Shown here: in pieces, positions 1-64,000 of the stretch | Numbering within the stretch: position 1 is the first letter of the stretch | Layout of the letters: every line of letters starts with the position of its first letter | From: Patescibacteria group bacterium | GTDB lineage: Bacteria; Patescibacteriota; Microgenomatia; Levybacterales; UBA12049 | Assembly (NCBI GenBank): GCA_035946335.1 | Contig: DASYZL010000004.1 | Span: 23,896 to 87,895 of the forward strand | Direction: 5' to 3' | Length of the DNA stretch: 64,000 nucleotides | Program-made: the position numbers and the translations under genes | Notes under the pieces: generated by a model | The model's input: the letters and a program-made list of their open reading frames with translations, nothing else | Told to the model about the DNA's origin: nothing | The model's database searches: none

Positions 1-1
1 A

Positions 2-1888
2 ACCACAATCGCAGCTTCACCGATTGGTACTGTTGTTACCGTACAGGGAAGAATCATGGCAATCAAAAATGTCTACACGAGAAATCATAAAAAAATCCAA
101 CAGGCAGAAGTCGATGATGGAACAGGCATTCTTGAAATTGTATGGTTTAATCAACCTTTCATAATAAAAACGCTCAAAGTTGGTGATGTCATTTCTGTAG
201 GCGGAAGAATCGAAGGAAATATGATTCGAAAGAAAATTATTTCTCCGGTATATGAACTCCTGCATCAGAATAGTGAACCAATACATACCGGAAGACTTGT
301 CCCTGTGTATCCGGAAACTGCCGGCGTTTCATCAAAATGGCTACGAAGGCAAATATATCGCCTACTTACTGAATCTTCCCAGGAGTTGGTTGATTTTCTG
401 CCTGAGGGTATGCAAAAAGAATTGCAATATATGCAACTACCTGCTGCAATCCGCTATGTACATTTTCCGGAAAATCTTGATCAAGCGCAAAAAGCAAAAG
501 AGCGCCTTGCTTTTGATGAAGTATTTTTCGTGCAACTTAGCGCAATACAGAGGAGAAACGAATGGAGAAAGGATAAAACAGGGTTTCTATTTGAAGAAGA
601 AAAATTTTCTAAAGCAATGAACGACTTAAAAAAAAGTCTTCCATTTTCCTTGACCAAATCGCAACAGAGGGCAATTGAAGAAATATTTGTGAATGTTTCT
701 TCAGGAAAACCTATGAATCGACTCCTCGAAGGCGATGTAGGAAGTGGTAAAACAATTGTTGCAGCTTTTGTCATCTACCTTTCTTTTCTGAGTGGATACC
801 AATCGGTATTGATGGCACCAACGGAAATTTTGGCCCAACAACATTTTGCAACCATAAAAAAATTCCTGGAACCTCAGGGAATGAAAATCGTCCTACAAAC
901 GGGAAGCAAGAAAAATATAAAAAACGAGAGTATATTCGATATACTCATCGGCACACATGCAGTTCTCTCTGAGAACATAAAATTTAATAAATTAGGACTT
1001 GTAGTGATAGATGAACAACAACGATTCGGTGTCGAACAACGAAGTATTATCAGGCAAAAGGGGAAAAATCCACACCTCCTAACTATGACGGCAACGCCGA
1101 TTCCCCGGACCGTTGCATTAACCTTATACGGAGATCTGGATGTTTCGTATCTCGATGAAATGCCAAAAGGCAGAAAAGAGATCAAAACATGGCTTGTTCC
1201 AGCAACAAAAAGATCTGGCGCATATCAGTGGATTGCAAAAAGGATACACGATGGTGATCAGGTCTTTATCATCTGTCCGTTCATCGAGGAATCTGAAAGT
1301 ATGACGACCGTTAAAGCGGCGACAAAAGAATTTGAACGATTGCAAAGAGACATTTTTCCTACCTTTCGACTTGCAATGCTGCATGGCAAAATGAAAGCAA
1401 AAGAAAAAGATACAATCCTTGAAACATTTAGAAGTCACGAATACGATATACTGATTGCGACTCCAGTTGTTGAAGTCGGCATAGATATTCCCAACGCTAC
1501 AGTGATGGTAATTGAAGGCGCGGAACGCTTTGGACTTGCCGGACTTCACCAACTCAGGGGCCGGGTGGGAAGAGGGGAAAAACAATCCTTCTGCCTACTT
1601 TTTGCTCAAACAAAAAGTCCACAAACTTTTGTGCGGTTAAAAGCACTCGAAACACTTCACATTGGTGCTACACTCGCAGAAATGGATCTGAAGTTCCGTG
1701 GTAGCGGGGAATTATATGGAACGCAGCAGCATGGAAAACAGTGGTTAAAAATTGCATCGTTTAGCGAAACGGCGCTGATTGAAAAAGCAAAGCAAGCAGC
1801 GAATAAATTATTCCCTCATTTGAGGGAATATCCTCTGCTTTCTAAAAAACTTGTCCAACAAAGTAAACAATTTATTTCCCCAGATTAA
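2..1888 (+). CDS. recG: ATP-dependent DNA helicase RecG, 5' partial. The reading frame is open from the window edge and the ORF track starts at the internal Met at 56.
   Basis: Helicase motifs GDVGSGKT, DEQQRFGV, LHQLRGRVGRG; the wedge-domain-like N-terminal region continues in frame to position 2. Confidence 0.9.
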   Translation, partial: TTIAASPIGTVVTVQGRIMAIKNVYTRNHKKIQQAEVDDGTGILEIVWFNQPFIIKTLKVGDVISVGGRIEGNMIRKKIISPVYELLHQNSEPIHTGRLVPVYPETAGVSSKWLRRQIYRLLTESSQELVDFLPEGMQKELQYMQLPAAIRYVHFPENLDQAQKAKERLAFDEVFFVQLSAIQRRNEWRKDKTGFLFEEEKFSKAMNDLKKSLPFSLTKSQQRAIEEIFVNVSSGKPMNRLLEGDVGSGKTIVAAFVIYLSFLSGYQSVLMAPTEILAQQHFATIKKFLEPQGMKIVLQTGSKKNIKNESIFDILIGTHAVLSENIKFNKLGLVVIDEQQRFGVEQRSIIRQKGKNPHLLTMTATPIPRTVALTLYGDLDVSYLDEMPKGRKEIKTWLVPATKRSGAYQWIAKRIHDGDQVFIICPFIEESESMTTVKAATKEFERLQRDIFPTFRLAMLHGKMKAKEKDTILETFRSHEYDILIATPVVEVGIDIPNATVMVIEGAERFGLAGLHQLRGRVGRGEKQSFCLLFAQTKSPQTFVRLKALETLHIGATLAEMDLKFRGSGELYGTQQHGKQWLKIASFSETALIEKAKQAANKLFPHLREYPLLSKKLVQQSKQFISPD

Positions 1889-1947
1889 TGTAAGAGCAGG
1901 AAATTTACAACCCTCGGAAAGTTTTTGTTCAGCAAGTGAATGTGTTC

Positions 1948-1976
1948 TTGCGAAAATCGATAAAATCAGCTACAAT
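1948..1976 (+). promoter_or_regulatory. Putative sigma70-like promoter for rpmF: TTGCGA-N17-TACAAT, ending about 10 nt before the ATG.
   Basis: -35 TTGCGA at 1948-1953, 17-nt spacer, -10 TACAAT at 1971-1976; the rpmF ATG is at 1987. Confidence 0.35.
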
Positions 1977-1986
1977 AGGCTTAATT

Positions 1987-2196
1987 ATGCCGCATGAACC
2001 CAAGCGAAGACATTCGCGCGAGCGAAAAGGAGAGAGACGCGCAAGCATCACATTAGCTGTTGCAAAAACAGTTATGTGTTCTAATTGCAACGAACCAATG
2101 ATTCCTCATAAGGTTTGTAAGTATTGCGGTTTCTACAAAGGGCGGCAAATCGTCCAGAAAAAACAAAAAAATACTTCTCATGAAAAATCCGCTTGA
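1987..2196 (+). CDS. rpmF: 50S ribosomal protein L32
   Basis: MPHEPKRRHSRERKGERRA...CSNCNEPMIPHKVCKYCGFYKGRQI matches the L32 N-terminus and zinc ribbon; the upstream in-frame Met at 1936 lies inside the predicted promoter. Confidence 0.85.
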   Translation: MPHEPKRRHSRERKGERRASITLAVAKTVMCSNCNEPMIPHKVCKYCGFYKGRQIVQKKQKNTSHEKSA

Positions 2197-2524
2197 CCCA
2201 CGCCATCAAAAAAGACAACGGCTGATCCAGGAAATATTTGAAGAAGAATTTCACCATCAATCCATTAGTAAGAATGCAAAAGCGATTTTTGCACAAAAAA
2301 AAACACTGGATGAAAAAATCGCCTCAGCAGCAACGGAATTTCCAGTCGAGAAGATCAATAAAGTGGATCTTGCGATTTTACGTCTAGCGGTTTACGAATT
2401 ATTATTTGAGAAAAAAGAACCACCAAAAGTTGTTGTTGATGAAGCAATCGAGTTAGCAAAAGAGTTTGGAGGAGAAAGCAGCTCAGGGTTTATCAATGGC
2501 GCTTTAGGAAAATTAATCCAATAA
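2180..2524 (+). CDS. nusB: Transcription antitermination factor NusB
   Basis: LAILRLAVYELLF...DEAIELAKEFGGESSSGFINGALGKL is the NusB fold signature; overlaps the rpmF 3' end by 17 nt. Confidence 0.85.
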   Translation: MKNPLDPRHQKRQRLIQEIFEEEFHHQSISKNAKAIFAQKKTLDEKIASAATEFPVEKINKVDLAILRLAVYELLFEKKEPPKVVVDEAIELAKEFGGESSSGFINGALGKLIQ

Positions 2525-2527
2525 CAT

Positions 2528-3187
2528 ATGCAACTACCGTCATTTAAAAGTCAGCAATTGTTTGAACAGGCATTTACTCATCGTTCATATTTAAATGAAG
2601 CGAAAAATCTACATGAATCGAATGAACGTCTGGAATTTTTGGGAGACAGTATTTTATCCTTTGTTGTTTCTAACTATTTTTATCGAAAATATACTTCCTT
2701 CGATGAGGGAACATTAACTAATTTGCGTTCCCAACTTGTCAATACAAAAAGTCTTGCAGAAGTTGCTTCGTCCCTAGAATTTGGCAAACTGCTTAAGCTT
2801 TCAAAAGGAGAAGAAGAGTCAAATGGCAGGGAAAACCAAAGCCTTTTAGCAGACAGTTACGAAGCATTCATTGGCGCACTGTTTATCGACCAGGGACTAC
2901 AGATAGCATCTGATTTTATTACTCAGACGCTTTTGCCAAAAGCTGAAGAAATCGTTAGAAAAAAAGATTTTAAGGATCCCAAGAGTCTATTACAGGAATA
3001 TGCTCAAGCAACTGCACATACAGCGCCGTACTATGTGGTACTCCTTGAAGAGGGTCCTTCACACGCAAAACAATTTACTGTTGGTGTGTATATTCAAAAA
3101 CAGCTATTAGGACAGGGGATAGGAAAGTCAAAACAAAACGCTGAAGAGATCGCGGCAAAGGAAGCGCTTGAGAAGATAGGTAAATAA
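2528..3187 (+). CDS. rnc: Ribonuclease III
   Basis: ERLEFLGDSIL catalytic motif plus a C-terminal dsRBD (EEGPSHAKQFTVGV...). Confidence 0.9.
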   Translation: MQLPSFKSQQLFEQAFTHRSYLNEAKNLHESNERLEFLGDSILSFVVSNYFYRKYTSFDEGTLTNLRSQLVNTKSLAEVASSLEFGKLLKLSKGEEESNGRENQSLLADSYEAFIGALFIDQGLQIASDFITQTLLPKAEEIVRKKDFKDPKSLLQEYAQATAHTAPYYVVLLEEGPSHAKQFTVGVYIQKQLLGQGIGKSKQNAEEIAAKEALEKIGK

Positions 3188-3203
3188 TTGTATAATACAC
3201 TTT

Positions 3204-3431
3204 ATGTCATTAGTAATACGACTTACCAAGACGGGAAAAAAAGGAGAAAGTAAATATCGTGTTATTGTCAAAGAAAAACGAGACAGGCGAGACGGGAAAG
3301 CTGTGGAAATTTTGGGATGGTTTGAAAAAACAGCAAAGAGAAATACATTACAGGTCAACAAAGATCGAGTTGCCTATTGGAAGTCAGTTGGCGCACAAAT
3401 GAGCAATACAGTACGCCAGCTCTTAAAGTGA
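3204..3431 (+). CDS. rpsP: 30S ribosomal protein S16
   Basis: MSLVIRLTKTGKKGESKYRVIV...VAYWKSVGAQMSNTV matches the S16 family; the stop codon is TGA. Confidence 0.9.
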   Translation: MSLVIRLTKTGKKGESKYRVIVKEKRDRRDGKAVEILGWFEKTAKRNTLQVNKDRVAYWKSVGAQMSNTVRQLLK

Positions 3432-3661
3432 TGAAGAATACACTGCTTACTATTATCAAATCTATTGTCGATTCTCCTGATGACGTTGCGATTGAAGAAA
3501 CCGATGAAAATGGTTTTGTTGTGTTTGCCGTGCATGTTGCAAAAGAAGACATGGGAAAAGTGATTGGAAAGGAAGGAAAGGTTATCCGGGCAATCAGAAA
3601 TATCATGAAAATTCCTGCGATGAAAGAACAGAAACGGATACATATTTCATTAAGTGAATAA
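3431..3661 (+). CDS. KH-domain RNA-binding protein (YlqC/UPF0109-like)
   Basis: GKVIGKEGKVIRAIR GXXG KH loop; its ATG overlaps the rpsP TGA (tgATGa), the usual rpsP-KH-trmD context. Confidence 0.75.
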   Translation: MKNTLLTIIKSIVDSPDDVAIEETDENGFVVFAVHVAKEDMGKVIGKEGKVIRAIRNIMKIPAMKEQKRIHISLSE

Positions 3662-3742
3662 TTTTTCCCGCACGATGAATACAGATTCTATTGTAATCTA
3701 TCTTCCTTACAATAATCCGTTTTCGTTATTTTTTTCTCTCAT

Positions 3743-4423
3743 ATGAAAATTACTATTCTGACACTTTTCCCTGAAATGTTTGTTGGGCCGTTTGACATGT
3801 CCATTTTGGATCGTGCGAAGGAAAAAAACCTTTTGACAATTGAAATGGTGAATATTCGTGATTTTGGAGAAGGGAAACACAAAGTCGTAGATGATAAACC
3901 ATACGGCGGAGGGATCGGTATGGTTATGAAAGTTGCTGTCTTAGATAAAGCAATACAGTCAGTACGGGATAAAAAACTTTCACACGAAGAAAAGGTTATA
4001 TTGCTTGACCCACGTGGAGCCGTCTTTACACAAAAAGTTGCTGTTGGTTTTAGTAAGCTTACGCATCTCATTCTCTTGTGTGGTCACTACGAGGGGGTCG
4101 ACGAGCGGATACGACAACTTGTTGATGAAACAATTTCAATCGGAGACTTTGTTGTAACTGGCGGAGAGATTCCTGCCATGCTGGTTACCGATGCAGTTTC
4201 GCGGCTTATTACCGGTGTGTTAAAAAATGAAGCAACTGCATATGAATCATTTTCAGAAAAGCTCCTTGAATATCCCCAGTATACAACACCTGCTATTTAT
4301 AGATATATGAAGGTTCCTCAAGTGCTTCGAAGCGGAAACCATAATGAAATAGAAAAATGGCGAAAAGAACAGGCCGTAATAGTAACAAAAAGGCATAGGC
4401 CCGATCTTCTACAAAGTTCCTAA
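3743..4423 (+). CDS. trmD: tRNA (guanine37-N1)-methyltransferase TrmD
   Basis: MKITILTLFPEMF...PYGGGIGMVMK...LLCGHYEGVDERI SPOUT/TrmD signatures. Confidence 0.9.
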   Translation: MKITILTLFPEMFVGPFDMSILDRAKEKNLLTIEMVNIRDFGEGKHKVVDDKPYGGGIGMVMKVAVLDKAIQSVRDKKLSHEEKVILLDPRGAVFTQKVAVGFSKLTHLILLCGHYEGVDERIRQLVDETISIGDFVVTGGEIPAMLVTDAVSRLITGVLKNEATAYESFSEKLLEYPQYTTPAIYRYMKVPQVLRSGNHNEIEKWRKEQAVIVTKRHRPDLLQSS

Positions 4424-5119
4424 TGGTTTTGCCTCTTCTGTTGCAACAGGAGTGATTTGTACTTGTTTTGCTATAGCAAGCTGATTAAGAAAATCCTCAT
4501 CTGCTTTCGTAATTGTTTGTACAGGTTTTGTTTCGTCAAATGAAGTCATTGGAAACGGACTGTAGTAGAAATTTGCTGTGACTGATGTTAGCGTAGAGCT
4601 ATTAATTACAAGACCGGTAACATTGGAAAGAGGAAATTGAGTATGTAATGCTGCGATAAAACTTTTTGCTTCTTCTATCCCACCAGAGATGGTAAGTTGT
4701 ACTTGTACAGAAAGTTGTCCACTATACGTTTGTGTTCCGTTACCTTGGATGCTCCCTACCTGAAAGCTATAATCACCAAGTGTCACACCAGCAATACTTG
4801 CTGCAGAGGAAATGGCATTGAGTATGCCGGCAAAATCTTTTTGCCCTGGGAGTGCTGTTTTTGCTGTTGTCAAAAGCGAATCAAGGCGTTTATCATCAAT
4901 ATTTGATAGTATCTTCACATTTTGAGAAAGAGTATCAATTTGTTCTGAAGTTATTGAAATTTGATCTTGCAGAGTAAACCAATCTTGTATTTGGGGCATA
5001 ATAAATTGGAAAAAGATAATAAGGCAACTGATAATGACAATAAATGGAAAAATGTACTCTCTATACTTGTAGTACAATAAAAGAAAAACCGTTTGATCAA
5101 GATTGATTTTTTTGTTCAT
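4409..5119 (-). CDS. pilO: Type IV pilus assembly protein PilO-like
   Basis: N-terminal TM helix, then a coiled coil, then a C-terminal domain; immediately follows pilN; overlaps the trmD 3' end convergently by 15 nt. Confidence 0.6.
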   Translation of the reverse strand: MNKKINLDQTVFLLLYYKYREYIFPFIVIISCLIIFFQFIMPQIQDWFTLQDQISITSEQIDTLSQNVKILSNIDDKRLDSLLTTAKTALPGQKDFAGILNAISSAASIAGVTLGDYSFQVGSIQGNGTQTYSGQLSVQVQLTISGGIEEAKSFIAALHTQFPLSNVTGLVINSSTLTSVTANFYYSPFPMTSFDETKPVQTITKADEDFLNQLAIAKQVQITPVATEEAKPLGTL

Positions 5120-5652
5120 AATAATGTTGCATGCATAGAAACACTATAGCTCCCACTAACAGTTTCCACCACAACATCGTCAATGGTGACTTTTTTGAAT
5201 AGTTTTTTCTGCTGGTATACCTGGTTAACAGTATCTAAAAATGTGTGGATAGATTGCAGCGATTGGGAAGAAATCTCAAGAATGAGAGTACTTTGAGACA
5301 AAGAAAAAGTCGTAATTGTTGTATCTGTTGGCAACAATGATTGAATTGTTGCAACATCATTCGTGAGAGACGATTGGTTCTTGTGTAATTGTTCAATCTT
5401 TTTTATACGATCAAGCAGGAGAGCATTTTTTTCCTGTTTGCTTTTTAATAAAGATAAATTTGCTTCCAAGGAGTTTTTTTGATTCCGTAAATTAGGTAAT
5501 GCAGAATTTTTATTGAGAAGAAAAATGCTCACATATGCGGTTATAACCAAAATAAGCAAACTAACAGCAATACCTCTGACAAAGCGAATTGTTTTTTCCT
5601 GCTGGAGAATGTCAAGTTTTCTCTGGGGAAGTAAATTGATTTCTTTAGTCAT
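5116..5652 (-). CDS. pilN: Type IV pilus assembly protein PilN
   Basis: Classical INLLP motif (MTKEINLLPQRK) followed by a TM segment. Confidence 0.7.
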   Translation of the reverse strand: MTKEINLLPQRKLDILQQEKTIRFVRGIAVSLLILVITAYVSIFLLNKNSALPNLRNQKNSLEANLSLLKSKQEKNALLLDRIKKIEQLHKNQSSLTNDVATIQSLLPTDTTITTFSLSQSTLILEISSQSLQSIHTFLDTVNQVYQQKKLFKKVTIDDVVVETVSGSYSVSMHATLL

Positions 5653-5655
5653 AGC

Positions 5656-6678
5656 TTATCGCATGGCAAGACCTACCGCAACGGCATATTCTGAAGCATT
5701 ATCAATAATGTTTTTCGGTACTTCCTGTTTTCCGAGAATTTTCCATGGATTTGTCACTACCGTTTCAATCCCTAGTGCATTCGCAAGGTACACTGTCAAA
5801 CCAGGTAGTTTGGCAGAACCTCCCGCGAGAAGAACTTGTCTCACAGGATCATCAGGAAATTTCTCTGTATAAAATGCGATTGCCTTACGCACCTCAGTCA
5901 GAATAAGACTAAGGACGGGTTGCGCTGCTTGAGCAATTTTTCCGCCCAGTGTTTTCTCTGAAAGACCATATGCCTGCTTATATTGTTCCGCTTGTTGCAA
6001 CGAAAATCCAAAATCTGCTGCAATAGCTCTTGTTAACGCAACGCCACCAGTTGGAATCGAGTAAGCAAAAACAATAACACCGTTTCTTACAATCGCAAGT
6101 GACGTACTTACCGCACCGATGGTAATGAGTAAACTTGACGGAGCTCGAGGACCAAGTATGGTTGAGCGTATTACCGAAAGGATTTCAGTTTCGATAGAAG
6201 AAATTACCAATCCTGATAACGATAAGATTTTTACATATTTATCAATCAACACTGTTGGTGCTCCAACAAGAAGTACGTCCATTTTTCCTGCTGTATCGGT
6301 TTTTTCAGATCGTCGAAGAATTTTATAGTCAATAGTTACTGTATTTAATGGAACTGGGATATATTGTTCTGCCTCCCAGTAAATTGCAGAAACCAATTCT
6401 TTGTCTGACAGGTTTGGCATTTCGATAACTCGCGTGTAGACTTGATTTTCCGGTAATGCAACGGCAACATATTTTGTTGTTATTCCTGCTTGTACCATAA
6501 CAGAGCGGATTGCCTGAGCGAGTTCTTCCTGATCAAGCGGTGATTCAGAACGCATGCCTTTTTCAGGAGCAGGAACAATACCCACACCGCTTAAAAAATA
6601 CGTGTTTGTTTCAACCGAGAGCCAAACTGCTTTTATACTCGCAGACCCAATATCAAGACCGAATACTTTTTGTTTCAT
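5656..6678 (-). CDS. pilM: Type IV pilus assembly protein PilM (actin-like ATPase fold)
   Basis: MKQKVFGLDIGSASIKAV... actin-like fold with a C-terminal GGSAKLPGL motif. Confidence 0.85.
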   Translation of the reverse strand: MKQKVFGLDIGSASIKAVWLSVETNTYFLSGVGIVPAPEKGMRSESPLDQEELAQAIRSVMVQAGITTKYVAVALPENQVYTRVIEMPNLSDKELVSAIYWEAEQYIPVPLNTVTIDYKILRRSEKTDTAGKMDVLLVGAPTVLIDKYVKILSLSGLVISSIETEILSVIRSTILGPRAPSSLLITIGAVSTSLAIVRNGVIVFAYSIPTGGVALTRAIAADFGFSLQQAEQYKQAYGLSEKTLGGKIAQAAQPVLSLILTEVRKAIAFYTEKFPDDPVRQVLLAGGSAKLPGLTVYLANALGIETVVTNPWKILGKQEVPKNIIDNASEYAVAVGLAMR

Positions 6679-7496
6679 TATTGTATGTTAAAAAAAGAAT
6701 AGTAATATTCTGAAGGAATTGAATTATATAGCTGAAAATAGGTAATTTCCCGCTGTGTTGAGCCGGCACTACCAAGAGAAGTATATACTTTTCCCTGGGA
6801 TGGGAGCGCTTTTGCGCTACCACTTCCATCGTCTCCAGCAAATCCTAAGGGAGTCCCCGCATAAAGAGGAATAATATGTACAAGGAGACCGCCATTGATT
6901 ATTATCGACGTACCAAAAGAGAATGTTTTATTGGAAAATGTTGTTCCGCCACCAGCAATGGAGGAAAAATTATTTACATTCGCACGCGCCAGACATGGAT
7001 CAACAGCATATTTCGCAACTGTTGGACTGAGACGTGTTCCAGAAAGAACGATGACCTCCAGAGCAGCATCGCTACAACCATTCTTTGTTCCCCAATAAAC
7101 ATATAATTTCCCCGACCAAGGGTTTTGATATGCTTGTGCAATATTTGTATTATAGGTGGAAAGCCATAAGTCAACACCATCATCTTTGGGAACCGGATTA
7201 CCGTTATTAAGAATAATCTGCGAGCCGTTGATATCGTTAATAGTAACTGATTGAATTTTTGCGTTATTTCCTAAATCTTGCGCGATAAGGATAGGTGTCG
7301 GATTATTCAGTGTTTTTTCGATACCTGCCTCAGCTGCGGAAAATGCTTTTTGCGAATCACTTTCATCTGTTGTTGTTTTTAGGTCAGTGATACTTCGAGA
7401 AACCAGTGACAAACCCACAGTTAACGCAATAACCATTACCAAAATAACAATAAGAAGCATCTGGCCTTTTTCATCTTTTCTGATATGGATTTTCAT
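6678..7496 (-). CDS. PilX-like pilus-associated protein (PilX N-terminal domain)
   Basis: N-terminal TM helix, then KAFSAAEAGIEKTL, the conserved PilX_N AFxAAEAG motif. Confidence 0.6.
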   Translation of the reverse strand: MKIHIRKDEKGQMLLIVILVMVIALTVGLSLVSRSITDLKTTTDESDSQKAFSAAEAGIEKTLNNPTPILIAQDLGNNAKIQSVTINDINGSQIILNNGNPVPKDDGVDLWLSTYNTNIAQAYQNPWSGKLYVYWGTKNGCSDAALEVIVLSGTRLSPTVAKYAVDPCLARANVNNFSSIAGGGTTFSNKTFSFGTSIIINGGLLVHIIPLYAGTPLGFAGDDGSGSAKALPSQGKVYTSLGSAGSTQREITYFQLYNSIPSEYYYSFFNIQ

Positions 7497-7541
7497 TACA
7501 GTTTTAGCGTACCAACGGGACCCTTCTGTGTCAATATAACT

Positions 7542-8069
7542 TTACAAATTTGTATTACGGAGATTTACTGAAGTTTGAAATGGTATAGCGCTTGCAGATG
7601 CTATGAATTCAGTAAATGTACTCACGTTAGTTTGTTTTAGAGAAAAACTGATAGTGATAATTGGCGGGCTCTTCACGGTCGTTTGTCCACAGGAAAAAGA
7701 GCAATCTGTTACGGTAATGTTTTTTGCATCAAGCAATTGTGCCCCATTGGAAGCAATATTACCATTACCACAACTGTATGTAATCTGATCGCCGGTAACT
7801 GTATTAATAGTTACATTGCTGCTGATAACTGGCACTTCAATTGTTCCACACGGTGAGGGTGTAATAACAGCATGAGCCTCTCGAATACTTCTCGCAAGTT
7901 GGGAAATAACAAAATTACCGTTTTGCCTTACGGTGCTGATAGAGTTTACTTTAGTATCCCCACGAAGTGCAGTAAAGACAATTGTAACAATAAATGTGCT
8001 GATAACAATAAAAACAATGAGAACGGCCAAAAGTTCAATTAATGTATATCCTTTCTGGTTTTGTTTCAT
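7542..8069 (-). CDS. Minor (pseudo)pilin with class III signal peptide
   Basis: MKQNQKG|YTLIELLAVLIVF prepilin cleavage motif; the ORF track's N-terminal extension overlaps the upstream gene, so the start is set at Met 8069. Confidence 0.7.
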   Translation of the reverse strand: MKQNQKGYTLIELLAVLIVFIVISTFIVTIVFTALRGDTKVNSISTVRQNGNFVISQLARSIREAHAVITPSPCGTIEVPVISSNVTINTVTGDQITYSCGNGNIASNGAQLLDAKNITVTDCSFSCGQTTVKSPPIITISFSLKQTNVSTFTEFIASASAIPFQTSVNLRNTNL

Positions 8070-8070
8070 A

Positions 8071-8565
8071 CTATGACGATGATAAACATGTCGCAAGAGA
8101 AGTACTATGGCAGAATGTATTACTTGCAGTTGTGCACTTGCTGTCAAACCATGAAACTGAGACGGTTACCTTCGTGTCCACATTGTTACAATAGGAAGAT
8201 CTCTGCTCGAAAGAAACCTGTCGAACAAATATGTCGGTGTTTTGTCCGCAACCGGTTGGAGGAGCAACCCAACAATACGTTCCATTTGGATTTGGGCTGC
8301 TCTGTGATGCATTGACACTTGTACATGTTTTTCCGATGCAATATGAACCTGACAAAGCATTGAAGGACGAAAAATTCGTTTCATGCATATTACGAATCAT
8401 TTCCATAGCCTGTTGAGCATATTGGGTTGCAAGATTTTGATTCTTGCTATATTCTTCATTACTGAGTGATGTTATTGTCGCTAAAGTGATAGCTCCAACA
8501 ACAATAACTCCTGCTGTCAATCCAACCAACATTTCAATAAGTGTTTGTCCTTTTTGCTTATTCAT
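8071..8565 (-). CDS. Minor (pseudo)pilin with class III signal peptide
   Basis: MNKQKG|QTLIEMLVGL (unusual Gln at +1, Glu at +5); Cys-rich C-terminal domain. Confidence 0.7.
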   Translation of the reverse strand: MNKQKGQTLIEMLVGLTAGVIVVGAITLATITSLSNEEYSKNQNLATQYAQQAMEMIRNMHETNFSSFNALSGSYCIGKTCTSVNASQSSPNPNGTYCWVAPPTGCGQNTDIFVRQVSFEQRSSYCNNVDTKVTVSVSWFDSKCTTASNTFCHSTSLATCLSSS

Positions 8566-9083
8566 TGGATAACTCCTGTAGTCGTCACGGTAATAGTAGC
8601 ATTCTGCTGAGAGCTTCCAACGGCCTTTCCTTGTAAAACAATAGATGCATTTGACGTAAGGCCGCTTACAATACCAGAAATTGGAGTAAAAACAAATGAA
8701 CGGTTTGTCGTGTTTATATTATCAATAATAACATCTGAGGGAAATGACTTACTCATGACGACGTGCGTGCTGCCTCCGCAAGAGATATCCAATTCGATGT
8801 TATCACTGGATTTGCATATTGGGCAATTAGATCCTCCACCCTTACAACAAACAAAAACTTCATAGGACTGCAACGGACCACCGCAAAGACCAGCTGGTTT
8901 TACTTGTGCAAGTACATCTGCACGTGCCGTTTGTAGATATGTTTGCAGATTGTATGTGCTTTCCCGTAAATCCTGTGATCTGCTATATGAAAGAAAAGAA
9001 GCAATACCAATTGAAGAAAGTATCGCAGTAACAGAAAAAACAATGAGTAATTCAATAAGGGTGAAACCTGCTGTCTGCTTCAT
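8562..9083 (-). CDS. Minor pseudopilin (GspH/FimT-like)
   Basis: MKQTAG|FTLIELLIVFSV prepilin motif; start placed at Met 9083, overlapping the upstream pilin stop by 4 nt. Confidence 0.7.
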   Translation of the reverse strand: MKQTAGFTLIELLIVFSVTAILSSIGIASFLSYSRSQDLRESTYNLQTYLQTARADVLAQVKPAGLCGGPLQSYEVFVCCKGGGSNCPICKSSDNIELDISCGGSTHVVMSKSFPSDVIIDNINTTNRSFVFTPISGIVSGLTSNASIVLQGKAVGSSQQNATITVTTTGVIQ

Positions 9084-9562
9084 GGATTTGTCAACGTAAT
9101 TGAGTATGTATTTGTGGTACTTGGACACACGCTAGTATTGTTTGTCCCTCCACTATTCTTGTCAGCTTGATTATCGTTACTATTTTCCAGGCATCCGATA
9201 ATCGTATAAGTTGTTCCGTCACTTGCATACGCATATGATGCGTTGGTAAGCGGATCGCAGGGAATCTTTTGCATATACGTTGGCGGTGTTACCCCTGTAC
9301 CTTGCAATTGACTACCACATGCTGGAAAACTTGCCGTTACGGGATAGCTCCCATTATCAGAACGGTACAATTCAAGGGAGGCCTGAATTTGCCGCATATC
9401 AGATTTTCTCTGTGCATCTCTTGCTCGCTGTCGAATGCCAACAAGATTTGTCAGAAGTAACGCCGCAAGGATACCAATAATTGCAATAACAATCAACAAT
9501 TCTATTAATGTGAAACCTGAATTCATTGTCTGGTGTTGGGTAATACGTTTTTGTTTTTTCAT
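9080..9562 (-). CDS. Type IV pilin (PilA/PulG-like)
   Basis: ...SG|FTLIELLIVIAIIGILAALLL canonical N-methylation and TM motif; ATG confirmed at 9562, alternative start MNSG at 9526; Cys-containing variable C-terminus. Confidence 0.8.
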   Translation of the reverse strand: MKKQKRITQHQTMNSGFTLIELLIVIAIIGILAALLLTNLVGIRQRARDAQRKSDMRQIQASLELYRSDNGSYPVTASFPACGSQLQGTGVTPPTYMQKIPCDPLTNASYAYASDGTTYTIIGCLENSNDNQADKNSGGTNNTSVCPSTTNTYSITLTNP

Positions 9563-9585
9563 ATATCTATATAATAAAGTATATA

Positions 9586-10104
9586 CTACGGCGAAGTATT
9601 TGTACTCGATACGCCATAGTTGCAAACATTACTTCCTCCACATGTCACATTAGCGGGAACATTGCCGCATACGCTTCCATTATTGCACGATTGTGAGTCT
9701 ATTGTACCCCGCTCCAGAGAAGCATAAAGCCAGTACGTTTGATACGAAGAGTCAGTAACGTAAATATATGTCCTGCCTGAATCAGGATCTTTCGGTAAAA
9801 AATTCATATACGGTTGCCATGGATTTCCCCATGCAATACCAGGACGCGGATTTGCATTAATATTATTGAAGTCGACAATTTCATAAAGCGGGGATGCGGT
9901 TGAATATCGTGGATACTGTCCATGATCCTGATAATACTGTTCTAAGGCTCGCTGAATTTGCGCCAGATCTGACTTTCTCCTCGAATCATTAGCTTTCTGG
10001 AATTGTTCTAGAGGATTAACAACCATTAGAAGAACTATGGAAAGGATTCCAATAATACCAATGGCGATGAGCATTTCTACAAGCGTAAATCCTTTTTGCT
10101 TCAT
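9586..10104 (-). CDS. Type IV pilin paralogue
   Basis: MKQKG|FTLVEMLIAIGIIGILSIVLL with a classic short leader; Cys-rich C-terminus (CNNGSVCGN...CGGSNVC). Confidence 0.85.
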   Translation of the reverse strand: MKQKGFTLVEMLIAIGIIGILSIVLLMVVNPLEQFQKANDSRRKSDLAQIQRALEQYYQDHGQYPRYSTASPLYEIVDFNNINANPRPGIAWGNPWQPYMNFLPKDPDSGRTYIYVTDSSYQTYWLYASLERGTIDSQSCNNGSVCGNVPANVTCGGSNVCNYGVSSTNTSP

Positions 10105-10113
10105 ATACAGTTA

Positions 10114-10665
10114 CTATGTGCCTGGTGGAATAGTATGTGCATTGACATATACACAATCAAGATTCCCTGAAATTATACAGTAATTAATCTGTGTCGTGCT
10201 GTAATTAACAGGCATGCATGAAGGACGAGTCGCAAGCGGACAAGGATTGTTATGGGCAAGATTGCTTGTTAAATTTGCGAAGAGAATGTTCCATTGTGGA
10301 CAGTTGCTTGTTGTATCTACTTCATAACGATAGCAGTTTTTTTGTGATGCATTACAGGCTCCGTCCTGAGGAACTTTTGCCATATATATTGCCCCTCCAG
10401 CCTTCCATTGCTGCCCAAATACCAAAGATGTCGGATAACATCCGGTATCATTCAGGTATGTGTCGAGGGCTGCTTGAATTGATTTCAGATCGTGTTCACG
10501 TTGCGCATCCTGACCTTTTTGAATCTGTTCGAGTGGATTGAGAAAGATGAAAAGGAAAGTAACCAAGGTACTAAAAATGAGTATGGTAATAAGGAGCTCA
10601 ACGAGCGTAAATCCTTTCTCCTTTTCTTTTACCAGCCAAAAATTAACCTTGTAAAAAGTTGCCAT
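10114..10665 (-). CDS. Type IV pilin paralogue
   Basis: ...KEKEKG|FTLVELLITILIF; ATG at 10665 overlaps the pilD 3' end by about 37 nt; the ORF-track start at 10680 is a TTG. Confidence 0.75.
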   Translation of the reverse strand: MATFYKVNFWLVKEKEKGFTLVELLITILIFSTLVTFLFIFLNPLEQIQKGQDAQREHDLKSIQAALDTYLNDTGCYPTSLVFGQQWKAGGAIYMAKVPQDGACNASQKNCYRYEVDTTSNCPQWNILFANLTSNLAHNNPCPLATRPSCMPVNYSTTQINYCIISGNLDCVYVNAHTIPPGT

Positions 10666-11393
10666 ATGCTTTGTCCCCAAAAAAATACAACAACCATTCC
10701 GAAAGCAAGAAATGGACCAAACGGAATAGTATCATTATGGAATCTTTTTCTTCTTACCACTACTAGTATGAGTGCGAGAATGGAACCTGTCAAGAAAGCG
10801 ACATACAATGTCAAGATAATCAGAGGAATGCCAAAAAGAAGTCCCAAAAATGCGGCAAACTTTACGTCTCCAAATCCCATTCCTTTTTTCTTCGTTATCA
10901 AATAAAGAAAAGCAAAAAGTCCGCCTGCAAAAAAGAAGCCGATAATATGAGACAGGAACTGTTCTTTTTCAAAGAGGAAAAAGAGAATAGTTATACATGA
11001 AGAAATGAGTAATATGCTATCAGGAATAATGCCAAACCATAAATCGGTATAAAAAATAATGATACTAACACTTATTACATAAAACGCAAAGGCTATTTCC
11101 ACAGGCGACTGTTGTCTGGAAAACTGGAATGTGAGAATAAAAAGAATTGCTGTTGTTAATTCAACTATTGGATACTGCCAGCCGATTTTTTTTGAGCAAT
11201 ACCGACACCTCCCCTTGAGTAAAAAAAATGAGAGAAGGGGAATAAGATCATACCATCGCAACTGGTGAAGACAGAAATCGCAATGCGATCTACCTTTTAA
11301 AAACGATTCGCCGCGGGGTATTCTATCAATAAGTACGTTGAGAAAAGAACCGATACATAACCCTATAAAACAAGGCAACAATGCAATAATCAT
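10629..11393 (-). CDS. pilD: Prepilin peptidase / N-methyltransferase PilD (A24 family)
   Basis: GSFLNVLIDRIP, CxxC...CRYC zinc motif, and GMGFGDVKF catalytic Asp box. Confidence 0.9.
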   Translation of the reverse strand: MIIALLPCFIGLCIGSFLNVLIDRIPRGESFLKGRSHCDFCLHQLRWYDLIPLLSFFLLKGRCRYCSKKIGWQYPIVELTTAILFILTFQFSRQQSPVEIAFAFYVISVSIIIFYTDLWFGIIPDSILLISSCITILFFLFEKEQFLSHIIGFFFAGGLFAFLYLITKKKGMGFGDVKFAAFLGLLFGIPLIILTLYVAFLTGSILALILVVVRRKRFHNDTIPFGPFLAFGMVVVFFWGQSIWQLFTRLIFGW

Positions 11394-13414
11394 GCCGCTT
11401 TCATCGTAGCAGAAAACGCCTTTTGATACGATTCATGAAATATCTGCTGAAACTGTTGCTCAAGCAGCAAAACCTTAGACTTATTATGTTCACAATCAGC
11501 ATAGACTTTATGTAAAAGAAAATAGGAAAGCCTGTCCAGCGGATCCAGAGCAAGTGTTGTTTGAAATTCTATATCTGCAGCTTTACAATTTTTTTCCCCA
11601 GTTAAGTAATAAATAGCAAGCATTTGGTGCGTCTGCGGGAAGTCAGGATTTATTACGAGTGCCTTTTCATACCATTGTTTTGCTTTTCCTATATCTTTAT
11701 ATTGCGTCAGATAGTAATTTCCCGCTACCAACATTCCTAATACGTAGGTATTGGGAATATCAGCAATGCTGAGACTTTGCAGAGATTTGACAGTTTGCTG
11801 TTGAGCAAATGATGGAATGTGCAGTGACTGCCATACCCAATTTTCTTTATCGGTAAATGCTAACTCATCTGGTGGCAATTCGTGAGGGAGAAGCAGACGA
11901 AATGTTAATCCAAACGGAATCCATTGTAAATCTTTTTTCTTTTCTGGTTGCACACCTGAAATAGCAAAAACAGGATGTGTCTTTTGAATCTCCCGTATGA
12001 TCACTTCCTCGTTGAGTATTGACGGAGAGAAGGGATGTGTTTTTTTATACTGTTGTTCCTCGCTAAGAAAAAATGCATCTCGCCCTAAACTATCAAGATT
12101 AACAATTTGCACATCAGGACGTATCCGCAGAGCAAAGTGCACATACTGGGTATTAAACAATGTTGTGTCTCCTCCAACAAAAAATACGGAGTTTTTTGGA
12201 AGAGATTGGATAAAGTCTTCCCCTAAATAGTCACCAGTCATAATATGCGATAGGTCAGTTTTAGGGAAGTTATAGAAAAGAAGAGCAACAGGAATGATGA
12301 AAAAAACAGATGGTATGACGATACGCCATACGTTTCTGTGCAAAAAAATTGCAAACGCATTTATAACAGTAATAAGTCCAAAGGGAAAGAAGTATAAAAG
12401 CATAATACTTGATAAGACAAAAAATCGTTCGTAGGTACCAATATAAAACGCACCATATAAAGGAAATCCAGCATAACTGATAAAAACAGGACCACTTAAG
12501 AAAAATGCGAGAAGGATAGCAATGCAAAGGATTTTCTGTTTACGAAACAAGGAAATAACACCAATTGCGCTTATGACAATGACTGGGATGGTAAGCTGGA
12601 CAAGTAGCGTAAACAAATACGTTTGCATAATGACAAAGCGTTGCAATACTGTTGGCGGAGCAAAAAAACCTCCGGAAAATGTTCCATAGTCCTTCCGCAA
12701 AATAATATAGAGGAATGATTGCCAATCCGTCACCTTATCCCATAAAATTGGCGGGTTATGTCTTGATACAGCCAGTGCATACGCATATGGTAGGAAACCA
12801 CAAATGAAAGTAAATCCAAGAAAGGGAAGTAAACGGAATAGTGTTTTCTTTTTTTCCCAGTATCCTGCAAGGATGATAAGAAAAAGTGAAGGAAAAATAA
12901 AAACAATTGTCTGATGATGAGAGGCAGCAAGTCCGAGAATGAATGTAAAAAAAAATAAGAGATATGTTTTTGATTTTTGATAGAATGAGATAGCGAGATA
13001 GAGAAGAAAAATTGCAAAAAAAGAGTTTAAAGCAAAAACTTCTGCAATCTCATTGTAAAACCAGAATAAGAATGAGAACGAGAGGATACTTCCAGTAATA
13101 AGGCTGACAAGTATATTTTTTGTGAGTTTTCTTATAGTAAGAAAGAAAAAGAGAACGCTCAGCGCTCCTGATGCTGCCGAAATAAGCCCAACTGTAAATG
13201 CAGGGGACGGAAAAAAAGGAAAACGCGTTAAAAGAAATCCAAGAAAGGTGAACAGGGGATACCCTGGCGCGTGAGGTAAACCTCCGACATACGCTGCAGT
13301 TACCAGATCGCCAACATCACCCCCATAAACTCCTCTTGAGAGATTGTGAACATACAAAAGAAAAGACAAGAAGAGAACGCTAACAGAAAGCAGGAAAAAA
13401 TTCCTCTGCGTCAT
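11390..13414 (-). CDS. DUF2723/TMEM260-like GT-C fold membrane glycosyltransferase with C-terminal TPR repeats
   Basis: YGGDVGDLVTAAYVGGLPHAPGYPLFTFLG is the DUF2723 signature; more than 10 TM helices; TPR-like C-terminus (WYEKALVINPDFPQTHQMLAIYY). Embedded between a pilin gene and pilD. Confidence 0.75.
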   Translation of the reverse strand: MTQRNFFLLSVSVLFLSFLLYVHNLSRGVYGGDVGDLVTAAYVGGLPHAPGYPLFTFLGFLLTRFPFFPSPAFTVGLISAASGALSVLFFFLTIRKLTKNILVSLITGSILSFSFLFWFYNEIAEVFALNSFFAIFLLYLAISFYQKSKTYLLFFFTFILGLAASHHQTIVFIFPSLFLIILAGYWEKKKTLFRLLPFLGFTFICGFLPYAYALAVSRHNPPILWDKVTDWQSFLYIILRKDYGTFSGGFFAPPTVLQRFVIMQTYLFTLLVQLTIPVIVISAIGVISLFRKQKILCIAILLAFFLSGPVFISYAGFPLYGAFYIGTYERFFVLSSIMLLYFFPFGLITVINAFAIFLHRNVWRIVIPSVFFIIPVALLFYNFPKTDLSHIMTGDYLGEDFIQSLPKNSVFFVGGDTTLFNTQYVHFALRIRPDVQIVNLDSLGRDAFFLSEEQQYKKTHPFSPSILNEEVIIREIQKTHPVFAISGVQPEKKKDLQWIPFGLTFRLLLPHELPPDELAFTDKENWVWQSLHIPSFAQQQTVKSLQSLSIADIPNTYVLGMLVAGNYYLTQYKDIGKAKQWYEKALVINPDFPQTHQMLAIYYLTGEKNCKAADIEFQTTLALDPLDRLSYFLLHKVYADCEHNKSKVLLLEQQFQQIFHESYQKAFSATMKAA

Positions 13415-13951
13415 TTACTCTGAGCACCAGTAGCAGGTTGTACCACCAGGATTTGTTGCAGGACAATTTGCAGCTGCACCAGTCAATGTCCCGTCTTTAT
13501 TATATTTTGCATTTGGATCATTTTGTCCTGACTTTGATTGAGGAAGGAAACATGCTGTAAGCGAGTTTGTGGTACCACTGACATAAATGCTGGTTAACAA
13601 CCCTGTTGCCGTCGTGAAACCAGCCTTAATTTCTCCATCATTTAATAAATCAGTCAAACAGGTAATCATTTGAGCAGAATTTAAATTAGCCGTTACTGGC
13701 GCAGTAAGTCCCGCTCCACCACAAGCAGTATCAACGCTCCACATCATTGCATTATGTGTGGTATAGTAACGGGTTCCAGCATTAACAAACTCAACGGCAG
13801 TATTTTTAACATTTGCATCTTGCGCTTTTTTCAATTGTTGAAACGGATCAATCGTTGCTATTAATGCGGTTGCCAAAATACCCAGAATACCAATAACGAC
13901 AAGTAGCTCAATAAGCGTAAACCCTTTTTCTTTTTTCACATCACAATGCAT
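13415..13951 (-). CDS. Type IV pilin paralogue
   Basis: MHCDVKKEKG|FTLIELLVVIGILGILATALIA; ATG confirmed at 13951 (longer in-frame alternatives exist up to 14044); Cys pairs in the C-terminal domain. Confidence 0.8.
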   Translation of the reverse strand: MHCDVKKEKGFTLIELLVVIGILGILATALIATIDPFQQLKKAQDANVKNTAVEFVNAGTRYYTTHNAMMWSVDTACGGAGLTAPVTANLNSAQMITCLTDLLNDGEIKAGFTTATGLLTSIYVSGTTNSLTACFLPQSKSGQNDPNAKYNKDGTLTGAAANCPATNPGGTTCYWCSE

Positions 13952-14046
13952 CTTTTTTAATAATAAAAACCGGAAGTTTTTTATTCCTTTCATTACATTA
14001 TTAGGATGGCATAGGTGACAAAAATTTGTCAAGTAGCAAAACAAAA

Positions 14047-14460
14047 TTATTGCGGGTTAACAAAGAGAATGCCAACTGGTTTTCCGGAGAAACGAATGAT
14101 AAAGGACCCAATATGATTCGCAGTAAAGGAAAATGAGCCCTCTTTATTTTTTTCAAGAGAAAAAACAGGAGAATATTTATCAATGGTTAATTGTCCGGAT
14201 GTATCCGAGACAACACGGAGAAGTACCGCGTTATTTTGCTTCACCTGAAAATTAGCTGCATCAAAAAAGTTCATATCCTGCCGGATGTTCAGTTTAAAAG
14301 TTTGCTCATTACCTGCACTGAGTACTGTTTGCTGCGACAAATGAGGCGGACCGCCTGAAGTAGTACTGTGTTGATCTTGTAGTGTGCGCTCGATGATAAG
14401 CGCTGCAATAACAAGAAAAAGTAACAGGGCAACAATAATAAGTTTTTGCATCCCTTTCAT
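14047..14460 (-). CDS. Small membrane-anchored protein of unknown function within the pilus operon
   Basis: One N-terminal TM helix (LIIVALLLFLVIAALII) followed by a Ser/Thr- and beta-rich soluble domain; no recognisable family. Confidence 0.5.
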   Translation of the reverse strand: MKGMQKLIIVALLLFLVIAALIIERTLQDQHSTTSGGPPHLSQQTVLSAGNEQTFKLNIRQDMNFFDAANFQVKQNNAVLLRVVSDTSGQLTIDKYSPVFSLEKNKEGSFSFTANHIGSFIIRFSGKPVGILFVNPQ

Positions 14461-14479
14461 AGCTCGCTGATAGTATAAT

Positions 14480-15685
14480 CTATTGAATTGATGAAGTTAA
14501 ATTGTAAATTGGTGTGATAATAGAAATGATAAGGAAAGCAACTGCAATACCAAGTATTATCATAATAAACGGTTCCATCGCTGTTGTGAGAGTTTTAACT
14601 GTCCCTTCTACCTCCCGTTCAAAATATTCAGAAACTTTTAGAAGCGATTCATCAAGATTACCAGTCTGTTCACCTATTTTCACCATTTGAACAATCATAG
14701 GAGGAAAAATAGGGTAGGCGCTGATCGCATCTCCAATTGTCACTCCTTTCTCAACGCGCTTTGCAATATCGATAATTGCAGTTTTGTAAATTCTGTTGCC
14801 AGCAACTTCTGCAGACTCGTTGAGTGATTCAACAACAAGTGTCCCCGCTCCGATAAGTAGTCCGAAAGTTCTGGAAAATTCAGTAAGGATTCTTTTCTTA
14901 ATAAGATTACCAAATACCGGAATTTTTAAAATGAGGCTATCGTGGATAAGTTCACCAGAGTCTGTTTTTTTCCATCTTTTGTATAATACAAAAAGGACAA
15001 CACCCAACCCAATTAAAAAAGGCCAAAAGATTATGACGATATTCGATAGACCAACAACAATTTGAGTTGGTAAAGGCAGTGGAATATTCAAATTACTATA
15101 TAAAACAGTGAGTTGCGGAATAACAAATATCATCATTACTCCCATTACCACAACCATTAGGATCACAATAATGACTGGGTAGGTGAGTGCACCACGAATC
15201 GTAGAACGAAGTTTTTGTTCTTTTTCCAAATTATCTGCAAGTCGTAAGAGTACTTTGTCCAGAAAACCTGATGACTCCGCAGCTTTAATAAGGGAAATAT
15301 ATACGTGGGAAAAAAGTTGCGGATATTTCTGAATTGCAGTTGAGAGCGCTTTCCCTTCTTGTACATCGGAAATAATACTGCTGACTACTTCTTTCATGCC
15401 CTCATTTTGTATCTGGTCTTTTAAAATGTCTAATGCCTGCGTCAACGTTAAGCCTGCTGTTAGCATGGAAGAAAGTTGACGCGTAAACAATACAAGGTCA
15501 TTTGTTGTCAGACGATTAAAATATGAAACAAACGGAATTGTTTCTTTTGCTTTTTCTTGTTCAAGACGGATAGGAAGTAACTCTTTTGCCCGTAAAAAAT
15601 ACGCTGCCTCCTGAATATCTTTTGCATCCATAACACCCTGTACAATTCTTCCTGTTGGAGTAGTGGCTTTGTATGTCAGTTTCAT
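14480..15685 (-). CDS. pilC: Type IV pilus platform protein PilC (GspF family)
   Basis: Two GspF repeats and three TM segments (LTAGLTL...QALDIL..., FSRTFGLLIGAG). Confidence 0.9.
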   Translation of the reverse strand: MKLTYKATTPTGRIVQGVMDAKDIQEAAYFLRAKELLPIRLEQEKAKETIPFVSYFNRLTTNDLVLFTRQLSSMLTAGLTLTQALDILKDQIQNEGMKEVVSSIISDVQEGKALSTAIQKYPQLFSHVYISLIKAAESSGFLDKVLLRLADNLEKEQKLRSTIRGALTYPVIIVILMVVVMGVMMIFVIPQLTVLYSNLNIPLPLPTQIVVGLSNIVIIFWPFLIGLGVVLFVLYKRWKKTDSGELIHDSLILKIPVFGNLIKKRILTEFSRTFGLLIGAGTLVVESLNESAEVAGNRIYKTAIIDIAKRVEKGVTIGDAISAYPIFPPMIVQMVKIGEQTGNLDESLLKVSEYFEREVEGTVKTLTTAMEPFIMIILGIAVAFLIISIITPIYNLTSSIQ

Positions 15686-15689
15686 TTCC

Positions 15690-16772
15690 TTATCCTACCA
15701 GTTGCAGTAATTCATTTGGGTGCAGCGAATAATTCTTTGCAATATCAAGGCTGATGATTCCAGAAAGGATCAGTTGTGCAAGTGAACTATCCAATGTCTC
15801 CATGCCAACATCCTGACTCGTTTGAATAATAGAATCAATTAGGTGGGTTTTTCCATCTCTTATGTTACTTGCAACCGCAGGTGTTCCTATCATCACCTCA
15901 ACTGCCGGAATCCGTCCGCCAGATAACATCGGCAAGAGACGTTGTGATATTATACCCTGCAATACAAATGCAAGCTGGGTCCGTACTTGTGATTGCTGAC
16001 TCGTTGGAAATGAATCGATGATTCTGTCTACCGACTGTGCGGCTGAATTCGTGTGCAAGGTCGAAAATACTAAATGCCCGGTTTCTGCGATTGTCATCGC
16101 TGCGCTCATTGTATCCGGATCGCGCATTTCTCCAACTAAAACAACATCAGGATCTTCCCGTAAGGCAGATTTTAACGCAGCAGCCCATGAAAGTGTATCT
16201 GTTTTTAGTTCTCTCTGGGAAATCATACTTTTGCCAACCGGATAAACGTATTCTATCGGATCTTCAACTGTAAGGATGTGAGCCGCACGGGTCATATTAA
16301 TTTCATTGATAATTGCTGCTAATGTTGTTGATTTTCCGTGCCCTGTGGGACCTGTAATTAAAACCAGCCCTTGACGGAGTTTGGTAAAACTATGGCAAAT
16401 GGTAGGAATGTGCAATTCTTCGATAGTGCGGATACCTCTTTGAAGGAACCTGAGTGCCGCACAGAGTTGATTACGTTGAAAATAGGCATTTACGCGAAAT
16501 CTGCCAATGTCACCATAAATTCCCTTACCATAGGGAATAGAGAAGTCGAGTTCTTTTCCTGAAATTAGTAGATTTTTTTGCTCCGGTGTCAGAAGAGAGA
16601 AAAGCATACTTTGAACGGCCTCAGGGGAAAGTATGGAATAAGAAGATAAATAAGTAAGCTCACCGTCTATGCGAAGAACTGGCGGAATACCTGGCATCAG
16701 ATGTAAATCAGATGCGTTATTTTTAACAGTAAGCGCTAATAATTCTTGTAAATCCATGCTATTCTTGTGCAA
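15690..16772 (-). CDS. pilT: Twitching-motility retraction ATPase PilT
   Basis: ASDLHLMPGIPPVLRIDGEL, Walker A GPTGHGKSTT, Asp box and His box (TGHLVFSTLHTN). Confidence 0.9.
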   Translation of the reverse strand: MHKNSMDLQELLALTVKNNASDLHLMPGIPPVLRIDGELTYLSSYSILSPEAVQSMLFSLLTPEQKNLLISGKELDFSIPYGKGIYGDIGRFRVNAYFQRNQLCAALRFLQRGIRTIEELHIPTICHSFTKLRQGLVLITGPTGHGKSTTLAAIINEINMTRAAHILTVEDPIEYVYPVGKSMISQRELKTDTLSWAAALKSALREDPDVVLVGEMRDPDTMSAAMTIAETGHLVFSTLHTNSAAQSVDRIIDSFPTSQQSQVRTQLAFVLQGIISQRLLPMLSGGRIPAVEVMIGTPAVASNIRDGKTHLIDSIIQTSQDVGMETLDSSLAQLILSGIISLDIAKNYSLHPNELLQLVG

Positions 16773-18561
16773 CGCGTAATACTTCTTCGATTGTAGTCAC
16801 ACCCTGTAATACCTTCATATACCCATCCTGCTTCATAGTTATCATGCCCTCTACTACCGCCTCTTTTTCAACAGTTTCGCTATCAGGGTGTTCCAGAATA
16901 AGCCGTGACACCTTCTCTGAAACAGGTAATACTTCAAAGATACCAATTCGTCCTATATAACCGGAATCCCCACATGCTTCGCATCCTTTTCCTTTATACA
17001 ATTGTATGTTTGCCTGTGAGGTCGGAAAAAGTTGTCCAAGAACTGTTTTCAGCTCCTGGACAACCTGTGCTGGAGGCGTATATGCCTCTTTACAATGCAG
17101 GCAAATTCTGCGAACAATTCTTTGCCCTAAAATCGCTGTCATTGTTGAGGCAAGCAAAAAATTCTCCGCTCCCAAATCCAACAATCTCGGGAGGGCTCCA
17201 GCGGCAGAAGAAGTATGTAATGTCGAAAAGACCAAATGTCCGGTGAGCGATGCCTGAATAGCAAGATCTGTTGTCTCGCGATCACGAATTTCTCCGACAA
17301 GAATAATGTTTGGGTCCTGTCGTAAAAACGCACGCAATCCTGATGCAAAGGTGAGTCCAACTGCCGGATTTATCTGTACCTGGTTTACACCGACAATTTC
17401 ATATTCAACCGGATCTTCAAGTGAAAGAATATTGACACTTGGTGTATTGAGCCGGGATAGAACAGAGTAGAGTGTTGTTGTTTTTCCTGAACCTGTCGGC
17501 CCACAAACAACAATAATGCCATGCGGCCGCAACATTGCTGTTTCAAGATTTTTTAATGCAGTTCCGCCCAAACCCAATTCCTGAAACGTGGGAATGCCGC
17601 CGGATTTTCGCAAAAGCCGCATGACTATCTTTTCTCCATGAACAGTAGGTAATACAGAAATACGTAAATCCACCTCCTGATCGTCTGCTTTAAAGTTAAA
17701 TCGTCCATCCTGAGGAGTTCTATGCTCATCAATTTTCATTTCGGACAAAACTTTGATTCGCGAAATAACTGCTCCCTGTACAGTTTTCGGTAAACTTAAT
17801 CTATCATATAAAATACCATCAATACGGTAGCGAACACGTACCCGGTCCTCCAGCGGTTCAATGTGCACATCAGACGCACGACTAGTTACTGCATACTCAA
17901 GAATCGTTGCGACGATTTTAGCAATTGGCGCTTCTTTTATAATTTCACCGATTTTTTTACTGTCAATGGTTTTCGTCTTGTTTTCAACTTCTTCTGTTTC
18001 TTTTACCGCCCTGCCGACTTCACCGACAAGTTCCTGCCGGTATTGCGTGTTAATTGCATGTTCAACATCTGTGGATGAAGCTGCAAATGCTTTTATCGTA
18101 AGGCCTGTTTTTTGCCTGACAAATTGTAGCGCATCCAGGTCAACGGGATTACTCATGGCAATAAAGAGCGTTTTTGTTTTATCGTCGTACAAAAAGGGGA
18201 CGAGATGAAATCTGTCTACAACGGCTCGTGGTATAAAACTTAAAGCCTGTGGTGAAAACGAGGTATTTGCAAGTGAGACAAACGGAATACCGAGTATTTT
18301 TGCTTTCACTTGTGCGAGCTGCTCTTCTGTCACGATTCCGGATTGCGATAGGAGAAGATCAATAGGTATTCCATTTGTTGCACTTTTCGCCCGTATATCG
18401 TCATACTGTGCTTTAGTAATATATTTCTCGTTCAGTAGTTCTGTGAGCAACGAATCCTGGCTGTTCGAAAAAGAAGACAGAACACCGTTTGGCGCTACCG
18501 GAACAAGCTGTTTTGTCATATTTGGTACAGAAAACGTATTCCCTGATAATTGTGTGGGCAT
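16759..18561 (-). CDS. pilB: Type IV pilus assembly ATPase PilB (GspE family)
   Basis: N-terminal GspE-N domains, Walker A GPTGSGKTTT, tetracysteine CLHCK...CEACG, GRIGIFEVL. Confidence 0.9.
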   Translation of the reverse strand: MPTQLSGNTFSVPNMTKQLVPVAPNGVLSSFSNSQDSLLTELLNEKYITKAQYDDIRAKSATNGIPIDLLLSQSGIVTEEQLAQVKAKILGIPFVSLANTSFSPQALSFIPRAVVDRFHLVPFLYDDKTKTLFIAMSNPVDLDALQFVRQKTGLTIKAFAASSTDVEHAINTQYRQELVGEVGRAVKETEEVENKTKTIDSKKIGEIIKEAPIAKIVATILEYAVTSRASDVHIEPLEDRVRVRYRIDGILYDRLSLPKTVQGAVISRIKVLSEMKIDEHRTPQDGRFNFKADDQEVDLRISVLPTVHGEKIVMRLLRKSGGIPTFQELGLGGTALKNLETAMLRPHGIIVVCGPTGSGKTTTLYSVLSRLNTPSVNILSLEDPVEYEIVGVNQVQINPAVGLTFASGLRAFLRQDPNIILVGEIRDRETTDLAIQASLTGHLVFSTLHTSSAAGALPRLLDLGAENFLLASTMTAILGQRIVRRICLHCKEAYTPPAQVVQELKTVLGQLFPTSQANIQLYKGKGCEACGDSGYIGRIGIFEVLPVSEKVSRLILEHPDSETVEKEAVVEGMITMKQDGYMKVLQGVTTIEEVLRVAQE

Positions 18562-18591
18562 TACTGTAATAGTAGGTAACTTGGCTGTATA

Positions 18592-19248
18592 ATGTCAAGG
18601 AAGATGCAAAGTTTTATTCTGCTTTCCTTCAGGAAAAAAAGTGTTGAGGATTATCTGGATATCTTCCATAACAAACATACGATTGACCGTTTTGACAGAA
18701 CTACTGTTGCTTCTGAGGGAAGTATAGGCATTGAAATTATCCGGAATCTTCAACAAGTCATTTTCCTTTCTCCCTTAAAGGGAAAAGAAAAAAGTATCAT
18801 AATAACACATGCGGAGCGCTTAACCCATGAGGCACAAAATGCCTTGTTGAAGATACTGGAAGAACCACCAGCACATGTTTTCCTTTTTCTTCTCACCACC
18901 CGGTTGGATGGACTATTACCAACTGTTATCTCCCGGTGTCAACTGGTTCGTTTTTCTGAAGAACCGGTATTACTGCTTCAAGAAGAAAAAGAGCATTTGC
19001 AAAAAGATATACTAACCTGTCTTCACGGTACAATTGGCGAAAAGCTCATGCTTGCAGAGAAAATAGCAACAGATGAGATGTTTGCCTGGACACAAAAAAT
19101 ACTACCTGTCGCACGGGAACAGTTTCTTGATGAAGCCAACCAAGAATTGTTACGACTTCTCACGCAGCTACAGTATATGCACCAACTTTTGCAAACAACA
19201 ACAGTCAATAAACGGTTCCTTGCGGAACATATGCTTCTATCATTATGA
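18592..19248 (+). CDS. holB: DNA polymerase III delta'-subunit-like clamp-loader protein; N-terminus lacks a Walker A
   Basis: AQNALLKILEEPP and TVISRCQ sensor motifs are typical of delta'/tau; there is no GxxGxGK P-loop. Confidence 0.5.
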   Translation: MSRKMQSFILLSFRKKSVEDYLDIFHNKHTIDRFDRTTVASEGSIGIEIIRNLQQVIFLSPLKGKEKSIIITHAERLTHEAQNALLKILEEPPAHVFLFLLTTRLDGLLPTVISRCQLVRFSEEPVLLLQEEKEHLQKDILTCLHGTIGEKLMLAEKIATDEMFAWTQKILPVAREQFLDEANQELLRLLTQLQYMHQLLQTTTVNKRFLAEHMLLSL

Positions 19249-19304
19249 ATTCCATCTCATGTCTTCAATCCAATAAATACCCCTTTGCAGGATACAGGTA
19301 ATTC

Positions 19305-21110
19305 GTGTACTGTAAAGGTATGACACCACAGGAAGATCTCCAAGCAACATCTCCTTTACCCGCTGGAAATCAAGAACATTCGCCTGCGTATTATAAAACA
19401 TTGAATACTCCTACGGAAAGTTATAAGAAACTGAAGGAAACGTTACATCCTCTGTTGCCCACAGAAACATCAGCTGAATTTCTAAGAGAAGGAAATGCTT
19501 CAGAATCACGACAGGATACAGGCAGTCATCTTTTTAATGAAGCGCCCCCAGGTATTGATATGCATGATACTGCTAACGACATCGTAGCAATCTCAACAGC
19601 ACTTACTAAAGATTTATCCGAAACACCACCCCAAATATCTACCGTCCGGCCACAACCACAGGCCACATATACCAGGCCACATCCAAGAAAATATCATTTA
19701 CTTCCTCTTAGCACTCCAACCACTCCTGCTTCAGCAGTACCAGCGGCAAGAAATAACAGATCTTGGATCTATGACGATGAGTCTCTCGCACAACCTGCAG
19801 TACAGCAACCGGACACACAAACACCAACAGTACCGTCTCAATTACCTTCCGCAGAAGTACAGGAAAATGGAAACACAAATATGAGTGAACAACCACCTGT
19901 ACTGCTACCGCAACCTGCTTCAGATTTGCAGCATAATGAACAACACACACCAACAGATGCACTAAGAAGCATTGACCCATTACGGGGAAGGCTTCTGGAT
20001 GCAAATGCAGCTGAGATGGTATTTACTGACGAAGAACTGAAAATGTATACCATACCACTCCTTGAAAACTTGCGTAAGGATAATAATAGGCTCAATGACA
20101 GGGAGTTTACGACTTTTAAGCTTGCGGCTTTGATGAGGAAAATACCTGCTATTGTAGAAGGAGAAACTAACATATCCGCAGAAGAAAGAGCAAACAGATT
20201 AGCGCTTATTGCGTATGCCGTACTCCGACAAACCCCGTATCCTGCTACCTATATGCTCGTTACGTCCCCTGAAGGCAATCTTCGTATTGAAACAATCCTC
20301 CCTAATTACAATCAAAAAAGAGAACTGTCTATTCTTGATTTTCACCATACACCTGAAGAGTTAAGAGCAATAAACTATGCGGATTTCCCTGATTCTGTAC
20401 AATTAGTATATGATAAACTTTTTCGAAGAAATGGAAACAGAGGATTTCCAAAAATCAAGGTGCTACCAGAAGGATTCGCATCCGCGGAACCAAGAACCCA
20501 TATATCAGAAATTCCCCTCAGTATTCATAAACAATCACTACTGAATCAGGATGACCGGCTTCAGGTTGTGCATGTTCAAACATCTCCAATCCATAAGCAA
20601 GGACATGATTATGATACCGGAGAATTACCATTCATCGAAGACCAACTCCTTCCTGCTTCTGCTTTACGTGTTGCACATTATAGCGACACTACTATTCCTA
20701 TGACAAAAGCACAACTGGAACAGCATGCAACCTGGTCACGTGGCTCATCAAACGGTGTACCAGAGCAAACTACTACTCCAATAAAAGCAACAGAAAGAGA
20801 CCATACAGTAAAACATCCTGATTTACGTAATGTAATGGAATACTTCGCAAAAACACTTTTATATAAGCAGAAAAGGACACAACAGGAAACCGAACTAGCT
20901 GTGAGGTGGTTCAGAAAACTTTCAAAGCATAATCGGCAGAGTATTTTTTACCATAATGCACTGGCAACGCTTCTTTATGCGCTAGGAGACCGTGATGGAT
21001 CATTCAGAGAACAAGCAGAAGTTATGCGGCTGGAACAACCAAGGCGGATCGCAGAACTTCGAAATAGGGTATTTGGACCAGTAAGTACTGGTAACATTGC
21101 ACAGAGATGA
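19305..21110 (+). CDS. Large hypothetical protein with Pro/Thr/Gln-rich N-terminal low-complexity region
   Basis: 601-aa ORF with no competing frames; about 200 aa of disordered N-terminus (PQISTVRPQPQATYTRPHP...), then an approximately 400-aa globular region with no recognisable motif; GC visibly higher than neighbouring genes. Confidence 0.6.
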   Translation: MYCKGMTPQEDLQATSPLPAGNQEHSPAYYKTLNTPTESYKKLKETLHPLLPTETSAEFLREGNASESRQDTGSHLFNEAPPGIDMHDTANDIVAISTALTKDLSETPPQISTVRPQPQATYTRPHPRKYHLLPLSTPTTPASAVPAARNNRSWIYDDESLAQPAVQQPDTQTPTVPSQLPSAEVQENGNTNMSEQPPVLLPQPASDLQHNEQHTPTDALRSIDPLRGRLLDANAAEMVFTDEELKMYTIPLLENLRKDNNRLNDREFTTFKLAALMRKIPAIVEGETNISAEERANRLALIAYAVLRQTPYPATYMLVTSPEGNLRIETILPNYNQKRELSILDFHHTPEELRAINYADFPDSVQLVYDKLFRRNGNRGFPKIKVLPEGFASAEPRTHISEIPLSIHKQSLLNQDDRLQVVHVQTSPIHKQGHDYDTGELPFIEDQLLPASALRVAHYSDTTIPMTKAQLEQHATWSRGSSNGVPEQTTTPIKATERDHTVKHPDLRNVMEYFAKTLLYKQKRTQQETELAVRWFRKLSKHNRQSIFYHNALATLLYALGDRDGSFREQAEVMRLEQPRRIAELRNRVFGPVSTGNIAQR

Positions 21111-21176
21111 GGATATACCTCTTCATACTATAACACATTGCCTGAGCTTCTGTTGTATGCTAAGATACTAATATAG

Positions 21177-23120
<1,944 letters not shown>

Positions 23121-23121
23121 T

Positions 23122-23598
23122 ATGGGCGTACGAAAGCTTATTGAGGACTATTTGCAGGAAGCGATGCTTATGCAGATTGCAACGGCAAAAAACAATCAGC
23201 CGTGGGTTTGCACTGTGCATTTTGCCTCAGACAATGCTCTACATTTATTTTGGATTTCACAGCCGGATCGGAGACATTCGAAGGAAATAGAAGAAAATGC
23301 CCTGGTTGCAGGAACAATTGTCATTCCACACACAAAAGATCAGAAAGCACGGGGTTTACAGTTTCAGGGAATTGCCAAAAAGCTCACTGACAAGAAAGAA
23401 TTCTCCCATGCAATTGAAGTTCTTGCAAAGCGCATGGAATACCAAAGTGAAAAAATACACAATCTCTTGGAAGGAAAGGATAACCATGTACCGTACCAGA
23501 TTATTCCCGAGTATTTTGTGCTTTTTGATGTAGTTAACTTTCCGCAAAATCCGCAGCAAACATATGTAGTAAAAAAAGGAAGCGAGGTGAAACAATAA
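23122..23598 (+). CDS. Pyridoxamine 5'-phosphate oxidase-like FMN-binding split-barrel protein
   Basis: LMQIATAKNNQPWVCTVHFASDNALHLFWIS resembles the PNPOx-like/general-stress-protein-26 family; start set to the ATG at 23122 just after the gyrB TAA. Confidence 0.55.
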   Translation: MGVRKLIEDYLQEAMLMQIATAKNNQPWVCTVHFASDNALHLFWISQPDRRHSKEIEENALVAGTIVIPHTKDQKARGLQFQGIAKKLTDKKEFSHAIEVLAKRMEYQSEKIHNLLEGKDNHVPYQIIPEYFVLFDVVNFPQNPQQTYVVKKGSEVKQ

Positions 23599-24116
23599 TG
23601 GATTACAAGAAACTCTCAACAGGAAAAGATCCGGAAAATGGACTCGTAAACGTCCTGATTGAAATTCCAAAAGATAATAATATCAAGTATGAATTAGATA
23701 AAGACTCAGGCCTCATACTAGTGGATAGATTTTTATATACGGCAATGAGTTATCCGTTCAATTATGGATTTGTACCAAACACATTAGCACAGGATGGCGA
23801 TCCGATTGATGTCATTGTTCTCTCAGAACACGCAGTTGTTCCTGGAAGTGTTATACCTTCTGTTGTTATCGGTATGCTTGAAATGGAAGATGAGGAGGGA
23901 ATTGATACAAAAATCCTTGCTGTACCAACAGCAAAAGTTGATCCGCTATTTGGTATCTATAAAAATATCGATGATGTTCCAGAAGCGATTAAAAAGAAAA
24001 TCAAACATTTTTTCGAAAATTATAAGTCACTAGAGCCGGGAAAGTGGGTAAAACTGAAAGAATGGAAAGATAAATCGGATGCAATTGCAGCTGTGAAAGA
24101 ATCACTGAAGGCATAA
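23598..24116 (+). CDS. ppa: Inorganic pyrophosphatase
   Basis: EIPKDNNIKYELDKDSG...YPFNYGFVPNTLAQDGDPIDV family I PPase signature. Confidence 0.9.
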   Translation: MDYKKLSTGKDPENGLVNVLIEIPKDNNIKYELDKDSGLILVDRFLYTAMSYPFNYGFVPNTLAQDGDPIDVIVLSEHAVVPGSVIPSVVIGMLEMEDEEGIDTKILAVPTAKVDPLFGIYKNIDDVPEAIKKKIKHFFENYKSLEPGKWVKLKEWKDKSDAIAAVKESLKA

Positions 24117-24167
24117 AAAGAAGTGAGAGGGTAATAACCCATCTATCTTCTCACTTCTTTCTTTTTT
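24116..24167 (+). terminator. Rho-independent terminator-like hairpin immediately upstream of the gyrA start
   Basis: GAAGTGAGAGG...CTTCTCACTTC 10-11 bp inverted repeat followed by TTTCTTTTTT, ending at the gyrA ATG. Confidence 0.6.
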
Positions 24168-26720
24168 ATGGAAATAGGTAAATTACAAAAAACAGAATTG
24201 ACTCACGAAATGAAGCGCGCATATTTAGACTATGCGATGTCTGTTATTGTTGACCGGGCGCTTCCTGATGTGCGTGATGGATTGAAACCTGTACACCGCA
24301 GGATACTTTTTGCAATGCATGAATTGGGACTTGTGCACAATGCAAAATATGCAAAGTCTGCAAAAATTGTCGGAGAAGTAATGGGAAAATATCATCCCCA
24401 TGGTGATATGCCAATTTATGATGCACTGGTACGACTTGCACAGGATTTCTCCATGCGTTACCCGCTAATCGACGGACAAGGTAACTTTGGAAGCATTGAC
24501 GGAGATCCACCTGCGGCGATGCGTTACTCAGAAGCGAGAATGGCAGCTATCACATCAGAAATGCTCTATGATTTAGACAAAGAAACCGTTACAACGAAAC
24601 CAAATTTTGATGCAACACTGCAAGAACCACTCTATCTTCCTGCAAAACTGCCCAACCTTCTTTTAATGGGCGCAGAAGGTATTGCAGTTGGTATGGCAAC
24701 TAAAATTCCTCCGCACAATTTGACTGAAATTATTAATGCAATCATTGCGATGATTGAAAAAAGCAAAATAGAGAAGACTGTACCAGGGAATACGCATACA
24801 GAAAAATCTGCAATAAGAACAAATCCAATGAATAAGGTACAAAACGTAACCAACAGTAATAATCACACGATACATCTTTTGACTGATATCTCTATTGAAG
24901 AACTGCTTACGTATGTAAAAGGTCCTGACTTTCCGACAAAAGGAGCGATTTATGACATCAATGAAATTAAAAATCTCTATGCTACAGGCAAAGGGAAAAT
25001 AGTTATCCGGGGAAAAGCAGAAATTGAAGACATCGGACAGGGAAAATCGGCGATTATTATTACTGAACTTCCTTATCAGGTAAACAAAGCATTATTAGTC
25101 GCGCGTATTGCTGATCTTGTCAAAGAGAAAAAAGTGGAAGGTATTACGGATTTGCGCGACGAATCAGACAGACACGGCCTTCGCGTTGTTATTGAGTTGA
25201 AACGTGACGCTACACCAAAAAAAGTTCTCAATAATTTATATAAAAATACCTCTTTGCAAACAACCTTTCCTGGTAATATTGTTGCCTTAGTTGACGGCAC
25301 GCCACAAACCTTAACGCTAAAAGTTATTCTTGAAGAATATGTTAAGCATCGCTTTCTTGTTGTCACGAAGCGAAGTGAATTTGAATTAAGACAAGCGAAG
25401 GCGCGGCTACATATTTTAGAAGGACTGAAGATTGCAGTCGATCATATTGATGCAGTCATCGCAACTATCAGAGGCTCAAAAGACCAGGAAGAAGCAAAGA
25501 AAAATCTGATGGATAAGTTTACGCTGTCTGAAATCCAAGCAACAGCAATTCTTGATATGCAGTTGCGCCGCCTGGCAGCGCTAGAACGGCAGAAAATTGA
25601 AGACGAGCTCATGATGGTTAAAGAAACAATTGCCTACCTTGAGGATTTACTTGCACATCCGGACAAAGTATTGACGGTCATCAAAGAAGAACTGCAGAAA
25701 CTGAAAGAAAAATTTGGTGACGAACGAAGGACTCGTGTTTTCAAGGGAAAAGTCGGTGAATTTTCCGAAGAAGATTTGATTCCAAATGAACCAACTGTCA
25801 TCACAATCACAACAACAGGATACATCAAGCGTCAGAGCACAAACTCTTTTTCAACACAGAATCGCGGGGGTAAAGGAGTAAAAGGCATGACGACAAAAGA
25901 AGAAGATGAAATCATGAATATCCGCTATGCACAAACACATGATAATTTACTGTTCTTTACTAATAAAGGGAAGGTTTATCAACTGAAAGCCTACGAAATT
26001 AACGAAAGCAGCCGGGTTAGCAAAGGAACAGCAATTGTTAATTTACTTAACATAGAAGCGGGAGAACAAATTGAATCTTTTATTAACTATTCAGGAAAAA
26101 TGTCTGGTTTTGTTTTTCTGACAACACGTAACGGTACAGTGAAGAAATCAAAGATCTCTGAATTTGAAAATATTAGGCGTAGCGGTATTGTCGCAATCAA
26201 GCTTGATAAGGGTGATGAATTGGTATGGAGTAATTTCACAACAGGTAATGATGATATTCTGCTGGTAACAAAAGAAGGAAAAGCAATCCGATTCTCCGAA
26301 TCTGAAGTCCGTCCGATGGGACGCGCAACACAAGGTGTACGAGGAATCAAAATAAACACAACGGATGAAGTTATCGGCATGGATATCATTGAAAAAAATG
26401 ACAAAACAGCAGAACTCCTGGCAATCATGGAAAACGGTTTGGGGAAGAAGACATTTGCAACAGAGTTTCGCGGACAAAGCAGGGGAGGCATGGGTGTAAA
26501 AGTTGCCAATGTGACAGAAAAGACAGGAAAAGTTGCAAGTGCGCAGATTATTCCGCCAAATACGAAATCTGTTATTATGACATCCAAAAAGGGACAGGTA
26601 GTACAGATTGATGTAACGGCAATTCCGCATCTCTCTCGTGCAACGCAGGGGGTCATTCTCATGCGATTCTCTCATTCTGGAGACCACATTGCCTCTACCA
26701 CCTGTGTTGCGGAAAAGTAA
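24168..26720 (+). CDS. gyrA: DNA gyrase subunit A
   Basis: [24 protein letters not shown] and the active-site Tyr region, with a C-terminal beta-pinwheel; carries an approximately 40-aa insertion before GPDFPT. Confidence 0.95.
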
Positions 26721-26746
26721 TACTTTGTTCTGGTATAATACGGAAA

Positions 26747-27601
26747 ATGATTATAGATGGACGGACAATTGCCAATAGCATTCTTGAAAACCTCTCGCAA
26801 CGTATCCGTAAATTGCAAAAAAATTATGGCATAGAACCACACCTTGTTGTTATCAGGGTAGGGGAGGATCCGGCAATTACTTCATATATTGCACAAAAAG
26901 AAAAAATGGCAAAAAAAATCGGTGCAATAGTAAGTGTATACAATTTCCCTTCAAATGTTACCGAAGATGAACTAAAGGCATGCCTTGATTTCTTGCAAAC
27001 GAAAACAAATATCCATGGCACCATTCTTCAATTACCGCTACCTCCGCATCTGGACGGGAAAAAATTGCTCCTGGAAATCAGGGCTGAAAAAGATGTTGAC
27101 GGATTCCGTCCGAATTCACAGTTTCCTGTTCCGATTGCACAGGCAGTTATCAAATGCCTGAAAATTCCGTATGTGAAAGTGGCTGAAAAAACAGAACAAA
27201 TATTTGATGAATGGCTCAAGAGCAAAACAGTTATTGTCATCGGGAAAGGCAAAACAGGCGGACAGCCGGTTATTGATGCATTGCAAAAGAAAGGCATACA
27301 TCCCATGATTATTGACACTCGAACAGAACACCCTGAGGTTATCCTTAAACAGGCAGATATTATCATTTCTGCTGTTGGGAAGGAACATGTCATTACCAAA
27401 AATATTCTGAAAAAAGATGTTATTCTTATCGGCATTGGTATACACATGACGGATGAGGGAAAATTTGCAGGAGATTATAACGAGACGGAGATTAAAGACA
27501 TTGCTTCGTGGTATACGCCAGTTCCTGGTGGTGTTGGACCGGTCAATGTTGCCTGTCTGATGGAGAATCTTGTTATCGCGACAGAAAATGCAGTAACATA
27601 A
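26747..27601 (+). CDS. folD: Bifunctional 5,10-methylene-THF dehydrogenase/cyclohydrolase FolD
   Basis: MIIDGRTIAN...LPLPPHLD...VPGGVGPV FolD signatures. Confidence 0.9.
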   Translation: MIIDGRTIANSILENLSQRIRKLQKNYGIEPHLVVIRVGEDPAITSYIAQKEKMAKKIGAIVSVYNFPSNVTEDELKACLDFLQTKTNIHGTILQLPLPPHLDGKKLLLEIRAEKDVDGFRPNSQFPVPIAQAVIKCLKIPYVKVAEKTEQIFDEWLKSKTVIVIGKGKTGGQPVIDALQKKGIHPMIIDTRTEHPEVILKQADIIISAVGKEHVITKNILKKDVILIGIGIHMTDEGKFAGDYNETEIKDIASWYTPVPGGVGPVNVACLMENLVIATENAVT

Positions 27602-27718
27602 TAATAAAAACCCTCCAATTTTTAGTGGATGAATAGGAATATTTCCTGATCTACAAAGTAACAGAAAAATATACAAATCATCAGTTGACGAGTACTGTTC
27701 TTTTTGCTAGCATAAATC

Positions 27719-29383
27719 GTGCCCGATAGCAAACATAATACAAAATATATATTTGTTTCTGGTGGACTTATTTCAGGTATTGGCAAAGGTACGACCGCTG
27801 CCTCAATTGCTCTTCTTTTTAAATCTACAGGATACAAAGTATCATTAATAAAATTTGAAAACTATCTTAACCTTGATGCAGGAACGATAAATCCTATAGA
27901 ACATGGAGATCCTTTTTTATGTGAGGATGGAACAGAGGCAGATATGGATATTGGCAGCTATGAAAAATTCCTCCATGAGGATATGGGAAAGGGGAACTTC
28001 GTTACCATGGGACGGATTTATCAAACAGTTATCGAGCGGGAACGGAGGTTTGAATATAATGGAGAGGATGTTGAGGCAATACCGCATATAACTGATGAGA
28101 TCATAAAGCGCATCAAGGGATTAGCGAGAGAAAAAAAGGCTGATATTGTCATTATTGAACTAGGAGGAACCGCAGGAGAGTATCAGAATATTTTTTACTA
28201 TGAAGCATCCCGTATTATGACGTTACAACATCCGCAGGATGTTATCCACATTCACGTCAGCTACGTACCGACACCACGTCATCTTGGAGAACCGAAAACA
28301 AAACCAACGCAACTATCTGTTCGGACGCTTAATTCAATGGGAATTCAGCCGGACTTTATTGTCGCAAGAAGCGAGAAATTTTTAGACCAGAGACGGCGCG
28401 ACAGGTTCGCATTGTTTTGCAATATGCATGAAGGAGATATTATTTCCAACCCTGACATGGACTCTGCATACGAAATTCCTCTTACACTCCATGAGCAACT
28501 GCTTGACGAAAAGATATTGAAAAAACTTCAGCTCCCCGTTAGGAAACCTCACCTCAAAGAATGGCAACAGCTTATTGATACGATTCTTGCGAAAAAAGAA
28601 AAAACAATTGAAATAGCAATTGTTGGTAAATACTTCGGGACAGGGGAATACCAGTTACGTGATGCATACGCAGCACTGTTCGATGCAATCGACCATGCTT
28701 CCTGGAAAACTGGTGTTGCGGTAAAAACGCGTTGGGTCAGTGCGGAAAAAGTGGAGAAAGAAGGAGCGGAAAAAATCATTGGCAACCCTGACGGCATTAT
28801 TGTACCAATCGGGTGGGGAGAACGCGGCGCAAAAGGAATGATACTGGCAGCAACGTATGCACGGGAACGAAAAATTCCTTATCTAGGGCTTTGCTACGGT
28901 ATGCAACTTGCAGTCGTTGCGTTTGCCCAAAGTGTTTTAGATTGGAGTGATGCAAATACGTCGGAAAATAATCCCAAAACAAAGCATGATATTATTCATT
29001 TAATCCCTTCACAAAAAACACTCATGGAACGACGTGCGTATGGCGGCACCATGCGATTGGGCAGTTGGGAAGCGATCGTAAAAAAGGGAACTCAAACATT
29101 TTCCTTTTATGAGAAATTCGGCGGATCAATCAATGTCAAAACAGGATTAACCAGTGAACGTCATCGCCACCGTTATGAAGTGAATGAGCGGTTTGTAAAA
29201 GATCTGGAAAAGGCAGGACTCATTATTGCTGCGCGATCGAAAATTGAAAATCTTGTTGAGATTATTGAATTACCAAAAACCATGCATCCGTTTTATTTAG
29301 GCACACAGGGTCACCCGGAATATAAAAGCAGACCGCTTGCTCCGCATCCACTCTTTGTTGCCTTCCTGAAAGCAATGATGTAA
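27719..29383 (+). CDS. pyrG: CTP synthase (GTG start)
   Basis: YIFVSGGLISGIGKGTTAASIALLF, glutamine amidotransferase Cys (GLCYGMQ), GTQGHPE. Confidence 0.95.
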   Translation: MPDSKHNTKYIFVSGGLISGIGKGTTAASIALLFKSTGYKVSLIKFENYLNLDAGTINPIEHGDPFLCEDGTEADMDIGSYEKFLHEDMGKGNFVTMGRIYQTVIERERRFEYNGEDVEAIPHITDEIIKRIKGLAREKKADIVIIELGGTAGEYQNIFYYEASRIMTLQHPQDVIHIHVSYVPTPRHLGEPKTKPTQLSVRTLNSMGIQPDFIVARSEKFLDQRRRDRFALFCNMHEGDIISNPDMDSAYEIPLTLHEQLLDEKILKKLQLPVRKPHLKEWQQLIDTILAKKEKTIEIAIVGKYFGTGEYQLRDAYAALFDAIDHASWKTGVAVKTRWVSAEKVEKEGAEKIIGNPDGIIVPIGWGERGAKGMILAATYARERKIPYLGLCYGMQLAVVAFAQSVLDWSDANTSENNPKTKHDIIHLIPSQKTLMERRAYGGTMRLGSWEAIVKKGTQTFSFYEKFGGSINVKTGLTSERHRHRYEVNERFVKDLEKAGLIIAARSKIENLVEIIELPKTMHPFYLGTQGHPEYKSRPLAPHPLFVAFLKAMM

Positions 29384-29425
29384 CCAAAATAGTATAGACT
29401 GGCATAATATGCTATACTATCGGCG

Positions 29426-31054
29426 ATGGATACGAATAAAGATTACTATAAGATAAGTTCATACGAAGCGAGAAAAGGGCAGGTGAAAAAAATTGTCCTC
29501 CTTTACTCCGGTAGTCTTTATACAACCGCACTGATCCCCTGGCTGAAAGAAACGTATAAGGCTGAAGTTGTCACGGTTACTGTTGATATAGGCCAAAAGG
29601 TGAATTTCGCAGAAATAAAAGATGACGCGTTGCGAGTTGGCGCATCAAAAGCCATTTTTATTGACGCAAAACAGGAGTTTGCAGAAAAGTACATTGCAAA
29701 AGCAATTAGAGCAAACACAGCATATAGAGAAGGATATCATTTATCTGCTCCCTTAAGCCGTCCCCTTCTAGCCAAACATGTAGTCAAAATAGCCGAAGAG
29801 GAGGGCGCTTCAGCAATTGCACATGGCGCATCAGGGCAAAGCAATGACCAGGTACGTTATGAAAGCCTAATCATCACACTGAATCAGGACATGAAAATTA
29901 TTGCGCCGTTACGCGGAAACGAGTTTTCATTGAAAGATTCTAAAGAATATGCAAAAAAATACAAAATCGCACAGGAGTATCAGGATCCGTACTATGCTAC
30001 AGATAAAACGCTATGGGGCGCAAGCATACTTGGCGGGACTGTGGAAAATACGTTCAAGCTTATCCATGTTGAACATTTGCTCAGTATGACAACCTTACCT
30101 GAAAAAGCTCCTGATACTCCTGAAAGTGTTACAGTAGAGTTCTTCCATGGCCTTCCAATAAAGGTGAATGGTAAACAGATGCCGCTTACTCCGTTAATTC
30201 AGGAATTAAACATCATTGCCGGAAGAAACGGTGTTGGTATTTCCTACCACATTACAGACATTATTATCGGCGTAAAACTGCGAAGTATTGATGAAGAACC
30301 AGCCGCAACGTTACTTATCAATGCACACAAAGAACTGGAAAAGTACGTATGCACGCGGGAGGAAAATGATATGAAACCGCTTATTGATACAAAGTGGATG
30401 TCGCTTTGCCACGATGGCTTGTGGTATGAACCACTTATTGCAGACATTGATGCGTTCATTACAACGGTTAATAAAAAGGTAAACGGTACCGTAAGTATTC
30501 AGTTGTATAAAGGGAATATGGATATTACGAATGTAAGAGCTCCCCAAACAATCTTTGAGAGAAAACGTGCAATGCATCTTGCAGATTATAGCATCATAAA
30601 CCCTCACGCGTTTCCCGGCTATATCGAAATTCACTCACTTCCCATGCGCCTTGCATATAGAAAAGAAAGTAATATTTTACTAACCATTGGGAAACGGAAT
30701 AATAAATTAAAACTTATCCAATCGCTTCGGGAAATCGATAGAGACCGGGTAACACTGTACGCAACATACAAAACGCATAAATTTCTTGCGAGGAACGGTA
30801 TATCATCAATACTTGTTAACAAAATGATGCATAAACATTTAGAGCCGAATTTGCGTACTTTATTACTTGAGAACCGTTTTGATGTCATTATCCGTATTCC
30901 TTCCGCAAAAAAATTGACACAAGGAGAGAAAGAAGCAGCGCAATTTATTCAAGATAAAGCAAAAGAGAATAATGTTTTGCTTATCGCTTCAGTAGAAGAA
31001 GCTCACAAATTGCTAGAAAGCTATCATAAAGCTCTAAAAAAAATTAACGTTTAG
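29426..31054 (+). CDS. Argininosuccinate synthetase-like N-type ATP pyrophosphatase with degenerate PP-loop, fused to a C-terminal MGS-like (CarB allosteric-type) domain
   Basis: Full-length ArgG homology (AHGASGQSNDQVRYES, GRNGVGISYHITDIIIGVKLRS, LWYEPLIADIDAFI), but the PP-loop reads SGSLYTT instead of SGGLDTS. The extra approximately 130-aa C-terminus (ATYKTHKFLARNGISSILVNKMMHKH) resembles the CarB MGS-like domain. Confidence 0.8.
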   Translation: MDTNKDYYKISSYEARKGQVKKIVLLYSGSLYTTALIPWLKETYKAEVVTVTVDIGQKVNFAEIKDDALRVGASKAIFIDAKQEFAEKYIAKAIRANTAYREGYHLSAPLSRPLLAKHVVKIAEEEGASAIAHGASGQSNDQVRYESLIITLNQDMKIIAPLRGNEFSLKDSKEYAKKYKIAQEYQDPYYATDKTLWGASILGGTVENTFKLIHVEHLLSMTTLPEKAPDTPESVTVEFFHGLPIKVNGKQMPLTPLIQELNIIAGRNGVGISYHITDIIIGVKLRSIDEEPAATLLINAHKELEKYVCTREENDMKPLIDTKWMSLCHDGLWYEPLIADIDAFITTVNKKVNGTVSIQLYKGNMDITNVRAPQTIFERKRAMHLADYSIINPHAFPGYIEIHSLPMRLAYRKESNILLTIGKRNNKLKLIQSLREIDRDRVTLYATYKTHKFLARNGISSILVNKMMHKHLEPNLRTLLLENRFDVIIRIPSAKKLTQGEKEAAQFIQDKAKENNVLLIASVEEAHKLLESYHKALKKINV

Positions 31055-31120
31055 CCTCTTGCAATAAGCAGATTGCGTGCTATAATTGCAACAATATTTG
31101 TAATCTTACAACAAGTAACT

Positions 31121-31156
31121 ACCCTCGCTTGCAGTGAGGGTTTTTTTCTTTTTTTA
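31121..31156 (+). terminator. Rho-independent terminator after the argG-like gene
   Basis: ACCCTC-gcttgcagt-GAGGGT hairpin followed by a 16-nt T-rich run ending 2 nt before the next ATG. Confidence 0.6.
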
Positions 31157-31157
31157 T

Positions 31158-32726
31158 ATGATTGACGTAGAAGAAATACTTTATAGGCATGATGGTTCAG
31201 AAATTGCAAGAAAAGGAGATTTAGTTCTTAAAGCGTTCAAGCACCCGGAATTATTCCTTCCTGCGGACGAATCATTAGCTGAAGTAAACATTCCTTGGAT
31301 TATTTCAGAGGAACGCCATAATTTAATGGTTCTTTCTAAAAATCCAAATCCCCCAAGCATTTACTATGCTGCTAATACCGGTGCACTAGACTTTACGCCT
31401 GCGCTTGTTGATCCTCGTATCGATCCGCAAGAAGCAGAAGAAATGAGGGTGAATAATTATGTATATGCATTACGACCATTGGGACTACTTACTCCAAACG
31501 ATTTCCTTGTTTTTACTGAAGGCGATGAGGAATGGATGATAGATGCTTATGCAAGAGTAATGAAACCATCGATGGAATCGTTTGGTCTCAGTTTGCCACC
31601 AGAAGACCATCTTATACCAACTTCTAATGTAGAAAAATGGATACTGGAGCAGAACGGAAGTTTGGCTATATGTCCGAGTGTCCCACTTCCTTCTCATGTT
31701 GCAAGTTACGGAGAAAGTCAAGCTGATGCAGTAGGAAAATATCTGCGTACATTAGCATATAATATTGCAGGCACAAAAGAGAGAGCCCAGGAGTTCTTTC
31801 AAAGCATACTGACAGACCGATTTCCAGGAGGAATTCCAACACCTAAAACACAATATGTATATTATGATCCCCAAATACATAGTCCTGAGATGATTGCAAA
31901 TATAGTTCGGGATACTGAATTGGGAAAATATAAGTATCTTTTTATCAAATCTACCGATGGAAGATCAGGGGGAACTGGCAGCGTTGGCTCTCGGATTGAA
32001 GAGCTTGGAAAACACATCGCGTTATATCCAAATCCACAGAAGTTGCAATTTCAAAAGGGAATAAAGATTGCAAGCGGTCAAAACATATGCGTTTCAGCAA
32101 ATATTACACCTAATCAGGTATTTATCAATTCGCATACCGTTCAACGGATAAAACAGACCCCTGAAGGATATGCAAAACATGATGGAAATATATGGAGAAA
32201 GGGTTGGAGACATGGTGTTGGAATGCGCTCGGATATTTTAGAAACAGTATCTGCTGCACTGGATGCTTTACGGGTGGATGGTAGAATAGTCGGACCGGTA
32301 AATATTGATATGGCAGGCAGTAGATCGAAGCCGAGATCAGAAAGGAGAGGTTCAGTCATTATTCCTATTTGCGCATTTGTCATTGAAGTCAATGCGCGAG
32401 ATGCAGGCTCAAAGTTAGTCATAGAACCATTCCAAGATAAAAAAATAGACGACGAACCGATTGAAACAATTATGTCAAGAGCATCTGTAGAAATTCCAAA
32501 TGACAGTTTTCTCTCCCCAGATGGTTCACGTATTTTAGAATATACTCAGACAGATGCTCTTAAGGGAGAGAAAGAAGGTATGCAAATAGGCATTGTTGGA
32601 CCTAGCAGGAAGTATCCGGGATGTCGACCAAGAGCGGGCTTTGTTTTCAGCGGAACAGAAAATGTTAGCTTGGAAGATTTAGAAAATCTTGAGAAAAAAG
32701 TACTCAGTAAAATTGAGTCATGGTAA
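31158..32726 (+). CDS. Hypothetical protein with putative C-terminal ATP-grasp domain
   Basis: KYLFIKSTDGRSGGTGSVGSRIEEL (Lys plus Gly-rich loop) and GPVNIDMAG...AFVIEVNARDAGS (R/D...E-x-N) resemble ATP-grasp signatures; the roughly 270-aa N-terminal half is unassigned. Start set after the terminator; the ORF-track start at 31134 lies in the T-run. Confidence 0.5.
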   Translation: MIDVEEILYRHDGSEIARKGDLVLKAFKHPELFLPADESLAEVNIPWIISEERHNLMVLSKNPNPPSIYYAANTGALDFTPALVDPRIDPQEAEEMRVNNYVYALRPLGLLTPNDFLVFTEGDEEWMIDAYARVMKPSMESFGLSLPPEDHLIPTSNVEKWILEQNGSLAICPSVPLPSHVASYGESQADAVGKYLRTLAYNIAGTKERAQEFFQSILTDRFPGGIPTPKTQYVYYDPQIHSPEMIANIVRDTELGKYKYLFIKSTDGRSGGTGSVGSRIEELGKHIALYPNPQKLQFQKGIKIASGQNICVSANITPNQVFINSHTVQRIKQTPEGYAKHDGNIWRKGWRHGVGMRSDILETVSAALDALRVDGRIVGPVNIDMAGSRSKPRSERRGSVIIPICAFVIEVNARDAGSKLVIEPFQDKKIDDEPIETIMSRASVEIPNDSFLSPDGSRILEYTQTDALKGEKEGMQIGIVGPSRKYPGCRPRAGFVFSGTENVSLEDLENLEKKVLSKIESW

Positions 32727-32860
32727 GCTATTCACTACTGTACTGTTACAGGTCTCAAAACATATTCTCTGTATGTCACATGTAAACATAATCAAATAAT
32801 TTTCTCTTTTTCCTTTTTGAGCCTAACGTAATATTGGTTTTTCACATTATAATATGCAAT

Positions 32861-32911
32861 TTAGCTTCATTTTTTAATAAATTGACTCATATTTTATGAA
32901 AATGAAGCTAA
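32861..32911. promoter_or_regulatory. 13-bp perfect inverted repeat (TTAGCTTCATTTT / AAAATGAAGCTAA) with 23-nt spacer, upstream of a promoter
   Basis: Arms at 32861-32873 and 32899-32911, flanked by ATGCAATTT direct repeats; about 40-90 nt upstream of the predicted -35. Confidence 0.35.
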
Positions 32912-32947
32912 ATAGGCAAAAATGATGCAATTTTTACATTTTTCCTA

Positions 32948-32976
32948 TTGATTTTTTAAAAAACGTGCATTATACT
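32948..32976 (+). promoter_or_regulatory. Putative sigma70-like promoter TTGATT-N17-TATACT
   Basis: Near-consensus hexamers with 17-nt spacing; predicts a roughly 100-nt leader before the ATG at 33084. Confidence 0.4.
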
Positions 32977-33045
32977 ATACAGGTAAGATGATCTGTACGA
33001 AGCAACAAACTATCTTTCTTACGCTTGGACATACTCTTCGTTCAT

Positions 33046-33066
33046 GCAGCCGCAAGGCTGTTTTTT
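33046..33066 (+). terminator. Leader hairpin plus U-tract (candidate attenuator or riboswitch expression platform) about 25 nt upstream of the start codon
   Basis: CAGCC-GCAA-GGCTG (5-bp stem, GNRA loop, possible extension) followed by TTTTTT, then AAGGAGAG RBS and the ATG at 33084. Confidence 0.45.
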
Positions 33067-33083
33067 AATGTAAAGGAGAGAAT

Positions 33084-34733
33084 ATGGCAAGCGTAGAGAG
33101 AGCATCCACTGGACAAGGAAGAGAAGCATCAAATTTATCTGCAGTTGACTATGCCCGATTAGCGGCAGACGCTAAGCTGCGAATTGCAGATGCAGGAAAG
33201 ACGAAATCATCGCAACCAGAACTTACTCCTGAACAGCAAAATCATCTCCTGGTAAATCGCCCTGACTTTACGTTTGTTGATGGAAAACCACAATACACCA
33301 TCGATCAACCATTCTTTTGGTATTATCATAGTCCTGATCTCACCGTATATAAACCTTCTCCGCTTATGCATGCCGAGGTAAAAGGACACAATCTTCCTTT
33401 GGCGTTTGAGTATCTGACAAAAGTCACTGATGATGCAACACAACGAGATGTATATTATCGTGTTATCACCAAAGGCGTCCCCCTTGAGATTCAGGACTCC
33501 TTAGAGCAGGAAAATAACTCAACCTACTATGCATCAGAGGAGCTAAAAAAAGCCATGGATAAACTCCGAAAACAAAAATCACAACGGCGTTCTGCTACTC
33601 AGATATCAACTAATTGGTTTATGGAGAGAGAAGAGCATTATTACTTTGACAAGACAGGAAGATTAGAATGGCAAAATTCTGTTTTTAGCTCTGAAAATAA
33701 ACAAATAGTTCAACTTGTACATGTAGAACGGCTTGATCCAACTCGCACTATTGTTCCTGAAGATTTGCCAGACGAAGCGGCCATCCGGAGAACAATGCTG
33801 AAACTTAACCAACGGCTTAATCTTAACACAAATGAAAACGTTATTCAAAAAATGGCAATTCCTGAGACCGATCCGTTACCAAAGAATTTATCAGAGCAGA
33901 AACAGAAGGAAGAATTAGAAAGAAGGAAGCCGTTTGGTTTTCGGGGATGGAATGTATTTGAACAAAGGGAAATTCAAACGCCTTTTGCAACAAATAAGTT
34001 ATATACACTACGGCTGATGACTGAGCGTAATGGCACAAGGTTATTTATTAAGTTGCTTAGCGCTGAACCGCTTCGTGAAAAACTTCGTGAACTTGCTAAA
34101 AAAGATCAAGAGAGACCTGAAGGTTCTCGCGAATTTGATTTTATTCCAGTATCGGAAAATAAAAAGCTTGTTTCTCTTGAGAGGGTTTGTTCTTGTATGG
34201 GAGCGAGAAGAGGGTGCGATTGTTATGAACAAATGCCGGAACGAGTCGCAGCAACATTACGGGAGAATGGCGTTATGGTACTTCTGCAACTTGATCAAAG
34301 CATGGCTTATGGAGCACCTATAAATGCCTTAGAATACAAACAAGCAGCAATATTTACAAATACATTAGATACTGGCAAAGCACCTGGTAAGGCTGATAAA
34401 GTTTTTCATACTACAATGCCAATCAGAAAAGGGTGGTTTGGGGAAAATACTCCTAAAGATTTAACAGCCTATAAGGATATTGGCGAACTCATCATAAAAA
34501 TCTTCGGTCCACACCGAGAAAAAGAAGAATTTTATGAAATGATAACCGATAATGCAGCAAAACTCGGGTCAATCGAATCATGGGGATTAAAAGTAAAGCG
34601 GAGAAAAAGCGAGAAAGCAGATGCTGAAGTGAGAAAAGCAAAAGCAGAACACTTAGATTATCTTCCGCCAGATACGTCTCGTTCAAGACGAACTGGGACT
34701 ACGACACCATCAACATTTGCTTCAGCTGCATAA
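33084..34733 (+). CDS. Large hypothetical protein (549 aa) with CSC-x6-CDC cysteine cluster
   Basis: Strong RBS AAGGAGAG; no TM or signal peptide; VCSCMGARRGCDCYEQ possible metal-binding motif; Lys/Glu-rich C-terminus; slightly elevated GC. Confidence 0.6.
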   Translation: MASVERASTGQGREASNLSAVDYARLAADAKLRIADAGKTKSSQPELTPEQQNHLLVNRPDFTFVDGKPQYTIDQPFFWYYHSPDLTVYKPSPLMHAEVKGHNLPLAFEYLTKVTDDATQRDVYYRVITKGVPLEIQDSLEQENNSTYYASEELKKAMDKLRKQKSQRRSATQISTNWFMEREEHYYFDKTGRLEWQNSVFSSENKQIVQLVHVERLDPTRTIVPEDLPDEAAIRRTMLKLNQRLNLNTNENVIQKMAIPETDPLPKNLSEQKQKEELERRKPFGFRGWNVFEQREIQTPFATNKLYTLRLMTERNGTRLFIKLLSAEPLREKLRELAKKDQERPEGSREFDFIPVSENKKLVSLERVCSCMGARRGCDCYEQMPERVAATLRENGVMVLLQLDQSMAYGAPINALEYKQAAIFTNTLDTGKAPGKADKVFHTTMPIRKGWFGENTPKDLTAYKDIGELIIKIFGPHREKEEFYEMITDNAAKLGSIESWGLKVKRRKSEKADAEVRKAKAEHLDYLPPDTSRSRRTGTTTPSTFASAA

Positions 34734-34760
34734 TTTTCTTTTTCCATTTCCTAAAAGAAC

Positions 34761-35285
34761 ATGTATACTATTTTTATGCTTCTTTCTCACGATGCAATTG
34801 TGGCTGCTTTACAAAAAGGCATTATCAAAATTTCTCCCACAATAGGGGATTCACAAATTGGCGGAGCATCTGTGGATTTACGATTGAGCAACATGTTTCG
34901 TATTTTTAAAAAAGTGAATAGCAATATTCCGGTTTTATCAACAACAGATTACAAAAACTATACTCAAGAAGTGCAGGCAGATACTTTTCTTTTATCTCCA
35001 CAGCAAACCATTCTTGGCATTACTCTGGAGAAAATTACTCTACCTGAGGACATCTGCGCATGGATTGAGGGACGAAGCCGGTTTGCCCGTTTGGGACTTT
35101 TGATTCATATTTCGGCAGGACTTATCCAACCTGGAGTAGATAACCAGCAGGTTCTGGAGATGACTAACCTTGGACCAAATTCCCTGGAGCTTCATGCGGG
35201 AGAATGTATCTGCCAGCTTGTTTTTCAGCGGGTTGAGGGAAAATCAACATATAAGGGCTTGTTCGCAAAACAGACTGCTCCGTAA
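34761..35285 (+). CDS. dcd: dCTP deaminase family protein
   Basis: GGASVDLRLSNMF...LGLLIHISAGLIQPGV...GECICQLVF dUTPase-like jelly-roll signatures. Confidence 0.8.
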   Translation: MYTIFMLLSHDAIVAALQKGIIKISPTIGDSQIGGASVDLRLSNMFRIFKKVNSNIPVLSTTDYKNYTQEVQADTFLLSPQQTILGITLEKITLPEDICAWIEGRSRFARLGLLIHISAGLIQPGVDNQQVLEMTNLGPNSLELHAGECICQLVFQRVEGKSTYKGLFAKQTAP

Positions 35286-35336
35286 GTTCTTCCTTGCTTT
35301 TTCTTTGAGGCTTAATTATACTACTCATAGTTCGTT

Positions 35337-35885
35337 ATGAGCTACCTCACCAAGGACAGCATTGACAAAACGCTTCAGGAAAAAATTAGTGTGCAAGATT
35401 ACTCCAAAAAACCGGTAATTGCGGGTGTGCAAGTAAAAGAGATCAAAAATATGGCAGGGGAGGATGGTGATTTTTCCGAACTTATCCGCCTTACGGAAAC
35501 AGGCGAAATAGAGGGATTTGCGGGTTTTCAGTTACGGCAAGTTAATCGCTCAAAAATGATGCCAGGCGCAATCAAAGCATGGCATCTGCATTACAAGCAG
35601 GATGAAATCCAGACAGTCAGACCGGAAGATCATCTGGTTGTCGGCTTATGGGATATTCGGGAAGAATCCGCGACAAAAGGACTCACCATGAAATTGGTTT
35701 TGGGAGGAGGGAAGTCGCACTTGTTACTCATTCCCAAAGGAGTTGCTCATGGTTACATGAATGTATCTTCGAAACCGGTAACTGTTTTATACTTTGTCAG
35801 TGAGCAATTTTTACTGGAAGATCCGGATGAAAGACGTCTCCCTTGGGACAGTATAAAGGGATTTTGGGAAGTATCTCACGAGTAA
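35337..35885 (+). CDS. RmlC-like cupin (dTDP-sugar 3,5-epimerase/isomerase family)
   Basis: AWHLHYKQDEIQTV...LLLIPKGVAHGYMNVSSKPVTVLYFVSEQF fits the dTDP-4-dehydrorhamnose 3,5-epimerase pattern. Confidence 0.5.
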   Translation: MSYLTKDSIDKTLQEKISVQDYSKKPVIAGVQVKEIKNMAGEDGDFSELIRLTETGEIEGFAGFQLRQVNRSKMMPGAIKAWHLHYKQDEIQTVRPEDHLVVGLWDIREESATKGLTMKLVLGGGKSHLLLIPKGVAHGYMNVSSKPVTVLYFVSEQFLLEDPDERRLPWDSIKGFWEVSHE

Positions 35886-35887
35886 AC

Positions 35888-36604
35888 ATGAAATCAATTA
35901 TCGTTGTTGCTGTTATTTTCCTCTGCCTTTTTCTCTATACAAAATTTGCCGGACCAATACCTTTTTTTGTTAATGAAATTCAGACAACAAAAACAAATCT
36001 TTTTCAAGTTGATGGAGAAGGGAGGGCAACTGCAGTTCCTGACTCAGCAACTGTCTCATTCGGTGTTACTCAAAATGCAGCAACTGTCACCTCTGCGCAA
36101 AATCAGGTAAATACTGTTATAACAACAATTACCAATAAATTGCAGCAGCTTGGCATTCAGGCAAACGATATTCAAACAACAAATTACTCCCTTAACCCAA
36201 ACTATAACGACAATCAAAATATTACCGGTTACTCAGTGACGCAAAATGTTACTATCCATGTTTTATCAATTGATCAGGTTAATCAAGCTATTGACACAAT
36301 AACTTTAAACGGCGCAAATCTTGTCGGACAAATTGCATTTGGGTTTTCTGACACGTTGCAAAAAAAGTTGGAAAATCAGGCACGCCAGGAAGCAGTGGCA
36401 GCGGCAAAAGAAAAAGCGCAGAATCTTGCAGACGCTACGGGAATTCATTTGGGAAATATCGTTGACGTGAGCGAGAACAATAATAGTGTCCAACCACCTC
36501 GACCGCTGGCGGTTGTACAAAGCACAAACGCTGTTCCAACTAATGTGACATCTGGAGAAAATACTATAGATATTGCGGTAACACTCTCATACCAGACCTA
36601 CTAA
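35888..36604 (+). CDS. SIMPL-domain (DUF541/BP26-like) membrane-anchored protein
   Basis: N-terminal TM helix and FSDTLQKKLENQARQEAVAAAKEKAQNLA SIMPL signature; start set at the ATG at 35888, after the upstream stop. Confidence 0.75.
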   Translation: MKSIIVVAVIFLCLFLYTKFAGPIPFFVNEIQTTKTNLFQVDGEGRATAVPDSATVSFGVTQNAATVTSAQNQVNTVITTITNKLQQLGIQANDIQTTNYSLNPNYNDNQNITGYSVTQNVTIHVLSIDQVNQAIDTITLNGANLVGQIAFGFSDTLQKKLENQARQEAVAAAKEKAQNLADATGIHLGNIVDVSENNNSVQPPRPLAVVQSTNAVPTNVTSGENTIDIAVTLSYQTY

Positions 36605-36605
36605 G

Positions 36606-37418
36606 CTACTCTCCTCCAAAAAGTCTTCTTATCCAATGCTTCAGTCGCTGCCAAAGCGACGGGTGTTCTTCTACGCCTTCAACATGTACTATTTGAGGTT
36701 GTTCTCTCGCTACTTCTGGTTTTATTTGTCCGCTGTCTAACATAGAAAATACTAATTTCAGAGTGCCATCGAAAAATGCGTTTGCTGGTACATTTTCTTT
36801 CGTTAAGCCGTAAATTTCTTTCAGAGAATACCAGTGGTAACTATCTTCTTTTCCTGTTATATCAACTTTTTCTTTATCAATTAACTCAACTCCAAGCCGA
36901 ACACGACCTTTTACAATCCGTTGCGGATCAGCAGGTTCTGCAAATGAATAGTGCGAAGGATGTTTGGTAAATTCTATAAATGGAATGCCACCATCACGGT
37001 TTGCCAAATTTGTATAACTTGTCTGAATCGTTGCACCAAGCTCCGAATCGCCAATATCATTCCTATAATTCACCAACAGTTGTCCTGTTTTTCTATCAAC
37101 CAACATGATACCAACTCCTGCTCGTTTTTGAGGATCCGTTGTTGCTGGCTCCTGTTTGATCGCGGGCTGCACATGTGATCCTTCTTTTTTTAACCCGACA
37201 ACATCAAAAAATTTTCTATCACCAGTGCCACCAATGTGGCCTAAATCACTGACGGGATCAGATGCGCTCATCACAGCACCTTGCTTATTAAATGCCTGCC
37301 ATCCTTTTCCAAATGTATCGCTCAAAGGAACTTCTGTTGTTCCTGGAGGAAGATTACCCGCATCACCAGCTTGTATTCCTTCACGAAACCTTGCTGGAAG
37401 TTCTGAAATTCCCGGCAT
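36606..37418 (-). CDS. Hypothetical protein
   Basis: 270-aa ORF of elevated GC convergent with the SIMPL gene (1-nt gap); no recognised motifs. Confidence 0.5.
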   Translation of the reverse strand: MPGISELPARFREGIQAGDAGNLPPGTTEVPLSDTFGKGWQAFNKQGAVMSASDPVSDLGHIGGTGDRKFFDVVGLKKEGSHVQPAIKQEPATTDPQKRAGVGIMLVDRKTGQLLVNYRNDIGDSELGATIQTSYTNLANRDGGIPFIEFTKHPSHYSFAEPADPQRIVKGRVRLGVELIDKEKVDITGKEDSYHWYSLKEIYGLTKENVPANAFFDGTLKLVFSMLDSGQIKPEVAREQPQIVHVEGVEEHPSLWQRLKHWIRRLFGGE

Positions 37419-37463
37419 AATTATTAATTATATCTTATAGTAGTCAAAGAGGCAAATTTAGCA

Positions 37464-38420
37464 TTAATGCTTGTTCCCGCTATGGAAACTCTTATGTACT
37501 TCTCTCAATTGTTTATTGGTTATGTGGGTATAGATTTGGGTTGTCGCAATATTTTTGTGTCCGAGCATTTCCTGAACAGAACGCAAATCAGCCCCGTTTG
37601 TTAATAAATCCGTTGCAAATGAATGTCTTAGCGTATGAACTGTTGCATCAATGGGAATTCGTGCATGTTTTACCTGTTTTTTTACCATCCGCTCAATCGA
37701 GCGGGGAGTGAGCCGCATTTTTTCTCCGTTATTTTCTTCATCTTTTCTTCCGGAATAGCGGATAAAAAGGGGTTTGAAGCTATCTTTTCGCTCATTCAGA
37801 TACATTGCAATCCAATCTGCAGCTCTATCTGAAATAAATACAATACGTGCCCGTCCACCCTTACCGATAACACCGAATTCTTTCCGCTCTAAATTCACCT
37901 GTTCATGGTTTAATTTACAAAGCTCTGAAACCCGAAGACCAGTTGAGAATAAGAGTTCGAGTATTGCGCGATCCCTAATACCTTCCTCTTTAGATGTATC
38001 AACACTTGTTACAAGGCGTTCAACCTGTTCCCGTTCCAGAAATTTTAGGCTCCTGCTTTCTGTTTTTGGTAAATCGATTTTTGATGGTTCAAGGGTAGGA
38101 AAGTCATTCTTGATAAGGAACCGTAGAAACGAACGAAGCGCAATCACATAGTAGTTTTGTGTCACCCGTTTTAACGTTAATCCTTTATCGTCAACTTTAT
38201 TTGCCAGATAACCACGATATTTTCGTACAGTTGCTATATCCAGATCTTTCAAACTTTTTCCTGGCAGGGTGGAGGAGAACCAGACAGCAAATATCTCCAG
38301 ATAGTGCTGGTAATCCCGAATAGTCAGTTTGCTTGCATTTTTTTCAATAGAAAGGTATTCGAGAAACTGGTTAATCTGCGTAATAAGTTGTTCTTGTTGA
38401 AGAGAGAGTGATGCAACCAC
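37464..38420 (-). CDS. xerC: Tyrosine recombinase XerC/XerD
   Basis: N-terminal core-binding domain, R...HTLRHSFATDLL...LGH...TQIYTH catalytic RHR-Y signature. Confidence 0.9.
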   Translation of the reverse strand: MVASLSLQQEQLITQINQFLEYLSIEKNASKLTIRDYQHYLEIFAVWFSSTLPGKSLKDLDIATVRKYRGYLANKVDDKGLTLKRVTQNYYVIALRSFLRFLIKNDFPTLEPSKIDLPKTESRSLKFLEREQVERLVTSVDTSKEEGIRDRAILELLFSTGLRVSELCKLNHEQVNLERKEFGVIGKGGRARIVFISDRAADWIAMYLNERKDSFKPLFIRYSGRKDEENNGEKMRLTPRSIERMVKKQVKHARIPIDATVHTLRHSFATDLLTNGADLRSVQEMLGHKNIATTQIYTHITNKQLREVHKSFHSGNKH

Positions 38421-38537
38421 AATTATATTGTGCGACGTGATATCGCTTTTGTCAAGGACTCAGCAGCATTGCATTTATCTTGTCGTCGTGGTATTTTGTA
38501 TGCTCTTAACTGCTCTTTGAAAGCAGTCATTATTTTT

Positions 38538-40337
38538 ATGACACAGGAAGGAAATGATAGCAATAGAATACCAGAGAGCATTGGAGGAAATGAATTCCTG
38601 CATCTTTTGGCTGTACAAACAAGAGAAGTTCTCCCATATCTCAACCTGCGAGACGCGCAGGGAAATCTTGTCGATATTGCACAAATTGACGCAACTGAGC
38701 AATCAGAAGTTATTTATTCTTTGATTGGTAACTATATTTTTGACAGAGGTCTTTTACACCCTCCTCAGAATATTTCTATTCCATCCCGTTTTCAATCGGT
38801 TACAGAAGAGATGAGAAGACATGTGCAGGCACAACGAGAGCCACTTTCAGTTTTGAACCCCTCACTGCTTTACCGATTTCTTTCTGCTGGAGGAAAAATT
38901 GAAGGAGATTTTGACATCCGGCAACTCGACGTAGCAAACGGAGTCAGCATTGAAATCGGAGATTTACTACTACACGATATTAACTCAAGCGTAATCAAGA
39001 ACCTTGGAAATAATCATTATATTTTTCGTTATTACGGTGATTCATTTACTGTTGCCAGAATAGGAAATGGAACACCACCCTCACCCGAAACAATCGCAGC
39101 ATATGCACAACAAGCACGGGCTATTTTTCCTTCAAGTGAAAATTCACTTCAGTTAGTATTTGAAGCGAGAGGGGTAGAACCGGGGACAGGAGAAAAAATA
39201 CCGCTATACCTTCTAGAGCGTCCTGATTTTATCGAACTTTCACATGGACAACGTATACAACGATTAATACGTTTTCATCCAGCCGTAGAAAGAGATTTAG
39301 CGATAATTAATAGCATTATAGGAGAGGGGAGTACCAGCGTACAGCAAGCATTACTAAAACTGATAGAGGATGCATTATACGATCCAAAACTCGAGGCGCT
39401 TGCAAGAAAAAAATCTCTCGAGTTAGGAATTAATGTATTTTACCATGGGAACCGTGATAATTTTTTGGATTATCTTCATAGCATAAGACAACCAGTGTGG
39501 ATAAACCGCTATGATGCGCCTGGATTAAAAGAAATTAACGATAATTCTCGCTTTGGTCCAAAATTTGGTGATGATTTCATACTTACAAATATTGATATCA
39601 CGACAGATGCAATTGCGGAATTGTTTCGCGAACATCATGGGGAGCCTTACGACAGACAACTAAGAGATATAGATGAAGTCAGGCTCTGGATCAATGCAGA
39701 CGATTTTTTCCAACCTCTTCCTTCTCGGATTGAACAACTGGATCAACAAAGCCGCAAGCAGGTTATCGAGGCGCTTATGCTGCGTGTTACAAGCAGACTT
39801 GCGCGAAAATATCAATTACAGAATTCAAGAACAAATACATCGATGACTATTCCTGTTATATCAAGCGCAGACCATCGACGATTTGCACCGACAGAAGGTG
39901 AAAGTTTTATTGCATATCTTGGATTATCTCGAGCTTCAGTAATGAAATCAAATAGCGTAAAATATAAAAATAGTTACTATGATTATTATGAAAACCCATT
40001 AAGTATTCCTACAGATTATATTTTGTATCTTGCAACATATTTTGCTCCAAATGAGAGAGGACTCTCCCGCACAAGAGCAATGGGAATACCAAAAAAATTG
40101 TGTGACTATCTATGGAATGCTTGTTACCCAAGGGGAGCGTTTAATACAAAGGATTTTGAATTAAGCACAGATCCATCCAGTTCCCATTATATTAATCCTG
40201 CGTTATTCATGGAATATATGAAGCCAATTTTTGACCATGTACCAACGAGAAGAGGAAAAAGTAGTATTTCGGACTTATTGAATACAGCAAAGGAATTTGT
40301 CGAACAAAGAGTATCAAAAGCAAGGATAAGAAGGTAA
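38538..40337 (+). CDS. Large hypothetical protein (600 aa)
   Basis: Clean 600-aa frame; start placed at the ATG at 38538, leaving a 117-bp divergent intergenic region with xerC (the ORF-track start at 38430 abuts xerC); no TM helix and no recognisable motif. Confidence 0.6.
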   Translation: MTQEGNDSNRIPESIGGNEFLHLLAVQTREVLPYLNLRDAQGNLVDIAQIDATEQSEVIYSLIGNYIFDRGLLHPPQNISIPSRFQSVTEEMRRHVQAQREPLSVLNPSLLYRFLSAGGKIEGDFDIRQLDVANGVSIEIGDLLLHDINSSVIKNLGNNHYIFRYYGDSFTVARIGNGTPPSPETIAAYAQQARAIFPSSENSLQLVFEARGVEPGTGEKIPLYLLERPDFIELSHGQRIQRLIRFHPAVERDLAIINSIIGEGSTSVQQALLKLIEDALYDPKLEALARKKSLELGINVFYHGNRDNFLDYLHSIRQPVWINRYDAPGLKEINDNSRFGPKFGDDFILTNIDITTDAIAELFREHHGEPYDRQLRDIDEVRLWINADDFFQPLPSRIEQLDQQSRKQVIEALMLRVTSRLARKYQLQNSRTNTSMTIPVISSADHRRFAPTEGESFIAYLGLSRASVMKSNSVKYKNSYYDYYENPLSIPTDYILYLATYFAPNERGLSRTRAMGIPKKLCDYLWNACYPRGAFNTKDFELSTDPSSSHYINPALFMEYMKPIFDHVPTRRGKSSISDLLNTAKEFVEQRVSKARIRR

Positions 40338-40346
40338 ATTGTTCAG

Positions 40347-41342
40347 CTAATTACATGCCTGAAACATTTCCACCTCCTGAATATACCGCAATATCAGTTG
40401 TTCTTTTGTTGCTGATGAAAATCCTTTATACCGGATGAAAAGCTTCAGCATCCGCAAGAAATACTGCCTACTGAGTGCTTTTAGAAGGGGCTTACCGTTT
40501 GTATCAAGAAGATTTTGAGCGTCTAAAAACATGCTTAGAAATTTTTTCCATATAAGTTTTTCTAACGTTGAATATTTTCCTCCACTCTTATCATAGAGAC
40601 TTTTTTTTGGTTCCAAGGTATGAAACATATGAGGCAACGTATAAGAAAAAACATCGTGATTATTCTTAGCGAGAACCGCAAGCATTCCTGGCCTAACATA
40701 TTCTGGGGTTCCCTTATGATTGGTTGGAGAAGAGAAAAAAGAGGGTAAGTACACAACTTCTCCCTGCACTGTTGTTTCTTTACCAAGTGGTTCCCGCGTA
40801 ATAGCGTGCATACTATTTGTTCGTTTGCTTCGTGGCTTATATCCTTCAGAAAAAAGAGATGTTAGAATTTCAAACGTCGTAATTACAATATCGTGCGGTA
40901 TTCCTTTAAAGGAATATACGTAGTTAAGTGTATGTATATTCCTTTTATATAAGTCTATCTCATCTTCTCTACGAAGAAAAATTTTATGGGAAGGAAAGTT
41001 TACAACCTGCAAAAGCGAAGATATCCCATCCTTACTAAGAAATAGCTCATCACAGATGATTACAATATCAATGTCATTTTGATATGTAGTTTTTTTACGA
41101 TATACTCCCGAACCGATAAGAAGTATTGTTATAGGTAATTGTGTCTTTTCTGCATTTTGCAAAATATTTTTCATAACTAGGGATATTCGTATTTGTCTTG
41201 CTCTCACATCTTTGGAAGAAAATTTCGCTCGTTTTCTTCTCTGTTTTTCTTCAAGTTTAACGCTCTCCCTTGGTCTTTTTAACCACGAAAAAGGAACTGT
41301 TGGCAAGTGCTGCTGTTCTTGGTAAAAACTTTGAATCGTCAT
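40347..41342 (-). CDS. Pol-beta superfamily nucleotidyltransferase with C-terminal helical domain
   Basis: LLIGSGVYRKKTTYQNDIDIVIICDE is a GS-x11-DxD NTase motif with a downstream PHDIV acidic residue; the basic N-terminal extension may be non-coding (alternative start at Met 41174). Confidence 0.6.
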   Translation of the reverse strand: MTIQSFYQEQQHLPTVPFSWLKRPRESVKLEEKQRRKRAKFSSKDVRARQIRISLVMKNILQNAEKTQLPITILLIGSGVYRKKTTYQNDIDIVIICDELFLSKDGISSLLQVVNFPSHKIFLRREDEIDLYKRNIHTLNYVYSFKGIPHDIVITTFEILTSLFSEGYKPRSKRTNSMHAITREPLGKETTVQGEVVYLPSFFSSPTNHKGTPEYVRPGMLAVLAKNNHDVFSYTLPHMFHTLEPKKSLYDKSGGKYSTLEKLIWKKFLSMFLDAQNLLDTNGKPLLKALSRQYFLRMLKLFIRYKGFSSATKEQLILRYIQEVEMFQACN

Positions 41343-41576
41343 AAAGGGTTAATATTTAAATCTATTATTTCTTTTTAAGAATAAAATAGAAATTCCGTAA
41401 GAATTTTAGCAAGACGAAACCTATAAAATGGTTTGCATCTTTAGGTTGGCAGAGATATGTTTTCTATCATGTATTGTCCCTTATTTTCCATGGAAATGCA
41501 AGAATGATGTTCTAAACAGCAAAGTATGAGTAAGAAACTTCTTGCAAGCTTCTGGCTGAACTTGTATAGTTTTTGT

Positions 41577-42488
41577 ATGACCCATTTCTTGCTTGATAGC
41601 GGCGATCCAAAAGAATACCGCGAGATTGCTACGCTTACAAAGCAAGATGGGGACGAATTGTGGGGATCAACAACCAATCCGACGTTAATTGAAGAAACCG
41701 AAGAGCAGCTTATCCATCATAAAGAAACACCTCAGGAAGCGTTCAGGTTGCAAAAAGAACTCGTTACCGAAATTTTAGCAATTGTTCCCGGTGCTGTTTC
41801 TGCAGAAGTCTATGCAGATAACCATACCAGCGCAGAACAAATGGCGGAGCAGGGAAGAGAGATCGCTTCATGGCATGAGCGGATTGTCGTAAAATTACCG
41901 ACAACACTTGAAGGATTAAAAGCACGTACCTTATTACGAAAAGATGGTATTACGATTAATAACACGTTAGTCTTTTCCCAAGAGCAGGTTTTTGCGATTA
42001 CACTCCACGAACAATTGATGAAAAAGATCTACGGAGAAACAAACAATCATGTTCCTTGTTTTATCTCTCCGTTCGTTGGGCGACTCGATGATACAGGAAT
42101 AAACGGTATGTCACTTGTATCAAATGCGCTGAGCATAACACATCAATGGTTTGAAAAAGATCTCGTGTGGATATTGGAAGCTTCAGTACGGAATGTTTCG
42201 CATCTCAAAGCAGGAATTGACATGGGATGTGAACTAATAACCGCTCCCGCAAAGATATATAGAGAATGGTTCAGGCTTTCGGAAAAAGAAAAACTTACGA
42301 TTTATGTAGAAGCTCCAGCAATACTACAGACAATATCTCTTTGGGTTCCTTCAGATACGCTAAGAAACATTGCAACGCCAGAAGAATTAATTGGTGCAAT
42401 AGAATCGGGAAAACTCAATATTAATCATCAGCTCACTGACACGGGAATTGAAAAGTTTGCTGCAGACTGGAAAAAACTATTTACTTAA
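41577..42488 (+). CDS. tal: Transaldolase family protein (Tal/FSA-like)
   Basis: FLLDSGDPKE...GSTTNPTLI, VKLPTT.EGLKA, ISPFVGRLDD Schiff-base Lys region; start set at Met 41577. Confidence 0.85.
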   Translation: MTHFLLDSGDPKEYREIATLTKQDGDELWGSTTNPTLIEETEEQLIHHKETPQEAFRLQKELVTEILAIVPGAVSAEVYADNHTSAEQMAEQGREIASWHERIVVKLPTTLEGLKARTLLRKDGITINNTLVFSQEQVFAITLHEQLMKKIYGETNNHVPCFISPFVGRLDDTGINGMSLVSNALSITHQWFEKDLVWILEASVRNVSHLKAGIDMGCELITAPAKIYREWFRLSEKEKLTIYVEAPAILQTISLWVPSDTLRNIATPEELIGAIESGKLNINHQLTDTGIEKFAADWKKLFT

Positions 42489-42524
42489 GCGAAAATTCAG
42501 ATATCTTTAACAAGATACCATTCT

Positions 42525-43940
42525 ATGAACAAGGATATCTATCAACCATATCTAACCTATATTGCAAATTATTGGAATCAGATTATTTTAAAACCGCAAC
42601 GCTTCAAATTAGGTAACCGTATTTTACAACGGGTTGTCATGCGTATTCCTAAGAAAAATTATAATATTATCGACGTACCGAATACATGCCTTGTACCAAA
42701 CACGTCTTTTTATCGCTATATCTTTTATTGGGACAGCTATTTCATGTTCCGTGGTCTCCTTGGAACTAGTAAGGAGTGGGTTATTCCGGAAATGGTGGAT
42801 AATTTTATATACATTTTTAATAAATACCACATTATTCCAAATTTCAGCCATCCGGAAGCACTCGGACGTTCACAGGCACCCTTTTTAACGTCAATGATTT
42901 TTGACGCGTATCGTGTATTACATACCAATCACAACATTTCGTATCAACTACAAAAACCGCAACATTTGATTGTTAATAAAAAACTCTGGCTAAAAAAGCG
43001 CATCAAGATTGCGATACAGGAATATCAGGATGTTTGGGAATCTCCAATGGATGCAGACCATCAACACTATAACCATAAAGTCGCCGATTATAACCTCAAC
43101 CGATACGGAGACCGTGATGTTGGTTATGGTCACCATGCTGAGCAGGAGTCAGGCTGGGATATGACCAGCAGATTTTATAATCGATGTGATGATTTCCTCC
43201 CGGTTGATTTAAATTGCTTCTTATATAAGTACGAAATTGATTTTGCAAGAGCTGCTGAAATCTTCGGTAATATGGAAGAAAAAACAATGTGGGAAGAAAA
43301 AGCGGCTAAACGCAAGGACCGGATTAATACATACATGTGGAGCGAAGCAAAAGGTTTTTATTTTGATTATGATTATATCCATAAGACCCAGAGTCACTTT
43401 GTTTCCCTTGCGGGATTTGTTCCTTTGTGGACCGGTATTGCAACGCGTACTCAGGCGCAAAGAGTCATTGAAAAGCTTTCTCTCTTTCAAACAAAGTTTG
43501 GTCTTGCCATAACTGATAAAGCATCTTTACCACCAAAAATTGATACATCGAAAGTTGCTGAACCATTTAAAATTACCATCGATGAAGTATTAAAACCGAA
43601 GCAATGGGATTATCCTAATATCTGGCCACCTTTACATTATCTTACCGTTATTGGGCTTTTACGATATGACTTTGTCAACGAAGCAAAAAAACTCATGCAG
43701 GAATATTTGGACGCTAACATGCAAGCATTTGATAAATATGGCGCGATGCTTGAAAAAATGGATGGCCTAACCGGTGATATGCCACCAAAATACTGGTACC
43801 CAACGCAACTTGGATTTGGCTGGACAAACGCAATCTTCTACAGGTATATAAACATACTCGACGAACTTGAAAACAATACTGCTATTTTCAAAGAACCTTT
43901 ACCGGCAACGCCACCATACGCGCTTAATTTCATCCACTAG
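42525..43940 (+). CDS. Trehalase-like glycoside hydrolase (GH37)
   Basis: RYIFYWDSYF, QWDYPNIWPP and GFGWTN match the GH37 trehalase signature motifs. Confidence 0.8.
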   Translation: MNKDIYQPYLTYIANYWNQIILKPQRFKLGNRILQRVVMRIPKKNYNIIDVPNTCLVPNTSFYRYIFYWDSYFMFRGLLGTSKEWVIPEMVDNFIYIFNKYHIIPNFSHPEALGRSQAPFLTSMIFDAYRVLHTNHNISYQLQKPQHLIVNKKLWLKKRIKIAIQEYQDVWESPMDADHQHYNHKVADYNLNRYGDRDVGYGHHAEQESGWDMTSRFYNRCDDFLPVDLNCFLYKYEIDFARAAEIFGNMEEKTMWEEKAAKRKDRINTYMWSEAKGFYFDYDYIHKTQSHFVSLAGFVPLWTGIATRTQAQRVIEKLSLFQTKFGLAITDKASLPPKIDTSKVAEPFKITIDEVLKPKQWDYPNIWPPLHYLTVIGLLRYDFVNEAKKLMQEYLDANMQAFDKYGAMLEKMDGLTGDMPPKYWYPTQLGFGWTNAIFYRYINILDELENNTAIFKEPLPATPPYALNFIH

Positions 43941-44752
43941 AATCAACCATATTTACAACCTCGTAGAATACCCTAGGACGCGTTTTTATTGAAAATCCAT
44001 ATACTTACTCACTCAAGGTATATATTTTCTCAAGATTCTCTACGGTTTTCTTAAAATCAACTTCTCTAAGACATCCTGTAGTAGGGGATTGGCACTGAAT
44101 ATCGCTTAAGGTGCAGGAAATGGACTGGTTATCCCTCGAGTAAGATGAAAATAATATTTATCTTTTGCATTGATTTGAATGGAGGTAAAAATAAACCTGT
44201 TCCCCAGAAAGAATGCTCATCACGTCGTAAAAGTATTATTGTGCGACGTAATGAATTGAGCCTCCCGTCCATCAATCTTCGCTGTTTTCATGACAGTAAG
44301 AAGAGTGAAGAACTGCAGCTTTGTAGATAGCATGAGGAATGCTTATGCGTCTTATTGTCCTTGCACCACCTTCGTTGTACTTAGTCTTGCCAATATCAAC
44401 AGCCATTCTATCCGTTTCGTAAGAAAGGCCGTTCGTATTTTTTTTATCATATTAGCACTTATCTGTAGAGAATGAGAGAACAATACTCCACTACGCATGT
44501 GATTACAGTTAATTGCATGTATAAGTCTCTTACTCTTAGCTCATGTCTTTCTATTTATGTCTGTATCTCTTCTGGAGATCCGTGAAAACTGAAGCCAATT
44601 CCCTGTGAAAACTTATAGTTTATCCACATTTGTATTCAGTAATTATTATAGGATATTAACTATATCACTCTATATCACCTACCGCCTCTTCTTCATTTCC
44701 TGTTATTTTTAAATGACGTCTCTCTTCCCTGCTCGTGATGCTATCGTAGAAT

Positions 44753-45295
44753 TTATTGAGGTTTATTTTCTGATTTTGTTCTCTGCAGAAGTAAGTAATC
44801 TTTTCCCTGATGCTGCTGTAAGTACATTTGCTCTGCTAAATCTAGCGATCCGCTAATTGCAGTTTGCAAATCAGCACCATTCGAAAAGCCCTCCAAAAAT
44901 GCTTGTCTTCCATGTAGTAAACTTTCCTGCAAGACGGATCTTCCCCCTCTCCTTATGACAGATCTAAGATATGTTGGTTCTGGAAAGTATGTAAACATAT
45001 TTTTAACATATTCTGTGAGTACTGCTTCATCGGAAGATTCTTGACCTTGTTCATTTAGTGAAAGCAGGCGTGCATCTAATGTTGTTATTGCCTGCCGTCT
45101 CATTTGATCATTTCCAGCAATAAGTGCCACATTTTGTAAGGCATTCTTCCACTGCCTTTCTCTGATAGCTGTAGTATTAGTGATTCCAGTGAATCTATTT
45201 TGTGTAACATCTAGGCCTTGAATATTTGGTTCAAATCCTACGTCTGTAGGAGAAGGAACTAATGTATGTTTAATGTGAATTTCCTGATCGTCCAT
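44753..45295 (-). CDS. Hypothetical protein
   Basis: 180-aa soluble ORF with no recognised motif. Confidence 0.5.
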   Translation of the reverse strand: MDDQEIHIKHTLVPSPTDVGFEPNIQGLDVTQNRFTGITNTTAIRERQWKNALQNVALIAGNDQMRRQAITTLDARLLSLNEQGQESSDEAVLTEYVKNMFTYFPEPTYLRSVIRRGGRSVLQESLLHGRQAFLEGFSNGADLQTAISGSLDLAEQMYLQQHQGKDYLLLQRTKSENKPQ

Positions 45296-45351
45296 TGTAA
45301 TTGATTATATGTTATTACCCAAAAAAAGCAATAAAACTAATTACGTGATTA

Positions 45352-46209
45352 TTATCCTTGCCACGTTGTAAACCAGAGTAATATAAGGACGGCAAAGACA
45401 GCAACCCATGCATACTCCCAGAATACTGTTTTAAAAAGCCGTTTATCAAACCACACGTGCGTGAGCCCAATGAAAATATAATACATTGAGGTGAGAAACA
45501 ATGCGGTAACTGTCGGGCTTGTCGGCCAAAACCATAACACACACATAATTTCCAGTAAGCAGAGACTGATAACACTGATCCATAACGCAATATGCTTTGT
45601 CAATTTACTTTCAAGCGTGTACGTCCATAGCGAATGGTAGACAAAACATACCGAAACGATAAGAAAAAGCAAAGCGGTTACCGGTAACACGAGGCGCAAT
45701 GAAAGAATAATGGTGGTTAGGAAAAAGTATGACAGCAAGCTAATAACAAATGTCACAATACGCGCGCTGTTAAGTAGCGCTATTGTCCGGCTCGCCGCAA
45801 CAACAAAGATATTTTCACTTAAGAAGAGTGAATAGAGTGAAATAGCATACAAAATAGTAAGAATGATTCGTGCAATGAGCCGGGATGGCGTCAGGAAATA
45901 AAATAATCCAAAGGAAAGACTACAGAAAAAAGGGAGAATAAAAACTTGTGGATTAAAATTTGCTTGCAGATCCTCAAAAAGCGCAATGCCAAGAAATGCG
46001 TCAGCAACTATACCTAATACAACTGCTACAAGAACAAGATATTGTCCAAAAAGATACTCACCATATAGCAAAAGTGCAGCGAGTAAAAAAACACTGGTGA
46101 CAAATTTTTGCCGTTTTGTGATATGAAGAGCAATTTTTTTTTGCTTTCGCTTCCCTATTTGCAACGGATGAAGAAACCTGTCAAAAGTTGATACGATAAA
46201 CTGAAACAT
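45352..46209 (-). CDS. Polytopic integral membrane protein of unknown function
   Basis: About 8 predicted TM helices; the ORF-track frame on the same strand to 45590 is an alternative. Confidence 0.6.
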   Translation of the reverse strand: MFQFIVSTFDRFLHPLQIGKRKQKKIALHITKRQKFVTSVFLLAALLLYGEYLFGQYLVLVAVVLGIVADAFLGIALFEDLQANFNPQVFILPFFCSLSFGLFYFLTPSRLIARIILTILYAISLYSLFLSENIFVVAASRTIALLNSARIVTFVISLLSYFFLTTIILSLRLVLPVTALLFLIVSVCFVYHSLWTYTLESKLTKHIALWISVISLCLLEIMCVLWFWPTSPTVTALFLTSMYYIFIGLTHVWFDKRLFKTVFWEYAWVAVFAVLILLWFTTWQG

Positions 46210-46214
46210 GTCAT

Positions 46215-46934
46215 TTACGCTATATTTGTGTATACTTTCTGGACATCATCTAAATCTTCAAGTCTCTCAACAAAATCCATTACCCTTTCTCCATCGGTAT
46301 CACTAAGGACAACCGGTATTGTCGCTTTACGGACTACCTCCGTTTCCTGCGTGTCATATCCTTTTTGTGACAAGAGATCACGAACTTTTGCAAGTTGCGT
46401 TGGCATAGTATAGATAAATACTTCATCATCCCCTTCTTCTATATCTTCTGCCCCACTATCCGCTGCATCTAAAAATATTTCATCAGCGGTTTTACCATTC
46501 TTTACTATGGCAACTTGTCCCTTCTGGATAAACATATATGCGACACTTCCCGGCTGTCCCATATTACCTCCATTTTTATTGAAAATATTTTGTACTTCAC
46601 TTGTTGTCCTGTTTTTGTTATCTGTTGCTGCTTCAACAAGGACTGCGATGCCCCCAGGGCCAAACCCTTCATATACAACTTCTTCCAGTGCCTGCGCGTT
46701 TTTTTCTGTTGCTCGTTCAATTGCCCGTTGGATATTTTCCTTCGGCATATTTGCACCTCGCGCCGTTTCCATTACGAGCCGAAGCTTGAAGTTTTGAGAC
46801 GGGTCACCGATACCACCACCTTGTTGCACGGCAATGGTTATGGCTTTAGAAAGCTTGGTAAAAAGGGCACCACGTTTTGCATCGTTAACGCCTTTTTGTC
46901 TTTTAATTGTTGCCCATTTTGAATGCCCGCTCAT
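46215..46934 (-). CDS. yebC: YebC/PmpR-family probable transcriptional regulator
   Basis: MSGHSKWATIKRQK...NMPKENIQRAIERA YebC/TACO1 signature; start set at Met 46934. Confidence 0.9.
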   Translation of the reverse strand: MSGHSKWATIKRQKGVNDAKRGALFTKLSKAITIAVQQGGGIGDPSQNFKLRLVMETARGANMPKENIQRAIERATEKNAQALEEVVYEGFGPGGIAVLVEAATDNKNRTTSEVQNIFNKNGGNMGQPGSVAYMFIQKGQVAIVKNGKTADEIFLDAADSGAEDIEEGDDEVFIYTMPTQLAKVRDLLSQKGYDTQETEVVRKATIPVVLSDTDGERVMDFVERLEDLDDVQKVYTNIA

Positions 46935-47001
46935 TGCAGTATTGTACAATCTCACCTTGACTTTTGCAATAATTCATAGTACACTTTTTCAATTCCAATC
47001 C

Positions 47002-47649
47002 ATGTCACTTCTAAAATCCCAAGCGATTCAAAAAGCACTTGAAGGCAACTGGGATGAAGCAATTTTTCTCAATAAACAGCTTCTTGGTAAAAATCCTTCT
47101 GATATTGATACCCTCAATCGTCTTGCATTTGCATATGCAATTTGTGGAAAGGTAAAAGATTCAAAAGAAACGTACCAAATAGTTCTCCATATTGATCCGG
47201 CAAATATTATTGCGCAGAGAAATTTAAAAAAACTGAATGGCATTACTATTTCAGTCAAACCCTCGCTAAAGATTTCAACAGACATGTTTCTTGAAGAAAG
47301 TGGAAAAACAAAAATTGTCTCTTTGGTAAATACTGCACCCATGCAAAAGATTAAGTCGCTACAAATCGGACAGTTATTAGCAATGTGTATTAAGCGATCA
47401 AAGATTTTTATTCTTGATGAACAAAAAGCCTATATAGGTATGCTACCGGATGATATTAGCAGAAGACTAATTAAGTTTCTGGAGGGTGGTAATGCATACG
47501 AAGTGTATGTGAAATCCGCTGACAAACATTCCGTTGTTATCTTCGTTAAAGAAATAAAGCGTGTGGCAAAATTTAAAGACACTCCGTCGTTTCTTTTCGG
47601 TGATAAACCGCATCTTGCGCTCATTCATCAAAAAGGGTCTGATGAATGA
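47002..47649 (+). CDS. TPR-repeat protein
   Basis: N-terminal TPR-like helices (GNWDEAIFLNKQLLGKNPSDIDTLNRLAFAYAICGK...); start set at Met 47002 so as not to overlap yebC. Confidence 0.5.
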   Translation: MSLLKSQAIQKALEGNWDEAIFLNKQLLGKNPSDIDTLNRLAFAYAICGKVKDSKETYQIVLHIDPANIIAQRNLKKLNGITISVKPSLKISTDMFLEESGKTKIVSLVNTAPMQKIKSLQIGQLLAMCIKRSKIFILDEQKAYIGMLPDDISRRLIKFLEGGNAYEVYVKSADKHSVVIFVKEIKRVAKFKDTPSFLFGDKPHLALIHQKGSDE

Positions 47650-47779
47650 AAAATAACACGTTCCTTTTGTAGCTCCTGCCGGGTAATCTTTTCATATTTT
47701 GTTTTCCGTACCTCTTTCCACAAAGAAAATAATGCAAGGAAAAATGAAATAGTTGCTATCATTGCTGCTGCTATGTAAA

Positions 47780-48565
47780 TCATTGCATCATGTTTTTCCC
47801 TTCTTTTGTGCCGATGGTAATTGTTATATCTGCAAGAGACGGTGTATTCGTCTGCTGCAGTTGAAAGCGCAGTATATGCTCCATCCTTTGCAATGTATAG
47901 GACTGTTCTCCATTGTATAAAATCACTGATGATGCTTTATTCTGTTGTGCCGTCGTGACAGAAATAACATTTGCTCCAATGTGTGACAGAAGCGTTGCAA
48001 GCATAGTACCAAGCCCAGAAATACCTGTTGCATTAACAATAGCAATGCTTTTATTTTCCTTGTAAAGAGTTGTATCCTGAAAATCTTTTGCAATCTGTTG
48101 CTGTGAAACTGCGTCTGATGCCGGCAGGATTATGGTGTCCTTATGAATATTATCCGATGAAATCGTATGACTAAAGAAAAATAATTGCAGCGCGTCAAAA
48201 ATTGTTATGGTTGCATTCGAATCATGAAAATGAAAGAGAAGATTTCTGGTAATATCACTGTTTGGATCAATATTATGGACTGTTCCATCAACAGGTATAC
48301 TCAGCTGCTTCGTAATCAATCCGTGACTATTTTGCAAAAAAACTTCCATCATATTTCCTGTATCCAGCGAAAAAACAACCAGAATATTTTGCTGCTGATT
48401 CATTATCTGTAAAATAAATTGATGGTGCGGGTTAACAGAGCTTTTATTGAGAATAAGCAATGTTTTAATTATCAATCCGGCAAGAACAAGCAAAAAAATG
48501 AGCAACCCGATGAACAGAATCGTCTGTCGGACTTTTGGAACAACAAAATTTTTTGTTTTTTTCAT
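47780..48565 (-). CDS. Membrane-anchored LytR/CpsA/Psr C-terminal (LytR_C) domain protein
   Basis: N-terminal TM helix; C-terminal IAIVNATGISGLGTMLATLLSHIGANV typical of the LytR_C domain. Confidence 0.55.
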   Translation of the reverse strand: MKKTKNFVVPKVRQTILFIGLLIFLLVLAGLIIKTLLILNKSSVNPHHQFILQIMNQQQNILVVFSLDTGNMMEVFLQNSHGLITKQLSIPVDGTVHNIDPNSDITRNLLFHFHDSNATITIFDALQLFFFSHTISSDNIHKDTIILPASDAVSQQQIAKDFQDTTLYKENKSIAIVNATGISGLGTMLATLLSHIGANVISVTTAQQNKASSVILYNGEQSYTLQRMEHILRFQLQQTNTPSLADITITIGTKEGKNMMQ

Positions 48566-48768
48566 TTCTTACCACTCTTTTTTCTTTTTCTCAATTCGTT
48601 TTGGGACAACAAAAACAGGTCTGTTGCTTACCGTATTTGCGTTCGCGTTTGTTTTTTGTCTTTTCTTTTTTTTGTCGCCTTTATAAAAATTTCCAAAACC
48701 CCCCATACGCTCACCTCCTTTTCAGAATACACTAATGGTACAAAAAAAATCCGTAGAGCGCAACCAAC

Positions 48769-49518
48769 CTATGGCACAGGCATGAGTGTTTGCAGAAATA
48801 ACTGCAGCTCATCTGGTAATGGAGAGAAAATGACCAGTTGTTGTCCAGATGCGGGATGTGCAAAGGAAATTTCTGTCGCATGCAGAAAAAGTCGTTGCAA
48901 TATTTTTCTATCACTTCTGGCTGTTTTGCGACCTGCATAGAGCTCGTCAGCAAAAATCGGATGGTTGAGGTGCTTCAGATGAACCCGTATCTGATGGGTT
49001 CTTCCTGTTTGGGGAAAAAGTTTGATAAACGAGAAAACCTCTTTTGTTTTTGGGTCCTGATACCTCTGAAGTACTGTATAACGGGTCATTGATTCTTTCC
49101 CGCCTGGCACCACACCAAAACGTTTTCTATTAAACGGCAACCTGCCAACCGGCACAGTAACTTCCCCGCTACTTGGAGATAATTGCCCATGAGCAAGGGC
49201 AAGATATGTTTTTTTGACTTTTCTTTCCTGAAAAGCTTTTTGTAGATCCAGGAATGCAGTAACCGTTTTTGCAATAAGTAAAATGCCTGATGTCTCTTTA
49301 TCGAGCCTGTGGACAATACCGCTTCGTTCTTTGAAAATTTCTTCATCGGATTTCTGTCCGGCAGAACTGTAGTATGGCTTTCTATTGAAATGCGCGTCAA
49401 GCATATCCTGTACAGTTTGGTTATATCTTGTCGTATCTGCCCTATTTACAATCATTCCCGAAGGTTTATCAAGAATAAGGAGAGTATCATCTTCATGAAG
49501 GATTGTAAAACGTGTCAT
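48769..49518 (-). CDS. RluA-family pseudouridine synthase
   Basis: HRLDKETSGILLIAKT catalytic Asp motif and GRTHQIRVH; start set at Met 49518, which overlaps the upstream gene in ATGA fashion. Confidence 0.85.
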   Translation of the reverse strand: MTRFTILHEDDTLLILDKPSGMIVNRADTTRYNQTVQDMLDAHFNRKPYYSSAGQKSDEEIFKERSGIVHRLDKETSGILLIAKTVTAFLDLQKAFQERKVKKTYLALAHGQLSPSSGEVTVPVGRLPFNRKRFGVVPGGKESMTRYTVLQRYQDPKTKEVFSFIKLFPQTGRTHQIRVHLKHLNHPIFADELYAGRKTARSDRKILQRLFLHATEISFAHPASGQQLVIFSPLPDELQLFLQTLMPVP

Positions 49519-50204
49519 AGGGTTTTTTTGGTAAAAAGTTTCCTGCGGAGCAATTTTTTTCCGGAAAGTATGAGACCAACAAACCCTACAGCAGATGCAA
49601 TGATGGCTTCCCATTGAAAAGTAAATTTGTCAAAGACAAGACTGTTCACTAGATAGACAAGCAATGTTATGACTGCAAAATACATCAATCCAATATAACT
49701 GATTGTTCCATCAATCCATTTCCCTTTTGAAAACAACATGAAAAAAGCTATCGCGCCAATAACCGTTAAAAGAAAAGCGCTTCCTGCTGCAATCCCAAGT
49801 GGGTTATGAAGAACTGCATAAAATAGTAAAAGGAAAAAGGTATAAACCGCCCACGAAGTAAAAAATGCTGGCGTTATTATATCCAGTATGCGCTCTACCG
49901 GTAATTTTTTTCTTGTTGCAACAAAGCAAAAGAATAACAAGACACCTGCAATACCTCCTCCCAGAGAAAGCCCGGGAACATATGGAATCGCAAAAAATGC
50001 AAGCGGTCGTAAAAAGAGTCTGGGCATCTGGAGCGCAGCATAAATCACACGTGCAAAAAAAATACTGACAGGAAGCGCAATAAGAAGTGTATTAAATATC
50101 TGCTCCGGAGAAATTTTTTTTCGAAGGAGCACAAAATCATCCTTTGCCAGTTCATAGATGCAAAAAAGAAAAACAAGACATGCCAGAATAATAATCGCAA
50201 TCAT
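49515..50204 (-). CDS. Integral membrane protein of unknown function
   Basis: 6-7 TM helices; translationally coupled between the MFS transporter and the rluA-family gene. Confidence 0.55.
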   Translation of the reverse strand: MIAIIILACLVFLFCIYELAKDDFVLLRKKISPEQIFNTLLIALPVSIFFARVIYAALQMPRLFLRPLAFFAIPYVPGLSLGGGIAGVLLFFCFVATRKKLPVERILDIITPAFFTSWAVYTFFLLLFYAVLHNPLGIAAGSAFLLTVIGAIAFFMLFSKGKWIDGTISYIGLMYFAVITLLVYLVNSLVFDKFTFQWEAIIASAVGFVGLILSGKKLLRRKLFTKKTL

Positions 50205-51460
50205 ATTTTCATAAAGAAGCGGACAACCGCTAATGAACCGACAATAATTCCCAGAATTATTAAAACAGAAGAAGTTCCGAATACATCAGCAACTGGACCA
50301 ATAACTAGAATGGGAATGAGCGCAATAAGGGACGTAAGCGAATTAAGTGCACCGTATGTTTTTCCCCGGATCTCCTCTGTCGTCTCTTCTTGGAGAATTG
50401 TATTTGAGGGAACAAAAATAAGCGCATTTGCAAACCCAAGCATCAACGCAACTACAATCATAATATGGAGTATTGTTATTTGCAAAATATGAGGCACATA
50501 GGCATTAATTACCTGCGTAAACTGTTGAGAAGCAACGATTGCACCGTACGGCATGAGAAACAGTGCAATTGCGCTAATCAGAAGTCCTGTTGCGCCAATT
50601 TTTTGCTTACTCCAGGATAAAGAGATGCGCGAGATAAGAAGCGTCCCTATGCCAAGCCCGATAATGGCAGGCGTTACAAAGAGAAGTGGAAATTCATTGA
50701 CGGGAATATGCAGGATGTTTTTTGCATACCCCGGACCGATTGCCGCAATGAGTAAAATAAGTGTTTGGGAAATTATGAGGAGCGAAAAAGCATGAAACAC
50801 TTTTGGGAATTTAATAATAAGGCGCAATGTTCCTTTCACTTCCTGAAGAATTGAAGTGACATTTTTTTTTGCTGTTGGTGTAGCCTTTTCCGGAAGATGA
50901 ATGAGTGAAATGAAAAAACTTGATAATAAGAAACATCCTGCTAGCACAAAAAAGCCATTTTTTACCCCAAGAAGAAGCAAAAGAGGCCCTGCGAGTGCGT
51001 AAGCAACAAAAATAGAACCAAATAAGGCAATACCAAATAATGCATTCGCTGAAAGGAGCAATGACTTTTCAACAATCACCGGTATCATAGGCGTTTCGGC
51101 AGGAATAAAAAATTGCGTTACAACGGAAACGAGAAAGGTAACTATATATAAGACGAAAAGATTGCTGTGAAAAAGCGCAAGGAGGAGAAGCAAAAGTGCC
51201 CGAATACTATTTGTCAAAAAGAGAACCCGTTTTTTATCCCACCGGTCAACATATGCTCCTGCAATAACAGCAAAAAGAATTGCTGGAGTGGTAAACGCCA
51301 ACACAATCCCTGAAACAGCAGTGTTTGAAGAAGTCAAAGAGAAAACCGAAAGCAGTACCATAAAGTTCATCATGTTCATGCCGATTTGCGAGAAAACCTC
51401 AGCGAGAAAGAGGAAAAAAAATGACCTGATTCGCAGGGCTTTAACAAAGTAATTATTCAT
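50201..51460 (-). CDS. MFS transporter
   Basis: 12-TM topology with the DRWDKKRV motif in loop 2-3. Confidence 0.8.
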   Translation of the reverse strand: MNNYFVKALRIRSFFFLFLAEVFSQIGMNMMNFMVLLSVFSLTSSNTAVSGIVLAFTTPAILFAVIAGAYVDRWDKKRVLFLTNSIRALLLLLLALFHSNLFVLYIVTFLVSVVTQFFIPAETPMIPVIVEKSLLLSANALFGIALFGSIFVAYALAGPLLLLLGVKNGFFVLAGCFLLSSFFISLIHLPEKATPTAKKNVTSILQEVKGTLRLIIKFPKVFHAFSLLIISQTLILLIAAIGPGYAKNILHIPVNEFPLLFVTPAIIGLGIGTLLISRISLSWSKQKIGATGLLISAIALFLMPYGAIVASQQFTQVINAYVPHILQITILHIMIVVALMLGFANALIFVPSNTILQEETTEEIRGKTYGALNSLTSLIALIPILVIGPVADVFGTSSVLIILGIIVGSLAVVRFFMKI

Positions 51461-51471
51461 GGATGGACAGC

Positions 51472-52026
51472 CTATGCTCGTTCTGTGTATGCACCACTGC
51501 GGGTATCGACACGCACTTTATCGCCGACATTGATAAAAAGTGGCACTTTTATACTCAATCCATTTTCCAACTCCGCATCCTTAAAAACGTTTGAAGCTGA
51601 ATTCCCCTTAACGCCAGGCGCTGTGTCAGTAACCCTTAATATTGCCTTTGGCGGTACAACAACAGAGAGCGCTTCTGTTTCGTTAAATGAAACAGAATAA
51701 ACTTCCCCTTCTTTGAGAAATGCATGTTCCGGCAGTATGGAAAGCGGGATTTCTGTTTGCTCAAAAGTCTGTGGATTCATAAAATATGCAGACACATCAT
51801 TCTTATAAAGATATTGCATTTCTTTCTTGAGCACCTGTACATCCTGTACTTTTGCGCCATTGATAAAACTCTTTTCCGTTACAGAACCTGTACGCAAATT
51901 CCGTATCTTTACCTTAATATTGGCGCTTCCCCGACCCACTTTGATGTGCTCAAATGATATAACCTGCAGCAAATTGCCACTATCCACATAGATGACTCCT
52001 GCGCGTAAATCATTTACTGAAATCAT
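51472..52026 (-). CDS. efp: Elongation factor P
   Basis: KGNSASNVFKDAELENGLSIKVPLFINVGDKVRVDTRSGAYTERA; the modification loop reads VGRGSA (Arg at the Lys34-equivalent position). Confidence 0.9.
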   Translation of the reverse strand: MISVNDLRAGVIYVDSGNLLQVISFEHIKVGRGSANIKVKIRNLRTGSVTEKSFINGAKVQDVQVLKKEMQYLYKNDVSAYFMNPQTFEQTEIPLSILPEHAFLKEGEVYSVSFNETEALSVVVPPKAILRVTDTAPGVKGNSASNVFKDAELENGLSIKVPLFINVGDKVRVDTRSGAYTERA

Positions 52027-52065
52027 GAAGGTATTGTAGCAGTTTTCTGAATCATTTTCAAAAAT

Positions 52066-53670
52066 TTAGGACTTTTTTGCAGTTTTACTCAAGGATACAA
52101 TATGCGGCGTTTTCTTTTTTTCTTCATTAATAGCATAGAACTGTACGTCTTTCATCCCCACCCACGGTGCATGCGTTATCTCATCAGAAGCCCAATTGAT
52201 TGTTGGCAGCTGATTATTCGCAATACCAATAATGCGCTGTATCATTTCTCCCAAATTATCTTCTATACGAAGTGTATTTGGGAGAATTGGCTGATCCAAT
52301 TTTCCGTTTTTGATAGTAAAGCAATCTGCAATTGCTGTTCCGGAAATAATCCCTGATGCATATCCGCCAATCGGATAGGTATACCATAAGCGTCCGATAA
52401 AAATGCCATCTCTCACTTCTTTAAGTAACTCATCCGGAGTAACAGATTGTGAGGATTCAATTACCAAATTGGTTGCATACACGCCTACTGCTGAAGCGGC
52501 AACTCTCCCGCCACCTCTGGCAAAACGAAACCCGTTTTGCGGATTGATTGCGTTACGTATTTCATGGGGATCAACCCCAAGGACTTCTTTTCCATGCTTT
52601 TTGTTTTGTAAGATTTTATTCATCGTACGATAGTCAGTCATATACCCGACAAGCCTACCGTGATCAATAAGCGCTGTTTTTCCTGTGGGGTAACCTTCAC
52701 AGGTTATCCGCTTGCTTCCTGCTCCACCGGGAAGCGTTGCATCATCATAGAGCGTCAATAATTCGGAAGCAACTTTCTGTCCATATTTTTTCGCAAACAT
52801 CGAAGCACCTAAATCCACCATTCCCAAGTTCATATGTGGTGCAAGTAAACTGCCGAATAGTTCCGTGATAGCCTGGTGTCCAAAAACAACATTATATTTT
52901 CCGCTGGAAGTTCGTATGCCACCAACTTCATCAATTGCAGCAAGTGCAGCATGTTTCCCGATATCGTAAGCTGAGAAATCATCATCTATATGGACGTGTG
53001 CTCCCCACGCGGAACCTTTGGCATTATCTTTCTCAAGCATTGCTGTTAAAAATGACAGCACAAGTGCTGTTTCATCGCTATCAACAATACCGTTTGTTGT
53101 TGCAAGCGCCATTCGTTCTTTGATGATAAAATTATCTCCGTTGAGAATAAAAGCAAGCTGTTTAGGTGTTTGTTTTTTCTCCTTTGCATAAGCACTCAGC
53201 GCATCAACGGCCCCTGCAATTGTATCCCAACTCAGTTGTACCAATAACTCTGTTTCTTCCCCAGAAGTAAGGGAAAGAAGTTTTTGTTTTTTGTTGTCTG
53301 TTTTATTTTTCATTTTCGGTAACTCATGCTTTTTTAAAAATCCACCAAATTCCGTATCTTCCACTGCATCACGTTTCGCTTTGACAATTGCACGTTTAAC
53401 TGCAGAAATAGACATATCATTCGGTTCGTGTCCCATCCCAATAAGTTTCTTTCCGTTCTTTTTAAACCATATTTCAACATTTACACCATAGTCAACATCA
53501 GATTTTGGTTCTTCCAAACCGGTCGAAGGTATATGTGTTGTATAGTAAATACGCCCGATGGTACGTTCATTTGAAGATGCATAGACAACACCTTCAAGTA
53601 ATCCTTTTTCTTTTTTGAGAAGCTTTAATCCTTCCTGTGTGATGTTTTGTAGTGTTTTTGCGTCAATCAT
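52066..53670 (-). CDS. pmbA: PmbA/TldE-family metalloprotease-like protein
   Basis: TldD/PmbA fold with a C-terminal GGYASGIISG region; paired with tldD. Confidence 0.8.
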   Translation of the reverse strand: MIDAKTLQNITQEGLKLLKKEKGLLEGVVYASSNERTIGRIYYTTHIPSTGLEEPKSDVDYGVNVEIWFKKNGKKLIGMGHEPNDMSISAVKRAIVKAKRDAVEDTEFGGFLKKHELPKMKNKTDNKKQKLLSLTSGEETELLVQLSWDTIAGAVDALSAYAKEKKQTPKQLAFILNGDNFIIKERMALATTNGIVDSDETALVLSFLTAMLEKDNAKGSAWGAHVHIDDDFSAYDIGKHAALAAIDEVGGIRTSSGKYNVVFGHQAITELFGSLLAPHMNLGMVDLGASMFAKKYGQKVASELLTLYDDATLPGGAGSKRITCEGYPTGKTALIDHGRLVGYMTDYRTMNKILQNKKHGKEVLGVDPHEIRNAINPQNGFRFARGGGRVAASAVGVYATNLVIESSQSVTPDELLKEVRDGIFIGRLWYTYPIGGYASGIISGTAIADCFTIKNGKLDQPILPNTLRIEDNLGEMIQRIIGIANNQLPTINWASDEITHAPWVGMKDVQFYAINEEKKKTPHIVSLSKTAKKS

Positions 53671-53671
53671 A

Positions 53672-55234
53672 TTAATTTCCTTTTGCTATTCTTGCCCGTG
53701 CCCGTGCCGTCGGACCGCCATTTCCTACTTGTTTTGCTTGCATCGGTTGCCCTTTTCCGCAATTGGGAATTGGGAAAATATTGAAATCATTCCCCAGTGC
53801 ATCTATTGACATAAAAAAATCTTTTGAATCGGCAGTAATACGTCCATTACGGTACACCTGTCCTACCTGTCCGTTTTTTATTTCATAGATAAGTCGTGGC
53901 GCGATCTGAAAATTTTCTCTTGATTCGGAAATGGATGGAATTCTATGTCCTACCGCGTAGTATCCATTCGTAACTTCCGAAATAATTTTTTTCGGGTCTG
54001 TTTTGCCCGGCGCAATGGCAGACTGGGACATACGGATAAGCGGAACAACTGATGCATCATTCGCTTTATAGTGTCCGTTTGGCTCTTTCCCGATAGTTAC
54101 TGCTGTTTGACGACTATTCATAAAGTCATGATATATGCCATCCTTAATATGGTATACACGCTTGGCCTGTGTCCCTTCATCATCAAATGCATAGTGTCCG
54201 TATCCGCCTTTTAACGTCGGGTCTGAAAATGCAGTAAGGAGTTTTGAACCAACCTGCTTACCCACCATATTATCTTGTAAATCTTTGAAAAACCATGAAC
54301 GTCCTGCATACCCGGTTTCCATCTTTAACGCACGATCTAACTCTGAGGGATGGCCAATAATTTCGTGAGCGAAGAGTGCAACTAAATCAGGGTCCAGTAC
54401 AACAGTCACTGCTTTATCTGTAGCCGGAGCTGGTTTCGCATTACAGAGTTGCACTGTTTCGTCTGCAATATGTCTGGAAAACTGTTCAAACGTCTGTTCA
54501 TGAGAGTTTTTCCCCTCAGTGAGTGCTTCAAAGCCAAGCTGATTTCCTGTATGGTGATACAAATCAATAACTTCACCAGAATCGTTGACAGAAACAAGAA
54601 AAATTGTTCCACCGCTTGAACAATACGATTGATCAATGCATGTTCCTTCTGAAGACACAAATAACTGTCTGGTAATTGAAGAATTCAAGACAACTTCAAC
54701 CCGTTTGACAAAGGAGTGATAGTTTTTTGCCTGAATAGCACATTGCATAGCATAATCAGTAATCTGCTTTGGTGATACATTTCGCGGATCAATGGCAAAT
54801 TCGGCTTCGATAGTTGCTTGATTGATATTGATAGGAGCAAGCGTCAACGCGCTAAGTGTTTTGGAAAAATCTTTATAGTTATTAATAAATACTTCTTTCT
54901 GCTTTGCATTTTCCAGTGCCCGCGTACGTGCAATTGTAATTGCTTCTTGTAAAACCTGGGTAAAGTTTTGAAAATCGATAATCCCCAACTGCCTGCCGTA
55001 AAATCCATTTGCTGCAAACCGGCTTCCCCCGATAACACGGACACCCATAGAAACATACCAGTCTTTGCTTGTCTGACGGGGATTGGAATCTTCTACATAC
55101 GCACCAACTCCCTCAGTTGCCTCTAACCGTACGTCAACATATTGTGTATCTGGTAGCTTGCCGGATTCTATGAGAATATGAGCGGCAGTATCTTTGATTT
55201 TATCAATATCGGTAATATGGAGCATGTCTATCAT
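53672..55234 (-). CDS. tldD: Metalloprotease TldD
   Basis: HEIIGHPSE HExxxH motif; start set at Met 55234 because the ORF-track N-terminal extension (to 55378) overlaps the tRNA-Leu gene. Confidence 0.9.
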   Translation of the reverse strand: MIDMLHITDIDKIKDTAAHILIESGKLPDTQYVDVRLEATEGVGAYVEDSNPRQTSKDWYVSMGVRVIGGSRFAANGFYGRQLGIIDFQNFTQVLQEAITIARTRALENAKQKEVFINNYKDFSKTLSALTLAPININQATIEAEFAIDPRNVSPKQITDYAMQCAIQAKNYHSFVKRVEVVLNSSITRQLFVSSEGTCIDQSYCSSGGTIFLVSVNDSGEVIDLYHHTGNQLGFEALTEGKNSHEQTFEQFSRHIADETVQLCNAKPAPATDKAVTVVLDPDLVALFAHEIIGHPSELDRALKMETGYAGRSWFFKDLQDNMVGKQVGSKLLTAFSDPTLKGGYGHYAFDDEGTQAKRVYHIKDGIYHDFMNSRQTAVTIGKEPNGHYKANDASVVPLIRMSQSAIAPGKTDPKKIISEVTNGYYAVGHRIPSISESRENFQIAPRLIYEIKNGQVGQVYRNGRITADSKDFFMSIDALGNDFNIFPIPNCGKGQPMQAKQVGNGGPTARARARIAKGN

Positions 55235-55342
55235 GTCGTTACAAAATATCAAATTAACATCAAGAATACAAGCAGTTTCCTTGAAAGGACTACGATTAAT
55301 AGTATATACTACAAACGCGATAATTAACCTGAAAATTTTCAT

Positions 55343-55427
55343 GCCGAAGTGGTGGAATGGCAGACACGAAGGTCTCAAAAACCTTTGGATGTAATAGTCC
55401 GTGAGGGTTCGACTCCCTCTTTCGGCA
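55343..55427 (+). tRNA. tRNA-Leu (anticodon CAA)
   Basis: Acceptor stem GCCGAAG/TTTCGGC (one G-U pair), anticodon stem AAGGT/ACCTT with loop CTCAAAA, long variable arm, T-arm GAGGG-TTCGACT-CCCTC, discriminator A; CCA not encoded. Confidence 0.85.
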
Positions 55428-55655
55428 CAAAGAGTTTGAGTTGCTCCAAGTTCCTCATTTTAATAAAAACCTGAACTGAAAGAAGTAAAATGTTTTAAAA
55501 AAGACAACAAACGAAAGGACTAAAAATAAAATATGAAATAGTCACGATAAGGAATATTAAGGTTTTATTTATATGAAGAACCTTTTAGATAATATACCTT
55601 CCTAATCCTCGCCTTTCGGTTTGGATTAGGAAACTAAGTAATTTCTCGAAAATCT

Positions 55656-56000
55656 TTACAGTTTTTCGTCCATTTCTTCTAACTTTTTTTCAACTTTTTG
55701 TACCTCAGCCATGATATCGTCATCCGTTGCCGGATGAGTTGGCATAGTTGATTGCATATCCATAGGCTGTTGTGGCATTGCTGTTGCTGCCATCGGGTCA
55801 ACTGGTTCAGGCGTTGCGGTTGACGGCGTGGATGGCATCACTGGTGATTGCGGTTCAACTGGTACTGATGGCATCTGTGGCGTAACCGGTTGATCCGCAG
55901 GAACAGCAGGCATTTGTGGCATATCCGGCATTTGCACTGGTACTACAGGCTGCACTGGTGCTGCTGGTTGTGTATTTTGATTTTGTGTTTGATCGTCCAT
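55656..56000 (-). CDS. Small Pro/Gln/Met-rich low-complexity protein with C-terminal acidic helix
   Basis: 114-aa ORF (PVQPVVPVQMPDMPQMPAVPADQPVTPQMP...) ending in EVQKVEKKLEEMDEKL; GC-rich relative to its surroundings. Confidence 0.45.
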   Translation of the reverse strand: MDDQTQNQNTQPAAPVQPVVPVQMPDMPQMPAVPADQPVTPQMPSVPVEPQSPVMPSTPSTATPEPVDPMAATAMPQQPMDMQSTMPTHPATDDDIMAEVQKVEKKLEEMDEKL

Positions 56001-56033
56001 GTATAATCACCTCCTTACCTTTTTTATTTCTTT

Positions 56034-56405
56034 CTACTTCATCGGACTTGCCAATTGAAAATAGTTTCCGTCCGGATCGGCAAACGTTGCAAGTAGCATA
56101 TCTTTTGCCTCTCCCGGATGATACGGTTTTGCAATAACGGTTGCTCCTAGTTTTTTTATTCTGGAAAATTCACCTTCAACATCATTGGCCTCAAAGTTCA
56201 ATAATAATCTTTGTGGATGAGTATTTTTTCCATGAACTTCACTATGTGGACCAATGATAAAATGGGATACTCCTACTTGAAATCCTGTATATCCACCTTC
56301 TGACCATTCTGGTTCCTTCTCAAAAACATTTTTATAAAATTTTACCAGCTCCTCAGAACTTTCAGAAAACAGAATGATTGAGTTAAGATTTAACATATAT
56401 TTCAC
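56034..56405 (-). CDS. VOC/glyoxalase-family protein
   Basis: Paired beta-alpha-beta-beta-beta module with metal-ligand-like His/Glu (HFIIGPHSEVHG...). Confidence 0.7.
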   Translation of the reverse strand: MKYMLNLNSIILFSESSEELVKFYKNVFEKEPEWSEGGYTGFQVGVSHFIIGPHSEVHGKNTHPQRLLLNFEANDVEGEFSRIKKLGATVIAKPYHPGEAKDMLLATFADPDGNYFQLASPMK

Positions 56406-56466
56406 CTCCCTGTCATTACTAAAACATTACTATACTCATAACCTCTTTTGCAAGTACGAGATACAT

Positions 56467-57813
56467 TTATGCTGTAGTATGAATTTTTTCGACATTATAA
56501 AATCGTATCCTATCTCCTCTGAAAAGTAAATCGATTTCTCCTGTTGGACCATTGCGGTGTTTTGCAATAAAAAGTTTCATGGGAATTGTCGTTCCGGTTG
56601 TTTCATCATCTTTTTTGTATAAAAAGAAGACAACGTCTGCATCCTGTTCTATTGCGCCTGATTCACGTAAATCCGCAAGTTGCGGTTTTCTCTCTCCACG
56701 ATGTTCAATAGCACGGGAAAGTTGTGACAATGCAATAACCGGAATTTTTAATTCACGCGCAAGATTTTTTAATGACTGTGATACATACGACACTTCCTGT
56801 ACGCGGTTATCAAGTTTTTTACCGGGATTAACAAGCTGCAGATAATCAACAATCAAAAGCCCGATATGATGTTCAAGTTGTAATCGCCGGGCTTTGGTGC
56901 GCATTTCAGAAATCGTAATACCCGGCGTATCATCGATAAAAATAGGCGCATCGGCGAGTTGCCCCATTGCCTCGGAGAGTCGTGCAAAATCATCTTCTGA
57001 CAATCTTCCTGTTTTTAACTTCCAGGCATCTATGTCGGATTGCCCAACTAATAATCTGTCAACAAGCTCTTCCTGACTCATTTCAAGAGAAAAAATACCG
57101 ATTGGGACTTTTGTGTTGATGCTGACAAATTGCGCAATGTTCATTGCCATTGCTGTTTTTCCTGTTCCCGGGCGAGCTGCAAGAATAAGTAAGTTAGATG
57201 ACTGCATACCGGAAAGCATCGTATCAAGATCCGTAAAACCAGATTGAACCCCGCGAAGCCCCGCTCCTGACTTATGAAGCTCATCTATTCTATCAAAGCT
57301 TCCCGCAAGGAGTTGCCGGATGGGAAGAAATCCTTTGACAAGATTGCCTTGGGAAATAGCAAACACTGATGACTCTGCTTTTTCCAGAATCTCTTGGACC
57401 TCTTTGTCGTCTGAAAAACATAACGATGTAACATCTGATCCGATTTGAATAAGCGAACGCTTTATTGAAGCGTCTTTGATGAGGCGCGCATAGTGTTCAA
57501 CGTGCGCAGCTGTAGGCACAGTATTTACCAAGTCAGTAACGTATGACGTTTCAACTATTTTTGAGGATTTATTTTGCTTTGCAATTTTTTTTAGTTGCGC
57601 ACTTAAGGTAACAACATCAATTGGACTTCGCTGTTCATAGAGCTGCAACATCGCATGGAAAATTGTTTTATTGATTCCGTCGTAAAAATCTTCTGCGCTT
57701 AAAATTTCTGATGCAATGTTCATCGCATCTTTGTCAAGTAGTATCGCTCCCAAAACGCTCTGCTCTGCTTCTGTGTTTGATGGAGGAACTTTTGGATTTG
57801 CCATAATTACCAA
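56467..57813 (-). CDS. dnaB: Replicative DNA helicase DnaB
   Basis: NTEAEQSVLGAILLD N-terminal domain, Walker A ARPGTGKTA, RecA-like core. Confidence 0.95.
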   Translation of the reverse strand: MVIMANPKVPPSNTEAEQSVLGAILLDKDAMNIASEILSAEDFYDGINKTIFHAMLQLYEQRSPIDVVTLSAQLKKIAKQNKSSKIVETSYVTDLVNTVPTAAHVEHYARLIKDASIKRSLIQIGSDVTSLCFSDDKEVQEILEKAESSVFAISQGNLVKGFLPIRQLLAGSFDRIDELHKSGAGLRGVQSGFTDLDTMLSGMQSSNLLILAARPGTGKTAMAMNIAQFVSINTKVPIGIFSLEMSQEELVDRLLVGQSDIDAWKLKTGRLSEDDFARLSEAMGQLADAPIFIDDTPGITISEMRTKARRLQLEHHIGLLIVDYLQLVNPGKKLDNRVQEVSYVSQSLKNLARELKIPVIALSQLSRAIEHRGERKPQLADLRESGAIEQDADVVFFLYKKDDETTGTTIPMKLFIAKHRNGPTGEIDLLFRGDRIRFYNVEKIHTTA

Positions 57814-57830
57814 TCTACCGTGAAGAAATA

Positions 57831-58340
57831 TTATCCCAGTAATAGCATACCTGTTTCCGCAGGCAATTTGTCTTTTGTGATGATATATTTTGTAGCAGTC
57901 GCAACTTCTTTTCCAAAATCTGTCACACTTTGCTTCGCATGTAACCCGAAGAAAATGCCAAGGCGCGCATTAAACGCAGCAAATACCTCCTGATTCACGG
58001 GTGCGTCTGCATCAATAATTGCCACATCGACATCGCGCGCATCTTTCTCGTTTATTGCACTCGATTTTGCAACAAGCACTATCATAGCATCCACCACAAG
58101 GTAAAATACTGTTTTTTTATTGTTTTGTACTGCATTGATTTTAACTGCTGAAATTTCATATTCTCCTGGTCCTTGCACGGTTATTCGAGATTCTTCAATT
58201 CTCTCCGGTTTTTGCGAATCGTCAAGGACGATGACCGCATCTGCTTGCTGCTTCCCTTTTATATCCTGTGGGTCAATAATAAAAACTGCCTGTTTATTTT
58301 TAATTTTTATACTTTGTGGAGAAAGCAGCGCGATTTCCAT
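57831..58340 (-). CDS. Hypothetical protein
   Basis: 169-aa ORF immediately upstream of dnaB on the same strand; no recognised motif. Confidence 0.5.
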   Translation of the reverse strand: MEIALLSPQSIKIKNKQAVFIIDPQDIKGKQQADAVIVLDDSQKPERIEESRITVQGPGEYEISAVKINAVQNNKKTVFYLVVDAMIVLVAKSSAINEKDARDVDVAIIDADAPVNQEVFAAFNARLGIFFGLHAKQSVTDFGKEVATATKYIITKDKLPAETGMLLLG

Positions 58341-58453
58341 TTTTTCATCCTAACAAAGTGAGTTTCATTTGACAAGAGGATAGTTTTCTCGTATCATGAT
58401 TTGTACTTTCCTGCTCATTTATCTTTTTTCCAAGATTCTGTTAACCGTGACAT

Positions 58454-58882
58454 ATGAAAATAGAAAAATTACTCCTTTCTTTCTTTGCTGTGCTCATTGG
58501 ACTTATCGTTGCAGGAGTAGCATTCTATTTTTATCAAACTACAAAAGTTATTCCGCCGAATAATGTTGCAAAAACAATTCAAATGAATCCTTCTCCATCC
58601 CCAACGCCTGTATCCGTTTATTTAAACGTTGATACACCACAGGATGAGTCAGTTACCGCGAATCCGACAATTACCATTCATGGAAAAACAATGCCAAATG
58701 CAACTGTTATTATTAACGCACTATCCGAGGACAAGGTTATTCTGGCAACATCCATGGGAGATTTCTCAACTACAACAACGCTTGGTGATGGCGAAAATCA
58801 AATTTCTATCACGTCAGTTGCACCAGACGGCAGTGAGTCACAAAAAATCCTGACAGTTACCTATTCAACACAAGATTTTTAA
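58454..58882 (+). CDS. Membrane-anchored secreted protein of unknown function
   Basis: N-terminal TM/signal anchor followed by a Ser/Thr/Pro-rich linker and a beta-rich domain. Confidence 0.5.
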   Translation: MKIEKLLLSFFAVLIGLIVAGVAFYFYQTTKVIPPNNVAKTIQMNPSPSPTPVSVYLNVDTPQDESVTANPTITIHGKTMPNATVIINALSEDKVILATSMGDFSTTTTLGDGENQISITSVAPDGSESQKILTVTYSTQDF

Positions 58883-58883
58883 T

Positions 58884-59654
58884 ATGAAAAAAATACTTTT
58901 TCTTTTTGCATTGCTTTCGACGGGTTTCTTACTTTTGCAGCATGCCGTTCGCGCAGCAACAGCGGTAACACCAACAACAGATATCAGCCAGCAGCAGATT
59001 TATCAGGAATTACAAAGTAAAATTGCTTCTCAAGTCGCAAAAATGCACTTGACCGAGAAAAAAGGAGTTATCGGCATGGTCAATGACGTAAATGAAAGTC
59101 AAATCACGCTGTCGGACAATAAAGGCAATATCCGTTTCATTGATGTTGATGAATTGACAAAATTTGCTTCTCCAAGTGCAACCAGCTTTGGGCTTTCTGA
59201 TATTACAAAAGGGAGCACAATCGGTGTTTTGGGTTTATATAACAAAGAGTCACGCCGTATTTTGGCAAGATTTGTTGATGGATTGATTCAATCGTTATCA
59301 TTCAACGGCATTGTTGTCGGTATTGACCGGACAAATTACAATATTAAGGTTGAAACAAATGACAACAATGAGGTGACCATTGAAATTGAAGATACAACAA
59401 AAACAGCTTCATATACATCTGACGGAGGGCTTGTAAAATCAGGATTTTCAAAAGTCAATACAGGAGAACGAATTACGGTAACAGGCTATGACAATAATGC
59501 AAGTAAAGATGATATTATTGCCTCCCGCCTTCTTATTTTCCCTAATCTTCCCGCTAACCCTGCGATTGACGCGAAAAAATTCGGATCATTTGACCAAACG
59601 CAAATCACTCCTTCTACCGGAAGCGGTGTAAAACTTGTCCCCATTGTAAAATAA
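58884..59654 (+). CDS. Secreted protein of unknown function
   Basis: Cleavable signal peptide (LLQHAVRA|ATA); repetitive beta-rich domains. Confidence 0.55.
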   Translation: MKKILFLFALLSTGFLLLQHAVRAATAVTPTTDISQQQIYQELQSKIASQVAKMHLTEKKGVIGMVNDVNESQITLSDNKGNIRFIDVDELTKFASPSATSFGLSDITKGSTIGVLGLYNKESRRILARFVDGLIQSLSFNGIVVGIDRTNYNIKVETNDNNEVTIEIEDTTKTASYTSDGGLVKSGFSKVNTGERITVTGYDNNASKDDIIASRLLIFPNLPANPAIDAKKFGSFDQTQITPSTGSGVKLVPIVK

Positions 59655-59678
59655 GCTTCTCTTGTCTATGATAGATAT

Positions 59679-60680
59679 ATGCTTGACGATGTACGAAAGC
59701 AGTTTACTTCGGTAAATATTCTTGTCACTTTACTCATCATTGCTGTTGGGATCTATCTCTTTCAGATTGCCTGGCAGGTTCTGGGTATTTTTTCCGATGT
59801 AATTATTATTGTCTTCCTAGCATGGATTCTTAGCTTTGTTCTTGAACCAGGTGTCGTGCAACTTGGTCGCATATTTAAACTGAATAGAATTGTTTCCGCA
59901 AGCGTTGTGTATGCGCTGCTTTTTGGGCTTATCACTGTAACGGTTATTCTCTTTATTCCTGCTGTTTCCAGTCAGACAGAAAATCTCTCGAAAATTTTAC
60001 CTCACTATCTTTCTTCATCACCGCAATTCCTGAATAGGGTAAGTAATACTGTACTTTCCTACCTTGAGTCATCATTATCCTACCTTCCTTCTGTCGCGGG
60101 TGATTTGTTCTATGCTTTTCTTATTTTGATAATCTCATTTTATCTTGTTATTGATAAAGAGAAATTTCAAAAGGAATTATATAGCACTACACCGAAAAAA
60201 TGGCATCCTCATATCCAGTTTACGCAGGATATCGTTGAGTCGACATTTGGGTCATATCTGCGTATACAACTTCTCATTGGAGTTATCGCAGGGGTAGTAA
60301 CGTGGATAGTACTGCAAATTGCTGGCATACAATTTGCTGCCTCTACCGCTGTTGTTGCGGGATTATTAACAACCATTCCCCTTCTTGGACCTGCCTTAGG
60401 CATTACGCCGCCTGTTCTGATAGCGTTCTTAACTAACCCACTGAAGGGACTGATCATCTTTCTTGTCCTTATTATTTTTCAGCAGATTTTGTTTAATGTT
60501 ATTGCTCCGCGACTCCTTGGAAAAGTATTTAAAATGCATCCGATTGTTGTACTGCTTTCATTCATTGTGGGATATAAAGTATTTGGTGCAATTGGAGCTG
60601 TTTTTTCAGTACCTTTACTTGGTATTTTGCTTGTTGTTATTCACCGTCTCAGCAGACACTTTATTGCTGGAGAAAAATAA
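59679..60680 (+). CDS. AI-2E family transporter (PerM/UPF0118)
   Basis: 8-TM topology with the conserved C-terminal GAIGAVFSVPLLG region. Confidence 0.8.
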   Translation: MLDDVRKQFTSVNILVTLLIIAVGIYLFQIAWQVLGIFSDVIIIVFLAWILSFVLEPGVVQLGRIFKLNRIVSASVVYALLFGLITVTVILFIPAVSSQTENLSKILPHYLSSSPQFLNRVSNTVLSYLESSLSYLPSVAGDLFYAFLILIISFYLVIDKEKFQKELYSTTPKKWHPHIQFTQDIVESTFGSYLRIQLLIGVIAGVVTWIVLQIAGIQFAASTAVVAGLLTTIPLLGPALGITPPVLIAFLTNPLKGLIIFLVLIIFQQILFNVIAPRLLGKVFKMHPIVVLLSFIVGYKVFGAIGAVFSVPLLGILLVVIHRLSRHFIAGEK

Positions 60681-60744
60681 TCTAGTCCGTTCGTTGCTGC
60701 ATACGAAAAACGCGTCAGTATGATATGATCATGAGAAGAGAATT

Positions 60745-61959
60745 ATGCTCGTCAAAACATTAAAAGGCTTCCGGGATTATCTTCCACAAGAAGCACGAAA
60801 ACGGCAATTCGTTATGAGTACGTTGAAGAACGTATTCGAGTTATATGGTTTTGAACCACTCGAAACTCCTGTTTTGGAATATGAAGAAATCTTAACTGGC
60901 AAATATGGCGAGGAGGGCGAAAAACTTATGTATCGATTTGAAGATTTAGGCAAACGGAGAGTCGCGATGCGATACGATTTGACAATCCCTCTCTCCCGCG
61001 TTGTAGCGCAGTACCAAAATGATTTATCAATCCCTTTTAAGCGTTACCAGATGCAAAATGTCTGGCGAGCAGAAAATACGCAAAAAGGAAGATTGCGTGA
61101 ATTTATCCAGTGCGACATTGACACTGTTGGAGTGAGCTCTGCTCTTGCAGACGCTGAGATTATTCTCATTACATATGCTGTCTTTGAACGTTTTCGTTTT
61201 TCCGATTACAAAATCCTTATTAACGACAGATCTGTTTTTGAAGGCTTACCAATGAGCGCAATTACTACCATTGACAAGCTAAAAAAAATTGGCGAAGAGA
61301 GTGTATGCAATGAATTGGTTAAAAAGGGCATAACAAATTCTCGGGAAGAAGCAAATAATTTACTACAATCGATCACGCAAAAAGCATTAACTCCAAGACT
61401 TCAGGAAATCCTTACCCTCCTTGATCATTATGGTGTCCCTAAAAACATGTTGGAATTTTCTCCTACCCTTGCGCGCGGACTTGATTATTATACCGGGCTC
61501 ATTGTAGAAGTGGAATCGCCAAATTATCCATTCGGCTCCCTGGCTGGTGGAGGTAGATATGATAATCTGATCGGTATGTTTACCGACAGAAAAATCCCTG
61601 CAGTAGGCATATCATTCGGACGAATATTTGATGCAGTTGATGCATTACACTTATATCCACCAGAACTCGACAACGCATCGACAAAAGCACTCATAACAAT
61701 TTTTTCTGAAGAACTGAAAGAACTGTCAGTAAAAACGAGTTTCTTTCTCCGCGAAAAAAATATTAATACTGAATTATATCTCGATGCAACTACCAGACTT
61801 GAGAAACAACTTAAATATGCTGATCAAAAAGGTATTCCATTTGCTGTGATTATCGGACCTGAAGAGGCTGAAAAAAATATTGTGACTTTAAAAAATCTGC
61901 AGACGCGTGAACAACTGCAACTCCCACTTGAAGAAGTTACCAAAAAACTCCTACAATAA
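60745..61959 (+). CDS. hisS: Histidine--tRNA ligase
   Basis: GFRDYLPQEA, motif 2 (RYDLTIPLSR), motif 3 (GGGRYDNLIGMF) and a C-terminal anticodon-binding domain. Confidence 0.9.
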   Translation: MLVKTLKGFRDYLPQEARKRQFVMSTLKNVFELYGFEPLETPVLEYEEILTGKYGEEGEKLMYRFEDLGKRRVAMRYDLTIPLSRVVAQYQNDLSIPFKRYQMQNVWRAENTQKGRLREFIQCDIDTVGVSSALADAEIILITYAVFERFRFSDYKILINDRSVFEGLPMSAITTIDKLKKIGEESVCNELVKKGITNSREEANNLLQSITQKALTPRLQEILTLLDHYGVPKNMLEFSPTLARGLDYYTGLIVEVESPNYPFGSLAGGGRYDNLIGMFTDRKIPAVGISFGRIFDAVDALHLYPPELDNASTKALITIFSEELKELSVKTSFFLREKNINTELYLDATTRLEKQLKYADQKGIPFAVIIGPEEAEKNIVTLKNLQTREQLQLPLEEVTKKLLQ

Positions 61960-61967
61960 CTATTGCA

Positions 61968-62879
61968 GTGACAGTATCTTATTATAAAAAGGCTGTAATC
62001 GGACTTATTCTCGCAAACATCATTTGGGGCATGGGACCGCCGATTTTCAAATGGTCTTTTCAGGATGTGCCACCGTTAACCGTTGCGTTTTTCCGTTTCC
62101 TGATCCCTGTTATCTTACTTCTTCCTTTCATAAAACATATCCAACCGATACGAATACGAGATGGTTTCTATGTCGTACTTCTTGGACTTATGAATATCTC
62201 GCTTAACATTGGATTGTATTTTATCGGCTTACAATACACAGCAAGCATAAATCAGCCTGTTATTGCAAGTAGTGAACCAATTCTTATTCTACTCGGTTCT
62301 GCAATTTTTCTTCATGACCGAGCAAATAAACGGACTCTCTTTGGCAATCTTGTCGGATTAACAGGTATCCTCTTCATTGTATTGCAACCGGTACTAATGG
62401 CAACAAACATCTACTCATCATTTCTTGGAAATTGTTTATTCATTGGATCGACAATTTCCGCTGCAATTGGCACCATTGTTGCTAAAAAGTTAACAAAACG
62501 GTATAGCGCAATTACCTTGCTTTTTTGGACATTCCTTATCGCAACGATTTCATTTCTTCCTGTACCATTTGAGGAAATCTCCCATCATACGTTTCTCATT
62601 CATCTCACCTGGCAGGGACTGACAGGAATTCTTTTCGGTGGATTAATTTCTTCATTTTTGGGATATGGACTATTCTATTATGGCCTGCATGCGATCAAAA
62701 CATCAGAAATTACTATTTTTCAGTATGTTGATCCTATTACCGCCATGCTTATTGCGGCACCCCTTTTACATGAATATCCCAGTCCGTTATTTCTGCTTGG
62801 TACATTTCTTGTTTTTTTCGGCATTTTTGTCGCAGAAGGAAGAATCCATTGGCATCCCCTTCATCTGTTGTTAAAATAA
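61968..62879 (+). CDS. DMT-superfamily (EamA-like) transporter
   Basis: 10-TM topology with two EamA repeats. Confidence 0.8.
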   Translation: MTVSYYKKAVIGLILANIIWGMGPPIFKWSFQDVPPLTVAFFRFLIPVILLLPFIKHIQPIRIRDGFYVVLLGLMNISLNIGLYFIGLQYTASINQPVIASSEPILILLGSAIFLHDRANKRTLFGNLVGLTGILFIVLQPVLMATNIYSSFLGNCLFIGSTISAAIGTIVAKKLTKRYSAITLLFWTFLIATISFLPVPFEEISHHTFLIHLTWQGLTGILFGGLISSFLGYGLFYYGLHAIKTSEITIFQYVDPITAMLIAAPLLHEYPSPLFLLGTFLVFFGIFVAEGRIHWHPLHLLLK

Positions 62880-62924
62880 CATCGAAACATTGTATTTTGT
62901 GTCAATATTTGTTATACTGAGCCT

Positions 62925-63224
62925 ATGAAAACAGCGATTCATCCAACATACTTTCCAGATGCAAAAATTATATGTGCATGCGGCAACACTATAACCGTGG
63001 GCTCAACGCAACAAACGATTCATGTGGAACTATGCAGCAGGTGTCACCCATTCTATACGGGTGCACAGAAGTTTGTCGATAGCGCAAATCGCATTGATAA
63101 ATTCCAAAAAAAGCAGGTTATTGCGGAAAAATATAAGGCAACTGTTGTAAAGAAAAAAGAGGCAAAAACAGCAAAAGATAATGCTCCGAAGTCACTTGCC
63201 GAAATGCTCGCAGGATTAAAATAG
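62925..63224 (+). CDS. rpmE: 50S ribosomal protein L31
   Basis: [10 protein letters not shown]...CACGN...[13 protein letters not shown]31 zinc-ribbon signature. Confidence 0.85.
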
Positions 63225-63265
63225 CAATCCTTATCTACTTCTTCTACGGATGATATAATCATTTT

Positions 63266-64000
63266 ATGGAAGACTATCGACTTACTCAACTTACGCAACT
63301 TGAAAAGCAAATTGAAGAAACCCGTTTGTTATTGGATACTCCGGAATTCGTTCAAATGGCACAAGAAGAACTGGACAGGCTTGAAAACGAAAAACAGCAA
63401 ATCCTCAAGACAATGCAACCAGATGAGGAAGAAAATGATTTAGACCAACGCAATGTACTTCTGGAAGTCAAGGGAGCAGCAGGCGGAGATGAAGCAAAAC
63501 TGTGGGCTGACGAACTATTCCGAATGTATCTGCGTTTTGCTGAAATGAAGAAGTATCCTGTTGAACAGCTCGACGAACATGTGATGAAAATATCCGGCGA
63601 TAATACATTTGGAATGTTTAAGTATGAAGCGGGGGTACATCGGGTACAGAGGACCCCAGAAACCGAGAAACGCGGACGAATCCATACGTCAACTGCGACA
63701 GTAAGTGTTCTACCAGAACTTGAAGATATTGATCTGCATATCAATCCGGACGATATTGAATTTGAAGCATTTCGAAGCGGCGGACATGGCGGGCAGAATG
63801 TGAATAAGGTAAGTACCGCAGTCCGACTCAAACATAAGCCAACAGGTATTGTTGTCACTGCACAGACAGAACGGTTTCAAGGTCAAAATCGGGAGATTGC
63901 GATGGAGATACTTCGGGCGAAATTATGGGAATTAGAAATTGAAAAAAGGAATGAAGCAATCGGCTCTCTGAAGTCAACGCAAGTCGGACGTGGTATGCGT
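63266..64000 (+). CDS. prfA: Peptide chain release factor 1, 3' partial. It runs off the window and is absent from the ORF track because no stop lies within the window.
   Basis: Translation from the ATG at 63266 gives ...[23 protein letters not shown]...[27 protein letters not shown] (PxT-type decoding motif and GGQ). Confidence 0.85.

What the first reader, a model, noticed from the sequence alone, without database searches (positions are those of the whole stretch)
37464..41342. Pol-beta nucleotidyltransferase convergent with a 600-aa orphan protein, adjacent to xerC/D
The 331-aa (or 275-aa) protein has the GS-x11-DIDI NTase motif, a downstream acidic PHDIV and a helical C-terminal domain. 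That architecture is shared by ANT-type antibiotic nucleotidyltransferases, CD-NTase/SMODS signalling enzymes and AbiEii/MenT-like toxins. It ends 10 bp from the stop of a 600-aa protein with no detectable domains (38538-40337). That gene in turn diverges from a tyrosine recombinase. NTase plus large-effector pairs next to recombinases are a recurrent pattern for defence or toxin modules, although the convergent orientation is atypical for a CBASS operon.
Basis: inference. Interest (0 to 1): 0.5.

Follow-up and report, generated by a model that had tools for sequence, protein, structure and literature searches.

The report
Tandem-GGDEF protein paired with novel nucleotidyltransferase
The "orphan" 600-aa protein is a divergent two-domain relative of the enzymes that make the bacterial messenger c-di-GMP, and it forms a conserved back-to-back gene pair with a new small nucleotidyltransferase family in ultra-small (CPR) bacteria; nothing shows that the pair is an anti-phage or toxin system, or that it is linked to the neighbouring recombinase.

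Summary

- **The family has two tandem GGDEF-like domains.** The first is usually canonical. The second has RRGGD-F, a one-residue deletion. In the window copy both motifs are degenerate (YGDSF, NADDFF), so it is probably a nucleotide binder or pseudo-enzyme.
- **The 331-aa protein is a sub-threshold Pol-beta-type nucleotidyltransferase.** It has one detectable homologue, which sits in the same tail-to-tail position next to a tandem-GGDEF homologue in a Saccharimonadales genome, between dnaK and dnaJ. This conserved pair suggests a functional link, on only two loci.
- **The defence reading has no support.** PADLOC gives nothing significant. No effector domain, phage or plasmid relative, flanking repeat or compositional island was found. 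Most family members lack the NTase and sit by acs, tkt or tal.
- **The recombinase is an unrelated Xer-type neighbour.**

Verdict: a new variant of known kinds, moderately interesting; what the pair does is unknown.

The parts
37464..38420 (-). XerC/D-type tyrosine recombinase (318 aa). It is a neighbour, not part of the pair.
   Evidence: Pfam Phage_integrase 4.9e-43 plus Phage_int_SAM_1 3.4e-13. TIGR02225 XerD scores 249.6 bits (cutoff 329.6) and NF040815 XerA scores 220.5 bits (cutoff 220). The catalytic residues are read from the sequence: R (GLRVSE), HxxR (HTLRHS), H (LGH) and Y (IYTH). Codon-usage z is -0.4. No recombinase lies next to any homologue of the pair.
38421..38537 (.). Divergent 117-bp intergenic region between xer and the GGDEF-like gene. 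It holds a 6-bp-stem hairpin with a T-run (38509-38527) just upstream of the ATG.
   Evidence: No Rfam match at E<=1. The hairpin count in the region is at the chance level (4 found, 4.2 expected).
38538..40337 (+). Tandem GGDEF-like protein (599 aa from ATG 38538; the ORF is open from GTG 38430).
38835..39185 (+). GGDEF-like domain 1 (about residues 100-216). It keeps metal Asp D126, N134 and G141-D142. The signature is R164-YYGDSF(165-170) in place of RxGGDEF.
   Evidence: Motif table. Alignment to DosC. 8 of 10 homologues keep [GA]GDE[FIL].
39243..39425 (+). Helical linker (about residues 236-296) with the family motifs RIxRLxxxHPE and LExxLFDPxLQ.
39432..39887 (+). GGDEF-like domain 2 (about residues 299-450). 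It has RYD326, LK331-EIN334-D335 and G344-D345. The signature is NADDFF (386-391), where the family has RRGGD-F.
   Evidence: hhalign of domain 1 against domain 2 gives probability 87%, E 4e-6. The domain-2 profile alone hits DosC at 1.1e-4 and the T. maritima DGC at 9e-4. Pfam GGDEF hits this domain in P0013 and P0015 above the cutoff.
39906..40331 (+). C-terminal helical domain with a family-specific motif (W.FLA..LNP[YF][DE]KRG..RL+.LG; YFAPNERG in the window copy). Its function is unknown.
40338..40346 (.). 9-nt gap between the two convergent stop codons. The equivalent gap is 1 nt in the Saccharimonadales pair.
   Evidence: No terminator-like site was found here.
40347..41342 (-). Pol-beta-superfamily NTase-like protein (331 aa), a member of a new family with two known members.
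   Evidence: Pfam Polbeta E 0.0039-0.031 and DNA_pol_B_palm E 0.046-0.21. It hits only itself among 5.8e9 proteins. The homologue L005:7682-8665(-) matches at BLASTP 3e-17, 27% identity over 305 aa. That homologue hits NTP_transf_2 at 0.017, Polbeta at 0.031 and MTPAP-like at 0.083. The two-sequence profile hits only the minimal NTase AF0614 (1ylq) at E 0.025.
41064..41117 (-). NTase active-site hairpin I76-GS-x11-DIDI-93. The third carboxylate, D151, is encoded at 40890-40892.

Best explanation
The locus holds three separate transcription units on a native Patescibacteria chromosome.

(1) The 600-aa protein belongs to a CPR-restricted family built from two tandem GGDEF (diguanylate-cyclase-fold) domains, joined by a helical linker and flanked by helical N- and C-terminal domains. 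In most members, domain 1 keeps the full catalytic and guanine-binding set. Domain 2 is a derived half-site that lacks the fourth-position Glu (RRGGD-F). Inference: the protein works as a single-chain pseudo-dimer of GGDEF half-sites that binds GTP or a guanine dinucleotide, and in canonical members makes c-di-GMP or a related product. In the window copy both signatures have decayed (YGDSF, NADDFF), so this copy most likely binds nucleotide as a sensor or pseudo-enzyme rather than cyclising it.

(2) The 331-aa protein is a new, very sparse Pol-beta-fold NTase. It has a conserved arginine/lysine-rich N-terminal tail and a helical C-terminal domain. Inference: it transfers a nucleotide onto an RNA or another acceptor.

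(3) The two genes are a conserved tail-to-tail pair and are therefore probably functionally coupled in nucleotide signalling. This is shown only by gene-pair conservation in two distant genomes.

(4) The Xer recombinase is an unrelated chromosomal neighbour. The locus is not a recognisable CBASS, Abi or toxin-antitoxin system.
For: - **Motif states.**. GG(D/E)EF is required for activity, with AGDEF an active exception (PMC3974145). Two GGDEF half-sites must pair for catalysis (PMC7825114).
- **CPR restriction.** Saccharimonadales, Microgenomates and Patescibacteria sources. The whole module is embedded in giant CPR proteins.
- **NTase.**
- **Pair conservation.** In L005/L006 the GGDEF2 gene (6001-7677, +) and the NTase homologue (7679-8665, -) sit between dnaK and dnaJ. 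These two genes are the only ones shared between L005 and the whole 64-kb window.
- **Native chromosome.** gyrB, gyrA, folD, pyrG, argG, dcd, tal and trehalase lie around the locus. GC content and codon usage are within the window's norm. No flanking repeats beyond chance.
- **No defence signal.**
Against: - The pair is seen in only 2 of about 8 distinct loci. The other family members have acs, tkt, tal or unrelated genes as neighbours.
- How closely the two genomes carrying the pair are related could not be calibrated, so inherited adjacency is not excluded.
- Convergent genes cannot be co-transcribed.
- The NTase assignment rests on sub-threshold HMM hits plus motif conservation. Its AF2 model was unusable (pLDDT 35).
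- Loss of catalysis in the window copy is inferred from motifs only.
- No c-di-GMP phosphodiesterase, PilZ domain or second GGDEF protein was found in the 64-kb window. The rest of the genome was not seen.
Confidence: 0.55

Rival explanations
1. The adjacency has no functional meaning. These are three unrelated genes, and the GGDEF-like and NTase-like genes are neighbours in two genomes only through shared descent or chance in compact genomes.
For: Most family members lack the NTase neighbour. The genes are convergent, so they are separate transcripts. There are only two instances. The relatedness of the two MAGs is unknown.
Against: Both flanks differ completely between the two loci, and nothing else is shared between L005 and the 64-kb window. 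The orientation and the tight stop-to-stop spacing are the same (9 nt and 1 nt). Both families are rare: 13 cluster representatives at 50% identity among 1.84e9 for the GGDEF-like protein, and self-only among 5.8e9 proteins in the word-indexed search for the NTase. The proteins are only 24-27% identical, which suggests long divergence.
Confidence: 0.25
2. This is a new defence or toxin module. An NTase (CD-NTase-like or MenT-like) would work with the large GGDEF-like protein as sensor or effector, moving as a two-gene cassette.
Against: All PADLOC hits are weak and cover only the 30-65 residues around the GS..DxD region. No hit to DUF1814/AbiEii, SMODS or ANT families appeared in Pfam at E<=1 to 10. 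No nuclease, TIR, patatin or transmembrane effector domain was detected. No phage, plasmid or viral-contig relatives exist. Composition is native and there are no repeats. The GGDEF2 family mostly sits beside core metabolic genes without the NTase. The genes are convergent, not an operon.
Confidence: 0.12
3. The 331-aa protein is not a nucleotidyltransferase; the GS..DxD pattern is fortuitous.
For: All HMM hits are below the curated cutoffs. The AF2 single-sequence model is uninformative. phmmer of the window protein, whole and as the core fragment, finds no NTase in the PDB.
Against: G77, S78, D90, D92 and D151 are invariant across two homologues of 27% identity. Both homologues independently hit NTase-superfamily models on the same stretch. 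The only PDB hit of the two-sequence profile is a minimal NTase. The motif occurs in 0.08% of shuffles.
Confidence: 0.08

Closest known systems
GGDEF diguanylate cyclases (Pfam PF00990; e.g. PleD, DosC, DgcZ, WspR)
   Different: There are two GGDEF-like domains in one chain, where known enzymes have one domain that homodimerises. The second domain carries a one-residue deletion (RRGGD-F). There is no RxxD I-site. The helical N-terminal, linker and C-terminal domains are family-specific, with no known sensor domain. The window copy has YGDSF and NADDFF, so it fails the signature.
Degenerate GGDEF receptors and pseudo-enzymes (e.g. PelD, PopA, LapD, FimX GGDEF domains)
   Different: Those proteins bind c-di-GMP through an I-site (RxxD) or a partner EAL domain. 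Neither is present here.
Two-palm pseudo-heterodimer cyclases (mammalian adenylyl cyclase C1-C2; Cas10 Palm1-Palm2)
   Different: They are far weaker matches than GGDEF. There is no HD or CARF context and no CRISPR genes. How the two domains pack in the model could not be inspected.
Pol-beta superfamily nucleotidyltransferases (minimal NTases such as AF0614, PF01909, PF18765; CD-NTases; Cid1/PAP-type enzymes)
   Same: The hG[GS]-x11-DhDh hairpin and a third Asp 59 residues after the second are present. The predicted order is helix, strand, GS turn, strand. A helical C-terminal half is present, as in ANT, CD-NTase and PAP enzymes.
   Different: No family model reaches its cutoff. At 331 aa the protein is too large for an MNT. 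It has no HEPN partner or Rx4-6H motif, and no DUF1814, SMODS or ANT match. Its basic N-terminal tail is not a feature of those families.
CBASS (CD-NTase plus effector operon)
   Same: An NTase sits next to a larger protein. The homologue gives a weak hit to a CBASS cyclase model (E 0.0037 over 53 residues).
   Different: The genes are convergent, not an operon. The partner is a GGDEF-like protein, not a recognised effector. PADLOC thresholds are not met, and the context is chromosomal housekeeping genes.

Membership tests
GGDEF domain superfamily (PF00990) | Significant sequence match to the family model or to solved members | tested here: met
   The window protein alone is sub-threshold (14.3 bits against 23.8). 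Its family profile hits 34 solved diguanylate cyclases, best at 7.8e-10, and 6 homologues pass the Pfam cutoff.
GGDEF domain superfamily (PF00990) | GGDEF (palm-like) fold | tested here: met
Active diguanylate cyclase | GG(D/E)EF signature, or the tolerated AGDEF/SGDEF variants | tested here: not met
   The window copy has YGDSF in domain 1 and NADDFF in domain 2. The requirement is described in PMC3974145.
Active diguanylate cyclase | Beta-1 metal Asp plus guanine-contacting Asn and Asp | tested here: met
   D126, N134 and D142 in domain 1; D326, N334 and D345 in domain 2.
Active diguanylate cyclase | c-di-GMP synthesis from GTP | not testable with these tools
   Needs an enzyme assay.
c-di-GMP receptor of the I-site type | RxxD motif five residues upstream of the signature | tested here: not met
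   No RxxD in the window protein or in the family consensus.
Pol-beta superfamily NTase | hG[GS]x9-13Dh[DE]h motif plus a third carboxylate | tested here: met
   I76-GS-x11-DIDI and D151, all invariant in the homologue.
Pol-beta superfamily NTase | Family HMM above its curated cutoff, or an NTase fold | tested here: inconclusive
   PF18765 scores 14.9-17.8 bits against 26.9. PF01909 scores 16 against 21 in the homologue. The profile hits AF0614 in the PDB at E 0.025. The AF2 model has pLDDT 35.
CBASS | CD-NTase/SMODS model match | tested here: not met
   The window NTase has no CD-NTase hit in PADLOC or Pfam at E<=1. The homologue reaches E 0.0037 over 53 residues only.
CBASS | Co-directional operon with a recognised effector (transmembrane, patatin, nuclease, TIR, etc.) | tested here: not met
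   The genes are convergent. The partner is GGDEF-like, with no effector domain.
AbiE / MenT NTase toxin systems | DUF1814-type NTase with an AbiEi-type antitoxin upstream | tested here: not met
   No DUF1814 or AbiE hit in Pfam or PADLOC. There is no small upstream partner gene.
MNT-HEPN toxin-antitoxin | A roughly 100-140-aa NTase adjacent to a HEPN protein with Rx4-6H | tested here: not met
   The protein is 331 aa. It has no HEPN neighbour and no Rx4-6H in its C-terminal half.
ANT-type antibiotic nucleotidyltransferases | Match to ANT family models | tested here: not met
   No ANT, KNTase_C or DUF4111 hits at E<=10 for the window protein and its fragments, nor at E<=1 for the whole window protein and its homologue. 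HMMER's filters may hide very weak matches.
Xer-type tyrosine recombinase (the neighbour) | SAM-like N-terminal domain, catalytic domain and R-K-H-R-H-Y residues | tested here: met
   residues read from the sequence. It is below the XerC and XerD equivalog cutoffs and just above NF040815 (220.5 against 220).
Integrated mobile element or defence island | Flanking direct repeats or tRNA, atypical composition, mobile-element relatives | tested here: not met
   Only chance-level repeats. Codon-usage z is -0.4, 4.3 and 0.9 against a window median of 2.2. The only tRNA is 14 kb away. No phage, plasmid or viral matches for the NTase and no viral-contig match for the GGDEF family.

The most novel reading that the evidence does not exclude
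The tandem-GGDEF protein and the new NTase together form a CPR-specific nucleotide-signalling system of a kind not yet described. A single-chain, asymmetric GGDEF pseudo-dimer (one catalytic and one degenerate half-site, analogous to adenylyl cyclase C1-C2 or Cas10) would make or sense a non-canonical guanine nucleotide. The partner NTase would write or relay this signal. The same module is also deployed inside giant multi-domain CPR proteins.
Probability: 0.15. Interest if true: 0.7.

Novelty: new variant of a known kind. Interest (0 to 1): 0.42.

Why it matters
CPR/Patescibacteria have tiny genomes in which most large "hypothetical" proteins are unread.

- This work turns one of them into a defined family: single-chain tandem GGDEF, absent from the curated libraries as an architecture.
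- It finds the same module inside 1.6- to 7.9-kaa giant CPR proteins.
- It pairs the module with a previously unseen NTase family.

If the pair is functional, it would be a handle on nucleotide second-messenger signalling in episymbiotic bacteria. It would also be a natural single-chain test case for how GGDEF half-sites cooperate.

If the pair is not functional, the result is still useful. It removes a false "orphan effector / defence island" call and shows that the recombinase adjacency is incidental.

Tried and rejected
- **Direct searches for the two window proteins.** Pfam, NCBIfam, PHROGs, PADLOC and phmmer against the PDB gave only noise or sub-threshold hits.
- **Word-indexed search of 5.8e9 proteins.** Both proteins hit only themselves. 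The family profile was swamped by canonical GGDEF-EAL proteins.
- **AF2 of the NTase from a single sequence.** Unusable, pLDDT 35.
- **NTase fragments against Pfam and the PDB.** Nothing new.
- **NTase against phages, plasmids and viral contigs.** No match. The GGDEF family has no match in viral contigs.
- **afdb50 fold library.** Not available.
- **The search for related loci with the 11-sequence alignment.** No conserved stretch was usable. A 5-sequence subset worked.
- **Integrated-element hypothesis.** No repeats beyond chance; a 16-nt, 15/16 match at 38426 and 44237 is at the expected chance level. Composition is native.
- **Invertible-promoter or riboswitch idea for the xer-GGDEF intergenic region.** No inverted repeats and no Rfam hit.
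- **P-loop reading of GSGVYRKKT,** suggested by a spurious G-alpha hit. Rejected because there is no GxxxxGK[ST].
- **NTase domain fused into the giant proteins or present in other loci.** Absent.
- **The 344- and 348-aa Pfam-less neighbours in L009 and L010 as hidden NTases.** They have no motif and no similarity.
- **Literature on tandem GGDEF-GGDEF architectures or CPR GGDEF families.** Nothing specific was found.


Full report
**Observation**

The window is a chromosomal stretch of a Patescibacteria (CPR) MAG. NCBI names the two target proteins [quoted passage not shown], on a 113-kb contig.

- a tyrosine recombinase at 37464-38420(-);
- a large ORF at 38430/38538-40337(+);
- a 331-aa ORF at 40347-41342(-).

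The last two are convergent, with 9 nt between their stop codons.

The 331-aa protein carries I76-GS-x11-DIDI and a later D151 (GIPHDIV). This motif is unique among the 64 window ORFs of at least 150 aa and arises in 0.08% of shuffles of the protein.

The surrounding genes are housekeeping: gyrB, gyrA, folD, pyrG, argG, dcd, an rmlC-like gene, SIMPL, transaldolase and trehalase. GC content and codon usage of the three genes fall inside the window's normal range. Their z-scores are -0.4, 4.3 and 0.9, against a median of 2.2 and an interquartile range of 0.9-4.3. Repeats flanking the region are at chance level. The only tRNA is 14 kb away.

**The 600-aa protein is a tandem GGDEF-like protein**

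Direct scans gave only a sub-threshold GGDEF hit (E 0.034). NCBIfam, PHROGs, PADLOC and the PDB gave nothing. The word-indexed search of 5.8e9 proteins returned only the protein itself.

A full HMMER scan of 1.84e9 cluster representatives found 13 remote homologues, at E 7e-12 to 3e-4 and 25-32% identity. Most are 485-624 aa. Two are giants of 4616 and 5270 aa.

Six homologues pass Pfam's GGDEF cutoff, and the hits fall at two different positions. The alignment (A1) shows two related domains:
- Domain 1 has the consensus DIGxLxxANQ..GDxLLR..VRxGGDEF.
- Domain 2 has the consensus RIDxPGxLKxIND..GYxxGDEFI..RRGGDF.

Further tests agree:
- hhalign of the two domain slices gives probability 87% and E 4e-6, so the second domain arose by internal duplication.
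- The whole-family profile hits 34 solved diguanylate cyclases, best DosC at 7.8e-10.
- The domain-2 profile alone hits DosC at 1.1e-4, with a one-residue deletion at the Glu of GGDEF.
- AF2 with the 11-sequence alignment gave pLDDT 80.2 and pTM 0.79.
- The top 48 Foldseek hits are all GGDEF proteins.

The predicted architecture is: N-terminal helices, GGDEF-1 (about residues 100-216), helical linker, GGDEF-2 (about 299-450), then a C-terminal helical domain with a family-specific LNP[YF][DE]KRG motif.

**Motif state**

Eight of ten homologues keep [GA]GDE[FIL] in domain 1, together with the metal Asp and the guanine-contacting Asn and Asp. The window copy keeps D126, N134, D142 and R164 but reads YGDSF. 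Its domain 2 reads NADDFF where the family has RRGGDF. There is no RxxD I-site.

Diguanylate cyclase activity depends on GG(D/E)EF, with AGDEF a proven exception (PMC3974145). Two GGDEF half-sites must pair for catalysis (PMC7825114).

I therefore infer that the family is a single-chain pair of one canonical and one derived half-site. I also infer that the window copy is more likely a nucleotide-binding pseudo-enzyme than an active cyclase. Both points are inferences from motifs, not shown.

**Distribution and context of the family**

Named sources are Saccharimonadales, Microgenomates and the Patescibacteria group. JGI annotated one member as "GGDEF domain-containing protein".

The entire module of roughly 480-515 aa is embedded in larger proteins:
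- giant proteins of 4616, 5270 and 7908 aa;
- a 1654-aa protein that also has a methyltransferase domain.

Across the distinct loci recovered, an all-against-all comparison of neighbours found these recurring partners:
- acetyl-CoA synthetase, convergent, in three loci;
- transketolase, in three loci;
- transaldolase, in L013 and the window;
- an RnlA/HEPN-like 165-aa protein, in two loci.

One locus also has an HD_5 (HD-GYP-type) protein two genes away (1e-21). No locus has a recombinase next to the gene. No relatives were found in viral contigs.

**The NTase and the conserved pair**

The window NTase has no hit beyond itself in 5.8e9 proteins. It has no relative in phages, plasmids or viral contigs.

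Its Pfam hits are weak and confined to the active-site hairpin: Polbeta at 0.0039-0.031 and DNA_pol_B_palm at 0.046-0.21. Its single-sequence AF2 model was useless.

The turning point came from the Saccharimonadales homologue P0007 (loci L005 and L006). There the tandem-GGDEF gene (6001-7677, +) is followed tail-to-tail, with a 1-nt gap, by a Pfam-less 328-aa gene (7679-8665, -). That gene is a homologue of the window NTase: BLASTP E 3e-17, 27% identity over 305 residues.

Evidence from this homologue:
- G77, S78, D90, D92 and D151 are invariant between the two proteins.
- A basic N-terminal EKxRRKRxK stretch and a C-terminal motif are also invariant, which favours the 331-aa start.
- The homologue independently hits NTP_transf_2 (0.017), Polbeta (0.031) and an MTPAP-like palm (0.083).
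- The two-sequence profile's only PDB hit is the minimal NTase AF0614, at E 0.025.

In L005 the pair sits between dnaK and dnaJ (hrcA-grpE-dnaK | pair | dnaJ, clpB, nusA). These two genes are the only ones shared between L005 and the entire 64-kb window.

Two rare families lie adjacent, in the same orientation, with tight spacing and unrelated flanks, in two genomes whose orthologues are only 24-27% identical. That is good but thin (n=2) evidence for functional coupling or co-mobility.

The NTase is absent from the other loci and from the giant proteins.

**Defence reading**

PADLOC gives only weak hits to NTase-type models over the roughly 30-65 residues around the motif:
- PDC-M63A at 0.011 and 0.0013;
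- PDC-M05A at 0.012-0.03;
- a CBASS cyclase model at 0.0037, for the homologue only.

PADLOC gives nothing for any tandem-GGDEF protein. There is no DUF1814/AbiEii, SMODS, ANT or HEPN signal. No effector domain was detected. The genes are not in an operon and show no mobile-element signature.

The Xer protein is a complete XerC/D-type recombinase. It scores 250 bits on XerD, passes the NF040815 cutoff, and has its catalytic residues. It is co-directional with the downstream 270-aa gene rather than with the pair.

The CBASS, Abi or toxin assignment and the recombinase association do not survive.

**Verdict**

The locus is best described as a conserved convergent pair: a degenerate member of a CPR-specific tandem-GGDEF family and a new Pol-beta-type NTase, lying by chance next to a Xer recombinase.

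| Reading | Probability |
|---|---|
| Descriptive explanation as a whole | 0.55 |
| Adjacency without function | 0.25 |
| Novel defence or toxin module | 0.12 |
| "Not an NTase" | 0.08 |

Separately, taken on their own:
- that the large protein is GGDEF-like: about 0.95;
- that the pair is functionally linked: about 0.6.

Novelty is "new variant of a known kind". Interest is moderate (0.42).

Noticed in passing
P0004 (5270 aa, module at 3982-4462); P0009 (4616 aa, 2192-2706; VanY domain at 724-817); P0023 (7908 aa, 5484-5998); L004:40-5004 (1654 aa): The complete tandem-GGDEF module is embedded in giant multi-domain CPR proteins. One also has a VanY peptidase domain and another a SAM-methyltransferase domain followed by a hydrophobic C-terminal region that looks membrane-spanning by eye (not tested). 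P0004 has a weak HD-CE hit just after the module (E 0.0026).
   Followed up: partly
L005/L006:3981-9668: In the Saccharimonadales genome the GGDEF2/NTase pair lies between dnaK and dnaJ, inside what looks like an hrcA-grpE-dnaK-dnaJ heat-shock cluster (the usual adjacency of dnaK and dnaJ is from general knowledge, not tested here). This suggests the two genes were inserted as a unit.
   Followed up: partly
L003:4537-5845; L007:872-1366: An HD_5 (HD-GYP-type) protein (1e-21) and an RnlA/HEPN-like 165-aa protein lie just upstream of the tandem-GGDEF gene in L003. The 165-aa protein recurs in L007 (E 1.8e-70 between the two).
   Followed up: partly
L013:2566-4965; window 41526-42488; L002, L003, L007: Non-oxidative pentose-phosphate genes recur next to tandem-GGDEF genes: transaldolase in L013 and the window, and transketolase in three loci, which also carry acs. 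This may be ancient core-genome synteny or a metabolic link.
   Followed up: partly
P0004 C-terminus and L004:40-5004 N-terminus: By eye, the two proteins share a stretch (…L[YW]HG..KPL.V.LNY…G.GLYTTDD…) that flanks the GGDEF module in both multi-domain proteins. Pfam gave no hit for it.
   Followed up: no
window 43941-44752: An 812-bp stretch has no ORF above 61 aa and no credible Rfam match (best is SNORD98, E 0.72). That is unusually long for this compact genome.
   Followed up: partly
window 19305-21110, 31134-32726, 33084-34733, 36606-37418, 44753-45295: There are several more large proteins without significant Pfam matches (601, 530, 549, 270 and 180 aa). The 270-aa one has a weak NDP-hexose 2,3-dehydratase hit (E 0.0039) and is co-directional with xer. 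Orphan status is common in this genome and is not a mark of an island.
   Followed up: partly
L002 (CAYSLG010000035.1): This contig is labelled 'uncultured Gammaproteobacteria', but its gene order (tandem-GGDEF, acs, tyrS) matches Patescibacteria locus L003. It is probably mis-binned. The GGDEF gene is broken by N-runs there.
   Followed up: no
window 55343-55428 and 53672-55378: tRNA-Leu(CAA) on the + strand overlaps the 5' end of the mechanically listed 568-aa ORF on the - strand (TTG start). The true start of that gene is probably further downstream.
   Followed up: no
L013:5107-9416: A cluster of toxin-antitoxin-type genes (PIN, a weak BrnT hit, a weak MazE hit, PIN) lies directly downstream of the tandem-GGDEF gene in this locus.
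   Followed up: no
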